NCBI RefSeq assembly: GCF_006345805.1
Contig: NC_043003.1
Span: 47,244,001 to 47,308,000, forward strand
Length of the DNA stretch: 64,000 nucleotides
From: Octopus sinensis
Lineage: Eukaryota
Direction of reading: 5' to 3'
In this document: positions 1-64,000 of the stretch, in pieces
Numbering within the stretch: the stretch's first letter is position 1
How the letters are laid out: each line of letters starts with the position of its first letter
Made by a program: the position numbers and the translations under genes
The notes under the pieces: model-generated
Database searches by the model: none
Told to the model about the DNA's origin: nothing
The model's input: only the letters and a program-made list of their open reading frames with translations

Positions 1-1331
1 GGTGACCAGTTTCTTTAAAAGTAGGAAATTACTAAGCACCACTTTTAAAATTTTTCCACTCAGAGAATCCACACTGTTTCGAAGGGATCCGGCATTCTGA
101 TGTTATACATGCAGATGAAAAACAAGACAACATAATACACTGTTTTATGTACACGGAAATACATTCAGAGGTCGCGGTTTGAAAGCAAAATGCACTTATA
201 CACTGTCCTCCTTTGCCATCAAATGAACCTTCTTTATGTTGAAATTCATGTGCTCCAACTTTAATAATCACCGTGCGATAAGTATGTGCTATAACTGCTG
301 AACCTGATTGTACTGAATTTTATGAAGCTAATATCGCATAAGATATTTCTTATGTTATCCCATTTTAACTAAGCAACACTATCAATTTCTTTCTATCTAG
401 TGAAGTGGAATCCTCTTAGTGGCAAATAAATTATTCTAATTGTAGCCTTCAACATGGCAGGGAACCGTTTCTTCATTTAAAATTTTTTTTGCTTTTATAT
501 TCTTCAAATAAAATAGCACGTTTACATTCATGCATTTTGATATCTTTACTGTTATCAAAAAAAAAAAAAACTTGCTAGCTAACAGGTGACATCATTTTTA
601 GTGAGGAGAGCTCTCATCGATTTGGTTGATTCGAATATCGAAATTTCACTGCAAACTGTGGATGTAATTTGCGTCCCTGTACCCCTCTTTCTTGAAATAG
701 TGAGCTAAAATAATAATAAATATTGAGTACACGTTTAGTTACAATGTAAACGAAAACGATCAGTTTATTTCGTGTCAAACGGAATTTCAGTGTCTGCGTC
801 TAGTTCAACAGGCCATGATATCGAAACAGATCACATCGCTTATTTTAGAAAGATGTCTGAAAAAACAAAAGCGAAGGTTTTTAAGTTTCTCCGAGCTGTC
901 ATATGCAAGAGTAATTTTTTTTTATATGTATAGTTCAAAAACATTCCGACAAGTCTTTACACCCAGCATAAAAACGCAGGTAAACAGTTATAATTGTCAC
1001 ATGTTTGTTCTTGTGCTATACAAGTGGTCGTTATTTCAGCTTATTTGCTAAATTACATAATACATGAATATTTTTTATCTTTTGACCAAATCTATGTCAC
1101 AAGCTTAATTTTACTTTTGTCACAATTGAGATGATATAAAAGTTTTTAAAAATAGCTGTCGGCCATATTTGACATCGGGTATAATGACATCACAATTACG
1201 TGTATCACACGGCGTTGTTTTTGGTATTACTTTCGAGGAATGTGTACTTGTGTACTTCTTAATTAATAAGTAGATCTTCTCAACAACCATTTTATATTTT
1301 GTATATTTGCTCACTTACGATGCGATACATA

Positions 1332-2584
1332 CAGGGGTTGGACAAGTTAATGGAAACACCAAGCATCATAATTTTGAAATGTCTATAAAACCGTCAAAAG
1401 CTTGTTTATTTTTATGTTATTTGATTTATTATTAGTGTTGCTTAATATGTTTTGCTAAAATTGCAGTTTCTTTTCAGATATCATCAGACAAAGCTAATTA
1501 AAATTCATTAAAATGACAGATCTATCGGACTTTCAAAGAATTCAAATTGTTGGTGCTCATATGGCAAGCGCTAGCGTAACGAAAACAGCCAAAATGTTTG
1601 GTGTATCAAGAAGTACTGTCTCGAAAGTAATGACAGCCTTTGAGAAAGAGGGAAAAACCTCCTCGTCGAAACAAAACCAAAACTTTCAGATAGGGACCGT
1701 CAGACTCTTATGCAAATTGTTAGAAAGGATCACAAAATTGCAGCGCCCAAAATTACTGCAGAGCTTAATGACCACCTTGAGAACCTAGTTTCCACAAAAA
1801 CTGTTCGCTGGGAGCTGCACAAAGCCCGATTTTACGAGAGGGCTGCAATCAGAAAACCACTACTTTCAAAAACAAACGTTGCAAAACATTTAGAGTGGAG
1901 TAAAAACCTTCAGAATTGGTCCCTAGAGCAGTTGAAGAATGTTATTTTCTCGGACGAGTCATCCTTTACCATATTTCCTACCACCGGCCGAGTATACGTG
2001 TGGAGACAGCCAAAAGAAGCATTTGACCCAGACTGCCTTCTTCCAACTGTTAAACATGGAGGAAAGGAGAATCTGTGACAATCTAGGGGGTTATATCTTG
2101 GAAATCCGCCGGCTAAATGGTTTCCCTTCATGGCAGAATTAATAGTCAAGACTATTTACGCATTTTATCTGATCAAATTCATCCTATGCTTGCGGAACTG
2201 TTTCCGAAAGGAAACGCAGTCTTTCAGGATGATAATGCACCAAATCACACAGCTAAAGTTGTTACTGAAAGGCACGACGAACATTCTAGTGAAGTTGAAC
2301 ATCTTATATGGCCAAAGCAGTCTCCAGATCTCAATATTATTGAACATTTATGGTGCATTTTAGAAAAACAAGAAAGGAGTCGATATCTTCCACCATCATC
2401 ACTACAAGAACCGGAGACTGTTTTAGCAGAAGAATGGGCAAAAATCCCTTTGGAAACAATTCAAACTTTGTTCAAGTCCATACCTCGTAGAATTCAAGCT
2501 GTAATTACTGCCTAAGACGGTCCTGCTCCATATTAAAATAAATTTGAAATTTTAAGGTGTTTCCATTATTTTGTCCAACACCTG
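1332..2584 (+). mobile_element. Full-length decayed Tc1-family DNA transposon (DD36E spacing, Incomer-like)
   Basis: 29-bp TIRs CAGGGGTTGGACAAGTTAATGGAAACACC (1332-1360) and GGTGTTTCCATTATTTTGTCCAACACCTG (2556-2584; 3 mismatches); TA on both flanks; internal transposase remnants. Confidence 0.95.
1513..2515 (+). pseudogene. Tc1-like transposase, frameshifted
   Basis: ORF pieces 1513-1788, 1710-2078 and 2117-2515 give a paired-like HTH, VIFSDESSF, PTVKHGG, FQDDNAPNH and WPKQSPDLNIIE. Broken by frameshifts near 1675 and 2065 and a stop near 2114. Confidence 0.93.
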
Positions 2585-2610
2585 TATATAAGGGTTTATG
2601 TGTGTACTTA

Positions 2611-2850
2611 GTGGAGGCACATGGCTTAGTGGTTAGGTTGTTGGACTTATGATCGTAAGATTGTGGTTTCGATTCCTGGACCAGGCGATGCGCTGTGTTC
2701 TTGAGCAAAACACTTTCTTTCACGTTGCTCTAGTCCACTCAGCTGTCAAAATGAGTAATCCTGCAACGGTTCGGCGTCCCATTCAGATGGAGAATATACA
2801 CGCCACTGAAACCGGCCCTTATGAGCTTGGCATGGCTCGAGAAGGAAACA
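2611..2850 (+). mobile_element. tRNA-derived SINE (GTGGAGGCAC head family)
   Basis: A-box-like TGGCTTAGTGG and B-box-like GGTTTCGATTCC; head and 3' end (GCCCTTATGAG...GCATGGCTCGAGAAGGAA) shared with the copy at 18259. Confidence 0.8.
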
Positions 2851-3016
2851 TTTTTTTATATATGTGTGCGTGCGTGTGTATACACACTAATGCATTACCA
2901 TCAGTCTACATTAAATAGGCCGAAATTATGACCGACTGCGTGCACTCAACACAACATTGTGTCGTATTTACACAACATAGGAGAGTTGCACTATATCCTA
3001 ATGAGGGGGATATAAT

Positions 3017-3228
3017 TGTTGGTTTCAAATCTTTGCCCAACAATTCCAGGTGGGGTTTAAGTCGATTACATCGACCCCATTGTTCAACAGGTATTTATTT
3101 TATCGACCCTGAAAGGATGAAAGGCAAAGCCATACTCGGTAAAATTGGAATTCAGAACGTAATGACGAACGAAATGCTGCTAAGCATTTTGTCTGACATG
3201 TTAACGATTTTGCTAGCTCGCCACCTTT
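3017..3228 (-). mobile_element. SINE (GGCGAGCTGGCAGAA family), reverse
   Basis: Reverse complement of the abundant family with core TTTGCCTTTCATCCTTTCGGGGTCGATAAAATAAGTACCAG. Confidence 0.75.
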
Positions 3229-4570
3229 AATGGGGACATAATTATTAATTAACATGTACTATAGGTCCCACAGAAATAATGTTGTATCCCCACTTCACAT
3301 CTACACCATGCAACTGCCTCAGGGACTCTCGAAGCGAATGATATGGACTTCGCCAACGAAGTCGCAAAACGAAAATTTGATGTCACAAGGAGACGATCCA
3401 TTCATGGCGGTTGAGAATGGACATTTAAAATCTCTATAAGATCTCCAAACAATTGGCAAAGAAAATAAGCAACCGGCCAACAGAAATGCGAACACAATCT
3501 CATACACCAGTAACCTTTCGACACAGCAAATATGAACAACTATTTGATAAATAATACCATTACGAAAAGAACTTTCTTTTCCCTTTCCTGTTACTCTCTA
3601 AGACCGCTGCGTTTGGTGTTCATCTTGTAAACAATTGCTTCAGGCCTTCTGATATTGCTGAAGGGAAGTGTAAAGGTTCACATTACAACTTTGCCGTCAG
3701 AATGCAGAGAGCTGAAGATTAATTCAAACTGCAGTGAGTTGGAACAAATACTGTAAAGTATTCTATCTGACACACGAATATGTTGAATACTCAATTATTT
3801 ATAGGTTGATTTTACGAGTCGACACCAAAGAAGAATAATCCACTAATTAAATATAATAATTAAAAATTGATGACATTGTTTAACGTTGTAGTTATCGTTC
3901 TTAGTTTCAGGTCTTCCCTTACTGTGCATCGCTATTTTTATTTCATATAGTTATTTATCATTGGTTACAAGCGTCGAACGGGCCAGTTACTAGCTAGCTT
4001 CCTTGCGGCTGTCGCTCAGAGTTTATCAATCAAGGAAGAACACCTGTTTTCGAATCTTTTCAAATTTCTTCCAACCGAAAATTCATGTGATCTTGGTCAT
4101 CTGTGTAAATAATTTAAAATATTTAGGTAGCTATTTCAGAAAATTTTGTTTTCTCGAATTCATTTAAACACTGACATACCGCAATTTGTCAATGAAATTA
4201 CAATTGTCAGTTTGTAGGCATTTGAGACGTTCGGGGAAGCTCACATAGTTAGCGTCCGCGTCTTACCGAAATATCGATTATTCTCTAGTGGATGTCTGAC
4301 TGTTACTGCGATTTGACCTTGCGATCACTCGCAGTAAAACTGTTTTGGCAAGCATCAAACATTTTTTTAGAGAGGAACAACAATATCCCGGAATTCTATG
4401 AATGAATGTGCATGCCTTTTTATTTAAATTATCTATTTACTTCTTTGCTTTTTAAACCAGTTTTGCTTACTTTTGTAAACTGGGGGGTTTTTTTTTCGAT
4501 AAATAAAAATTTCATATATCTACTTCGACGAATTTTGGTTTTGTGTACATTTTGTATTTTCCCGCTAGCG

Positions 4571-4878
4571 CTGTGATTAAGAAGCTTGCTTCCCAATCGT
4601 GTGATCTTGGGTTCAGCGGCACCTTGGACAAGTGTCTTCTAAAATAGCCCCGAGTCAACCTCACGAGTAAATCTGGCAGAGGGAAATAGCGTGCGTGTTT
4701 ACCCCACCGTTGCCTGACAACCGGTGTTGGTTTGTTTACGTCCCCGACAAAATACGCCGATAGAATAAGTATCAATTTTTTAAATAAAAATAAGTACTGG
4801 AGTCGGACAGAACCCTTTAAGGTGGTGCCCTAGCATGGCCACATCTAATGACTGAAACAAGTAAAACTATAAAAGAAA
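4571..4878 (+). mobile_element. SINE (GTGTGGTAAGAAGCTTGC...GACTGAAACAAGTAAAAG family), degenerate
   Basis: Shares head and tail with the copies at 28066 and 57397. Confidence 0.7.
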
Positions 4879-5961
4879 ATACCTGCAGATACCTGCACCT
4901 AAAACCAAAGATCGCTACTTCGCCGAATAGTATACACACACCCATATGTGGATTTGGTACTCAAAAATTTCAGTCAAGAAAAGAGCAAGTGGCAGAAACA
5001 GAAAAATAACAGTTAACGTTTACCAAACCGAGGCTGTGAGAAATTACCTCCAGCGAGCTCTGTTCTGGGATTGAACTAAGAACCACGTGGACCCGAAGTG
5101 AACTTCTTAAGCACGTTATAGAATACATTCTCATAAACCAAGCGGAGTGAAGTGCAACTCAAAATATGTAAAAAATTTCCTTTTTTTCGAAGAAGGAAAT
5201 TCAACAAATATTCTTAATTTATTCCATTTAAAGTTTGTAATTAAGTTTATATCTTCATCTTTTCATAAATAAAATAAAAATTCAGAGAATCTAAAATACA
5301 ATTTCATATAGCAATTAAATTGAATACAATTTAAATTATATTTCAGTATTAATCTAGTACTGAATGAGAAGTTTTAAAACTTAAACAAGTTCTCATCAGA
5401 ATTTCAAAAGGAAGTGCAAACTTAGGAAATTCTTTTTCGTTGCAATTTCACACACCACAAGATCACGCTTCTTAAAAATCAATATTTGTAGTTCTTATCT
5501 TATCGATCCTAGCAGGATTCGAACTCAAACTAGACATAAAATAAACGTCCGACAAATGAATATTATATTATTCAATCCATTGCAACCTCAAATCACTGTC
5601 TAACGTCTTAAAAAGAGAAGGGCTCATTTAGTATATCTGGATATATAGACTGGAAATAAGATGGGGTAGCAATAGCACAACTTTTAAACATAGGTCTGCG
5701 GGATAACAATAACAATAGAATATGTAATAAAGATTCATATGACTATTCTAAGAAAGAAAAAAAGGAAGTAATTTATGCTAATATGATAAATTTCTACTAG
5801 CATTGTAGAAAATGATAGGTTATATATTAAGAAGCAAAATAGAAGGGAAATAAGAAGCGGGACTTCAGAAAGCAAAACTTCTTAACTTAGGAACACATGG
5901 TCACGAAACACCGGTTGAGAGCCTCGATCTTATATAATTTTTCATCATTTCCACAGGCAAG

Positions 5962-6066
5962 ATGGCTGCACGGGTTTGTGAAACTCCGGGCTGCAACAAC
6001 GATGCCAGACTACAGTGTCCCACTTGTATTAAGCTAGACATTATAGGCTCATACTTTTGCACTCAG
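5962..6066 (+). CDS. METAP1: METAP1 coding exon 1 ([35 protein letters not shown])
   Basis: ATG in AAGATGG context; donor CAG|GTTGAG; zinc-finger cysteines. Confidence 0.95.
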
Positions 6067-9000
6067 GTTGAGTTTGTGTTTTTTTTTATTACATCTCTTT
6101 TAAACCGGTTTTTGCCTCGTAATGTGAATCGCTTTTGTTTTGCATGTGTTTGCGGACATAAAGATAGATATACATGTATGTGTATGTATTTATGAGTTTT
6201 ACATGTGCATGGTTGTTTTGCGTTGCTGTAATAATAAGAAAACGCGGTGCTTAAATTCTTTAAAAAAATCATAATGCCTCACACGGCTCCGATCTTCGTG
6301 GCGAATGTCATGTTAACATAGATTGCCTATTTCATTCTCTCTGTTCTGTTGTTAAGTGTTGGTGGGTACTGTAGAGAAGACCAACCTTTCACTGACCCGG
6401 TGAACGCTATCCGGCATAAAATCCGCCGTTGTTATTATCCCACTTTACTCGATCAACCCCAGTTAATTTCCTGGAGAACGACACACCGCATCTAATCTCA
6501 CTCAAACAAATCTGAGTCCTGTACCTATACAAGGAACTATTGTATATATTACTGACTGGCTAAGACACCTAAATATTAATATATTCATAAGTTTATTACT
6601 TTTTAGAGGAAGAAAACGGAAGCGTGTTATGTTAGTAGTTGCATATATTAAATGATTTAAATCGAAACCAAGTGGCGACTACAGTTCAATTGAACTTTAA
6701 AAAAAATTTTCTTTTTGGTACTCGTACATTTTATTTTGTTCGGGGTAACTCTCAATCTCTCTTACATGCATGTACAATTACTTGAAGAGGAAAAGAACAA
6801 GAAAATTTCTTGCTCCTTAGGTGATTGAAAAGTATGTTTACCCTAACTAAATTATCAATAGCTGAAATATTTCCTAAGAAATTATTTTTCTTTTACATGA
6901 ATTTGAACGTCAAACTTGAATTTACAAAATTTAATGCTTTACCTATTCTGTGTCACCTGCAAACACTATAATTAACGTTCAATTCCACGATAATAGCTTC
7001 CATGTGTGTGAGAGTACTAGCATTAACTACTGGATTCTAACGAAACTAAATAAGTTTTGCACTTGAATCTGTCGTCTGCTTTGACATTCCAATGTTTCTG
7101 ATGTAAATCTGTTGTCATTTCTCTTTTCTTCTCCTTCCCCTCTCATAGCAATAACTCCCTACGAGCGGTAACTCAGGCCGCAACGACCCATCTAACCCAT
7201 GCCAGTGTGTAAATCAAACGTAAAACTGATGTATGTTTATGCAAAGATACGCATTTAAGTTGCTGCTTAGTCATTTATTCTTGTTCATTGTTTCATGACT
7301 TTCAAATAAATTAATAGTTCTCTCTCTCTTACCTTTTTCACAAACACCCACTACGTATTGTGTAATACATGTGACTCGAGAATTGCGGAGTTAGGTTCAA
7401 ACCTTGTTTGTCGGTGCTTACTTGCTTTTTGTCTTATAAATAGGGTTAAGGTTGTTGTTTAACCCTAGGGTAGCCTTGATCAAGAGACCTATAATGAAAG
7501 ATATTCCAGCCGTAACCGTCCCATCTCTTACATACAAACTCACGATCACATCCAACGTCTTTTTTTTTTCAAGGCGATAGTGTATAATTTAAGGGAAGTA
7601 TGACTTATTTTTAGCAATCACACAGACTCCCTCATTGGCTTGATAAGGTTTTGGTGAGGTAAAAGACGTGCCATTGGTTCTGTCTTATAGTTAAAGCATC
7701 TACATACTTGTATATTGTCTCCTTGCCTCGTTTTTTACTACTGTAATTCAAACCGAAATATTTGCATGCTGTCGTTGCTACTAAATTCTTCATCTGCTAG
7801 AAGAAAAAAAAGTGTTTAACCCTTTCGTTACTACATTTCAGTTGAAATACACTTCTTTTATATCAATTCATTTTGAAAATAATGAAGAATTTAGTAAAAT
7901 GACTTTCATTGTTAAGCTGGCATTTGGAACATAAATTAAGTGAATTTTGATGAAAAGTTTTAATTCAGATGACATCAAAACAGTAATTTTATATCATAGA
8001 ATTAAGCACAGTCCCATGCAGATTGGTATCAAAAGGGTTGAGTCACAAAACGGTCTTTCACTATTTCATTTCATCTCCTCTCTAATTTAAGTACTGCTGG
8101 AGTCAGCTTTGGTTTCATTCGTCTGGTGTTTAGTCAAGTATTGGTTACTACTATTTGCCCACCCATTATGTATTTTGAACTTACCATTTTGTTTCTCCCC
8201 CATGATGTTCTTAGGCTGGCCTGCTGTACAGAATATTGAAACTGGTCAAGGACAGCATCCTGGAATCTGACATAATCCTTTCAGACATGGGTATATGATA
8301 ACCATAAGGGGTGGGATGTATTATGTTGATTTGTACATAACTGGTACTTTACTTTATTGGCAGGTTAAAAAAGAAAAAGCTGAGTTTTGAACTCAGAACA
8401 TAATTAAATACAATTGTGTGTTTTATGTAGTGATTCATTGACTGTTAAGTATAATAATAATGTATGTAATAGTTACAGAGAGTGGTATAGTCAATTAAAT
8501 CAACTTAGTATGTGACTGGTGCTTTATTTTATCAAACTCCAGAAAGATGAAAGGCAAAGTTGACCTTTGCATAATTTGAATGCGGAATCTAAACAACAGG
8601 AACAAATACCGTTAGGGATGTTATCTGATGCATTAATGATCCTGCTAATCTACTGCCCTAAGAATTGTATTATAGTCTGGCCTCAAGCCTACAAGATCAT
8701 ATGTCCAGAGTGTATTTAGTTCTGAAGACATTTCAGCTGAACTTGCGACCCTCACTCCTTGAATGGGACACCTGTTCATCATACTGTTTTTAGTTGAGTG
8801 TACTAAAGTAATGTGAAATGACGTGCCTTGCTCAAGGACACAATGCACTGCTCAGTTCAAAAATTGTCTGTTCAAAACTCTAACCACTATACCATGCATC
8901 ATCACATAATTATTTCTAATGTAGGGCACAACACCAGCAGTTTATGAAGTAGGGTTAATTGAGTAAATCAATATACTTGAACAAAGGCAGTGTAGTAATT

Positions 9001-12000
9001 TCTTAATTATGGTTATTATTCCTGTCACAATATTTTGGCCATTCTTAAGAAGCTTGTTGTGTTTTGTAATATTAGCATTTCTAATTAAATCCACAAGAGT
9101 TAGGGTGTCCTCACTATATAGTTCATTCTAAGGATGTTCTTCAATTAGTTATTCTCTTGTCATGTTGCTTTCACATTCATCATCATCATTTTATGTCTGC
9201 TTCTCATGCTGGCAGAGATTGGAGGACTGTGTCTTGTTCTAGCATCTTGGTTTTAGAATGCTTTTCATGGCTGCATGCCCTTCCTAACAACCACTTTACT
9301 GAATGTACATGTGCACTTTTTCTCCTGGCACTAGCACTAGATAGGGTACCTTGCTCTTAGCAAAATTAAAGAATCTTGTCAGCTCTGTGTTGTCTCTTGT
9401 CAACCACTTTATAGAGTTTACTGAGTGTTCTGACCCTAACTCTTGGAACCAGCACTAATGTGGTAGCTTTATAACCTGCAAGACCCCCACCCCCACCCCA
9501 TGGCTGACAAGGAAAATAGGAAAGTGAGTGGTGACTTTAGACTAGCTATTGGGAGGTTAAAGAGAGGAATAGGTTTATGGTTATGAAATGGTGTTAGTGG
9601 AGAGACTAATAGACAGTGCAACGGGTGGGGCAAAGAGAGTTATAATTATCAAGAGGACAGTAGGAAGGGTTGTGTAGGAGGAGATTAACAACCAGAGCAT
9701 ATATATATATATTGGTTTCAAATTTTGGCACGAGGCCAGCAATTATAGGGGCAGAGATAAGTTGATTACATTGACCCTAGTGTTCAACTGGTACTTATTT
9801 TATCGACCCCAAAAAGATAAAAGGGGAAGTCAACCTCAGCGGAATTTGAACTCAGAGCTTAAAGACGGACCAATTACCACTAAGTATTTTGCCCAGTGTG
9901 CTAATGATTCTGCTATCTTGCCGCCTTAGAGTGTATGTGTGTGTGTGTGTGTATGACTGACCCAAAGATTGAATTCCCACTCATTAACTAAACTATCACA
10001 TAACACATGCTTATATTAACTATTGCATTATCTTATAGACAGTTTAATTCCAAAATGTCAAGAATGTTAATAACTATGACAAGCACCTAAAGAAAACTGT
10101 GGAGGGTACAACAGCTGAAATGTGACTGTAATAACTAAGATGAGGAAACTAATCCAAATGTATCGGTGTATAATGATAACTCTTCCTCCCAGAAATTATC
10201 TCTCCTCTTCTCTCTTTTTCCATTTGGGCTAGCCATGTATTTCCTCTACTGCAAAACTCTTGTTTCTGTCCCTCCCGTTGTCCAGCACAAGGTCATCTCC
10301 TTCAGTACTATTCCTTCCTCAGCTGAAAAGTTTTATCTTGCAAGTTACTTGGTGACCTTGCTTTTTCTAGTGCTATGTAAAAAGCATTTCCATACACTTT
10401 GCGATGTAGTTAGCATCAAGAAAAGTATCCAGCCAGAGAAACCACGCCAAAGCAAACAGTAGAACCTGGTGCAGTCTTCTGGCTTGCCAGTTCCTGTCAA
10501 ATCATCCCACTCATGCCAGCATGGAAAGCAATCATTAGATAATGATTGTGTGTGTGTGTATATATATATATATATACATATAAATTTTTTTTTCAGAATG
10601 AGATTAAAAACCAAGGTAGTGAAGATTTTAGAGCATTTATAAATAGATCTTACAGCTGTTTCCGGGATATTTCTTATATCACTTTGTCGGAGACGGTGTG
10701 AGAAAATGGTTAAGCAATAGTTAATTTAAATAAGATATGAAATAGAGAGTGAAGTGGAGGAATGAAAATAGATGTGAGATATGCAGAGATATTGCATTTG
10801 TAGATCCATTATTTAGGCAGAATGGTATACGTATAAGATTCCAATACCTTGAGAGTAAGCTTCAATAGTATTTAAAATTGGTCATTCAGTAGCACTCTGT
10901 ACAAACTCTATACTTGGAATGACCAATTTTAAATACTATTGGAATTTACTCATAAGGTAAATTCCAATAGTATTGCTGGTCAGCCCACTAGAAACATATA
11001 ACCTTAGGCACTGTCATTCAGAAGCATGATGTAAAATAAAGGTTAAATATGAAAACAGTAGCTAAATTAGTATTTGCCAGAGCTCATGGTGTTGAGTATA
11101 TACTTAAAGTTAATAATGCTGTAAGGTAGGATGCCAATCTCTTGCAGCTAACCTCATATCATCTTGGACTTAGCTATTCCTATCAGCTAGTTGAAATGAG
11201 ACATGTAGAATTGAGTGTAGAACCAAAATACATGATAAAACACCTGTTATGAGGTTTGAACTAAAGGCTTATGAGCCAGCTGTACCAATACCTTACCTGT
11301 TATGCCACTAATGCCTGGACACATGTTGATAACATATTGAATATGATTCATTACTGCCATTTAGTTTAGAGACTAAAGGTTCTTAATACTAGTCTGGTAC
11401 TATGTACATACCCAGTAATAAGACACCTGGTGACGATCAGAGATCATAACAATTGAAACAATGTAAATATAAATATTTAATGTTTTATTTCCAAAGAGGC
11501 TATTAATAGTCTAAAATTTTATTATTGTTTTATTATCTCAGACAATTCATTTGAAATATTTTGCTTTGGAAAAAAAAAGCATTTTTTATTTTTATTCATT
11601 TATTTATTTGGCTTTTTTTTTTTTTTTGAAGGGTTAATTTATGTGTTGTGTCAGTGTGACATGAGTACAATAGAGGTTTATTAGTTGTGTGTCTCATACA
11701 AAGTAAAGTTGTCAGAGATGCCAACCTCATAAAAATCTAAGTAAATTTGTGTTAATATACTTAAAGTATATGGTATTAAAATGCTAACTAGAAAAATCAG
11801 TATTAGACAATGTCTGATATTTATTTTAACAAGTATTGAGACAGCTTTGGCTGCGTTTCAATATTATTCTGGCCTCATGAACAGTATATAACCTTTCCTT
11901 TACTTGCTGAAATAATGACGAATGAATCATTAAGTAAATATATGAGATTTTTTTTTTAATGAGAAATAACCCTTTCGTTACCAACCCAGCTGAAACCGGC

Positions 12001-15000
12001 TCTGGCTCTGAGTACAAATGCCTTGTTTTCATTAGTTTTGAATTAAAATCTTCCACCAAACCTTAGTCACAATTTATGTTCCTAACACTAGCTTAATGAT
12101 AACCAAGTAATTTTACTAAATTCTTTATTATATTTGAAGTAATTGAAAGAAACACAGAGCATCCCAAAATAAATACAGTAACGAAAGGGTTAATCACTGA
12201 CTTGTATCACATTTTTATTCTCTCTCTGCATACCATCTTCATCATGTAATGTCTGCCTTCCATACTGGTATGGGTTGTCATGCTCCAATGTTTGTTTTGG
12301 CATGGTTTTTGTTGCTGGTTGCTCTTGCTAACAACAACAACTATATAGAGTGTCCTGGTGCCTTTTTCACAACATTAGCGTTAGTGAGATCACCTTGCAG
12401 CTTGCAAGGCTAAGTGCCTAAAGTAACCCCTATAACTGATGGAGAATGGGGAGAAAGAGAGAGTCTGTGTGTGATTATTCTAGACAGGGTAAAGTAAGAT
12501 TAGAAGAATAGATTAATAGTTGTTATAGGAAACAGGGAAAGAGAAGGGATTTAGTGTCAGGGTTTATTGGGAAAGCAAGGGACAGGGTGGAAAGGTGATA
12601 GCATATGTTGTGTAGGGATGGATCAAGGGCTATTCCTATATTATGAAAGAGCCATTGAAAGAGGGGTGGGTATTGGGGAGGTAGAAAAGCTGTGTGGAGA
12701 AGACTGAGAGGAAATGAAAGAGTGGGAGAGTAGTTAAGGACATTGAGGGGAAAGAGGCTGAAGGTGCCATAAAGGGAAGAGAAAGAGCAGAGAAAGCATC
12801 TCATGGGAAGGCTGTGGAGAGAACATAGAGGGAGAGAAAGGAGTAAGAGGGACTGAGTGAAAGAAAGGTTAGAGGTCATTGTACAGGTGTAAGGATGGCT
12901 AGTGAGATGAAGGCAAGTGGAAGTGTTGGGTGGCAATACAGGTAACCTGGGAGAGTGTACTGGTTTGTTGTAAGCAGGATGATTGAAACAGATGAGATGG
13001 TACAGCTGTGAGTGAAGAGATGGGAGCTGTGGAGGAGAAGAGTGAGGATACAAAGTGAAGGGGCAATAAAGTGAGCTTGACAAGGAACAAATACACACAC
13101 ACATATTGGCCACACTCATTTTTCTAGTACACTTTCTTTAAATGTACAGTATATATATTCTGTTGCTAAGCCGTTTCCCCTCACTGTTCATTGTTCCATC
13201 TATTCTCATTCATTTAAAAACCCTTGGCTGCTCCATTGAATAGATATATTAACACTGACTTAGCTATTAAAAAAAAAAAAAACTAGACTACTTTCCATAG
13301 TAAAAACTGAGTTAGAGGAAGTTTTATTTATTATATTTATTTTTAGAAATTGTTTTCATGAGTTAATTTGGTTGAAAGATAACAATTGACATTAACTCCA
13401 TAACTTATATTATTCTAGACTTTTGCTTCTTGAGTTTAAACTTGTGGAATCGGGCAAAGGTTGATTTTAATATTTTTGCGTGTAGCTGAATGTATGAGGT
13501 TTCAGCAAAGTAAAATACCAGTAAACATCTCATTGGTAAAGTTTTTATTATAAGTGTAAATAGGGCTTTTAAAGGAGGACTTGAGTTCTTTTTACTGCTA
13601 ATTGAATGTAAGGTACATGTCTTTCTCCCTCCGGATACATGGTAGACTTAAATCTATTGCTTGGCTTAATACCTCCACTCAGTTCTATGATGCAGTCATG
13701 GGACTGCAGCATGGCATATTGTGAAGAGGTAGCAGGAGAGTGCAACTGAGCCAACAGTGCTTCTTACATTGATGCTGAACCAAGGAATCCTAGAAGATCA
13801 TCAGTCAGGGTCACCAAGCTCTATCATGAGAAGAACTGCCACACATCTATATTCAACTACGATTCAAGCTCCCAATTCAAATTCATAATGGAATTGGATG
13901 GTAACATGAAGTCATGGGAAACTGCGAGAGTAGCGCAAGAAAAAGAAAGCATTTAGAAGTATTCAGGCCAGGATCTGAGGATAGTCTCTTCTTTTCATTG
14001 TATCGGGCTGAGTAAAAAGCAAGCAACATTTTGAAACATGAAATTCATCACAATATATTTCAGCAATACGGAAATTTTATTCATCAAAGAAAGTACCATT
14101 ACAATCAACACATTTTTGCCAATGAGTTACAAGTTTATTTATTCCAGTAACCTAAAAATCTGGAGCTGATGAAATCTTTGAATGCACTTTCAGCATTGGT
14201 TTGATTTTTGAACTCCTCTCTCAGGAAAACCATCAAGATGCTTGGAAAAGTGGTAGTCGGTAGGAGAAAAGTCTGGGGAATAAGCTGGGTGGGGAAGAAC
14301 TTCATAGCCAAGTTCCCTCAACTTCTGGAACATCATTAGTGAAAAGTGTGGTCATGCATTTTCATGAAGAATGATTGGCCCTCTTCTGTTGACCAGTCTG
14401 GGATGGAGGAGTAGCAGTTTTTCATTCATTTTGACAATTTCATGGCAATATGTTTCTGCAGTAACGGTTTTTCCAAGTTTTAAGAAGTTATAGTGGATGA
14501 GTCCAGCAGTACACCACGAAACAGTCACCATAACTTTCTTTTTGAAGACCTTGAGCTTAGGGAAGGTTTACAGTGTTTCATTTGGGTCCAGCCACTGTAA
14601 AGTTTTTTTATTATTGTACAAAATCCACTTTTCATCACAAGTTACAATACGGTCGAGAAAAGGATTGATCTGGTTACAGAGAAGAAATGACAAGCAAATT
14701 TCATATCTGCGTATTTTCTGATTTTCATTTGTCGAACTTTTTTGATTTTCCAATCACATGTAAATGGTTGCAGGCAGTTCTCTGACTAACTTGAAGTTCT
14801 TTTGCCAATTCTCGAGTGGTTTTACGTGGATCTTTTTCAATGACAGATGGGCGTCCCCTACGCTCGCAGTCTTCAAGGTTCAGGTCTCCACTGCAAAATC
14901 AGTTAAACTCTTTTTGAGCTGACTACTCGCTGACCATTTCCTCACCAAACGTTTTGTTGATATCATGAGCATTTTCAGCTGCTTTACATCCTTTTTTTGA

Positions 15001-18000
15001 AGTTGATAACAAGATTGCTTTAATATCTTTGACAGTTCCATTTCAGATAGTGGTAACAATGGTGAAAAAATGTTAATTTATTGATGCATTTGGATAAGTC
15101 TATGTCTGTATTATTAGACAATTGCGAAAAAAATATTTAAAAAAAATTCAAAACCCCGCAAAAGTCCAGTACAAATTCTTCATGGTTCAAAACGTTGCTT
15201 ACTTTTTACTCAACCTGATACCATTTTCTGGATCTCCGAGAGGTTCTCTCTAATCGTCATCATGATCATGTAATACCTACTTTTTCATGTTTCCCTGGGT
15301 CAGACGGAATTTGTTAAGGTAGATGTTTCTTTGACCAAATGCCCTTGCCTGTTTCTGTGCAAGGTAATATTCTCTATGACCAGACATGGAAAGGAACCAC
15401 ATCACTTGTATGAGCTATGCTTGTTTAAAACCATCATGTGAAGACAAGTGTACACACATACGATGGGCTTTTTCCAGTTTCCTTTTATCAAATTCACTCA
15501 CAAAGCTTAGGTCACCCCAGGGCTTTAGCAGAAGATATTTGTCCAAGGTACCATGCAGTGGGGCTGAAACTGAGGCTACATGATTGCGAAACAAACTTCT
15601 ACCCACACAGCTATGTCTGCATTTCAGTCACAAAAGAAAAGGGTTGTTAGTCCATTGTAGATATCATTTCTCAGATGATCCAGTACCTAATACTAACAAC
15701 TCAGTGAAATGAAGAACCATAAAAGAACTTGTGGATATGAATTTGTGACTTTGTAGCCAAATACTATGTCCACTTGACCATTCAGCTATGACAGCATCAT
15801 AGAATTTTATTCTGTTTTTAATGCTTAACATGAATTATTCTATGTAAACATAGACAGGAAAAAGTTTGACGAAGCAGATGTCTTTTACAGTTGCATGTCC
15901 ACTTTCCTTCTAACCACTCACAACATAATGGCTGTAACATTAATCTTTTATATTTTACTTGTTTCAGTCACTGGATTGTAGCCATGCCAGGGCACTGCCC
16001 TGCAGAGTTTGTGGGGAACACCCAAAGGCGTCTATGTATGTGTGTGTGTGTGATTATGTGTATGTATTTTGCTGTGTACAGATTTAATGTATTAAGAAAA
16101 AGAGGCAATAAGAATTTTTGGATAATTATTTATTTAGCACTTTCATCTCATTTCTGTGATTCATCAGGATAAATCTCTGAAATGAGATGAAAACGCTAAA
16201 TAAATAATTATTCAAAGTACCAGTCAAGTACTGAAGTCAATGTAATTGATTTGCCCCCTATACTCAAAATAACTGATTTTGTCTTAAAATTTCAAGTCAT
16301 TATTGTAAGAAATATTGCAAACAAAAAGCAATAAAACAAATGATTAAATCGGAGTTCACTCCCTTAGTTTAGGTATTTATATATTGGATGAATGAATGAT
16401 ATTTGTGTCTCAGATATTAAGAAGAACTTGGCTGAAGACAGAATTATGGTGGACAATAACTGTTAAATTCCATACTGTTGCCTTAGTACCTTCACTTTCG
16501 ATCTCACTTTTGGACATCTTAGACAATTGCCTTTTCTATCAGCTATTTTGTACAATCGAGTATATCTGAAATGTTGGCCAACTTAGTATGTAATAGACAG
16601 TTATATAAACCCTGTCTTTATATACAATATCTTCATGACAGAAAAAAAGGTTAGTTATTTGTTGATGAAATACCAGAATAGAAATGAAACTAGTTCAGCT
16701 AGTGGGTTCTTTTCTGTTAAATAGCAGTGAGATACCTTGCTTCATGGGTAGACTGTTTTTCAACCAAGACTAAAGAGCAACTATCTAGAAGGTAAAAAAA
16801 AAAACTCTTTAAAAATCCTCAACAAGTGTGTATGTATTGAATAAAGAAGGGGACATATATCCACATATGTATGTGTGCATATAATAGATATATAGTAAAT
16901 CCACTGTGAAGGTGAGTGGCTTAGTAGTTAGGGTATTCACCTTATGATATTGACTAGAGGACTATGATGAATAAGAGGGGGCTGAAGACTGATACTTGGT
17001 GGACCCTATCCCTACCTGGAATTCTTCACTATACTTGTTGCCAACTCTCACCTTACTGACAGCATCCCTGTACATGGCTTGTACAGCTCTCTCTAACCAC
17101 TCATGTATCCCTAGTTTCTGCATAGACCACCAGATAAGGGATCGAGGGCCCTATCAAAGACTTTCTCCATGTCAACAAAAGCCAGGTACAGAGGTTTATC
17201 TTTGGTTAGGTATTTTTCCTGCAGCTGTCTTACCAGAAATATAGCATCAGTGGTGCTTTTCCCTGGCACAAACCTAAACTGACTCTCTCCCTGATTAGTT
17301 GGGCTATGACACTCTCTATGACTTTCATTACTTGATACCTCTGTAATTATTCATATCTAATGCATCACCTTTACCTTTGTAGCAGTTGTCTATGGTGCTG
17401 CTACACCAGTCATTAGGTATGACTCCTTCATGTATCACCTGATTGACTATACAGGTGACTAAACTATAGCCAACACTGCCAGATATTTTAGGCATCTCTG
17501 CGGTGATACCTGATGGGCTGGGAGCTTTCCCTGTCTTATACCCTTAATTGCTTTATCTACCAAGGTACTGTCAATTCGGATAGTAGGTCTCTCTGTTGGA
17601 TCGACATTCGGCAGACCCTCTTTCTCCCATTCATTCTCTTCATTTAGCAACCTTTCATAGTGGCGTCTCCAAGTCTCTCTCCTTGCAGCCTCATTAAATG
17701 CAAGTGAGCCATCATCCATGCAGACACATTTCTCTCCAATGACATCACGATTCTCTCTCACACACTGTCTTGCAACACGAAACACTTCAAGTCTTTGGTC
17801 CTCATGACATAGAACATTGGCAAATTTTTTCTTATCTGCTTTCCCTCTGGCTAAGTAAATCTGTGTCCTATCTTCGCTTCTGGCAATCTGATACAATTCC
17901 CTTGTACCACCATTCTTCCAGTCTTTCCATGCCTGTTTCTTTTCCTTAATGGCCCTGTCAACTACATTATTCCTCCACCACATTACCTTGGGTTGAGAGG

Positions 18001-21000
18001 GGACTTTGCACCATCCACAGATCTGGTCAGTAGCCCTCCTGTAAGATTTATTTCAATTTTTTTACATATCAAAAATTAACAGGGGTAAAATTCTTTAAAA
18101 TTGTATCCTAAATTGAACATCCTTTCTGTTATATTTTGTGTTGAATCATTATATGCAGTTTACAATAAGGATAGTTAAGAATCTTTGATTTAGCTAACCT
18201 AGTCAATTGAACTGGCTGTACAGTATTCCTTTATTATATGTATTCAAATCACTGCCTTGTGGAGGCACATGGCCTAGTGTTTAGAGCAGCGGACTCACAG
18301 TCGAGGGATGACGGGTTCGAATATCAGAACGGGCGATGTGTGTGTTTATGAGTGAATACACCTAAGCTCCATGCGGCTCCGGCAGAAGGTAATGGCAATC
18401 TTCTGCTGACTCTTTCGCCACGACTTTCTCTCACTCTTTCCTCCTGCATCTTGCAGCTCACCTGTGACGGACCGGCGTCCCGTCCAGGTGGGGAACCTAT
18501 ATGCCAAGAAACCAGGAAACTGGCCCTTATGAGCCAGGCATGGCTCGAGAAGGAACAAACAAATCACTGCCTTCATAGGCTTAGATTTTCACTCCACCAC
18601 AGTTAATGAAATACATCCCAGTCATTCATTGACATGGATTCTTCCTATTGTGCTCATTCCCTTTAGGAGTTCGCTCCTAGTTAAGAAAATTTATCCATTA
18701 AATGCAGAGTTATTTGTCTGTTGTAAAGGGCTGAAGGTTATGTTTATCCTTTTATACTAACTGATGCACAAGTCTTTACCTTCTTCTCAGCTTTTCTCAC
18801 CCTTGTATGATGTGGAGTAGCCATGTATCTCTTCTATAGCAAGACACCTGTGTTTGTCCCTCTGTCACACTTTAGCCTCACAACACCTGGCATAAAGCCA
18901 CTTCTCAAATACTCTGCCCATTTAGTCGATGGGGCTTTTTCCTATTCTTTTTCTGTCTAGTTGGTTACTTAGCAACCTCACTAATGCTGTAAAAAACACA
19001 CTGTAAAGTGGTTGGTGTTAGGAAAAGCATCTTGCCATAAAAACAAAGCCAAAGTTGGCATTGGAGCTCAACATAGCCATGTAGCTTGCCAAATCCTATC
19101 AAACCATCCAATTCATGAGAACCGACATGAAATGATGAGGATAGTGGTGTGTGCATATCCTCTGAACAACGTGCATAATTTATCAGCTACAGTATATGCT
19201 TGTCTTTTGATTGATACAATGCATGGGATTATAATTTTATCTTTTATGCCTTATTTTACTAATCAATAGCTATAATCTCATATAATCTCCAGCTGCCATG
19301 TTTTTGCATGTTGTTAAGATTAATGGAAACAGCAGAGTAAACACAGATGTAGTTACTATACAGGGCTTAGCTGTTTAGTTTCAGAGGAAAGGAAAGAAAC
19401 TATAAACGGAAATCTTGTCAAAAACTACTATAAATTCTTTTTTTGAATGATTAGTAACAGTAAAACTGACAAAATATCTTTTACTTGTTTCAGTCATTGG
19501 ACTGCAGCCATGCTTAGCAACATTTTTTTGTCCGTCTTAACATTCTGAGTTCAAATTCCACAGTGGTCAATTTTTGCCTTTCATCCTTTGCAGACCAATA
19601 AAAATAAGTACCAGTTGAATACTGGAGTCAATGTAATCAACTAGGCCCCTCTCCAAAACTTCAGGCCTTGTGCCTCTAGTAAAAAAATGTATATAAGCTA
19701 TCATTGGTTCTTGATACTGTTTCACTTTTCAATTCTGATCAATGTTCTATTTATTTAAAAACCTTTTTTTTTTGGTGTTATATTTTGCAAGGGTTTTGAA
19801 ACAAAATACTCACCCTAGCTCAGTCCATTGTCACACAAGTAACAATGTACTAAGCTTGATGCCTTTCCACATTCCATGTCCTATTTGCTCTTCTGCCCTC
19901 TTAATCTTGAAAAACTATTAATAGCATCATACATCACATAATTAAAAGCATTGACAAAATGGCCAAGTGATAGAGTAACAGCCATGACTTAAGTTCTTAA
20001 TTTAGCATTGTGTTGCGTTTGTAGACTAAGGCATTTTTCATCTGCATGTCTCAGTCCACTTGGCTATCAGCAATGGGCACCAGAATTCCTTGGAAAGTAA
20101 CCTGTAGAAAAGGGGTGGTGAATTTATCTTTCTTCTGTTAAGTAACCAATACTAAGAAAAAAATGGTCCACTTGCACTTTCTTAGTTTGTAAAAGGAAAA
20201 ATTTTTTTGATGTAAAAATATATTTTGGGTTTGGAAGTTAAAACCTTGGTTTTTGGAGAGAGAAATAATTTGATTCTAGCCAGAATATCTGTCAGCTTCA
20301 ATATAACTGTTGGAAGAATTGAACTTTGCACTGTAAGTTAATGAATTACCTCTCAGTTTTACAGTACTTTACTGTCTTTTTTTTTTTTTTAACTTATATT
20401 TGCTAGGTTTACTGACTGTTGACATCTGCCTTAGCCAAAGATTTTAGTGCTGTGACTGAGAAAGATATAAAGTGTCAATCTGCTAGTTTTCTAGTGGTCT
20501 CATTGATTTTGCCATTCATTGTCTCCTAGCAATTAGGCCTTCATGAATATATTTTCTTTGGAATAATGTATTTACCTAGGGATCTTAATGATAGGAAGTT
20601 ACTTGTCAACAATAACATACAATGGATAAACTGAATACACTTGAAAAGCCAAACAAAATTATGTTTAGTTTGCTATGAGGATAAGAAGTGCATTACATTT
20701 TGAGCAAAGCCTTCTCTTTATTTTATTGATGCTTTCCCGTGCTGACTGCAGCTACTCTTGAACTTTAGTAATTTATATAGAAATGAGTCTATATTATTTT
20801 TTGCTTTTATTTATGAACAGTACCTACCTAACAGCAGTAGGACAAATAATGAGTACTCATTGAAATATATTTAACCTCACTGTATTGGAGCTATGTGAGG
20901 TTGCTACTGTTGTGGCTTGGAATACCTTGGATGTAGAAAATGACAATGAAGATATGAAAGTGAAGTGCAAGACAATCACATTTAAGACATGGAAAGGAGA

Positions 21001-24000
21001 AAAGTATAAGGTTGGTTAATGAAGGCGGCGAGCTGGCAGAAACGGTAGCAAGTCGGGCGAAATATTTAGTGGTATTTCGTCTGCCGCTACGTTCTGAGTT
21101 CAAATTCCGCTGAGGTCGACTTTGCCTTTCATCCTTTAGGGGGTGATTAAATAAGTACCAGTTACGCACTGGTGTCGATATAATCAACTTAATCCATTTG
21201 TCTGTCCTTGTTTCTCTTCTCTGTGTTTAGCCCCTTGTGGGTAGTAAAGAAATAGGTATAAGGTTGGTTGTGAGAGTTTCTCAAGTCAGTTATCAACCAG
21301 GGATTTTAATTGCTCTCGGTGGGTCTGACATGAAAAGTAACCAGCACCAACATGACTCAGGTTGGTGTTCAACCATCATGACCATAGCATATTATTTAAA
21401 CTGAATTTTCTTTTTCCAGGAATGCTTTAAAAAAGGGTGGAATGATCACAAGCAGTTACACAAAAAAGCAAGTAAGTTCTTTAAAGACAAGCTTCAGCCT
21501 TGTCTACTTAACATATTTGGTCTTTTTTTTATGTGAATGTTTACTTCTTGAACAGAAATTTTAAAATTAATATATATATATTTTTTCTTTTCTTTCAGAA
21601 GAAAAAAACTTAACTCAAAGTGTATATAATCCATGGCCTAATTATCGGTTTACTGGCCCACTCCGACCATATCAACAGGTAAACTATGTGAATTGTTTTG
21701 GATAAAGTGCTCCCTCTAGTGTGGCAAATTTTTTGTTTGTCTTAATCCTTTAGCATTCACATTATTCTGTCAAAAGCAATGCTTATTTATTCACATTGTT
21801 TTGAATTAATCATGCATTATTTTGTATGAGATAACAGTTAATTTTTAGAATGCTAATGTAGAGTAGGCTTGAGAGGCCAGGTATGAACATAGAACAGGTA
21901 GAATATTTTGTCTGGATGTGGCCAGTTTGAATGCTAAAGGGTAAAGTGCATCATCCACATCCATCCCATCATACCAGTAAGAGTTGAGAGGAACACAAAA
22001 AGTCTTTTTCTTTCTTTGATTGTGTTGTTGCAAATCTCAAGTAATTGTTACTTTCGACTGGCTGTCCCTCCTACTAAGCAAACATCATTGAACACTGCTG
22101 GTCTTATTCTATACCTGACGCTCATCTCACAATGTATCAAGAGTACATGCAGGTAGCAAGTATAAACATATTTGTGTATAAGACAAATAAGCACAGATGT
22201 GGCTGTGTGGTCAAGAAGCTTGTTTCCCGACCATGTGCTCTTGTAATATGTAAGAGTGGATGGTATAATTAGTAAGCAAAAAAAGGTAACTGATGATTTT
22301 GGACACTTAATGAACCAAAGTGCCTTGTGTGAGCAGAGGATATCCGTGGTTTTATATCTTGGGTGGACAACAGTAATTTATTACTGTAAATAAAGGAGTG
22401 AAATGGAAAGTTGTGATATTTCTTTTCCTAAACCTTGAAGCAGCATTAAATGAAGACAAATGGGTCTTGGTCTCGCTCTCTCTCTTTCTTGCACACACAT
22501 ACATGCAAGCAATTGAGTGTGCCATGGTTATAATGTTAGTAAAAAGCTGACTTGGAAGGCGGATGTTAAATGATGATGATGATTATCCACATCAACATTA
22601 CTAACAGTGTCAATGGTGTTAATTAAATGCTAAGATTTTAATGTAAAGGCCATAAGATATTATAAACACTACCAGTGAACTTGTTGCTCCTTGCTATTGT
22701 AAATTGGTGCTTATAATGTCTAATATCATCATTAGTAGTAGTAGTAGGAGTAGCAGCAGCTATATTAATACCAATCTCTCTTTCCATATATATTCTAAAC
22801 AAACAGCAGCACTTTTTGTTTTCTTGACATATGCCAGTTCTCTTATAATGTAATACATATATTGTTTCTTTTTTCAGAGTCCCAAGAGAATAGTACCAGA
22901 TCTTATCCCAAGGCCTGATTATGCAGATCAGGCAGAAGGTTTGTTGAATTTTTAACATTAAATTTAGTTCAGCAGCAGCAGGCAGTCTTGTGTGCATGCG
23001 TGCTAACATTCCTTGCAAGAATGAGTGTATGTGTTCATGCTGTACTTTTTTTTTTTTTGCGGTGGGTGTGGAGTGTATAGATTTATGGATTTACTCCTTT
23101 GCTCACTCAAATTTATTAAGGTGTCTTTCCATAGCTCCAAAACAGTATACTCTAAAGCTAGCTCGTATCTTTGCCAAGTTCTTCAGTCTCTGTCTATCTC
23201 TTTCTTTCTCTCTCTCTCTCTCTCAAAACATACTGGTGGCGTTCCATCCCTAGAAGTACTATTCTCTCTGACTCCTCAAACTACTGATCGTCTCGCTCTC
23301 TTCTAACATTACAAAAGTAATCGAAACAGATATCAACGATCACTTTGAGTCTGTCCATTCTCTCTCTCTCTCACCACCACCACCTGTACATCTTCTGTTG
23401 AGCTAAATCTACCAGTGACTTGCTCTCCTATCTGACTAATTATTAGTAGTTTACTCTTGAAAACTTTAGTAGTGGCAATGCTGTTGCACTTGCCGTACCC
23501 AAATTTCCATCTGTCTCTCATTTATTTGGTTGTGCAATTGCATCATGCACTGATGATCATTCCAATCTATAACTTATTAACACCCACCATCTTCAGGATA
23601 TTCGTTTCAAATTTTGGCACTAGGCCAGCAATATAGGGGGTGGGGTGCAAGTAGTTTACAATGACCCCAGAGTTCAACTGGTACTTATTTTATCAACTCT
23701 GAAAGATTGAAAGGCAAAATCAACCTCAGCAAAATTTGGACATTGAAAGGATGCAAGGCAATTTGAACTCGGAACATAAAGATGGACAAAATGCTGTGCC
23801 TGGCATGCTAATGATTCTGCTAGCTTGCCACCTTAATCTCTTTAGTATATTAGTTTTGAATTTTGGCACAAGGCTAGCAGTTTAGGGGGAAGGGGCAAGT
23901 CGTTTACAAGTTGATGACAACCTTACTTCTACCAATAACACAAGATCAATTACTACATTAATTAGGAAAACAATTTTGTACCCCACTATTTCTCAACATA

Positions 24001-27000
24001 ACACAATCAAAACCCTCAGAGCTGGTAGGCTTCATATATCCCTTTATTAGCAATTTGCACTTATATAACATGGCTAAAACATCATCACAAAGGAAAATTA
24101 TAGTTCCTTTGCAGAGCCAAGAATTATTTCATTCTCAACCAGTTGTCTGTCCTTAACAAAGTTCACATAAACACAAATTGGAGAGCTGCTCAAATTTATG
24201 AGGTGATGCTGCAGTTATACACACTAACTTCTTGTATCAAATCCAAAAGGCCATTTAACTGGGTGGAGAAGATTCAGTTATTAGTAGGTTTCAACTATTG
24301 ACTCACAGATGTACTGCTTTATCATTTTGACAATCCTTTTTCTATTACAATGACTTCTGCTCCTCTGAAGTAATTACCTCTATCCTGGTGCACATCAAGC
24401 CTATTTTTTTTATCTTGCCACTCTTACTGTATCTCACTTCTCAGATGTTAATTAAACCCTTGCAATATTCAGAAGTTTCTTCCCTACCCACATTTGATAT
24501 ATAGGTGTTCCAGGTGAATATACCATATCAATCTTACCTGTCTGGAAGTAGCTGCAGCAGTCATGGACACTACCATCTGAGTAACTTATGCTGATTGAAG
24601 AGTGAATGATAGAGAGGATGGTAGTTGAAAAGGAATAAAAGAGGAAAGTATGGAAAAAAGATGGCAAGAGAATTAATTAGGTGGGAATAAAGCAAGTATG
24701 AAAGGTTAGAAGTTGCCAAAGGTTGTGTGTGTGTGTAAATATTTGAGTCACTTAGTTTACTCAAATATTTACACTCAAGTTCAGCCTGAGTAGGATTGTG
24801 ACGTTTAGACAGTCAAATATATTAGAGCAAGTTGAAATTACACCATCTAGAATATATCATATTTCTATCTGGTTTGAAATCACATTCTGTATAGGAATGG
24901 TAGATAAAAGATAAATAGGAAGCTACCAAAGCAGATGTGGACAAGGCTCCATATGTGATAGTCTCAATCCCAGAACTATTATTAGGGATGGTTGGCAACC
25001 TGCCTCCTGTGAAATGAACTGTCAATGGGCAACTTTTTATTGTATCAACTGCAATGATATGGGTGCTTTCTTTAAGATTGTGTCAAGTTAACCTGTACAT
25101 ACTGTAATAATATCTTCATTCAGGATATACAGGTGCACTACATGATGCAGTGCTTCAAATGATTGCTTTGTAGACTGTCCTTTCCTCTTACACCCTATTT
25201 AGCCTTTTATCACCTTGTTATCACTGCTGTGATAACATTTTAATTAAGAACAAAACAAACATGCTTTAGGCTCTGTTTTTTAAACTTCATTTTTTTCTTC
25301 TTGTTCATGTTTTATCTGTTATGGACTTGTACTTCACTGAATATAAACCTGTCATCTTTATTTTTTAACCCTTTTGTTATTGTATTTCTGTTGAATTATA
25401 CTGCCTTTATTTCAATTAATTCTAAAAAGAATGAAGAATTTAGTAAACTAACTACGTCATTATTAAGCAGGTATTTGGAACATAAATTAACTTGAAATTT
25501 TAGTGGAAGGTTTTAACTTAACCACTTTAAAACAAAAAGTTTCTTTAGTAGACCCAGGAGAAATTTCAGACTGGTTGGTATTAAAAGGGTTAATTTCGTT
25601 AAATATGATATCTATCTAAGTCATGTTTTTACCTTCTCAATTTTAGGAATACCAATCTCAGAACGACAAATGAAAGAGACTACTGGTATTAAAGTCTTGA
25701 ATGAAGAAGAACAAGAAGGAATGCGTTTAGCCTGCCGGGTGAGTTTAACTCATCTAAGTAGCGTTCATTTATTTGTAAAGTTTTCCATAAAATTTTTGGC
25801 AGATATGAGTGTAGCTTATTGACTAATTAATATTCTTGGACCTGGTAGTTACTGACCCACTTAATAGTGCCTAAAACTAATGCGTTGAGTGAGTTTAATT
25901 AGTAGAGATTCTTACATACTATAGGTTATCGTAAAGGATAAGCTTGAGAATCCAATGGAACTAGTGATGTGCATCAATAACAATTAGTCAGTGGGCTAAT
26001 TTGATAAGTGAATTTATTGTGAGTGGGGCATAGAATCTAACAGTTTAGGCCCTGCCCTTGAACTAAGAATGAGAAAAAGTGTTTTTTTTTTCTTTCTTCG
26101 CTCTCAGATTCAGTACAAAACATTATCCTCTACATTCCTCACAAAATATATATGTTATGGTCCCCTGTTGTAAAGAGTTTGGTTAGTGATGTAACAGTAT
26201 TGATGAAAGATATGATGAAGAGAGGTGGCTATGATGCAAAGGATTATGTATATATATATATATGAAGTTGAGGAATTGCAGTTTTTTATTTATTTATTTA
26301 TTTATTCATTGCACAAGGAAAATTGGCCACACCTAGATCTTTTACATGCTCTGCAAGAAGGTTGAGACTTGTACTGAAAAAAGTGAACAAGTGTTATAGT
26401 TCTATGGGGCAAAGTATTCTGTGAGTGAAACCAGAGTTGGCTGTTGTTGTTTAGCCAAAGATCAGCCCTGATCCTGTAGATCAAAACTGTATCAGCCATG
26501 AACACTCACCAAATCTTTATTTTAGATGTAGTACATCTAGGACTACATTATCTTATATATCCTTCCATTTCTGAACATAATACTGATGGTTTTTGGAGAT
26601 TTGGTTGTTATTACTAGCAAGTTGGGCAACTACTTTACATGCTTCTTTGGATTCCAGATACTCCTTTATTGGCCCAGAATGACATGTACAGTAAATGTTG
26701 GTGTGCTTAGTGATTGGAAGTATGTTGGTGTGTGAAAAGTTAGTAATCAGCTAGATACTTGCGTATGATGCAATTTAAAATATTTGTGCATGTATGTGTC
26801 TGTAGCAGCTACTCTGTTCAGGATGGATGAGCAATATTTACGTGTCTTTTATTGAGTATCAGCAGTTGTTCAAAGAATTTTCTGATCCTAAAAAAAGAAA
26901 TCTATCATTTGAGATGCAATTTATTTTATGTTATAAAGATTATTGTTGCAGTGAATGAGCGTTGGAGATTGTCAAGTCTATCAGTTACCTTGAGTGGATT

Positions 27001-30000
27001 TCATAGGCAGAAACTGAAAGAAGCCTGTTGTATATATGTTTGCATGTCTGTGTTTGTCCCCCCAACATCGCTTGACAACCGATGGTGGTGTGTTTACGTC
27101 CCCGTCACTTAGCGGTTCAGCAAAAGAGACCGATAGAATAAGTACTAGGCTTCCAAAGAATAAGTCCTGGGGTCAATTTGCTCAACTAAAGGTGGTGCTC
27201 CAGCATGGCCGCAGTCAAATGACTGAAACAAGTAAAAGAGTAGAAGAGTAATCATGCATTTCAGTGAAGTGGTTAATTCAAATTAATGTAGGTAAATAAG
27301 CATTGTTTGACAGAGTAATCTGAACACCAAAGGGTTAAGCAGGAAGTTTGTATGATAAAACCAAGAGTAGTCTCAGGTGGGTTGGCATCAAGAGTTAAAG
27401 CTGTTACATTAAGTGATCATCTCTTTTTCTTTATGGTAGTATTATTGTGTCACAATTGTGTTTCCTCGACATGTTTTGTGATTGCATTTTGGATATTCTT
27501 AATTAGTCTCTGTTGTCTTGTCTGTGTTGAAAGATTTTTTTTTTTTAATATGTGGTGTTTTTGGAAGTAGTGTTTAGTGTAGTTGTGTGGGCTTCCTGCA
27601 CCTAGGCAATGACAAGATGGTCATGGTTGGAATGCTTTTGAATGGAGGTCTGCTTCATCAGGTCTCAAGCTGGGGTTATAAATATCAACAACAACAGCAA
27701 CTAGAATCAACATCTTTGAAACCTTTCTGGTTAACATCTTCTGTTCTAGCACTGATCTCTCTTTTTGTATCCAAAATGGAGGTATGACAATAGTTGAATA
27801 TATTCCTTGCTTACAGTATGAAATGCTGGACTCATCTCGTCTTCTCCCTCACTCACTCCAACCCTCTTCATTTATCAGCTCGGTAGGGAGGTGTTGGATG
27901 TTGCTGCCAAGGCAATACAAGTTGGAGTCACTACAGATGAGATAGATCGAATTGTGCATGAGGTAAGTTGGAATTTATTTACTCTGTATGTGTGTATATG
28001 CTTTTAAGTATGTGTGTGCATTTGTATATGTATATATGTTTGTACATGTATATTATGTATGCATAGGCGCGGGCATGGCTGTGTGGTAAGAAGCTTGCTT
28101 CCCAACCACATGGTTCTGGGTTCAGTCCCACTGCGTGGCACCTTGGCCAAGTGTCTTCTACTGTAAGGTGAAAACTGAAAGAAGCTCGCCGTTGTGTGTG
28201 TGTGTGTATGTATGTGTTTGTGTGTCTGTGTTTGTTCCCCGACCATCACTTGACAACTGATGTTGGTGTGTTTACATTCCCGTAACCTTGCAGTTCAGCA
28301 AAAGGGAATGATAGAATAAGTCCTGGGGTCGATTTGTTCGACTAAAGGCAGTACTCCAACGTGGTCACAGTCAAATGACTGAAACAAGTAAAAGAATAAA
28401 AGAATGTAATTATTATAATATGATGATAGTTTCACGTTTTTATCAAAGTGAAGGAAAATGATTTCTCTTATCAGATGTTGCTGTTGAGGTTTTTGAGTGC
28501 ACAAGAGATATTGTAAAACATTAGAAAAAGAAAAGTAGTGAACTTTTATTCAAGCATATTGGCTAGCCATACAATCAGTCAGTAAGAAATACTGATGGGA
28601 TTTTAAAGGGTTGACCACTAGGATGATAATGACATTTTAAATGTATTAATAGACTGTAAAAGGTCAAAAGAGGAGGAGGAAAATCGATTGTTTTATCTGG
28701 TATTCCTGTTGAGGCTTTAAGAGAAGCAATACATTATAAGTCATTTATATGCTATTAAAACAGCTGGTTGGTTGACTATGTAATCAACTGTTAAGAAGTA
28801 TGGATTGGGTAATAAGTTGATAATATGCTAACTTGAGCATTTCATTGTTTCTCGCTACACGGTCAATTTGAGATAGGTATGACTGATTAAATTGCCATCA
28901 GTACATTTTATCAAATCCTTAAAGAGATTAAAACAAAATATATCTGATGGAGATCTGAATACAGACTGTGTAGAAAGGAGGAGGCGGATGATGATGATCA
29001 TCATCATCATCAAGTCAGGGAGCTGGCAGAATTGTCAGCACGCCGGGCGAAATGCTTAGTGGTATTTCATCTGCTGCTACGTTCTGAGTTTATATTCCGT
29101 GGAGGTGAGCTTTGCCTGGGGGGGGGGGGGGGGGCGTCGATAAATTAAGTACCAGTTGCATACTGAGGTTAATCTAATCAAGTGACACCACCTCCCCCAA
29201 AATTTCAGGCCTTGTGCCTATAGTAGAAAGGATTATTATTATTAAGGCGGCGAGCTGGCAGAATTGTTAGCACACTGGATGAAATGCTTAACAGTATTTT
29301 GCCCGTCACTCTGTTCTGAGTTCAACTTCTGCCATGGCCGACTTTTCCTTTTATCCTTTCGGGGTCGATAAAACAAGCACCAGTTGTATACTGGAGTCGA
29401 TGGAATCAACTCATCCCCTCCTCCAAGATGGCTGCCCTTGTGGAAAAATTTGAAACCATTATTATTATTGACATTGGCTCTGTTGATTAAATTGACTGGT
29501 AACCATAGTAACATAATCAGGATTTTAATATAAAAGGGTATTGGTTACCTAAATACCATAAAGCATTTTGTCCAATACTTCGCCAATTCTGTTATCCAGT
29601 ACTCTTATAATGATTTCTAACATAGACACAGAATCCCAAATTTGAAGGAGGGAACAGTTGAATACAGGAGCCACTATAATCAACTACTATAGGCACAGGC
29701 CAGCAAGTTCAGGGGAGCAGATAAGACGATTACATCAACCCCAAAATTATGAAAGGCAAAGTCAACCTTGGTGGAATTTGAATTCTGGATGTAAAAACAA
29801 TGCTTAGCAGCATTTTGTCCAGTGTGCTACTGATTCTGCCCGTTCACTGCTTTAATACTACTAATAATTATTATTATAATTAAACTAAGAAAGACCTGTA
29901 ATACGCTAACTTCAATGCAGTCAGCTACATGATCCACACTTTGACAATGTGTGGGGAATGTTAGTGATGTATAAATATAGTAACTTTACAAATTATTGGC

Positions 30001-33000
30001 TTTTACCTTTGTAAAAGTTTTTGAAACTGTGATTAATAATTGAGTATCTACATTCAGAATACCAATTTAAATGGTTTGTTTCTGTTTTTACAGGCTTGTA
30101 TAGACCGTGATTGTTATCCATCTCCTCTTAATTATTATGAATTTCCCAAATCTTGTTGTACGTAAGTACATTATTGTTGTTGCTTTTTTTTTCTTATAGT
30201 ATTGATTTCTAACATAAGCATAAGATCATAAATTGTTGTGTATGTATATGATTGATTATTATATCAATCCAATACTTGATGGGTACTTATTTTATAGGCC
30301 CCTGGGAAAGTGAAAGGTAAGAATGGGATTTGAATGCAGAATGTAAAGGAAACTGGATGAAATGCTTCACATTATTCATCAGTGTTTCAAATTAAGATCT
30401 TGCTGAAAACAACTTTGCTTTTCAACCTGTTTAAAGCACAGAAAATAAATATCAAGAACATGCTGGGTGTTATTTCAGTTGACTTTACCTCTGATCTCAA
30501 AGTGTGTACTTTGTGCCAATTTAGAAAGTAATGGGTTTTTATTCCTGTTGACACTACAACGGTCAGAGAGTTGATGTATCCTAGACATGGTTATTGAGAG
30601 TTGAAAAATTTTTTTTCAAGCAACATTTTGATAGCTGTAAAGTTAGAGATGAGCTAATAATCTCCAGATCATCTGTGCTGCTAATGTTGTTGGTACAAGA
30701 ATGTACATCACACACCATCTTTCTCATTTATACCCTTCTGTCTTGATTGCAAATCACTACTTTTGTTTTGTAGAAATGGAGAAATAGGAGAGTGCTAGAC
30801 CTAATTCCTTTTATTATTCAGTTTTATCCCTCTACTTTCTAAGTTCAAATTGGAAAAGTGTTAAACTTTACCATCTCTGCTGATGTCTTGTAGTGACTTC
30901 ACTTATACAACATTTCCAAAACCACTTTTAAAGTCTAAGATTCTTCTTTAGTGCTAGAAAATACTTCAGACCTGATCAGTTGCTGACCTTTTATAATGCT
31001 CAAAATATGCCCCACATTGAAGTACTGCTTACATTTGTGGAGCAATGCAGTTGCTATACACTAACTCCAATATTTGTGCAAGCATCTATAGCATGTTTGG
31101 TTGATACTAAGAAAGGCTATGCAGTTCTATCCTGCTGATAATACCATTTTTGTATACAGTTGTAGCTCCACACAGCCTAGACATCTTACATCAGACATGC
31201 AATACTTTTGTAACAGGGATTTTAAAGGCATTTTCTGCCAATCAGCAGCAAAAAGACACAGGGACTGCTTCCGCTTTGCTCAGGAACAACACACAATTAA
31301 AATTCACGATTTTTATCAATGACTAACAGCCTCGTAATTTCTAACAACCTATCATGGTAGCTACACATAAAGTGCTAAGAATGACCTCATAGAATAGTTG
31401 TGTGCAGAATTTTAAAAAAATATACTTAAACTACATATGAGCACAGGTGCAACCCTCATTAGAATACTGTTCACAAAAATCTGGGATTGCATCCCCAAAG
31501 CCACCTTCTGCGTCTTCTTTGCCACCTCTAGTACTTCTATGGCTTTTGTTAAACACACTAATAACTTTACTCTGTCCATTCTCCCCAAAACTGCAACCTT
31601 CTGGAATTGACAGCTCATCCTTACCACTTGCTAATGTGTCCCTTAAGTAAATATTAAAAAAAAAAACTGCATAAATTTCTTTTTTTCAAACTGCTTGCTA
31701 GACTTGATCATAGCAACATGTGAAAACCAACAGTTCAATGATGTGTATGTGTGTGTGTGTGTGCGAGAGGAGAAATTAATAGTAGAGAAACTTGAAATAT
31801 ATTTTACTTTTAATGTATCTGCTCTTCATTTCACTCTGTCAAACTTTCACTCTATTAACAATTGAACTTTGTTCTTGTGTAGGTCTGTTAATGAAGTCAT
31901 CTGCCATGGCATCCCTGATATGAGACCACTTCAAGATGGAGATATTTTGAACAGTAAGTAGTTTGATTCAACTGTGTGTGTGTGTGTGTGTGCATTGTGA
32001 TTTTGAAGTTCAAGTGGGAATCAATTTTATCTTTCATTCTTCCGTGTTTGATACTGTGTCTATCCCAGTTTTAGAGTAGGTATGTTGCATCCCTGCCTAT
32101 CATAACAGGCAACTAAAAGAGTTGACAACAAGAAGAACATCTCACCATAAAACACTAATCTCAAGAAAACCATCAAACCCATACCAGTATGAAAAAGTGA
32201 ACATAAAAACACTGCTGCTACTGTTAATGGTCCTCCTCTTCTTTTCGTGGTTGATAAAATAAGTGCTAGTTAAGTACTGGAGTTAAGATCTACTACATCC
32301 ACACCAAATTGGTGGCTTAGATATTATTATTGATTATAAACAATTGTAAGCAAAACATAGTTATAATAATTACTATTATAATTTAGAGTACGACAGCAAA
32401 CTGGCAGAATCATTAGATTATTGAATAAAATGCTTAGCACCATTTCTGCTGATTCATTAATTTCTGAGTTCAAATTCCACCGAAGTCAACTTTGCCTTTC
32501 AATCTTTCAGGGTCAATAAAATAAGTAACAGTTGAGCAGTGGCATCAATGTAATTGACTGGAGCAAGTTACAAGCTTCTGTTTTAACATCTACTTTCCAT
32601 GCTTGGGGCAGGATTCAGTTGGCCAACTCAGAGCTTTATTTGAAGACACATGCCCAAAGTGCTGCAGTGGGACTAAGCCCGAAACCATGTGGTTGTGGAT
32701 TGAACTTCTTAACCACACAGCCATATCTATTTATATAAAACATTGGTATAACTACATAACAAAATGTACATGTTTAACATTAATGCCACCAATACTGCAC
32801 ATTACAGGGTAATTATTTATCTTTTCTAGTCGATGTAACAGTGTATCATAAAGGTTATCATGGAGACCTGAATGAAACGTTTTTTGTTGGCCAGGTTAGT
32901 GAAGCCAGCAAAGAACTGGTAAAAACTACCTATAAGTGCCTGGAATTAGCTATTAATGAAGGTATGTTGATTTTTGTCTTTCCAAAACACCACCATCGCA

Positions 33001-35932
33001 TTTTTTACTTCAGTTTTTCTATTTATTCATCTATCAAATTTTCAATTGCTATCAATTACTAATATGTATCTTTGTTTTTCTCTTTGCATATCATACATTA
33101 TGTATGTTTCTTGCCTGTTCTATAAATCTTCCTGCTATATTGTATTTATCTATCTATTTGTTCAAGTAACTACCAGTATATTTGTTCATCCACCTACCTT
33201 TATGTACCAATCTATCTCTTCTACTGTATGTTTATCCTATTAGTTCAAGAGTCTATCTATCTGCTACCACCTATCTACCTGTATTTCTTGTTTCTCCTCT
33301 ACTTTTGCTCTGCTACTGTATTAATTACTCTCATTCTGTTTGTCCACTCTAGTGCGACCTAATGTCCGTTACCGTGAAATAGGTAACATCATCCAACAAA
33401 ACGCTCAGGCTCATGGATTTTCTGTGGTTCGTGGTTATTGTGGACATGGCATTCACCAGTAAGTTTTTGATAATGTAGCATTTCTGAATAGAGGAAACGT
33501 TGAGGTTGTGGTAATGAGTGATGGTGGTGGGGATTTTTGAAGGTGAGATAATAGTGTGCTGATGTGAAGGTTGTTACAATGGCATGATGGTGTTGAGACT
33601 GCCAGGTTAACCTGAGTGGTGGTGGTGTTGAAGTACACATTGTCACTGTTATGGTTTTGTACAGTTGTGAGGATAATGTAGAGGAACCGTGGTGGTGATG
33701 CTACAGTGTTCTTTTGTTGATGATATGGTGTTGATGTTTGTGTTAAGGCTTATGCCAACCATCCTAGTATGCAAAACTTTAAAGTAAAAGAAAGATGTCA
33801 AAGATAATACTTTTGTTTTCCTTCTTTAGGTTGTTCCATACTTCACCAAGTGTACCTCACTATGCTAGTAAGTATTCTAAGATTTTGTCATTAATCTGTT
33901 AAAATTAAACAACAGAAGCAAAAAGATGTTATCTTTTCTACACTCTCTATTCTGTCTGTTATAATGTTATGCATACACACATATTCAGGGACATATATAG
34001 AAATATGCAGCTGTATTGTCTGTCTCTCTCTGTACACAAATGCACATTCTACAACAGGATTGTTGAAGACATTTAGCTAACTTATTAAGAAACAACTACT
34101 GAAAATGAGAAATTTCTAATTTCTAAAAGTATTAGCTTTATAATTTAACTAAATGTTTTTAACAATCATGTTGAGAAATTTTTGTGTGTTTATTCCTGTA
34201 AATATATTTATACATACTGAGAAACAAACTGATAACACTTGTCATATTCTTAAGAAAATATTTGTGTGTGCATATGCATGTGTTATTATATAGAGAAATA
34301 CAAAGCAGAGAGAGAGAGAGAGAGAGAGAATGCCTGGACAGACAAAAAGAATGGAGAATCATATTTTTTTCTTTCAATGTTGTAATAAGCTACTTCTTTT
34401 AAAAGATCAATTTGTCTAACACACGTGGACATACCTACAAAGTCAGAAAACAACACAGCTCCCATGACTTTCAGAAACATTTTTTCACGCTCAGAGTTGC
34501 TGAAGCATGGAATAAACTGCCTGCGTCAGTTGTTGACTGCCATGACATTGCATCCTTTAAGGCCCTCATGCTTTCCGAAATCCGCCGAAACTACACCTGA
34601 TTATATATACACTTTAGATGAGTTGTAGTGCACCTGAGCACTGTACACAATTATTATTATTATTATTATTATTATTACCTCAAACTCTCATCTAATACAT
34701 GAGTAACCCACATACTCTACAAGCATTGTCCACTTCAGTTTCCACCATTCAATCATTTCAGAAAAATTAGCTGAATGATGATTTTCTTAGTCTTTTTTTA
34801 TATCTTTCAACTGCTTCATAAACTTAATTCACTCTTTAGAGACAATACATCATAAGATGGCAATGGACTGTATTAAAAAGATGATAAAAAATTTTCTATA
34901 TTTTGATCTTTTAAATGTTTGTTTTATTTCAATATTGTTTTATCATCTTTTATTTCAGTTCTAGCATATATACTTATTTTTTCAATAAAGCAAATATTGC
35001 TTATTCCAGGTATAGTAAAACTGGTCATGCACTGGTTAATTTTGAAAATAACGAAAAATATTTTACAATATTTTTCATTATTATTAAACCAATAACATGA
35101 AATTTTTAATTTAGATCACAGGAAGTCTGTAAAGATGATCTCTGGCAGACTGGTATCAGAAGCAATATTTACTTCTCTCTCTTTTTTTTTTTTTTATAGA
35201 AAACAAAGCTATAGGTGTGATGAAGCCTGGCCACTGTTTCACCATTGAACCCATGATTTCTGAAGGTAAGTGGATTTAGAAGTACTTTCAATGGGATTTC
35301 ACTATGGCCCTTCCAACCTTATGTGATATTCTCTCTGGTCCTAATTTCAACTCTGAAAATTATGGCAAGCATTACAATATTGACCAGACGATCAAATCTT
35401 GTCATATACTGCTGGTCACAATATGCTTTGCATTGACTTAACTTTTAGACGAATAGTGTTGACAGTGACTTTGAAGTTTCAATTTGCTTAGCCGTCATCA
35501 GACTGTAGTATATATTTGAGTTCATCTTGGTAAATTTACTTTCCCTGGGGTTGGAGCTTTGTCAGATGATAATTAGGTTGGAGGGTGAACTCTTGAGTTT
35601 TTTTTCTTTGAGAACATTCATCTATAACATAGCCAGGATTCCATCATAGTAAACACTTGGGTTTTTTGTTAAAGCCTGGAAAAAAGTAAAACATATATAT
35701 ATGTATTTGAGATTATTTTTCTTTCCCTTTAATTTTTCTTTATTTTTTCTTTTCATCTCATTAAGGAACATGGAGGGATGAAACTTGGCCTGATGGTTGG
35801 ACTGCTGTCACACTTGATGGTAAAAGGTCAGCTCAGTTTGAACATACGCTTCTTGTCACTGAGACTGGCTGTGAAGTGTTGACTAAACGACTAACAAATG
35901 ATGGACAGCCGCATTTTTTCGACCAGTTGTAG
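5962..35932 (+). CDS. METAP1: Methionine aminopeptidase 1 (type Ib, N-terminal zinc finger); 13 coding exons, 1122 nt, 373 aa
   Basis: join(5962-6066,21420-21471,21599-21678,22878-22938,25647-25738,27879-27962,30094-30161,31883-31953,32830-32961,33353-33458,33830-33867,35200-35265,35766-35932). All junctions are GT-AG and phase-compatible. Motifs: CETPGC..QCPTC..FCTQECF..HKQLH zinc finger, [56 protein letters not shown] (D,D,H,E,E metal ligands). Confidence 0.97.
7820..8037. mobile_element. piggyBac-like (TTAA) MITE, CCCTTTCGTTAC family
   Basis: TTAA-CCCTTTCGTTAC ... GTATCAAAAGGG-TTGA; body similar to the copies at 11970 and 25369. Confidence 0.75.
9711..9928 (-). mobile_element. SINE (GGCGAGCTGGCAGAA family), reverse
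   Basis: Matches the family core on the minus strand. Confidence 0.75.
10647..10694 (-). ncRNA. Degenerate minimal hammerhead-like motif (Penelope pLTR-like)
   Basis: Minus strand GTCT CCGACAA agtGATATaagaaATATCccg GAAA CAGCTG TA AGAT; two substitutions in the CUGANGA box. Confidence 0.45.
11970..12189. mobile_element. piggyBac-like (TTAA) MITE, CCCTTTCGTTAC family
   Basis: Perfect 12-bp TIR CCCTTTCGTTAC/GTAACGAAAGGG; flanks ATAA and TTAA. Confidence 0.85.
12440..13095. repeat. Purine-rich (G/A) low-complexity tract
   Basis: Strong G+A bias on + with very few C; ORFs on - are S/L/P/H-rich artefacts. Confidence 0.6.
14003..15218 (-). mobile_element. Full-length decayed mariner transposon
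   Basis: ~40-bp imperfect TIRs (TCGGGCTGAGTAAAAAGCAAGCAACATTTTGAAACATGAA; right TIR read on the minus strand TCAGGTTGAGTAAAAAGTAAGCAACGTTTTGAACCATGAA); TA flanks. Minus-strand motifs [41 protein letters not shown]; many stops and frameshifts. Confidence 0.93.
16128..16174 (-). ncRNA. Minimal type-I hammerhead ribozyme motif inside a ~100-bp palindrome
   Basis: Minus strand ATTTATc CTGATGA ATCaCA-GAAA-TGAGAT GAAA GTGC TA aATAAAT: intact core boxes, stem II with a GAAA tetraloop, stem I ATTTAT/ATAAAT. Confidence 0.65.
16957..18040 (-). mobile_element. RTE-clade LINE internal fragment (linker to RT domains), decayed
   Basis: Minus-strand [22 protein letters not shown]..., [15 protein letters not shown], and remnants of the YKGKGD, GFVPGKST and GVHQ-S-SP-LFII RT motifs. 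Confidence 0.88.
18259..18559 (+). mobile_element. Young tRNA-derived SINE with 14-bp TSD
   Basis: TSD CAAATCACTGCCTT (18245-18258 / 18560-18573); A/B boxes TGGCCTAGTG and GGTTCGAATA. Confidence 0.88.
21018..21255 (+). mobile_element. SINE (GGCGAGCTGGCAGAA family) with 14-bp TSD
   Basis: TSD GTATAAGGTTGGTT (21004-21017 / 21256-21269); B-box GAGTTCAAATTCC. Confidence 0.9.
21420..21471 (+). CDS. METAP1: METAP1 exon 2 ([17 protein letters not shown])
   Basis: TTTTTCCAG| acceptor, |GTAAGT donor. Confidence 0.95.
21599..21678 (+). CDS. METAP1: METAP1 exon 3 ([27 protein letters not shown])
   Basis: TCTTTCAG| acceptor, |GTAAAC donor; PWP.YRFTG.LRP motif. Confidence 0.93.
21746..21941. mobile_element. 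piggyBac-like MITE, CCCTTTAGCATT family
   Basis: TTAA-TCCTTTAGCATTCA ... TGAATGCTAAAGGG-TAAA; related copies near 43185-43375 and 55750-55960. Confidence 0.75.
22878..22938 (+). CDS. METAP1: METAP1 exon 4 ([21 protein letters not shown])
   Basis: TTTTCAG| acceptor, |GTTTGT donor; RPDYAD motif. Confidence 0.93.
25369..25589. mobile_element. piggyBac-like (TTAA) MITE, CCCTTTCGTTAC family
   Basis: TTAA on both sides, CCCTTTTG...AAAAGGG ends; ends 57 bp upstream of METAP1 exon 5. Confidence 0.8.
25647..25738 (+). CDS. METAP1: METAP1 exon 5 ([30 protein letters not shown])
   Basis: TTTTAG| acceptor, |GTGAGT donor. Confidence 0.95.
27879..27962 (+). CDS. METAP1: METAP1 exon 6 ([28 protein letters not shown])
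   Basis: TTTATCAG| acceptor, |GTAAGT donor. Confidence 0.96.
28066..28403 (+). mobile_element. SINE (GGCGC...GTGTGGTAAGAAGCTTGC family)
   Basis: tRNA-like head, internal (GT)n, tail GACTGAAACAAGTAAAAG. Confidence 0.85.
29015..29468 (+). mobile_element. Two tandem SINEs of the GGCGAGCTGGCAGAA family
   Basis: Heads at ~29015 and ~29245, each ending in (ATT)n; the first has an internal G-run. Confidence 0.8.
30094..30161 (+). CDS. METAP1: METAP1 exon 7 ([23 protein letters not shown])
   Basis: TTTTACAG| acceptor, |GTAAGT donor. Confidence 0.96.
31883..31953 (+). CDS. METAP1: METAP1 exon 8 ([23 protein letters not shown])
   Basis: TGTGTAG| acceptor, |GTAAGT donor. Confidence 0.96.
32830..32961 (+). 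CDS. METAP1: METAP1 exon 9 ([21 protein letters not shown]...LAINE)
   Basis: CTTTTCTAG| acceptor, |GTATGT donor; two metal-binding Asp residues. Confidence 0.96.
33353..33458 (+). CDS. METAP1: METAP1 exon 10 ([36 protein letters not shown])
   Basis: CACTCTAG| acceptor, |GTAAGT donor. Confidence 0.96.
33830..33867 (+). CDS. METAP1: METAP1 exon 11 ([12 protein letters not shown])
   Basis: CTTCTTTAG| acceptor, |GTAAGT donor. Confidence 0.95.
34413..34677 (+). mobile_element. 5'-truncated CR1/L2-clade LINE 3' end with (TTA)n tail
   Basis: [25 protein letters not shown]-terminal motif; near-identical to 44755-45015 in the opposite orientation. Confidence 0.9.
35200..35265 (+). CDS. METAP1: METAP1 exon 12 ([23 protein letters not shown])
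   Basis: Poly-T TATAG| acceptor, |GTAAGT donor. Confidence 0.96.
35302..35593. repeat. ~290-bp direct repeat, copy 1 (METAP1 last intron); contains a hammerhead motif
   Basis: Near-identical to 38492-38781. Confidence 0.92.
35462..35506 (-). ncRNA. Type-I hammerhead ribozyme motif (copy 1)
   Basis: Minus strand ACAGT CTGATGA CGGCTAAGCAAATT GAAA CTTCAAAG TC ACTGT: perfect 5-bp stem I, stem III ACTT/AAGT, GUC site; stem II weak. Confidence 0.6.
35766..35932 (+). CDS. METAP1: METAP1 exon 13 ([39 protein letters not shown]...FDQL*)
   Basis: Acceptor TTAAG| after a long pyrimidine tract; TAG stop at 35930-35932. Confidence 0.95.
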
Positions 35933-36075
35933 CAGGAGTGTTGTTGGACAAGCGGAGAAATTCAAAGATTTTTTTTTTTTCCTCCACTTCTGTTCCTTCT
36001 TTTCTGCTTCATTAGAGACTATTACTACTACTACTATTACTATTAACAATAATAATAATACAAAGGAGGAAGATG

Positions 36076-36081
36076 AATAAA
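36076..36081 (+). terminator. Candidate METAP1 polyadenylation signal AATAAA
   Basis: First AATAAA ~145 nt after the stop, followed by a T-rich tract. Confidence 0.5.
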
Positions 36082-36159
36082 GTACTGTAAAAATTAATCC
36101 GTTTTTTTTTATTGTTTTATATATATTTTCCCTGTTTTAATCTTTTTTTAATGAATCTG

Positions 36160-36370
36160 TACCATCCGAATGTGGTTGATGCCAGTGCCTCCTGACTGGC
36201 TCCTGTGTCAGTGGCATGTAAAAAAGCACCCACTACACTCTTGGAGTGGTTGGTGTTAGGAAGGGCATACAGTTGTAGAAACCTTGCCAGATCAAATTGG
36301 AGCCTGGTGCAGCCGCTGGTCAAACCGTCTAACCCATGCCAGCCTGGAAAGCAGACGTTAAACAATGATG
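36160..36370 (+). mobile_element. Retroposon fragment with RTE-type tail (CCCATGCCAGC.TGGAAA..GACGTTAAA(TGA)n)
   Basis: Same body and tail as 52960-53312, 54936-55210, 62655-62850 and the LINE end at 63342. Confidence 0.75.
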
Positions 36371-36899
36371 TATATTGTTGAAGCAGTTTCTAAGTCATCA
36401 TCGTTTAATACCCACTTTTCCATGCTTGCATGTGTCACAGAATTTGTTGAGGCAGATTTTCTATGGTTGGATGCCAACGCTCAACTGTTTCCAAGCAAGG
36501 TAATATTTCCCTCATGGCTATGCATGTTTTTCGCAGAAGATCAGCAAACAACGTGTGGTAAGTAGCTTGCTTACCAACCACATGGTTCCGGGTTCAGTCC
36601 CACTGAGTGGCACCTTGGGCAAGTGTCTTCTACTATAGCCTCGAGCCGACCAAAACCTTGTGAGTGGATTTGGTAGACGGAAACTGAAAGAAGCCCATCG
36701 TATACATGTGTATATATATAATGTATATGTGTGTTTGCGTGTCTGTAACTTGTAATGTCAACAGCAATATATAGTCACTGATTTACAACAAACAAAGGAG
36801 CTAGTTGTAAAATCTCATGAAGAGATCAGAATAGTAACTATACTAACAAGTAAAGTCAATCGCCACATCATAGTGGCTGTTCCATTTTGACCCCAGGAA

Positions 36900-37434
36900 G
36901 ATCTTTTCCTTTTGAACGGCACATGTCAACACAATACCCTTCCCCAACCCCTAAATCTAAAATAGATTGAAATGCGATAGATCAATACTAGGGTTATAAT
37001 TATGGGTGACATTTTCATTTGACACCGCTAGAAAAAATCCCATTTTCCATAGCGGTATCATATGAAATTGTCACCCATAATTATAACCCTAGTATCGATC
37101 TATTGCATTTCAATCTATTTTAGATTTAGGGTTAGGGGTGGGGGAAGGGTATCTTTTTTTCTTCGCAAATGTAAATAAACCCAATCTGTTTCTTAAACGA
37201 GAGACATATTCATACAGCACGGAATGTTTTCACCCCAAATGGAGGTCAGCGATTGGTTAAAATTGCCGAAATGCTTGAAATTAAAGTGGAAATATGTTAC
37301 AACATATAGAATTTTCTCAATAAAGCCAAGAAAAAAATGATGTTTTATAAACACATTCTACCAGTATACGAAGTTTAAAAGTGTTTAGTTAACTAGAAAT
37401 TGTGTTGACATGTGCCGTTCAAAAGGAAAAGATC
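36900..37434. mobile_element. Non-autonomous DNA element (MITE) with perfect 36-bp TIRs and an internal foldback
   Basis: TIR GATCTTTTCCTTTTGAACGGCACATGTCAACACAAT (36900-36935) and its reverse complement (37399-37434); internal inverted arms ~36934-37152. Confidence 0.88.
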
Positions 37435-38182
37435 CAGATCTTTCAAGACATTCTCACCACCCATCTCTTTAACTGCAGTATTTTACTGCTGCTGTAATTA
37501 AATGTGAGAACTACACACTTCATTAGTATCTTCCTCATATCTATTCTTCTTACTTCCTGGAACCATTTCACTTTTTATCAATTCCTTCTTTCTTAACACT
37601 GTCCTTTCCATCACTTTTTACATTGATCACTCTCAACCATACCTCCTCTCTCATTCGCTTATCCTCTGTACCATGATTACTATTCTGCTGCTCCTTCTCC
37701 CGCACTGTCAATTCTCTCCTACTCTTCCTCCAGCTTATATGTATCATGCTTGATGAGATCATTGCAAAGAGCTTCAGGGTTTGTAACGTAGAAGTTTGGG
37801 CAATGCAAAGTATGAAGAAATGTGGCAAAATATTTTTGCTCTTTGCAAAGATAAACATTAGTAAAAACTCTTAATAATGTAGGAAAATACATTGTCTTAG
37901 TAATTCTGCACCAGTCGAACAAGTGTTTTCTGTAATAATGTGTTGTTCGTTGAAAGGGACAGTATAACAGAAGCTATAGTCAGGGGCCTTCAGGTGACTA
38001 CAATAACATGCCACTAAGTTGCTCAAACATTTTTTTTGCAAGATTAAAAATGACAATGAATTTCTTAGAAAAATATCAAAGAATCAGTAAGTAAATGAAA
38101 TACTACTTGACAATAAAGACAGGTTTAATTTGATTTATTTTTTAATGTCACTGTTTTACTTGCCTATATCTTACATGCTTGA

Positions 38183-38225
38183 TTGTCCCCTCTATGTTTA
38201 GCCCCTTGTGGGTAATAAAGAAACA
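38183..38225 (+). mobile_element. 43-bp 5'-truncated SINE tail with 18-bp TSD
   Basis: TSD TATATCTTACATGCTTGA (38165-38182 / 38226-38243); insert matches the 3' end of the SINE at 21018. Confidence 0.85.
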
Positions 38226-38491
38226 TATATCTTACATGCTTGAGCTGTCAAGGATAATTGTTTTACACATTTTCTTTTTTCAGTATCTATCTCTCTGCAC
38301 CTTAACCTAACACTTAACTTTCTTAGTGATAAAGATAGATTCTACATTTTACTAGTTTACACATCACTTCAGCACTTGTTAGGAATCTCCTTCGAGAAGA
38401 AAATATAATTAATACACTTGCTATAAAAATCCGTCTACCTCTAGTTGGTAGGGAGAAGAGACTTGTTCTCCTTTAGTACCCACCCCACATG

Positions 38492-38781
38492 CTATGGCCC
38501 TTCCAACCTTATGTGATATTCTCTCTGGTCCTAATTTCAACTCTGAAAATTATGGCAAGCATTACAATATTGACCAGACCATCAAATGTTGTCATATACC
38601 ACTGGTCACAATATGCTTTGCATTGACTTAACTTTTAGAAGAATAGTGTTGACAGTGACTTTGAAGTTTCAATTTGCTTAGCCGTCATCAGACTGTAGTA
38701 TATTTGAGTTCATCTTGGTAAATTTACTTTCCCTGGGGTTGGAGCTTAGTCGGATGATAATTAGGTTGGAGGGTGAACTCT
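38492..38781. repeat. ~290-bp direct repeat, copy 2 (downstream of METAP1); contains a hammerhead motif
   Basis: Near-identical to 35302-35593. Confidence 0.92.
38652..38696 (-). ncRNA. Type-I hammerhead ribozyme motif (copy 2)
   Basis: Identical to 35462-35506. Confidence 0.6.
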
Positions 38782-39880
38782 GATAGAAAGATGTTATAGA
38801 TTTTTATTGATTAAAATTGGAGTTGTATTATTGTTCAGAATAAAACTTTTGTAATCAGATGTGTCATCTTATATATTATTGTTGATGGCTGTTGACTGGG
38901 TAATGCAACAATCTACACAAATTGTAAAACACAAGTATAGTGTTGGCACAAGACAAGATGCTAGAGGATTGAGATTTTATGGATAACATTTGGCTGATAT
39001 CCCAGAATTTTCAAGACAAGTAGAAAAAGACAGTCTAACAGAAATAGCAGTAAAAACCAGACTGAGGGTTAACATTGAAATATTGTGTCGGTGATTGATG
39101 TTAAAATTATGATAAAAAGTGTCCAATCTTTTCTGCAGATCTTATGCATCTAGGATTACATTAGTCTACCCTCATTTTTTTTTTTTTGTTTTACTGCCAT
39201 TTCTAGCAAGTCAGGGGACCACAAAAGTGCTCATCATAGTGAAGAACTTTCATAGTTGGATTATGGGGCCAACATTCAAACCTTTCTTCAAGGAGAGACT
39301 TTTTTTTCCCATAGAGCATCAATGAACTCAGCATTGTGAGCAAACAAAACAAACACTCATAAGCTTCACAGTGCTACCACTGCTTACTGCAGTAAGCTAT
39401 ACATAGACTCTGCTGTTTAATGTCTTTGTCAAGGATTTAACATATCACTCCAACAATTTTTGGCCAACTGTCCAGCACAATTGCAATTCAGATAGATATA
39501 ACCAAGACAAAACCAGAAAGTTTTTTTTTTTTTTTTTTTTTGATAAGATTCCAATATACTCTCCAATTAAAGGCTCCATTCTACTTAAAGTTTATTTTTT
39601 ATCCAATCATACATTATTTAAAGAACTTGTTTGTGCAATACAATAATTAACCTTTAATTGTGTGTGTGCGTGAATTCACATAGCATAGTTTGTCATATCA
39701 CTTAAGTGACAGTCGTGAACTAAAAACAAGCTACATCCAATGTGTTGTACTTCTAAACTATTTCCATTCTGAGAAAATATGAGATGAGAATCTTATTGAT
39801 TTCTCAGAATGGTTTTGTAAATAAAGAATGAAATAAATTATGCTAACTTACAATTAATGCATATGCATGTATTTAATATT

Positions 39881-40056
39881 CTTTTCTACTCTAGGCACAA
39901 GGCCCGAAATTTTGGGGGAGGGGGCCAGTCGATTAGATCAACTGGTACTTAATTTATCGACCCCGAAAGGATGAAAGGCAAAGTTAACCTCAGAACACAA
40001 AGACAGATGAAATACCGCCAAGCATTTTGCCCAGCGTTCTAACGTTTCTGCCACCT
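39881..40056 (-). mobile_element. SINE (GGCGAGCTGGCAGAA family) with 17-bp TSD
   Basis: TSD TGCATGTATTTAATATT (39864-39880 / 40057-40073). Confidence 0.85.
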
Positions 40057-40556
40057 TGCATGTATTTAATATTAGTCAATATACTTCACTACAGAGTATA
40101 CTATATATCATTGCTACCACCATACTAGTATGGGTTTGATGGTTTGAAAGAATCTGGCAAGCCTCAGACTATATCCAATCTCTTTTTCTTTTCTTTTTTT
40201 CCTATAAAGCATCACTGAACTCTATTATTGTGGAAGTTGTAAAGATAATTTATGGACACCTTTGTGTGATCCATGGCTTACTTCTTGTGCTTGCAACACA
40301 TCATCAACCAAAGAGGTAGAAGCTTCAGTGATGGAGTTTTTCGCATTGCAGGACAGGGACTGATAGCAGCATGGGATCAAAGAACTGGCAGAAAGGTGGC
40401 TTCAGACAGTGCAACATGATGGCCTCTACTTTGAATAAGCTGCTTTTGATGCAATTTGATGAATAAAGCTAAGATACCAGAATATTGCAAAACTTTTGAC
40501 TAAACACATATATGTATATATATATATATGTGTGTGTGTGTGTATGTATATATGTG

Positions 40557-41411
40557 CGTGGTCTGATCAATAAGTATCTGGACTACATGCAGAGTGAAGC
40601 TACTTGATACAGTGACCTTGAACTCTGCTGTGCATGTGCACTAAATTTTAATGTTCTACCTCACTTATGCTGTTTACAGCAGTGCTTGGAAGGAAGGCGT
40701 GTAGTGTGTGATCATTGCATTGACCATGAAAGAGAAAACTGAGTAGAGAATCTGCATCAAATTTTGCCAAAAGCTTGGTGATACCTGCTCAGAGGCCTAT
40801 GCAAAGTTTCCAAAAAGTTTTCATCATCCTCAACACAATCAAGATCCTGTGCAACTGAAACCCAGAGTGTCAGCTGAAAGCAGTTTTGGCACAAACTTGG
40901 CAGACACACATCTCATAGCCAAATCTTCAGTGATAATGGACTGAAGTGAACTGTAACTAATCTGCACATACTTTGATAACTCACGAATGGTGATTTGATG
41001 ATCTCTCCTCACAGCTGCATGCACATCTGTGATGTTTTTCTCAGTCCTGCTGGTTATGGGTCTCCCAGAATGTTCATCAACATCGATATTTTTTCAGTCA
41101 TCTTGGAAACATCTGAACCATTCGTACACGTGTGCAGCTCATACACTGCTCTGTATACACTTTCTGCAACTTTGCATAAACCTCTAAGCAGTTATCACCA
41201 TGACAACTTTCTTTGTCATGGTCAATGCAATGATCATACACTACACATGTTCCTTCCAAGCACTACTGTAAACAGCAGAAGTGAGCTAGAACATAAAAAC
41301 TTAGTCTGCATGCACAGCAGAATTCAAGGTCAATCTTTGCCAAGCAGCTTCACTGTGTGCTTTAGGTTCGTTATTATGGCAACAGTCTGGATAGTTATTG
41401 ATTAGACCTTG
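40557..41411. mobile_element. Non-autonomous mariner derivative made of two inverted 5' ends
   Basis: ~28-bp TIRs CGTGGTCTGATCAATAAGTATCTGGACT / AGTCTGGATAGTTATTGATTAGACCTTG-TA. Inverted similarity runs through the 5' UTR into the ATG. Minus strand encodes HSGRP..VRRDHQITIRELS..LAMRCVSAKFVPKLLS. Confidence 0.87.
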
Positions 41412-41908
41412 TATACATGTGAAAGAGATAGACCCAGGAAGACGTGGGTCGAAGTAGTGAGAAAGGATCTTCTGACATTGAGCCTCACAGAGGGGATGAC
41501 AGGGGACTCAAACTCCTAGGCGTTTGCTGTGCTTGAGAAGACATGCTAGGTAAAATTGTGGCTTTTCTTGCATACAAACATGGCCTCTGTTATAAAGTAG
41601 TTGCCATTAGGAGGTCCTGCAAAATCTATGTGCACTCAAGATCATGGTGCTTTTGGAACTGACCAAGGAGTGCTTATCTAAATAGGTAATTTTGAGGATT
41701 TTGCACATTTTGAACATGTTTGCACAAGAGACTCCCTGCATCTCTCTCCAGCTGAGCATTCTTAGTCTTGCAGTGCTGGTGCCATGTAAATGCATTTGTG
41801 CCTGTGCTGCAAAAAGCACCCAAAACACTCTGTAACAGCTGTAGAAGCCATACCAAAACAGACATGGAGCATGGGGAGCTCTTCAGCTGGCCAACTCTTG
41901 TCAAACCT

Positions 41909-42135
41909 ATTTCTTTACTACCCACAAGGGGCTAAACACAAAAGGAACAAACAAGGACAGACAAACAGATTAAGTCGATTACATCAACCCCAGTGTGCAA
42001 CTGGTACTTATTTTATCGACCCCAAAAGGATGAAAGGCAAAGTCGACCTCGGCGGAATTTGAACTGAGAACTTAACGGCAGACGAAATATGGCTACGCAT
42101 TTCGCCCAGCGTGCTAACGATTCTGCCAGCTCGCC
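41909..42135 (-). mobile_element. SINE (GGCGAGCTGGCAGAA family) nested in an RTE-tail retroposon
   Basis: Flanked by a GTCAAACC direct repeat that interrupts the host element. Confidence 0.82.
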
Positions 42136-42202
42136 GTCAAACCATCCAACCCATGCCAGCATGGAAAACGAACATTAAATGATGATACATACATATATAT
42201 AC

Positions 42203-42532
42203 TAAGGGTAAAGACCCCCTTCGGTCATGAGTGACCATGGGATTGCACCTAGAGAGTTACCCTCTGAGGCACAAGTCTGGGCAAGGTTGTTTTATGGAAG
42301 ACCAGTAGTCGCCCATGCATACCGGCCTCCCCTCTCCACGCCACCAGTGTTATCCAAGGGAAAGACAAAGGTCGATACAGCTTGGCACCTGTGACGTCGC
42401 AACTCATTTCTACAGCTGAGTGAACTGGAGCAACGTGAAATAAAGTGTCTTGCTCAAGAACACAACACACAGCCCGGTCCGGGATTCGAGCTCACAACCT
42501 CGACGCTCTAACCACTGAGCCATGCGCCTTCA
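42203..42532 (-). mobile_element. tRNA-derived SINE (GAAGGCGCATGGCTCAGTGG head), reverse
   Basis: Minus-strand A box TGGCTCAGTGG and B-box-like GCTCGAATCC. Confidence 0.8.
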
Positions 42533-44754
42533 TGTATGTAATTATAGGGATTATATGTACATGAGTACACATTTACATTTATCTTATAATTTAATACGAT
42601 AATAAAATTTTTACCCTTAAAAATTTAAATTTTAAACTAGCAATATATCAAATTTAAAAAAAGAAAAAAGTAGTTCAGTTCGGCAACCCTATCTTGAGGC
42701 TAAACAATAACGACAACAATTGCAGGGACTAATACAGCAATCTCCCTGAGGCTGATTCATGATTGATTAAATTAGAAAGAAATCTGTAAATTAATTGGGT
42801 CAATTTATAAGATCATTATGTTATATAATCGTTATTGTAAGTCATAATGATTAGTAGTAATGGTATGGTTGGCTAATGTTGTTGATGGTGATGGTGATGG
42901 TGGTGTTATGATAGTGATGTGGTGTGTATGGAAAAATGTTCTGAAGCAATATTATGATGGAATTGATACAGTGGAGCAATTTTTGTGATGGCATTGTGAC
43001 AATGAGGTAGTATAAAGGAAATGATGTGACGTTAGTTATGGTGATGGTAGAGGAGGAGATGATAATGTATGATAGGAATTATGTTAATTCAGGTCAACCC
43101 TGACACAACTAACAGACCAGTGACGAAAGGTGTTCAAATTGAGGTTAATCTGTCTTTTGGTAAATGCAATTGTGGCATTATTAACCCTTTAGCATTTAAA
43201 CTGGCCAAAATATTCTACCCATTTTATGAACAAAGTGGCTATATCTGGCCTCTCACACCAACCCTTCAATGTCATTCTAAAAATTAAGTTACCTCATCAA
43301 AATATCAAAGCTGTAAGATAATGCATGATTAATTTAAAACTATGAATAAATTGACTGAATAACGTAAATGCTAAATAAAATAGCCATCTATGTATTATAA
43401 TGTATATACACCATTGATAGGGCAGTTACTGAGATATTTGTCCAGAGGTAACATCTCTTGGTAATGAATTCTCGTCAAAGCATGTGACCATCTGTGAGTA
43501 CAAGTTATTGAAAGGTCCCAAAAAGTTCAAGTGCATCTGGCATTTATGCAAGCCACCACTGGAATGATTTGTGTTTTTAACACTGCATGTCCTTAATAGA
43601 TGTTATCTCAGGGTGAATACCACAGTAACTATTCTATCAACACAGCATATATATTAAGTATAATACCTAGATGGCCATTTCATTTTCTTCCTTCTGTAAG
43701 GTACACTTTATCCCAAACTACATTAAGGCCCAAACACATCTCCCTCCCTTTCTATAATGGTGTAGGGTGTAATTTAAGAGGATTTGGTTACTATTTCTAG
43801 GAGGTCAAGTGATCACATACAGACCCTCCTCTTTGGCTTGTGTTGAAGTTATATTGGTCATGATGGTTGTTATTGCTTAATGCCATTTCAATCCTGAGCA
43901 ACTGAACTACATGTGACACATGAGTCTCAGGTTGCATGTTTCTAGTATAGATGATTGTGGTAGTGGTAGCAGTGGTGGTACAGTATGACTGCTGACTTAC
44001 TTAAACAATGTGAACAGTTGACAAATTCTCATCTAAATATACCAAACTAAAAATAGCAAGTTCTACAAATAAAAAAATCATAAAAGCTATTACTTGTTAA
44101 TTAACAGAAGTTATATTTAGTACATCACTGGTTATTAGTGGATAATGATTCTTTCTTCTTTTTAATCTTAAATTTGTGTGTAGCCTTCTTATTTTGTTTA
44201 ATGCTTACACCTGGAGAGAGGGGGTGTGGTGTGCCTATAGTCTGCAAAGAGTTTGATATCATTACTGTTCCTCCTGAATTCTTGCAAGTGAATAGCTGTA
44301 AAAAAAACACTGAAATCTTTCCTAGATCTAAAGAGACAGGCCTGTCCTTGATATGTAGTCTTTGCTGCATTGAGGACATGCATTCACCAGAACATCCACA
44401 ACAACTGAGAGAGACCTAAGATTTGAAGCAATCACAAGAGATTTGGTTATGTACTGTTCATACTAAGGGATGTGGTAATGCTTTATTGAGGTGAACTGAT
44501 TGTGCTTTTTTTGCCACTGAAAGAAACAAGATTAGCATGACCTCATTGGAGAATGTTTTTGAGTGTACTCAGATTAATGCTCTTCAAACCATGTATGTTT
44601 GGGTGTAAACATTTACATAGATATACACATACACACAAACACAGATATGGTTTGAAGAGCATTGAGCTGAGAGCACTCAACACAACATAACAAATACCAT
44701 GCATGAATCTGACTGCACAAGTGCTGAATAAAACTTAAATAAATTGGAATAGAG

Positions 44755-45634
44755 ATAATAATAATAATAATAATAATTGTGTACAGTGCTCAGGTGCACT
44801 ACAACTCATCTAAAGTGTATATATAATCAGGTGTAGTTTCGGCGGATTTCGGAAAGCATGAGGGCCTTAAAAGATGCAGTGTCATGGCAGTCAACAACTG
44901 ACGCAGGCAGTTTATTCATGCTTCAGCAACTCTGAGCGTGAAAAAATGTTTCCGAAAGTCATGGGAGCTGTATTGTTTTCTGACTTTGTAGGCATGTCCA
45001 CGTGTGTTAGACACATGGAGATCAAAAAGGTGTTCAGTGTTGTTGTTGGTGAGGTGGTTGATAACTTTGTGGGTGTTTACCAAGTCTGTCGCCAAACGCC
45101 GGAGCTTCAGTGAATCCATGCCCAGGGAAACAAGGCGCTCAGAATATGGTAGGTGTCTGATGGAGGGTATGCGTTTGGTTGCACGTCTCTGGACAGATTC
45201 CAGGAGGTCAATGTTCTGTGCAAGATAGGGGTTCCAAACTGATGATGCGAATTCCAAGTGTGGTCGTACCATAGCTGTATACAGTTTTAAATAGATGGCT
45301 GGAGAGCGGCTAACAAAAGACCTGCTGAGTGATGCCAAGACACCCTCGGCCTTCCTGACAATCTTAGAGATATGCTTTGACCAACGCAAATCACTGCTGA
45401 CAGTGATGCCTAGGTCACGCTCGCAAGAGGATTTCTTGATATCAGTGTTGTGGAGGGAGTATGTGAACGCAGGGTTTTTTCTCCCAAAATGCATGGTGGT
45501 ACACTTGTCCACAGCCAGTTTCAGTTGCCTGTCTGTGATCCATTGCTGCATTGTGTCTAGGTCTGATTGCAGGAAAGAGTTGTAGACATCAGGATCTGTC
45601 CTCTTGATTTCAAGGTACAGCTTGATGTCGTCTG
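44755..45634 (-). mobile_element. 5'-truncated CR1/L2-clade LINE (RT C-terminal half) with (TTA)n tail
   Basis: Starts at the (A)DDIKL catalytic motif. ORF 44916-45551 has ERDLGI, LYTAMVRPHLEFASSVWNP, LESVQRRATK and TRGH; a 1-nt deletion truncates the C-terminus relative to the 34413 copy. Confidence 0.93.
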
Positions 45635-46060
45635 ATCCTTCAGTAAGCAGACTAATATGTTCTTTTCAGGGGTTATAACCCCTAATGATGTTTTAGAACA
45701 AATGTACAATTATATATATAAATGGATGTATGATGATGATATATATGTGTAGTGCCCATGGTTTTTTTTTTACCTTTTCTTTGTACTTTTTTCTGTTTTG
45801 CAACTCACTAACATTGGTATACAAAAATAGACACCCAGTACACACTGTAAAGTGGTTGGCATTAAAAAGGGTATCAACCATAGAAACCATGTCAAAGCTA
45901 ACGCTGGAATTTTCTGGAACCTGTTAAAATGTCCAACCCATGCCAGCATGGAGAAAGTGGACGTTAAATGATGATGATGATGATATATATATGTGTGTGT
46001 GTGTGTGTGTATGTATGGGCACACTTCATAAATATATTACAATTTAAAAAACAAAACAAT

Positions 46061-46127
46061 TTTATTAAATTTTTTCACAATTGAAAATTTTGTTTAAAAA
46101 AAAGAGACAAACAAAATCAAATTTATT
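46061..46127 (-). terminator. Candidate polyadenylation signals (AATAAA at 46122-46127 and 46061-46066) of the ASB-like gene
   Basis: TTTATT on +, 120-180 nt downstream of the minus-strand stop codon. Confidence 0.45.
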
Positions 46128-46244
46128 TGAAGTTCAGTATCTTTGTGTATCACACAAACTCACCTCTCACTGATTTCCCCATCTATATAGAGCAAAAGGT
46201 TTGAGTATGTTCAGATGTTGGCAGTGTTTTACATTAAGTGTAAT

Positions 46245-47454
46245 TCATTGTATGTCCATATAGTTGAGGTAATCCTGCAGTGTCTTGGGAATGGGAAGAA
46301 GATGAGTCCATTTCGCCACTGGTGCACACATTGACTGGCGAATGATCAACCGACACAAGTGTGAGAGGGCGAGTGGTGTGGAGGCTACCTGCTGTAGCCA
46401 CTCCTTTATCACAATGCTTTCTGTCTGTTTCGAAATAACCCCTGAATGCACTACTGACTGCAGTTCCGAAAGACTGATCCCACCGGCAAGAAACAGAACC
46501 TTTGTAAGTTCAAGATTCCCGTGGGACAGGGCTGCCCTAAATGGAAGAGCTTTTGTCCATCTACCAGCTAATGCTGTACCCCCTTTAATTGTAGCATCCC
46601 CACCAGCATGAAGAAGTAACTTTATGACATCAGTACGGGCATACACAGCAGCTTCCATCAGAGGTGTGCTGCCATGAAAATCACATTTGTTGGGGTTACA
46701 ACCAGCTGCCAGTAAAATTCTTACACATTCAACATGTCCCTTGTTTGCAGCATAATGCAATGATGTCTTCTTTGCGTGACATGAGCAGTGGACATCACAA
46801 TTGAAGTCTATAAGCATTTGTACAATTTCTGGACGGTTCTCCATGGAGGCCTGCAAAAGTGGTGTGTAACCCCACATGTTTTGAGCATTGATGTCGGCAC
46901 CAGAATTGATGAGATACTCTGTTAATTCCACAGTCCCATTCTTTGCAGCAGAGTGTAGTGAAGTTGCATTATCCAAATTGCTTGCATTGACATCTGCACC
47001 AGATTTAATTAACAGTTTGGTTATCTCAATGCTGTTGACCATAACAGCCAAAATTAGAGGTGTGTCACCATAGCGATTCTTCAAATTAACATCACTGCTG
47101 GTGCTCAAGAGTAGCTCAACCAGTTGTTTGTTTTGGTGGTAGGCAGCCATATGGAGAGCAGTTTGCCCACAATGACTGGCCAAGTTAATATTGCAGCCAT
47201 AATTAATCAAAAGCTTGGCAACCTTGAGAAAATTTTTGGCAGAAGCTAATACCAGGCTGGAATCTCCATCTAAATCTACAGTGTCCACATCTGCTTCTGC
47301 ATCCAATAGCAACTGTACACATTCATAATGACCAGAGTTTGCTGCTCTGATTAGTGCTTCATTTAAGTCATCAGTACAGAACTCTCCATGAAAGCCAGAT
47401 AGAGCAACCTGCAGCAAGTCTGTATCATTTTTACCGGCAGCATCTTTTATAAAA
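46245..47454 (-). CDS. Ankyrin repeat and SOCS box protein (ASB-like), large terminal exon
   Basis: About 9 ankyrin repeats (G.TPL/TALH..A..G....V.LL...GADVN) and a C-terminal SOCS box TPLALSHLCRLIIR...LLPIPKTLQDYL. Acceptor TTTTATTTTCAG| at 47455; frame open as (S)FIKDAAGKNDTDLLQVAL... Confidence 0.93.
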
Positions 47455-47991
47455 CTGAAAATAAAAGAAAAAAGGGAAACATTACAAAAACAAAACCATT
47501 GGTTTCTTATTGGTACAAGATTACAAATCTAGAGGAGAAGGATGAGACCAGTATGTATACATTTAGTATGATACACAGATGGCAACTGAAATCAATGCTG
47601 TTTCAATTGCGTACATTGAGTTTTTACACACACACATTCACACACACACACACACACACACACGCACTCACACACACACACACACACCACAAATGCATTC
47701 ATAGAGATATCACTGACTTCTTGCTTCACATTATTTTCCCATCTCCTTCTCTGCTCATGAGAGGTAATTAGAAAAGTAAATGTGAAGCAGATGATTGTAC
47801 TGACCTCATTCATCATGCAGGGACTGCTAAAGCTATAGATATCTTTCAAACACTTCAGAACAGATAGTTAAAATAAATAAATACAAATTAAGTAGAGTAA
47901 CTTCTACCATACAAGTTTACCAAAACAGACTTATGTAACATATTGAAACTATTCAGCTATAACAATAACAAAGCAATGAATTAAGTCTTAC

Positions 47992-48057
47992 CTTCCCATG
48001 ACCGATAACGAATTGTAAGATTCTGGGGTACATCTAAAACTACAGCGGCATTTATAC
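47992..48057 (-). CDS. ASB-like gene, 66-nt upstream exon (YKCRCSFRCTPESYNSLSVMGS; in-frame ATG at 47999)
   Basis: Acceptor TCTTTCTCACCAG|, donor AAG|GTAAGA; phase 2 joins the large exon in frame; starting at this ATG gives 405 aa. Confidence 0.75.
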
Positions 48058-51000
48058 CTGGTGAGAAAGAAATATTTAATAAAATATAGTGTAAAAATGT
48101 AATATATGAGAAAGTCTTAAAAATGAGATTAAAACAATATTTTACATATTTTTTTCAAAAAGAAACCCAGCACACTCTGTAAAATGGTTGGCATTAGGAA
48201 GGGCATCCAGGTATAGAAACCAAGCCACAACAGACAATTGGTGTCTGGACTGCTCCCCGATTGGCCAGCTCCTGTCAACCTGTCCAACCCATGCCAGCAT
48301 GAAAAGCAGATGTTAAACAATGATGATAATGATGGACAACTTCAACGTTTTATCAATATTTTACCAAATATCTATGAGTCTGTCATATCACATAACAACC
48401 TTACATTCACAAGTGACTTAGTAGAATCTTGTGACATTTCTTCTGAGTTCAAATCCTGCTGAGGTTTTTTTTTTTTCATACCACCAGGAACAATAAAGTA
48501 CAGGGGTCAGTGTAATCAACTAACAACCTCCTCTCAAAATTGTTAGCCTTGTGCTTGAATTGGAAACATTATTATAAAAAGAGGTTACTTTGCCTTTCAT
48601 CCTTTCAGGGTCAATAAAATATGTACCTGTTAAGTACTGGGGGTTCATGTAATTGATGAATTCCTTTCCCCAAAATTTTAGGCCTTTTGCCTAAAGTAGA
48701 AAGGATTACTACAAAACACTAAATTAGCAGAACCATTAGAACATTGGATAAAATACTTTATGATAGTTAATTACAGACCTAAACATTCCAAGTTCAAATC
48801 CAGCCAAAGCCAACTTTACCTTCTATCTTATCAAAGTTAATAAAGTAAAATACTAATCAAGAATCAGCATTGACTGAGTCAACTAACTGACCAACTGCCA
48901 AATTGCAAGCATTTTGCATAATTATAATATTATTATTATTAAATTCAATAGAACATGAAACAACTTTGTGATATTTAGTTATGTTCCTTCTGCTCCAAGA
49001 AGAAAAAAAACATTTCGCCTTTTAACTGTCTAACCTCAATAAAATAAATACATCTCAAGTACGTGGGTCAATTAAACTAACAACATTCATTTCCAAAATT
49101 CCCAGATCATATTTCTGATATATATATATATATATGAAAAAAAAAAAAGAAAGAAACATCCTGTATTTACGACTACATTATTCAATGTGTCCTTCCATTT
49201 TTTAAGATGACAGTGATTGAAAGAGACATGGCTTACATTTCTAACAAGTGAGACAATGACAAAGAGGTTCCCACTATTTTTACCCTGAATTTAAAATGAA
49301 CTCTAGGAGGAGAATTAACAGATATTATAATCAAGAATGTGATACAAGTGAATCTCCCAATCTTGTAAGAAACAAGACATTCTAATAAGATGCAATTAGC
49401 CCAGTATAAAAAAATTATAAAAATATGGCATAAATTTAAAAGAAATTTGCTGATAATAGTTGATGTATATTGTAAATGTGGATTTTACTTGTTGCCATGT
49501 CACTTTCACCTACCAAGGTAGGTTGAATACAATTATATTGATTATACAATTCATGGGCATTGATTTCCTGTCTCAGAGATGAGTTTGTGCACCAGTTTAT
49601 CTCTGTAACTTAGAAGCTGCACAACTCTGATTAGAAAAAGAATTCTGAGATATACCTTCATCTCCAACAGTTATAAAACCCAAGACATTTTACTCTTATT
49701 GCAATAAGTACACTTTTCCCATAAACCCATCAGTATGCAGAAACCTTACATTTAAAATAATATCAGTAAATTAATGTTTCTTTTGTATTCCTTACCATTC
49801 ACTAATGAAAGCATTGATGCAATATCAACTACATGGTAATTCCGTTCCAACTCCAAATTGATAAATCCTGATATCACTTAGCTAGTGTTTATAAATGACG
49901 ACAAAATGTCACTAAATATTTTATCCAAGTTCAAGTTTTCCTTCTCCAGCTAAATCATTGATAAATAAACTATTACTAAATCGTACTACAGTATTCTAAT
50001 TCACTACTTAAGATGTTAGCCACCATTACGCTTATAAATCAAAGGAAGAAAAAAATCCAGAGAAATTCACAGGGAAAGACGCAAAAAAATAAACACATGG
50101 TGTGAACAGGAATCTCCTTCTCAAATGAGGTTTAAACTTTGTTTCTCATACAGAACAGTACCTAGTTCCTGTTTATTTTTTTCTTTGCTTCCCACCAAAT
50201 AACATTCATTGAATTCTGTTTGTGCAGTTTGGGATTTGGTGACAATTGTGGACATTTGCAATAGAGGACTTTAAGAGTTAAATACACACACACACTAATT
50301 CAGATGACTCGAAAATGAAGAAGGCATATCACCAAAGGATTCACAGATGAATGAGAAAATTATTATAATTGGTAGGAAAGTATATATATATATAGTAGAA
50401 GACAACTGCCCAAAATGCCATGCAGTTGTAATGAACCTAGAACCATGTGGTTGGGAAGCAAGCTTCTTACCACACAGCCACGCCCGTGCCTATATATATC
50501 ATCATTATCATTTCACATCTGCTTTCCATGCTGGCATGGGTTGGGCAGTTTGGCTGAAAACTAGTTAAGCCGGGGGAGCTGCACCAGGTTCCAATCTGAT
50601 ATAGCAAAGTTTCTACAGTCGGATGCCCTTCCTAATGCCAACCACTCTGAGAGTGTAGTGAGTGTTTTTTATGTGCCAATGGCACTCATGCCTTTGACCT
50701 GACATCGGCATCAGCCATGACTACAGTCTCACTTGGCTTGACAGGGCTACACAAGCATGGTATATGGTCAAAGGTCTTGGTTACCTGTCACTGCCTCCAT
50801 GAGGCCCCACGCTCAAATGGTGCCAGTCGGATGGCACTGGCATTGGCCATGACTATGATTTCACTTGGTTCAATAGGTCTTCACAAGCACAGCGTATTGC
50901 CCAAGATTATACATCACATGATAGTTGAAAATAATCATCGCTGTCATACAAGCAATGTCATTCATTTCCAATATCCTACGAAACCATGTCTGGCCATGGG

Positions 51001-52251
51001 GAAATATTATTGTGTTAGGAAACAGGTGATGGTTTGTGACAGTAAGTGTAATAAACTCCATCCAACCCATGTAAGTATTGAAAAGTGAATACTATAATGA
51101 TGAAGATAACGAAAGTGCATTTCTTCAAACAAGACAGGAGAAAACATCAGTAGTGTTTTTACCTAAATATTCCACATTTTGTAGTTAATAACAAAACAGT
51201 TTCACTTTAACCTGATCAAAACGCAAGACCAACAATTTTTAAATGTGATAGTACATACTGCCTGCAAAAGTGACGGGTCACATTGACAATTTAACACACA
51301 TACACTTATGCTATCAAAATTGACAGCCTTTTCACTAATAACTCTTTTTTACTGGACCACTTAATGGTTTAATGATAATAATAACATTTAATTAAAACAG
51401 CGAAACTATACTTACAAAATTATTATATTATTTACAAACCATTAGAAATTTTCCATTATTTCAGAGGTTCTTTAATCAGAAAATTTACTGTAAAACTATG
51501 ACTTCCATACAGATTTTGTTTTATATCATTATTCATCACCATATTAAGATTGTTCCTCCTTTTCATCCTGCTTAAAGCAATATAAAGCTAAGCTCTTAGT
51601 CCAACTCACTTTTTTATTCCCTGGTTCCCTGTCAGAGCAATGTGATAAACACCTTATCTTCCCATTCATAATCATTTTACTTCCTCTACTATCATTCAAT
51701 CACTCTCTATTTTACCTCAGACAGCTTCCTACTTTCACAAGACGTGCTTTCCTTGACAATAAAAAAACACAACGCTAATTATTATATGTGGGTATGTGTG
51801 TTTGTGTGTGTGTGTGTACATAAGGGTTTCCAGCTGTGAAAACTGAGCCAAGTGACACATATGAGAACAAATCTATGAGAGTAGTAACTTCAGAAGTGAC
51901 TTGGACTGTGACACCCATCCAACTCATGCCGGTGTGGAAAGCAGTCATAAAAATATTGTTGCTGCTGATGGTGTGTGTATCACTGTCCTTCATTTCCAAT
52001 GGGAAAATATTACCTTACTTGGAAACTGGCGGAAGTTGGTAACATGAAGGCATCTGGTCATAGAATATCTAAATTCCATCTGACCCATGCAATCATGGAA
52101 AATGAATGCTAAAATGACGATGACACACACATGCAGATCAACAGAGACAGACTTTAAAAGGAAACGGGAGGCAAAACAAAAAACCTGTATTCTGCCTATA
52201 CAGTACTAATAAACTATTCATGAAGTTAGTCGCTATCATTTGCTATACACT

Positions 52252-52520
52252 CTTACTCTTAACTCTTTTACTTGTTTCAGTCATTTGACTGTGGCCATGC
52301 TGGAGCACCGCCTTTAGTCAAGCAAATCAACCTAAGGACTTATTCTTTGACAGCCTAGCACATAGTCTATCGGTCTCTTTTGCCGAACCACTAAGTTACG
52401 CAGGCATAAACACACCATCATCGGTTGTCAAGCGATGTTGGGGGGACAAACACAGACGCACAAATATATACACACACTCATACATATATACGATGGACTT
52501 CTTTCAGTTTCCGTCTACTA
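52252..52520 (-). mobile_element. SINE 3' half (GACTGAAACAAGTAAAAG family), reverse
   Basis: Reverse complement of 57535-57772. Confidence 0.8.
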
Positions 52521-52959
52521 TATGCTTATTAAGGACAGATATTCCAGTATTCACAGTTAAATTTCAAATATTTTTTAATGATTTGATAGATCCGTACAAA
52601 GGAACCCACAGTGAAAGCAAATAATAATCTTATAAAGGCTTGTTTGGAGGTGTAATTCAAACCTATTATTTAATTAATCATCTGTAAACCAATCCAAGAA
52701 ATTATGACAAAATTATCTCGGGGTACAGTGATTAATTATATATCAAAGATTAAATGGTGCCACCTTTCAGCTTGTACTTAATTTAGCAATGAGCAAGGCT
52801 TCATAGACATATGCATAATGTGTGTGCGTGTGCACGTTTATGTACATGCATGTAGCATTTGCCGAGTGAAATTTGTACATTATGATTAATTAAATAATGA
52901 GTTTCAATTACACCTCCAAATGAGCCATTATGAGGTTGCTTGGTTTTGCTAGTGTTGCT

Positions 52960-53312
52960 AGGTTTCTCAGCTTACCTTGTCGTTACCAGTGCTGGTGGAA
53001 CGTAAAAAGCACCATCCGAACATACTCGAAGCTAGTCCCTGCACCCCCCCCCCCACCAGCTCCTGTGCCGGTGGCACATAAAAAGCACTATCCAAATGTG
53101 GTCGATGCCAGTGCTGCCTGTCTGGCTCCCGATGACACATAAAAAGCACCTACTACACTCTCGGAGTGGTTGGCATTAGGAAGGGCATCCAGTTGTAGAA
53201 ACCTTGCCAGATCAGATTTGAACCTGGCACATCCTACTAGCTTGCCAGTCCCCACCAGTCGAATCATCCAACCCATGCCAGCATGATAAACGGACGTTAA
53301 ACAATGATGATG
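52960..53312 (+). mobile_element. RTE-tail retroposon with internal ~55-bp subrepeats
   Basis: Repeated TAAAAAGCAC units; tail CCCATGCCAGCATG..GGACGTTAAACAATGATGATG. Confidence 0.75.
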
Positions 53313-53534
53313 AGGAATATTTGAAATACAAATTGTGAAAATAGGAAAATCTGAAATTAATATAAACATATTGGAAGTGATAGTTATTAACATGAATAGG
53401 TCAGTAATATTGTATAAACAGAGTACATGTAGCTGTTTGTCTGTAGCTATCTACAAGTGTGTGTATGTGTATTGTGCTTTGTCAAGGAATTTAGTACAAA
53501 AACTGTACAAACTCATTGTAAATATGTGTGTGTG

Positions 53535-53570
<36 letters not shown>

Positions 53571-53573
<3 letters not shown>

Positions 53574-53820
53574 GTAAAAAAATACAAACTGGTACAAGAA
53601 CGCAAAACATTTAGAAGACGATACAAAAAACATGGACGGGACATTCGAAGCCTTCAATCTTCAGTCAAGAACCGGATCATCCTCGCAATTTCGGCTGATT
53701 AATCTTGAGGATGATCCGGTTCTTGACTGAAGATTGAAGGCTTCGAATGTCCCGTCCGTGTTTTTTGTATCGTCTTCTAAATGTTTTGCGTTCTTGTCCC
53801 AGTTTGTATTTTTTTACATA
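53571..53820. repeat. Near-perfect 114-bp-arm palindrome within (TA)n
   Basis: Arms 53571-53684 and 53707-53820, 2 mismatches, 22-nt spacer. Confidence 0.95.
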
Positions 53821-54158
53821 TATATATAGCGGCGCCCATACTCCTTTGGTCTTATATATATATATATATATATTATTAGTTGCTTATAAGTCAGATAAAA
53901 AGCCATACTCAATAGGAGCAAGAGAGCAGTTATGCTTTTTATCATTAAGTAGTATATTATTTGTTGTAGCACATATTTGGTCAGAATGTTACTACAGGTT
54001 TTACATTGACTATTGCACTTGGTAATATTGATAAATCTTCAGACATATTGGCTGGAAGCACATAACCATTTTTATGCAGAAGATATATATATATGTACAC
54101 ATGAGTGAGTGAACAAACGAAAGAAGGGTTCTTAAATTTATTGGAAGTTACATGTATG

Positions 54159-54308
54159 GATCAAAACAGTTCGATTCAAATTCACTGGCACTCTTGAGTT
54201 TCAAGCATGATGCTAGTCGTCAGACATTTTGAATTTAAAATGGCTGACGAGTAGCACCATGCTTGAAACTCAAGAGTACCAACGAATTTGAATCAAACTG
54301 TTTTGATC
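54159..54308. repeat. ~150-bp imperfect palindrome carrying two back-to-back hammerhead motifs
   Basis: GATCAAAACAGTT...AACTGTTTTGATC arms. Confidence 0.9.
54241..54281 (+). ncRNA. Minimal type-I hammerhead ribozyme motif
   Basis: TGG CTGACGA GtAGCA-CCA-TGCTT GAAA CTC-AA-GAG TA CCA: intact core, GUA site, stems I-III present. Confidence 0.68.
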
Positions 54309-54679
54309 AATATATATATATATTTATAGGGTACAGTGATTAATTATAAAGATGGAAGATGGAATATATGAGAATTTTAATTATTAATCATAACAATTGA
54401 TTTGACACATCTAGCATTGATCCCTCACGTGTGGAACACTTAACAACTGGTTTAGGGGCATCTGGCAGTTCAGATATATCTCATTGGGTGATAATAGATA
54501 CAACTCATTAAAATAACAGTTCTGCACTGTATCTTCTCATTTTGTAGAAACAAAGGAAATATATATATATATATACTTAGCCTGGCCTGATTTTGTACCA
54601 CCAGCATAAAAAAGGTTATGCACTTATGCACTTCCAGCCAGCATGTCTGAAAAATCATTCATATTACCTAGTGCAATAA

Positions 54680-54891
54680 GGTGATGAGCTGACAGAACTG
54701 TGAGCACACCAGGCAAAATGCTTAGCAGCATTTCGTCTGTCTTTACATTCTGTGATCAAATTTTGCTGAGGTCAACTTTGCTTTTCATTCTTTTGGGGTT
54801 GATAAAACAAGTACCACTTGAGCACTGGGTCGATGTAATTGATTTTCCTCCTCTCCCAAACTTGCTGGCCTCATACTAAAATTTGAAACCA
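54680..54891 (+). mobile_element. SINE (GGCGAGCTGGCAGAA family) with ~19-bp TSD
   Basis: ATATTACCTA(G/C)TGCAATAA on both flanks. Confidence 0.82.
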
Positions 54892-54935
54892 ATATTACCT
54901 ACTGCAATAATCAGCATGAACCCTATGGTAACATT

Positions 54936-55210
54936 CATCATCATCATCGTTTAACGTCCGCTTTCCATGCTGGCATGGGTTGGACGGTTTGACTTAAGAC
55001 TGGCAAGCCAGATGGCTGCACCAGGCTCCAATCTGATCTGGCAGAGTTTCTACAGCTGGATGCCCTTCGTAATGCCAACCACTCCAAGAATGTAGTGGGT
55101 GGTTTTACATGCAACCAGCATGAGGGCCAGTTAGGTGGTACTGGCAATAGCCATGCTCAAATGGTGTTTCTTTTGTGCAACCTGCACAGGAGCAAGTCCA
55201 GCGGCACTAA
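54936..55210 (-). mobile_element. RTE-tail retroposon, reverse
   Basis: (CAT)n CGTTTAACGTCCGCTTTCCATGCTGGCATGGG is the reverse of the shared tail. Confidence 0.8.
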
Positions 55211-56444
55211 CCAAATATATGTCATAACCAGTAATATGCTGCTCAATATAACCACTCTATTACTAATACTGAGTGTCTTTTTTTCTGATTTATTGATAAC
55301 TAAGTGATAATATACCTTTCTGGCAGAATGTATCCTACTAGGCCACCATGTGGTTTGTTTTTTATAGCCATTTCTCCAGCTTATACAATTATGAAAATAC
55401 TTGCATTATATTCCCTTTGAGAATATCAGGTTATATGACCTCTGATACCCTACAATGAATGAACATACCTATACTGCCTAACAAACTCTACACAAGGAAG
55501 CTCTGAGAGAAAATAAACAACTTCATATAGGTGCATGTGGTGGAAAGCCTTCTCCTATGACCAAACAGCATCGTTCTCAGAGTCCAATTTATACAACATT
55601 AAGTCTAGAATATTTTCACCCAAGATCCAAGAACTAGAAGCCTTCAAAGTAAACCTCTAGGGCGTCATCTCCAAAACTGAAATTCCATTTAGTTCTCTAA
55701 ACCCTTCCAGCAAAAGCTTATTTCTGATAGTTTTCCATAATCCCATAGGATTTAAACCAGCTATATTTAGCCTAAACAACCAGCCTGTTTTGTGTTCAAA
55801 TCAACCAGATCCAGCCTCTCACACCTACCATACAATGTCATTCTAAAAGTAAACAATCACATCATCAAAGTCTCAAAGCCATGAGATAAAGCAAGATTAA
55901 TTCAAAACAATGTGAATAAATAAGCATTAGACATGATGGAATAATCTGAATGCTAAAGGGTTGAAAATTCAGATAGGCTTTACTTTATTTAGATAAAACA
56001 AGAAATTTATATAGAATAGACACAAAAACCTATAACAGACTTTTAGGAAACAGTATCACAGAAAACAATCAGAGAGCTTCTCCTCAAACAAATGACAACA
56101 TTAACAAGGTCAAAGATTTAGCGAGTGTTTTGTATACAGCAGACAGGATAGAAACCTTAGCTAAGAGGAATGCATTTTTAACCAATAAAGATCACAAACT
56201 GAATTTTGCCTCTGTCTTCAGGTGTTACCTGATTAACGCAGCAAAATCATGGATTGGTCTAGTGAGCATGCACATATTGAGGAAGATAAATGATGATGAT
56301 GATATAAGGAAAGCATCCTATCAATCCTTATGGCACAACAACAAATGAAGAAATTTCATGGTTCAAAGTAAACCTGGGTAGAGGCAGAACAAGGCTCATC
56401 CAATTTAATATAGTGAACATTTTTATTATCTATATTGAAAGATA

Positions 56445-56660
56445 GCCAGCGAGCTAGCAGAATCATTGGCACACCAGGCAAGGTGCTTAGTGGCATTTTG
56501 TCCATCTTTACCTTCTGAAATCAAACTCCGCTGAGGTCGACTTTGCTTTCCATCCTTTCGGGGTCAAAAAAATAAGTACCAGTTGAGCAATGGGGTTGAT
56601 GTAATCGACTATCCCCTCCCCCAAAATTTCAGGCCTTGTGCCTATAGTAGAAAGGATTAT
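56445..56660 (+). mobile_element. SINE (GGCGAGCTGGCAGAA family)
   Basis: Family core; ATTATCTATATTGA repeated on both flanks. Confidence 0.8.
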
Positions 56661-56675
56661 CTATATTGACAGAGT

Positions 56676-57100
56676 TGTTATACGGAACACCTAATTACTC
56701 TAAGGAGTTCACTGAAATTAGCAACAGGGATATAGATGTAATAATGCCAAAAAGACCCTACTGTTCAATAAAGATTCAGCATGGGTTAAACAACCAGGTC
56801 TAGAAGGCCTTTGACATGGTGAAGGGAGGATTCAACACCATGGATATCTGTGACCTCATAGGCCAGTTTATGCCTGATATGTTGTGTAAGAGTCTCCTGT
56901 CAACCCACTATGGCCTGTATAGAAGCAACAATTTAGTTGTCTCTGGAGGCGTGAACAGGTACACTCAAGATAAGCTTAGGAAAAACTTGATCCACACTCT
57001 TATCTCCCTAGGGTTTGGGGTTACTACAGACACCAACCTTACAATAATTACTTTCTTAGCTATAATGCTTGATTTAGGCATAGGTTCTTGTTTCACATAA
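56676..57100 (+). pseudogene. Penelope-like element reverse-transcriptase relic
   Basis: FDMVKGGFNTMDICDLIG...YGLYRSNNL...DKLRKNLI...LGFGVTTDTNLTIITFLAIMLDL resembles the PLE RT pattern FDVTMG..DGAE.C.LVG...GLYRDDGL...LGL.IT...N...V.FLD..LDL (recalled, not aligned); catalytic DD lost. Confidence 0.75.
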
Positions 57101-57396
57101 TATTCCCAGGTGACCAGATACTTATTCCCAATAATATCTAACTAAACTTGGAAATGTAACATTGGAGTGTATTTAAATGCAAAACACTTCCGCTAAAAAA
57201 AATCCCATGACTAAACAACTTGACCGTTTGGCTTCTATTGTTTATTTCCTATTGTTGGATTATCCTGTTTGATAAATTACATATCAGTAATTGTTATTGT
57301 TCAGCTCCACATCAGTCTTGATTGAGCAAACTATGATCCAAGTTCAAACTATGACTATCCCATTTTTTTTTATATCGAAGACAATAATATCTAATG

Positions 57397-57772
57397 TGGC
57401 ATAGGAGTGGTTGTGTGATAAGTAGCTTGCTTACAAACCACATGGTTCCGGGTTCAGTTCCACTACGTGGCACCTTCGGTAAGTGTCTTCGACTATAGTC
57501 TTGGGCCAACCAAAGCCTTGTGAGTGGATTTGGTCAACAGAAACTGAAAAAAGCCCATCGTATATATGTATATATATGTTTGTGTGTCTGTGTTTGTCCC
57601 CCAACATCGCTTGACAACTGATGCTGGTGTGTTTACGTCCCTGTAACTTAGCGGTTCAGCAAAAAGAGACTGATAGAATAAGTACTAGGCTTACAAAGAA
57701 TAAGTCCTGGAGTTGATTTTCTCAGCTAAAGGCGGTGCTCCAGCATGGCCACAGTCACATGACTGAAACAAA
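57397..57772 (+). mobile_element. Near full-length SINE (GTGTGGTAAGTAGCTTGC family)
   Basis: tRNA-like head, internal (TA/TG)n, conserved tail. Confidence 0.87.
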
Positions 57773-57774
57773 AG

Positions 57775-58226
57775 GAGGCAGCAAGCTAGCAAAATCATTA
57801 GAAGGCCAGGCAAAATGCTTAGCAGCATTTCGTCCATTTTTATGTTTTGAGTTCAAATTCTGCTGAGGTTGACTTTGCTTTTTATCCTCTCAGGGTCAAT
57901 AAAATAAGTACCAGTCGACCATTGGGATCAATGTAATTGACTTACCCAACTGTTCCAAAATTACTGGTCACGTACTAAAATTTGAAACCAATATATTGGT
58001 AGAATGTAGGTGAACTGGCAGAAACGTTAGCACGCCAGGCAAAATGCTTAGCCGTATTTCGTCAGCCATTATGTTCTGAGTTCAAATTCCGCCGAGGTCG
58101 ACTTTGCCTTTCGTCCTTTTGGGGTAGATAAATTAAGTATCAGTTACACACTGGGGTCGATGTAATCGATTTAATCCCTTTGTCTATCCTTGTTTGTCCC
58201 CTTGTGAGCAATAAAGAAATAACAAC
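57775..58226 (+). mobile_element. Two further SINEs of the GGCGAGCTGGCAGAA family
   Basis: Copies at ~57775-57992 and 58008-58226; the second is flanked by a TGGTAGAATGT TSD. Confidence 0.82.
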
Positions 58227-61200
58227 TGGTAGAATGTCAAACAAGATGTCTTACAGAATTTAGTTGTTGTCTCCTTTTACATTCCAAATCCACCTCCCAC
58301 TAATATTAATTTTGCGGCCATGTTGTTAGGGTGCTACACTCATAATCATAATAAAATCTTGGTTTCAATTCCCAGTCCAGGTGGTGTGTTGTGTTCTTGA
58401 GCAAAACACTTCATTTCATGTTGTTCCAGTCCACTCAGCTGTAAATTAATTCCAGCAATAGATGGGAAGTTAACTCTGCAATGGATCACCATTCTCTTCA
58501 GGAGGGAATGTTGTAATCTCAATCATTTATACATTATGGAAACCAGGTTAAGTTCTGACCTTATGAGTTCCAGGGTTCAGAACAGACCTAAAATAAATAT
58601 AGAGCAAATACGGAGTCAATGTAATCATGTGTCTCCTCTCTGCACACCAGTAACCTTCTACTTATGCTAAAAATTAATATTAATGCATGAGAATAGGATG
58701 GTGGTTAGCCACTGAAAAAAATACCTTATGTTAATTAGCCACAACCTTTTACATTCTGAATCTAAATCCTGCCGGAGTTATCTGCAGAGTTAACTTCGCT
58801 TTCATCTCTCAAGAGTTTACTAAAATAAGTACCAGTCAAGAATAGGCATTGTTTAGATTGATATGGGCTTGTGCCAAAGTTGTAGATTTATATAAACACA
58901 TGAGAATAAAACCAGGAAGAGGGACAATAGTGGAAATGTACTAGATATTTCTGTTGACTCAAGAGTTTCATGGGTTAACACAGATAATTTATGGTGTCAA
59001 AGCTTGAAAATACTTTCAGGACTACCAAATGGCTCTTAAACTATTGATGCTCTTAGCTACAATTTCATCATAGATTATTCTAACCTCTAGAGAAGGGCTA
59101 GTCTATCACAAGCAACATTCCAGACAAACTAGTATCATCTGTTCCCTGACAACTGAGGCATATAGAAATTAGTGTTCTATTTAAATACATAAAGCCTGTC
59201 AGATATCAACTGGGTCATGTCTTTTCTATTGTCAACATTTTTGAAAGCAAAACTTTTCTGCATTCCATCCACTCCCAAATTACCTTCCACACCCCAGGAA
59301 TTCAATAAATTAAGAACCCTTAATAAAGGCATAGGATGGCCTGCACTATCAAGTTTCCACATTGCCTCTGAAACACCAACAAAAGAGAACATATGAAACC
59401 AGTCCTGGTAAATGGAGATGATTGCAATCTGTTGCCAAAGACTGAGATAGATGGCATATTGTACTGGGTGACCAGTTCATGCCCTGGGAGTTCAAGTCCC
59501 AGATCTTCATTTGTTCAATAAACCCTGGCAAAATAAGTGTCTCTATCTAGGGAAGTGAGAGGTGGGGGAGTGTAAGAGTTTTATTACAGATCTATTCAAT
59601 ACAACTGAAACTGGAATTGTGCACCAGCTTAACAAGGATCAACGTCAGTTCAACAATAGCATTGCTGTTGTGAGTATTCTCAGGTGCACAAAAGCAAAGT
59701 GGAGAGTAGAACATGACCAGACTGATGACATACTGTGCCTCAAATGACAAATGCTAGTGCGGTCATCAGAATGTGTATAGTATGGCTGGTTCTCCACTAG
59801 GTGGATGAATAGTATATATATATAGAACAACAGATTTGTGGGTTACACCTAGTTGTTCAATCAAATACCTACAGGTTATGCATCTTGTTTAAGTGTATAA
59901 TGGAACAGCTGCGGTAAGACTCAATTACTTTGTGGTCATTGAACTAGCACCTTCAACCCTTTAGCATTCAAACTGGCCAAATGTAGGCCATAAAGAGAGT
60001 GCTTATTTGTTCAAATTGTACACATGCAATTTCATCTTTTGGTATTAGAAAAATTCTACTCTCCCAGGATGCTATGCTCTTTTAGTTCACTGTTTTCATC
60101 ATTGACACACATGGCTATATGGGTGGTGGCTGGTGCACTAAATAGAGAATCACACAATATGTTGTGGTGCACCTGAGCACTGTATACAATAATTTCCTTA
60201 TTATATATTATACCTGGTTATGTCCCTTTACACAGTTAAAATCCTGCTCAGCTTGACTTGGCATTTCATCCTACTATGATTATGAAATAAATACCAATCA
60301 AATCCTTGGTTGGATATAATATATGATACTCATGACTAAATCTAAAAAAAGAATAAAAGAATATTCCAACTATAAGAAAATAGCATCTCAGCCTTGTGAG
60401 CGAATACCTTGCTTATACAAGACAAAGGTGCAGAGTATAAATCCTCAGAGAAAATCAAAAATGGAACTACTAAAACTGTCAGATTGACCCCCGGTTTCCC
60501 TTCTGCAGCTCTTGTAGTCAAATCATAACCAAACATGAAGCCTATGCAATCATCTTGTTTACATAAGTGAGGTAAAAAATTTCTAATGTAATTCTGCAAT
60601 TCATCTAGATACAGGCCTACAACTATCTAATTGTTTTTCTTTATTGATTTCTAACACATGCACAAGGTCACACATTTTGAGAGAGGGTATAGTCAATTAA
60701 ATCAACCTCCAGTACTTGAGTGGTACTATATTTTAGATCACAGAAGGATGAAAAGCAAAGTTAATATTGGTAGGATTTAAACTCAGTATGTATATCTATG
60801 TATATTACTTTGTCTAATAATGAATGACAAATAAATAAAAAGTTTCACAGCTGCTGTTTTGTCATACAGTGTGTCAGGAACTGCTAGCTCTTGGGTTCTG
60901 CCAAGACCTGAAAGATGAGAGGGTTACAGTAGGTGGTGGTCGTTGTTATTATTGTGGTTTGTTTTGCCACAAGTTAGCCCTGATTTGAGTAGACCCTTGA
61001 TCAAAAACATTGCAGCCAACCCAACCCATTTTTTTCTTTCAAGTATAGTGTTATCCAAACTGCATCATCCAATGTATTCATTTTTTTAAAGATGGTAGGG
61101 TGTGATTTGAAGGCGATTTGGCTATTACTTCTAGAAGATAAAACAACCATATAAAAGGTTCCTTGTTGGATACTGCAAATCTCTTATACTGTCACACGAG

Positions 61201-61327
61201 GTAAATCATTATGGGTAATACCAAATGTGATTTGTTGCATTTGGGACAATGAAGGCAATGAATAAAGCCAAACTACTACAACTACTACCACAAACTGTGC
61301 TGCAATTCTGTGTAAGGGATGGCTTAC

Positions 61328-61429
61328 CTCAGAAAAGGCAGCATAGCTACAGAGGTAAAAGAGATTGACAAGCTGGATAATCGGAATGTAGTAGACAGGA
61401 AGAGCTGACTTAGATTTTTATATTTCTAT
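61328..61429 (-). CDS. Candidate upstream exon of the ASB-like gene (5' UTR plus ATG at 61344: MLPFLR)
   Basis: Strong acceptor TTTTTCTTCTTCCTTCCAG| and donor GAG|GTAAGC. The ATG is in frame with the 66-nt exon and preceded by an in-frame TAG; product 430 aa. Confidence 0.5.
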
Positions 61430-61572
61430 CTGGAAGGAAGAAGAAAAATATCAACAATAGCAAAATATACACAAAGTAAAAAAGAAACAGAAAACCCAGA
61501 TATGCTATGGACTAACTGAACTTTATAATGCTGAGTTCAACAAAGTAATTAGAAAGAAAAAACTGTCCTTCA

Positions 61573-61625
61573 TTGCTAATTAAATCACTTTGCTAATTAA
61601 GTCACTTCGTTAATTGAGTCACTTC
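61573..61625. repeat. Three tandem ~17-bp units TTGCTAATTAA(A/G)TCACT
   Basis: Direct reading of the sequence. Confidence 0.7.
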
Positions 61626-63341
61626 TTAAAACATGGAAATGAAATAGTTGAAACATTAAGTTCAGAGAGCCTTTACCACCACCATTATCATAACAAAACA
61701 CATCGCAACCCCACAATATATACCACAACAGAAAACCTTCCTACCCTGGATGTTTTACATAATAATGAAAACCTCCAATAACATCCCAATCCCTTTCCTA
61801 TGCTGCTTCCTACCCCATCACTTCCAGTATGTCACCTGGTAACTAAAAAGCGAATCATATAAGTAATCAATCAATTAGCCAATTTTGAATGGCTTAACCT
61901 AATTTCAGCTTCAATGGTTTGAAGTAGGCTTCCTTCCACCACCACCACCACCACAGTTGCCAAAGTGGACTGCCACTATCACCACCACTATCAAGACAGC
62001 TGCCAAATTGTACCACCCAGCAGTAACTGAGTGTAACAACAGAGCAGTTATATGATGCAATCAGGACTAGACTTTTTATTGAATTCAGATTCTTTTTCTT
62101 TGTCAAGTCTACAAGACTGTCAGCAGAAAAAGTGCAAGAAAAGCAGATAATGAAGAAGTCAGAAAACCTAAAATGAATGAAAAACTGAAGGAGGTCGACC
62201 ATCATCATCATCAGTGCCAACATACCAACTCAACCACAGTTATCATCATCAACAGCATGACAGACTAGTCAAATCTATTTCACCCATCCACTGTTTTACT
62301 TCTAATCTTTGTTGTAGTCTGATGTCTTATGTCCCTTAACAACCCTGAAAGCTATGCCAGTGGAGTGCAAGCTCCTGATAGGGTCTCTCATGCAGGAAAG
62401 GTCACAGGATAGAGACCAGACTATTATGGACCACCTCTTCCCAGAGCTAAAAATGCCTTTGTGTAAGGCTAATGACCCTGCCTAGAAAAAAAAAAGCATC
62501 AATGAAATTCAGAACCAACAAAATTTGGGAGAGTCAAGAACAGTGAACAAAAGTTACCAATTGCCAATGCTTCATAGGGGAAGGAGCTAAAATAAGTACA
62601 GTAATTGTTTTACTTATAGCCCATATGAGAGAAAGGAGGGTTATTGGAAACACCAACATCATCATCATTTAATGTCCGTTTTCCATGGGTTGGACAGTTT
62701 GACTGGAGACTGGCAAGCCAGGAGGCTGCACCAGGCTCCAAACTGATCTGGCAATGTTTCTACATCTGGATGCCCTTCCTAACATCAACCACTTCAAGAG
62801 TATAGTGGGTGCTTTTTACATTCCACTGGCACAAGAGCCAGTCACTCAGCTAAAAAGATATACAAAATGAACATGAAACTAAACAAAAAGTGAGAGTTCA
62901 GTGGATATTGAACTCACATTCCCTTGGTGCATATATATTTATTCAGTAAGCACTTTGACAATATTCACTGGTCACACTTATGCTTTCATATGCATTTACA
63001 GCAAGTTTAAAATAGTTTAGAATCATACATGATATTTACTTGCTTTAACTAAATTTATATGTTACAGCTAAGATATCACTACAAAATCTCTTCGTTATTC
63101 TGACAATCAAATTAGTAAAACTTCAACTGATCTTTTTGAGAAAATTCTAAGGAGCCAAAATATTATTCTAATGATTTGTAAATTCAACTATCAAATTTAG
63201 ATTTTAATTATTTATTTTCAGAAATAGATTAACTAAGAGTGAATAGTAGATCTGTACTTACAGTTTTAAATAAAAGAGTTTTGTGTAGATATGTAAATGA
63301 GGGGAAAATCCAAAACTGATTCTCAACTTTAACTTGAAAAT

Positions 63342-64000
63342 CATCATCATCATCATCATCATTTAATGTCTGTTTTCCATGCTGGCATGGATCGGATGGT
63401 TTAACAGGAACTGGCCAGCTGAAGAGCTGCCTGGGCTCCACATCTGTTTGGGCATGGTTTCTAGTTGGGTGCCCTTCCTAGTGTCAACCACTTCACAGAG
63501 TGTAATGGGTGCTTTTATGTGGCACAGGCACAGGTGCTTTCTCACGTGGCACTAGCATCCATGAGCCCCACAAGAGTTAGGATCACTCAGCTACAGAGGG
63601 ATGTAGGGGACATACCTGTATGCAAGGACAACCATGATTTTACTTAGCTTGACCACGTCTTCTCAAGCACAACAAACAATCAGAAGTCTTGGTCCCTTGT
63701 CATCCCCTCTATGAGGCTTAACATCTGAAAATCCTTTCTCACCATTTCAGATCACATCTTTCCGGGTCTACCCTTTCCACACGTTTCCTCCACGTTTAGA
63801 GATCGGCACTTTTTTAAGCAGCTGTCCTCATCCATTTGCATTACATGAATGTACTGGTGCAGTCTTCTCTCTTGCACACTATATCTGATGCCTCACATAC
63901 CCAGTTTTTCTCACAAAACACTTACACGCTGTTGTATATGCACACTGATATTACCCATCCAGCTGGCTTCATTTCTTTCAAACCTTCCCATGTCTTCAGC
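63342..64000 (-). mobile_element. RTE-clade LINE 3' end (runs off the window) with (TGA)n tail
   Basis: Minus strand encodes a decayed RTE C-terminus (QERRLH...CGKGRPGK), then 3' UTR and the CCATGCCAGCATGGAAAACAGACATTAAA(TGA)n tail. Confidence 0.82.

What the first reader, a model, noticed from the sequence alone, without database searches (positions are those of the whole stretch)
35302..38781. A ~290-bp unit containing a hammerhead ribozyme motif occurs twice around the METAP1 3' end (retrozyme-like?)
Seen: 35302-35593 (last METAP1 intron) and 38492-38781 are near-identical direct copies 3.19 kb apart. Each has short imperfect inverted ends (CCCTTCCAACCT...AGGTTGGAGGG). On the minus strand each carries ACAGT-CUGAUGA-N14-GAAA-CUUCAAAG-UC-ACUGU, a type-I hammerhead with perfect stem I, short stem III and a GUC site. 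Known: metazoan non-LTR retrozymes and Penelope pseudo-LTRs are short units with such minimal type-I hammerheads, often active as dimers. Inference: this may be a mobile ribozyme-bearing element. Stem II is weak and identical in both copies, so local duplication of an old relic is equally possible.
Basis: partly seen in the sequence, partly recalled or inferred. Interest (0 to 1): 0.72.

Follow-up and report, generated by a model that had tools for sequence, protein, structure and literature searches.

The report
Duplicated scrap of decayed Penelope retrotransposon
The two 290-base copies are one patch of old jumping-gene debris that was copied once into a nearby intron, and the hammerhead ribozyme motif in it is the worn tail of a common Penelope-like retrotransposon, predicted to be inactive, so this is an ordinary relic and not a mobile ribozyme element.

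Summary
In detail: two 97%-identical copies, a minus-strand type-I hammerhead motif and short inverted ends. The retrozyme reading does not.

The whole unit occurs only twice in the genome and is a patchwork: an old low-copy repeat, an ~80-nt SINE/LINE tail, and the 3' end of a hammerhead-bearing family (613 exact motif matches against 1 control). Two family copies carry reverse transcriptase, endonuclease and hammerhead on one strand, with motifs of Hydra-clade Penelope-like elements. All 21 loci with two hammerheads are inverted pairs, none tandem.

Older homology runs through both ends of the downstream copy and neither end of the intronic copy, so the intronic copy is a local duplicate. 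Here stem II has no Watson-Crick pair, the helix-III palindrome is broken, and the family shows no covariation. The 'perfect' CUGAUGA core likely arose by CpG decay of CCGAUGA. Cleavage is untested.

One thing is unexplained: the inverted ends are rarer than chance (0.1-0.4%) and may have guided the duplication. The scan has already noted Hydra-clade hammerhead relics on other DNA of this and other genomes.

The parts
35302..35593 (+). Copy A: derived local duplicate, in the last intron of the methionine aminopeptidase 1 gene, 36 nt after the donor site
   Evidence: no older homology crosses either end
38492..38781 (+). Copy B: source copy, about 2.56 kb past the METAP1 stop codon
   Evidence: older homology crosses both ends
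38632..38841 (-). 5'-truncated 3' end of a Hydra-type Penelope-like element; runs 60 nt beyond the duplicated unit; 13% diverged from the family majority
35442..35593 (-). Duplicated part of the same Penelope-like relic, cut off at the unit end
38652..38696 (-). Decayed type-I hammerhead motif: stem I 5 bp; stem II G-U, G-U, C-A; helix III ACUUCAAAGU, no longer palindromic; nominal cut after 38657
35462..35506 (-). Identical decayed hammerhead motif in copy A, antisense to the METAP1 pre-mRNA; nominal cut after 35467
38558..38637 (-). ~80-nt 3' tail of an abundant repeat, shared by a likely tRNA-headed SINE and a likely LINE (A/B-box and LINE labels by inspection and recall)
35368..35447 (-). 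Duplicated SINE/LINE tail fragment in copy A
38449..38541 (+). Old low-copy repeat (one other copy found, L149, 74% identical) that crosses the left end of copy B
35308..35319 (+). Left arm of the terminal inverted match in A (B: 38498-38509)
35575..35585 (+). Right arm of the terminal inverted match in A (B: 38763-38773); inherited from the Penelope 3' region, where the commonest family form differs by one base
35766..35932 (+). Coding part of the last METAP1 exon (context)

Best explanation
The unit is a patchwork of old repeat fragments, including the hammerhead-bearing tail of a decayed Penelope-like retrotransposon, that was copied once from downstream of METAP1 into the gene's last intron, likely during DNA break repair, and its ribozyme is predicted to be inactive. 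Step 1 (shown by homology): a 5'-truncated copy of a Hydra-type Penelope-like element came to lie at 38632-38841 on the minus strand, next to a SINE/LINE tail and an older repeat. Step 2 (shown by comparison with the family): it decayed neutrally, losing stem II and the palindromic helix III that such hammerheads use to work as dimers. Step 3 (direction shown, mechanism inferred): a 292-nt slice cutting through these relics was duplicated 3.19 kb upstream without poly(A) or target-site duplication, which fits templated insertion at a break; the 11-bp inverted match at the slice ends may have helped define it. Step 4 (inferred): both copies are neutral passengers, antisense to METAP1, and the intron is still spliced.
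For: Only 2 of 42 genomic matches cover the whole unit; the other 40 cover at most about 94 nt at 78-89%. The 60 nt right of B match 47 of 140 loci, the 60 nt right of A match 0 of 140. L149 aligns across B's left end but matches A only from the unit boundary. In 2 of 7 fetched regions (L143, L140), RT, endonuclease and hammerhead lie in order on one strand (tblastn E 4e-26 and 8e-11 in L143), and the hammerhead region matches the window relic (E 4.6e-6 and 1.7e-11). Motifs YRDD, W[FY]NPP, CxCX5C, YIGS and CxxC-E match the Hydra clade alignment (PMC8557442). Two-hammerhead loci are inverted in 21 of 21. Window stem II has 0 of 3 Watson-Crick pairs and predicted pairing probability 0.00, against 0.76-0.98 in three intact natural copies; helix-III self-duplex is -4.8 against -13.9 kcal/mol. 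Covariation score 0.164 against 0.162 shuffled (203 of 500). Right junctions of A and B are bridged in 3 of 4 and 4 of 4 DNA runs, so the duplication is shared across organism labels B, C, D.
Against: Cleavage was not tested, and natural hammerheads with 1-2 bp stem II can be active (PMC3088659, passages). The inverted ends are uncommon (0.1-0.4%) and not explained by plain random duplication. No empty intron site was seen, so the insertion footprint is unknown. Pfam gave no RT hit and only sub-threshold GIY-YIG hits (E 0.0084, 0.012), and two word-index protein searches found nothing. The clade assignment therefore rests on 1275 phmmer hits to unnamed proteins plus motif comparison by eye; no tree was built. 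5 of 7 fetched regions did not show coding remnant and hammerhead together.
Confidence: 0.9

Rival explanations
1. The ~290-nt unit is itself a mobile non-LTR retrozyme monomer that is transcribed, self-cleaves as a dimer, circularises and reinserts.
For: Size near 300 nt and a type-I hammerhead, as in retrozymes (PMC7229834, passages); copies 97% identical; ends can pair.
Against: Only two copies found. No tandem array in 33000-41000 or in 21 of 21 two-hammerhead loci. Unit ends cut through older relics. Stem II and palindrome lost. Whole-unit folding is not beyond shuffles (z -0.43 and -1.23). Presumed-RNA contigs run across the unit ends instead of stopping there.
Confidence: 0.03
2. The slice was copied through an RNA intermediate: a read-through or antisense transcript closed by the 11-bp terminal stem was trimmed, reverse transcribed by a resident retroelement enzyme and inserted near its source.
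For: The inverted arms lie 6 and 8 nt inside the independently defined duplication ends, and such pairing is rare (4 of 4,000). Low-depth presumed-RNA contigs cover B.
Against: No poly(A), no target-site duplication, no (TA)n target, and the family's own 3' tail is not at the unit end. Insertion 3 kb from the source in the same orientation fits a DNA template better (inference). The statistic is post hoc.
Confidence: 0.06
3. The relic was co-opted as a cis-regulatory or small non-coding RNA (snoRNA-like, or a ribozyme acting on an antisense transcript such as read-through from the minus-strand ankyrin-SOCS-box gene).
For: Intronic position; both copies are retained in related samples; a minus-strand gene ends about 7.5 kb to the right.
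Against: No Rfam hit. No C/D or H/ACA boxes at the stem by inspection. Run X6 differs from the window at 3 of about 80 positions in the right part of each copy, no fewer than in the flanks. The motif is antisense to METAP1.
Confidence: 0.02

Closest known systems
Hydra clade of C-terminal-endonuclease Penelope-like elements, including Hydra-1_Obim of Octopus bimaculoides (Craig et al. 2021, PMC8557442; passages, section 11, supplement parts 2 and 58 and supplement search hits read)
   Same: RT then C-terminal GIY-YIG-type endonuclease; YRDD, W[FY]NPP, CxCX5C linker and CxxC near the conserved E; type-I hammerhead near the 3' end with an extra base after the core and an ACUU..AAGU-type helix III; (TA)n neighbours; inverted truncated partners.
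   Different: The hammerhead sequence differs from the one listed for Hydra-1_Obim, so this is another family. About 1.2-1.3 kb with internal repeats lies between endonuclease and hammerhead, longer than expected for elements mostly under 3 kb. The likely ancestral core is CCGAUGA, whereas the Hydra hammerheads listed in File S2 all have CUG. All copies seen are broken.
Minimal hammerheads of metazoan Penelope-like elements (Cervera and De la Pena 2014, PMC4209133; parts 1-2 of 4 read)
   Same: Dispersed single motifs from truncated elements, opposite-strand pairs, a nucleotide between 9 and 10.1, G10.1-C11.1 and a palindromic helix III in the family.
   Different: Stem II is short (3-5 bp, not 7-8). 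In the window copy G10.1-C11.1 has become G-U and the palindrome is lost.
Metazoan non-LTR retrozymes (PMC7229834, passages; bioRxiv 10.64898/2026.07.22.740005, part 1 of 5)
   Same: Unit of about 300 nt, low GC, type-I hammerhead motif.
   Different: No head-to-tail tandem, only two copies, patchwork origin, decayed ribozyme, no sign of a discrete or circular RNA.

Membership tests
Non-LTR retrozyme | Head-to-tail tandem monomers, each with a complete hammerhead | tested here: not met
   Copies are separated by 2.9 kb of other DNA; no tandem repeat with this unit; 0 of 21 two-hammerhead loci (about 3 kb each) are same-strand
Non-LTR retrozyme | Multi-copy family of the whole monomer | tested here: not met
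   2 full-length matches among 42 (40 of 235 candidates scored)
Non-LTR retrozyme | Expressed as linear and circular monomer RNA | tested here: inconclusive
   Unstranded contigs of 4 presumed-RNA runs cross the unit ends; no circular joint among 15 shown, 49 not shown
Active type-I hammerhead ribozyme | Conserved core CUGANGA / GAAA / UH | tested here: met
Active type-I hammerhead ribozyme | Stem II closed by G10.1-C11.1 | tested here: not met
   G-U, G-U, C-A; predicted pairing 0.00; only 6 of 48 copies not selected by pattern are as decayed
Active type-I hammerhead ribozyme | Stable or palindromic (dimer-forming) helix III | tested here: not met
   ACUUCAAAGU against the family palindrome ACUUCGAAGU; self-duplex -4.8 against -13.9 kcal/mol
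Active type-I hammerhead ribozyme | Covariation supporting the stems | tested here: not met
   86% of cells pair (14-32% when slid), but covariation is at shuffle level, 203 of 500
Active type-I hammerhead ribozyme | Self-cleavage | not testable with these tools
   needs an in vitro assay
Hydra-clade Penelope-like element (parent family) | RT followed by C-terminal GIY-YIG endonuclease on one strand with a 3' hammerhead | tested here: met
   L143 and L140, 2 of 7 regions fetched; Pfam GIY-YIG only sub-threshold
Hydra-clade Penelope-like element (parent family) | CxCX5C linker and CxxC beside the conserved E | tested here: met
   CxCX5C intact in L134/L140, decayed in other copies; CxxC in L081, L089, L096, L108; 4 of 4 full-length homologues have both
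Hydra-clade Penelope-like element (parent family) | CCHH motif absent from the endonuclease | tested here: met
   By inspection of translations: no cysteine pair between the IVY and YIG strands
Hydra-clade Penelope-like element (parent family) | N-terminal RWK and DKT motifs | tested here: inconclusive
   The family copies fetched lack this region; RWK in 2 of 4 and DKT in 3 of 4 homologues
Hydra-clade Penelope-like element (parent family) | Insertion into (TA)n | tested here: met
   By inspection, TA-rich microsatellites follow the tail in most of the 12 pattern loci; not true of the window copy
Hydra-clade Penelope-like element (parent family) | Phylogenetic placement of the RT in the clade | not tested
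   No tree built; reference sequences were seen only in the paper's supplement
MITE / non-autonomous DNA transposon | Terminal inverted repeats at the exact ends, target-site duplication, many copies | tested here: not met
   Arms are 6-8 nt inside the ends, no TSD, two copies, right arm inherited from the Penelope relic

The most novel reading that the evidence does not exclude
A chance 11-bp stem closed a piece of transposon debris into a self-contained hairpin that was copied as a unit, a snapshot of how a new non-autonomous element could be born. The parent Penelope family spread to at least hundreds of copies while carrying a U4C (CCGAUGA) hammerhead core known to be slow in vitro, with fold-back ends clustered at stem I, so the motif may serve as a structural landmark for the retrotransposon enzyme more than as a fast ribozyme.
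Probability: 0.1. Interest if true: 0.4.

Novelty: new member of a known kind. Interest (0 to 1): 0.12.

Why it matters
Little, at this locus: it is a neutral duplicate of transposon debris. It is a useful caution, because a textbook CUGAUGA core can appear through CpG decay in a dead element, and two near-identical hammerhead copies can come from one local duplication. The parent family adds a further Hydra-type Penelope family with a long 3' region and a likely U4C core, which gives a natural test of how much cleavage activity these elements need.

Tried and rejected
Rfam scan of 30000-45000 at E<=5: no hammerhead or snoRNA hit over the unit. snoRNA/scaRNA reading: rejected, no boxes at the stem and the unit is made of repeat fragments. 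MITE reading: rejected (see membership).

Gene conversion between A and B: single double-depth contigs over the first ~180 nt in DNA runs suggested it, but contigs drop variants and may merge near-identical copies, so it was not used. Search for an empty intron site: none in 4 DNA runs, all close relatives. The left junctions are covered by only 30 letters on the unit side (except B in X5), just under the tool's bridging rule.

Continuous minus-strand transcript from the ankyrin-SOCS-box gene through both copies: bin 38771-39021 has no cover in 4 of 4 presumed-RNA runs; lack of cover proves nothing.

Word-index protein searches with two broken fragments found nothing. Pfam named no RT in 4 fragments or 8 homologues. 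A Pfam accession recalled from memory was not in the library. The SINE head was not found to the right of the Penelope relic. Search of earlier findings by sequence returned nothing. Pfam scan for neighbouring genes used 76 of 108 open frames listed.

No claim of absence from print is made. Supplements of the bioRxiv preprint were not seen.
Full report
Observation. The two copies are at 35302-35593 (A) and 38492-38781 (B), 96.9% identical, with 7 substitutions and a 2-nt indel. A lies in a 500-nt GT-AG intron that is spliced in 4 of 4 presumed-RNA runs, and the next exon matches type I methionyl aminopeptidase. Rfam did not detect the motif. I did not identify the organism with a tool; earlier scan notes on this genome call it an octopus.

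The unit is a patchwork. A genome search with the unit gave 42 matches (40 of 235 candidates scored). Two are the window copies; the rest cover only nt ~130-240 or nt ~77-146. Unit nt 67-146 belong to an abundant repeat end (214 candidates). By eye, 10 of 19 such loci continue into a tRNA-like head with A- and B-box-like motifs and about 5 into a LINE-like sequence (labels by inspection and recall). Unit nt 141-292 belong to a hammerhead-bearing family: a 20-nt motif with two degenerate positions has 613 exact matches against 1 for the reversed control. The first 50 nt match one other old locus, L149.

B is the source and A the duplicate. The hammerhead family homology runs 60 nt past the right end of B, to about 38841. 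That flank matches 47 of 140 loci, while the flank right of A matches 0 of 140. L149 aligns across the left end of B (38449-38541, 74%, E 2.3e-7) but matches A only from the unit boundary. So both ends of B are crossed by older homology and neither end of A is. No target-site duplication or poly(A) is visible. The right junctions of A and B are bridged in 3 of 4 and 4 of 4 DNA runs from three organism labels. The duplication is therefore shared among close relatives, and no empty site was seen.

The parent element. Walking upstream from the hammerhead crossed about 1 kb of non-coding sequence with internal repeats and reached broken coding sequence. All 19 genomic matches to an endonuclease fragment lay in short open frames, 15 of them with stops inside. 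An RT fragment read through its stops found 1275 unnamed relatives by phmmer. Three full-length relatives laid on 7 fetched regions showed RT, endonuclease and hammerhead in order on one strand in L143 and L140; the other 5 showed only part. The motifs (YRDD, W[FY]NPP, CxCX5C, YIGS, CxxC-E, no CCHH) match the description and alignment of the Hydra clade of Penelope-like elements (PMC8557442, section 11 and supplement). Pfam support is weak (GIY-YIG E 0.0084 and 0.012, below cut-off; no RT), two word-index searches were empty, and no tree was built. The hammerhead differs from that listed for Hydra-1_Obim, so this is a further family. After dropping 16 own or redundant loci, 77 of 123 loci held a hammerhead; 21 held two, all 21 as inverted pairs and none in direct tandem. 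That is the Penelope pattern (PMC8557442; PMC4209133), not the retrozyme pattern (PMC7229834; bioRxiv 10.64898/2026.07.22.740005).

The ribozyme here is decayed. The family form has a 5-bp stem I, one extra base after the core, stem II GGC/GCC and the palindromic helix III ACUUCGAAGU. The window copy reads GGC/AUU (0 of 3 Watson-Crick pairs) and ACUUCAAAGU. Predicted stem II pairing is 0.00 against 0.76-0.98 for three intact natural copies, and the helix-III self-duplex falls from -13.9 to -4.8 kcal/mol. None of 48 gap-free copies found without the intact-motif pattern met all my intactness criteria. Across 33 aligned copies 86% of stem cells pair, but covariation equals the shuffles (203 of 500), as expected for neutral decay from one ancestor. 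The relic is 13% from the family majority (median of 23 other copies 17.5%), far older than the 2.4% A/B split. Neither strand of the unit folds better than shuffles.

Core positions 4-5 behave like a CpG. In 23 copies found through other parts of the element they read TG 7, CA 5, CG 5, TA 3, other 3, and among 12 otherwise intact matches 7 have CCG and 5 CTG. The ancestor therefore likely had CCGAUGA, a U4C variant reported to lower activity in vitro while still supporting a viroid (PMC3088659, passage). The canonical core in the window is then likely a product of deamination. Against certainty of inactivity, that paper also reports active hammerheads with 1-2 bp stem II.

Expression. In 4 presumed-RNA runs (unstranded contigs) the listed contigs over A and B have low depth (2-8, similar to intronic sequence) and run across the unit ends; no circular joint was among those shown. 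The motif is antisense to METAP1. The nearest minus-strand gene found is an ankyrin-SOCS-box frame at 46248-47528.

What is left unexplained. The inverted arms lie 6 and 8 nt inside the duplication ends, and equal pairing occurs in 68 of 18,275 (alignment) or 4 of 4,000 (duplex energy) random window segments. The right arm is inherited from the Penelope 3' region and the left lies in the old low-copy repeat, so they are not transposon termini. They may have helped delimit the copied piece (inference, post hoc statistic).

Verdict. A real but ordinary feature: a single local duplication of transposon debris that includes the decayed hammerhead tail of a Hydra-type Penelope-like element. It is not a retrozyme. 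The parent family is a new member of a known kind. Earlier scan notes describe Hydra-clade hammerhead relics elsewhere in this and other genomes; I had reached this reading before seeing them and did not check their loci.

Noticed in passing
window 55992-57109 (+): Broken Hydra-type Penelope RT fragments (tblastn E 1e-19 to an unnamed full-length relative), interrupted by a SINE-like repeat; no DNA match of the coding part to the family studied here.
   Followed up: partly
window 54148-54317: Head-to-head palindrome (87%) with two hammerhead cores (54223 minus, 54244 plus) and an ACUC-A-AGAGU-type helix III, of a different family, next to TA repeats.
   Followed up: partly
window 53563-53828: Young palindrome, arms 122 nt and 98% complementary, between TA microsatellites, with a CUGAAGA motif in each arm; it looks like another two-armed Penelope-style insertion.
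   Followed up: no
L012, L013, L026, L109, L110, L116, L119, L120 (hammerhead at about 1500), and a nearby variant in L030: Fold-back palindromes of this family are centred at the 5' strand of stem I or the first core base, and several other copies (L006, L028, L029, L111, L114, L117) simply start there: a possible truncation and inversion hotspot. Loci were selected by hammerhead searches, so the frequency is biased.
   Followed up: partly
family hammerhead, core positions 4-5 (for example L110, L111, L116-L118): The likely ancestral core is CCGAUGA (U4C); the stem II loop occurs in two linked forms, UAAGCAG and UUAGCUG.
   Followed up: partly
window 46248-47528 (-): 427-codon open frame with ankyrin repeats and a SOCS box (ASB-type gene), convergent with METAP1. 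A further 249-codon frame at 44919-45665 (-) has no Pfam hit.
   Followed up: no
window 34510-34672 and 44755-44917: 163-nt inverted pair, 99% complementary, 10 kb apart and bracketing the METAP1 3' end; probably a young repeat.
   Followed up: no
window 35588-35599: The right junction of copy A forms a tiny hairpin (AACTC-TT-GAGTT) across the boundary, which could be a repair footprint (seen in the sequence).
   Followed up: no
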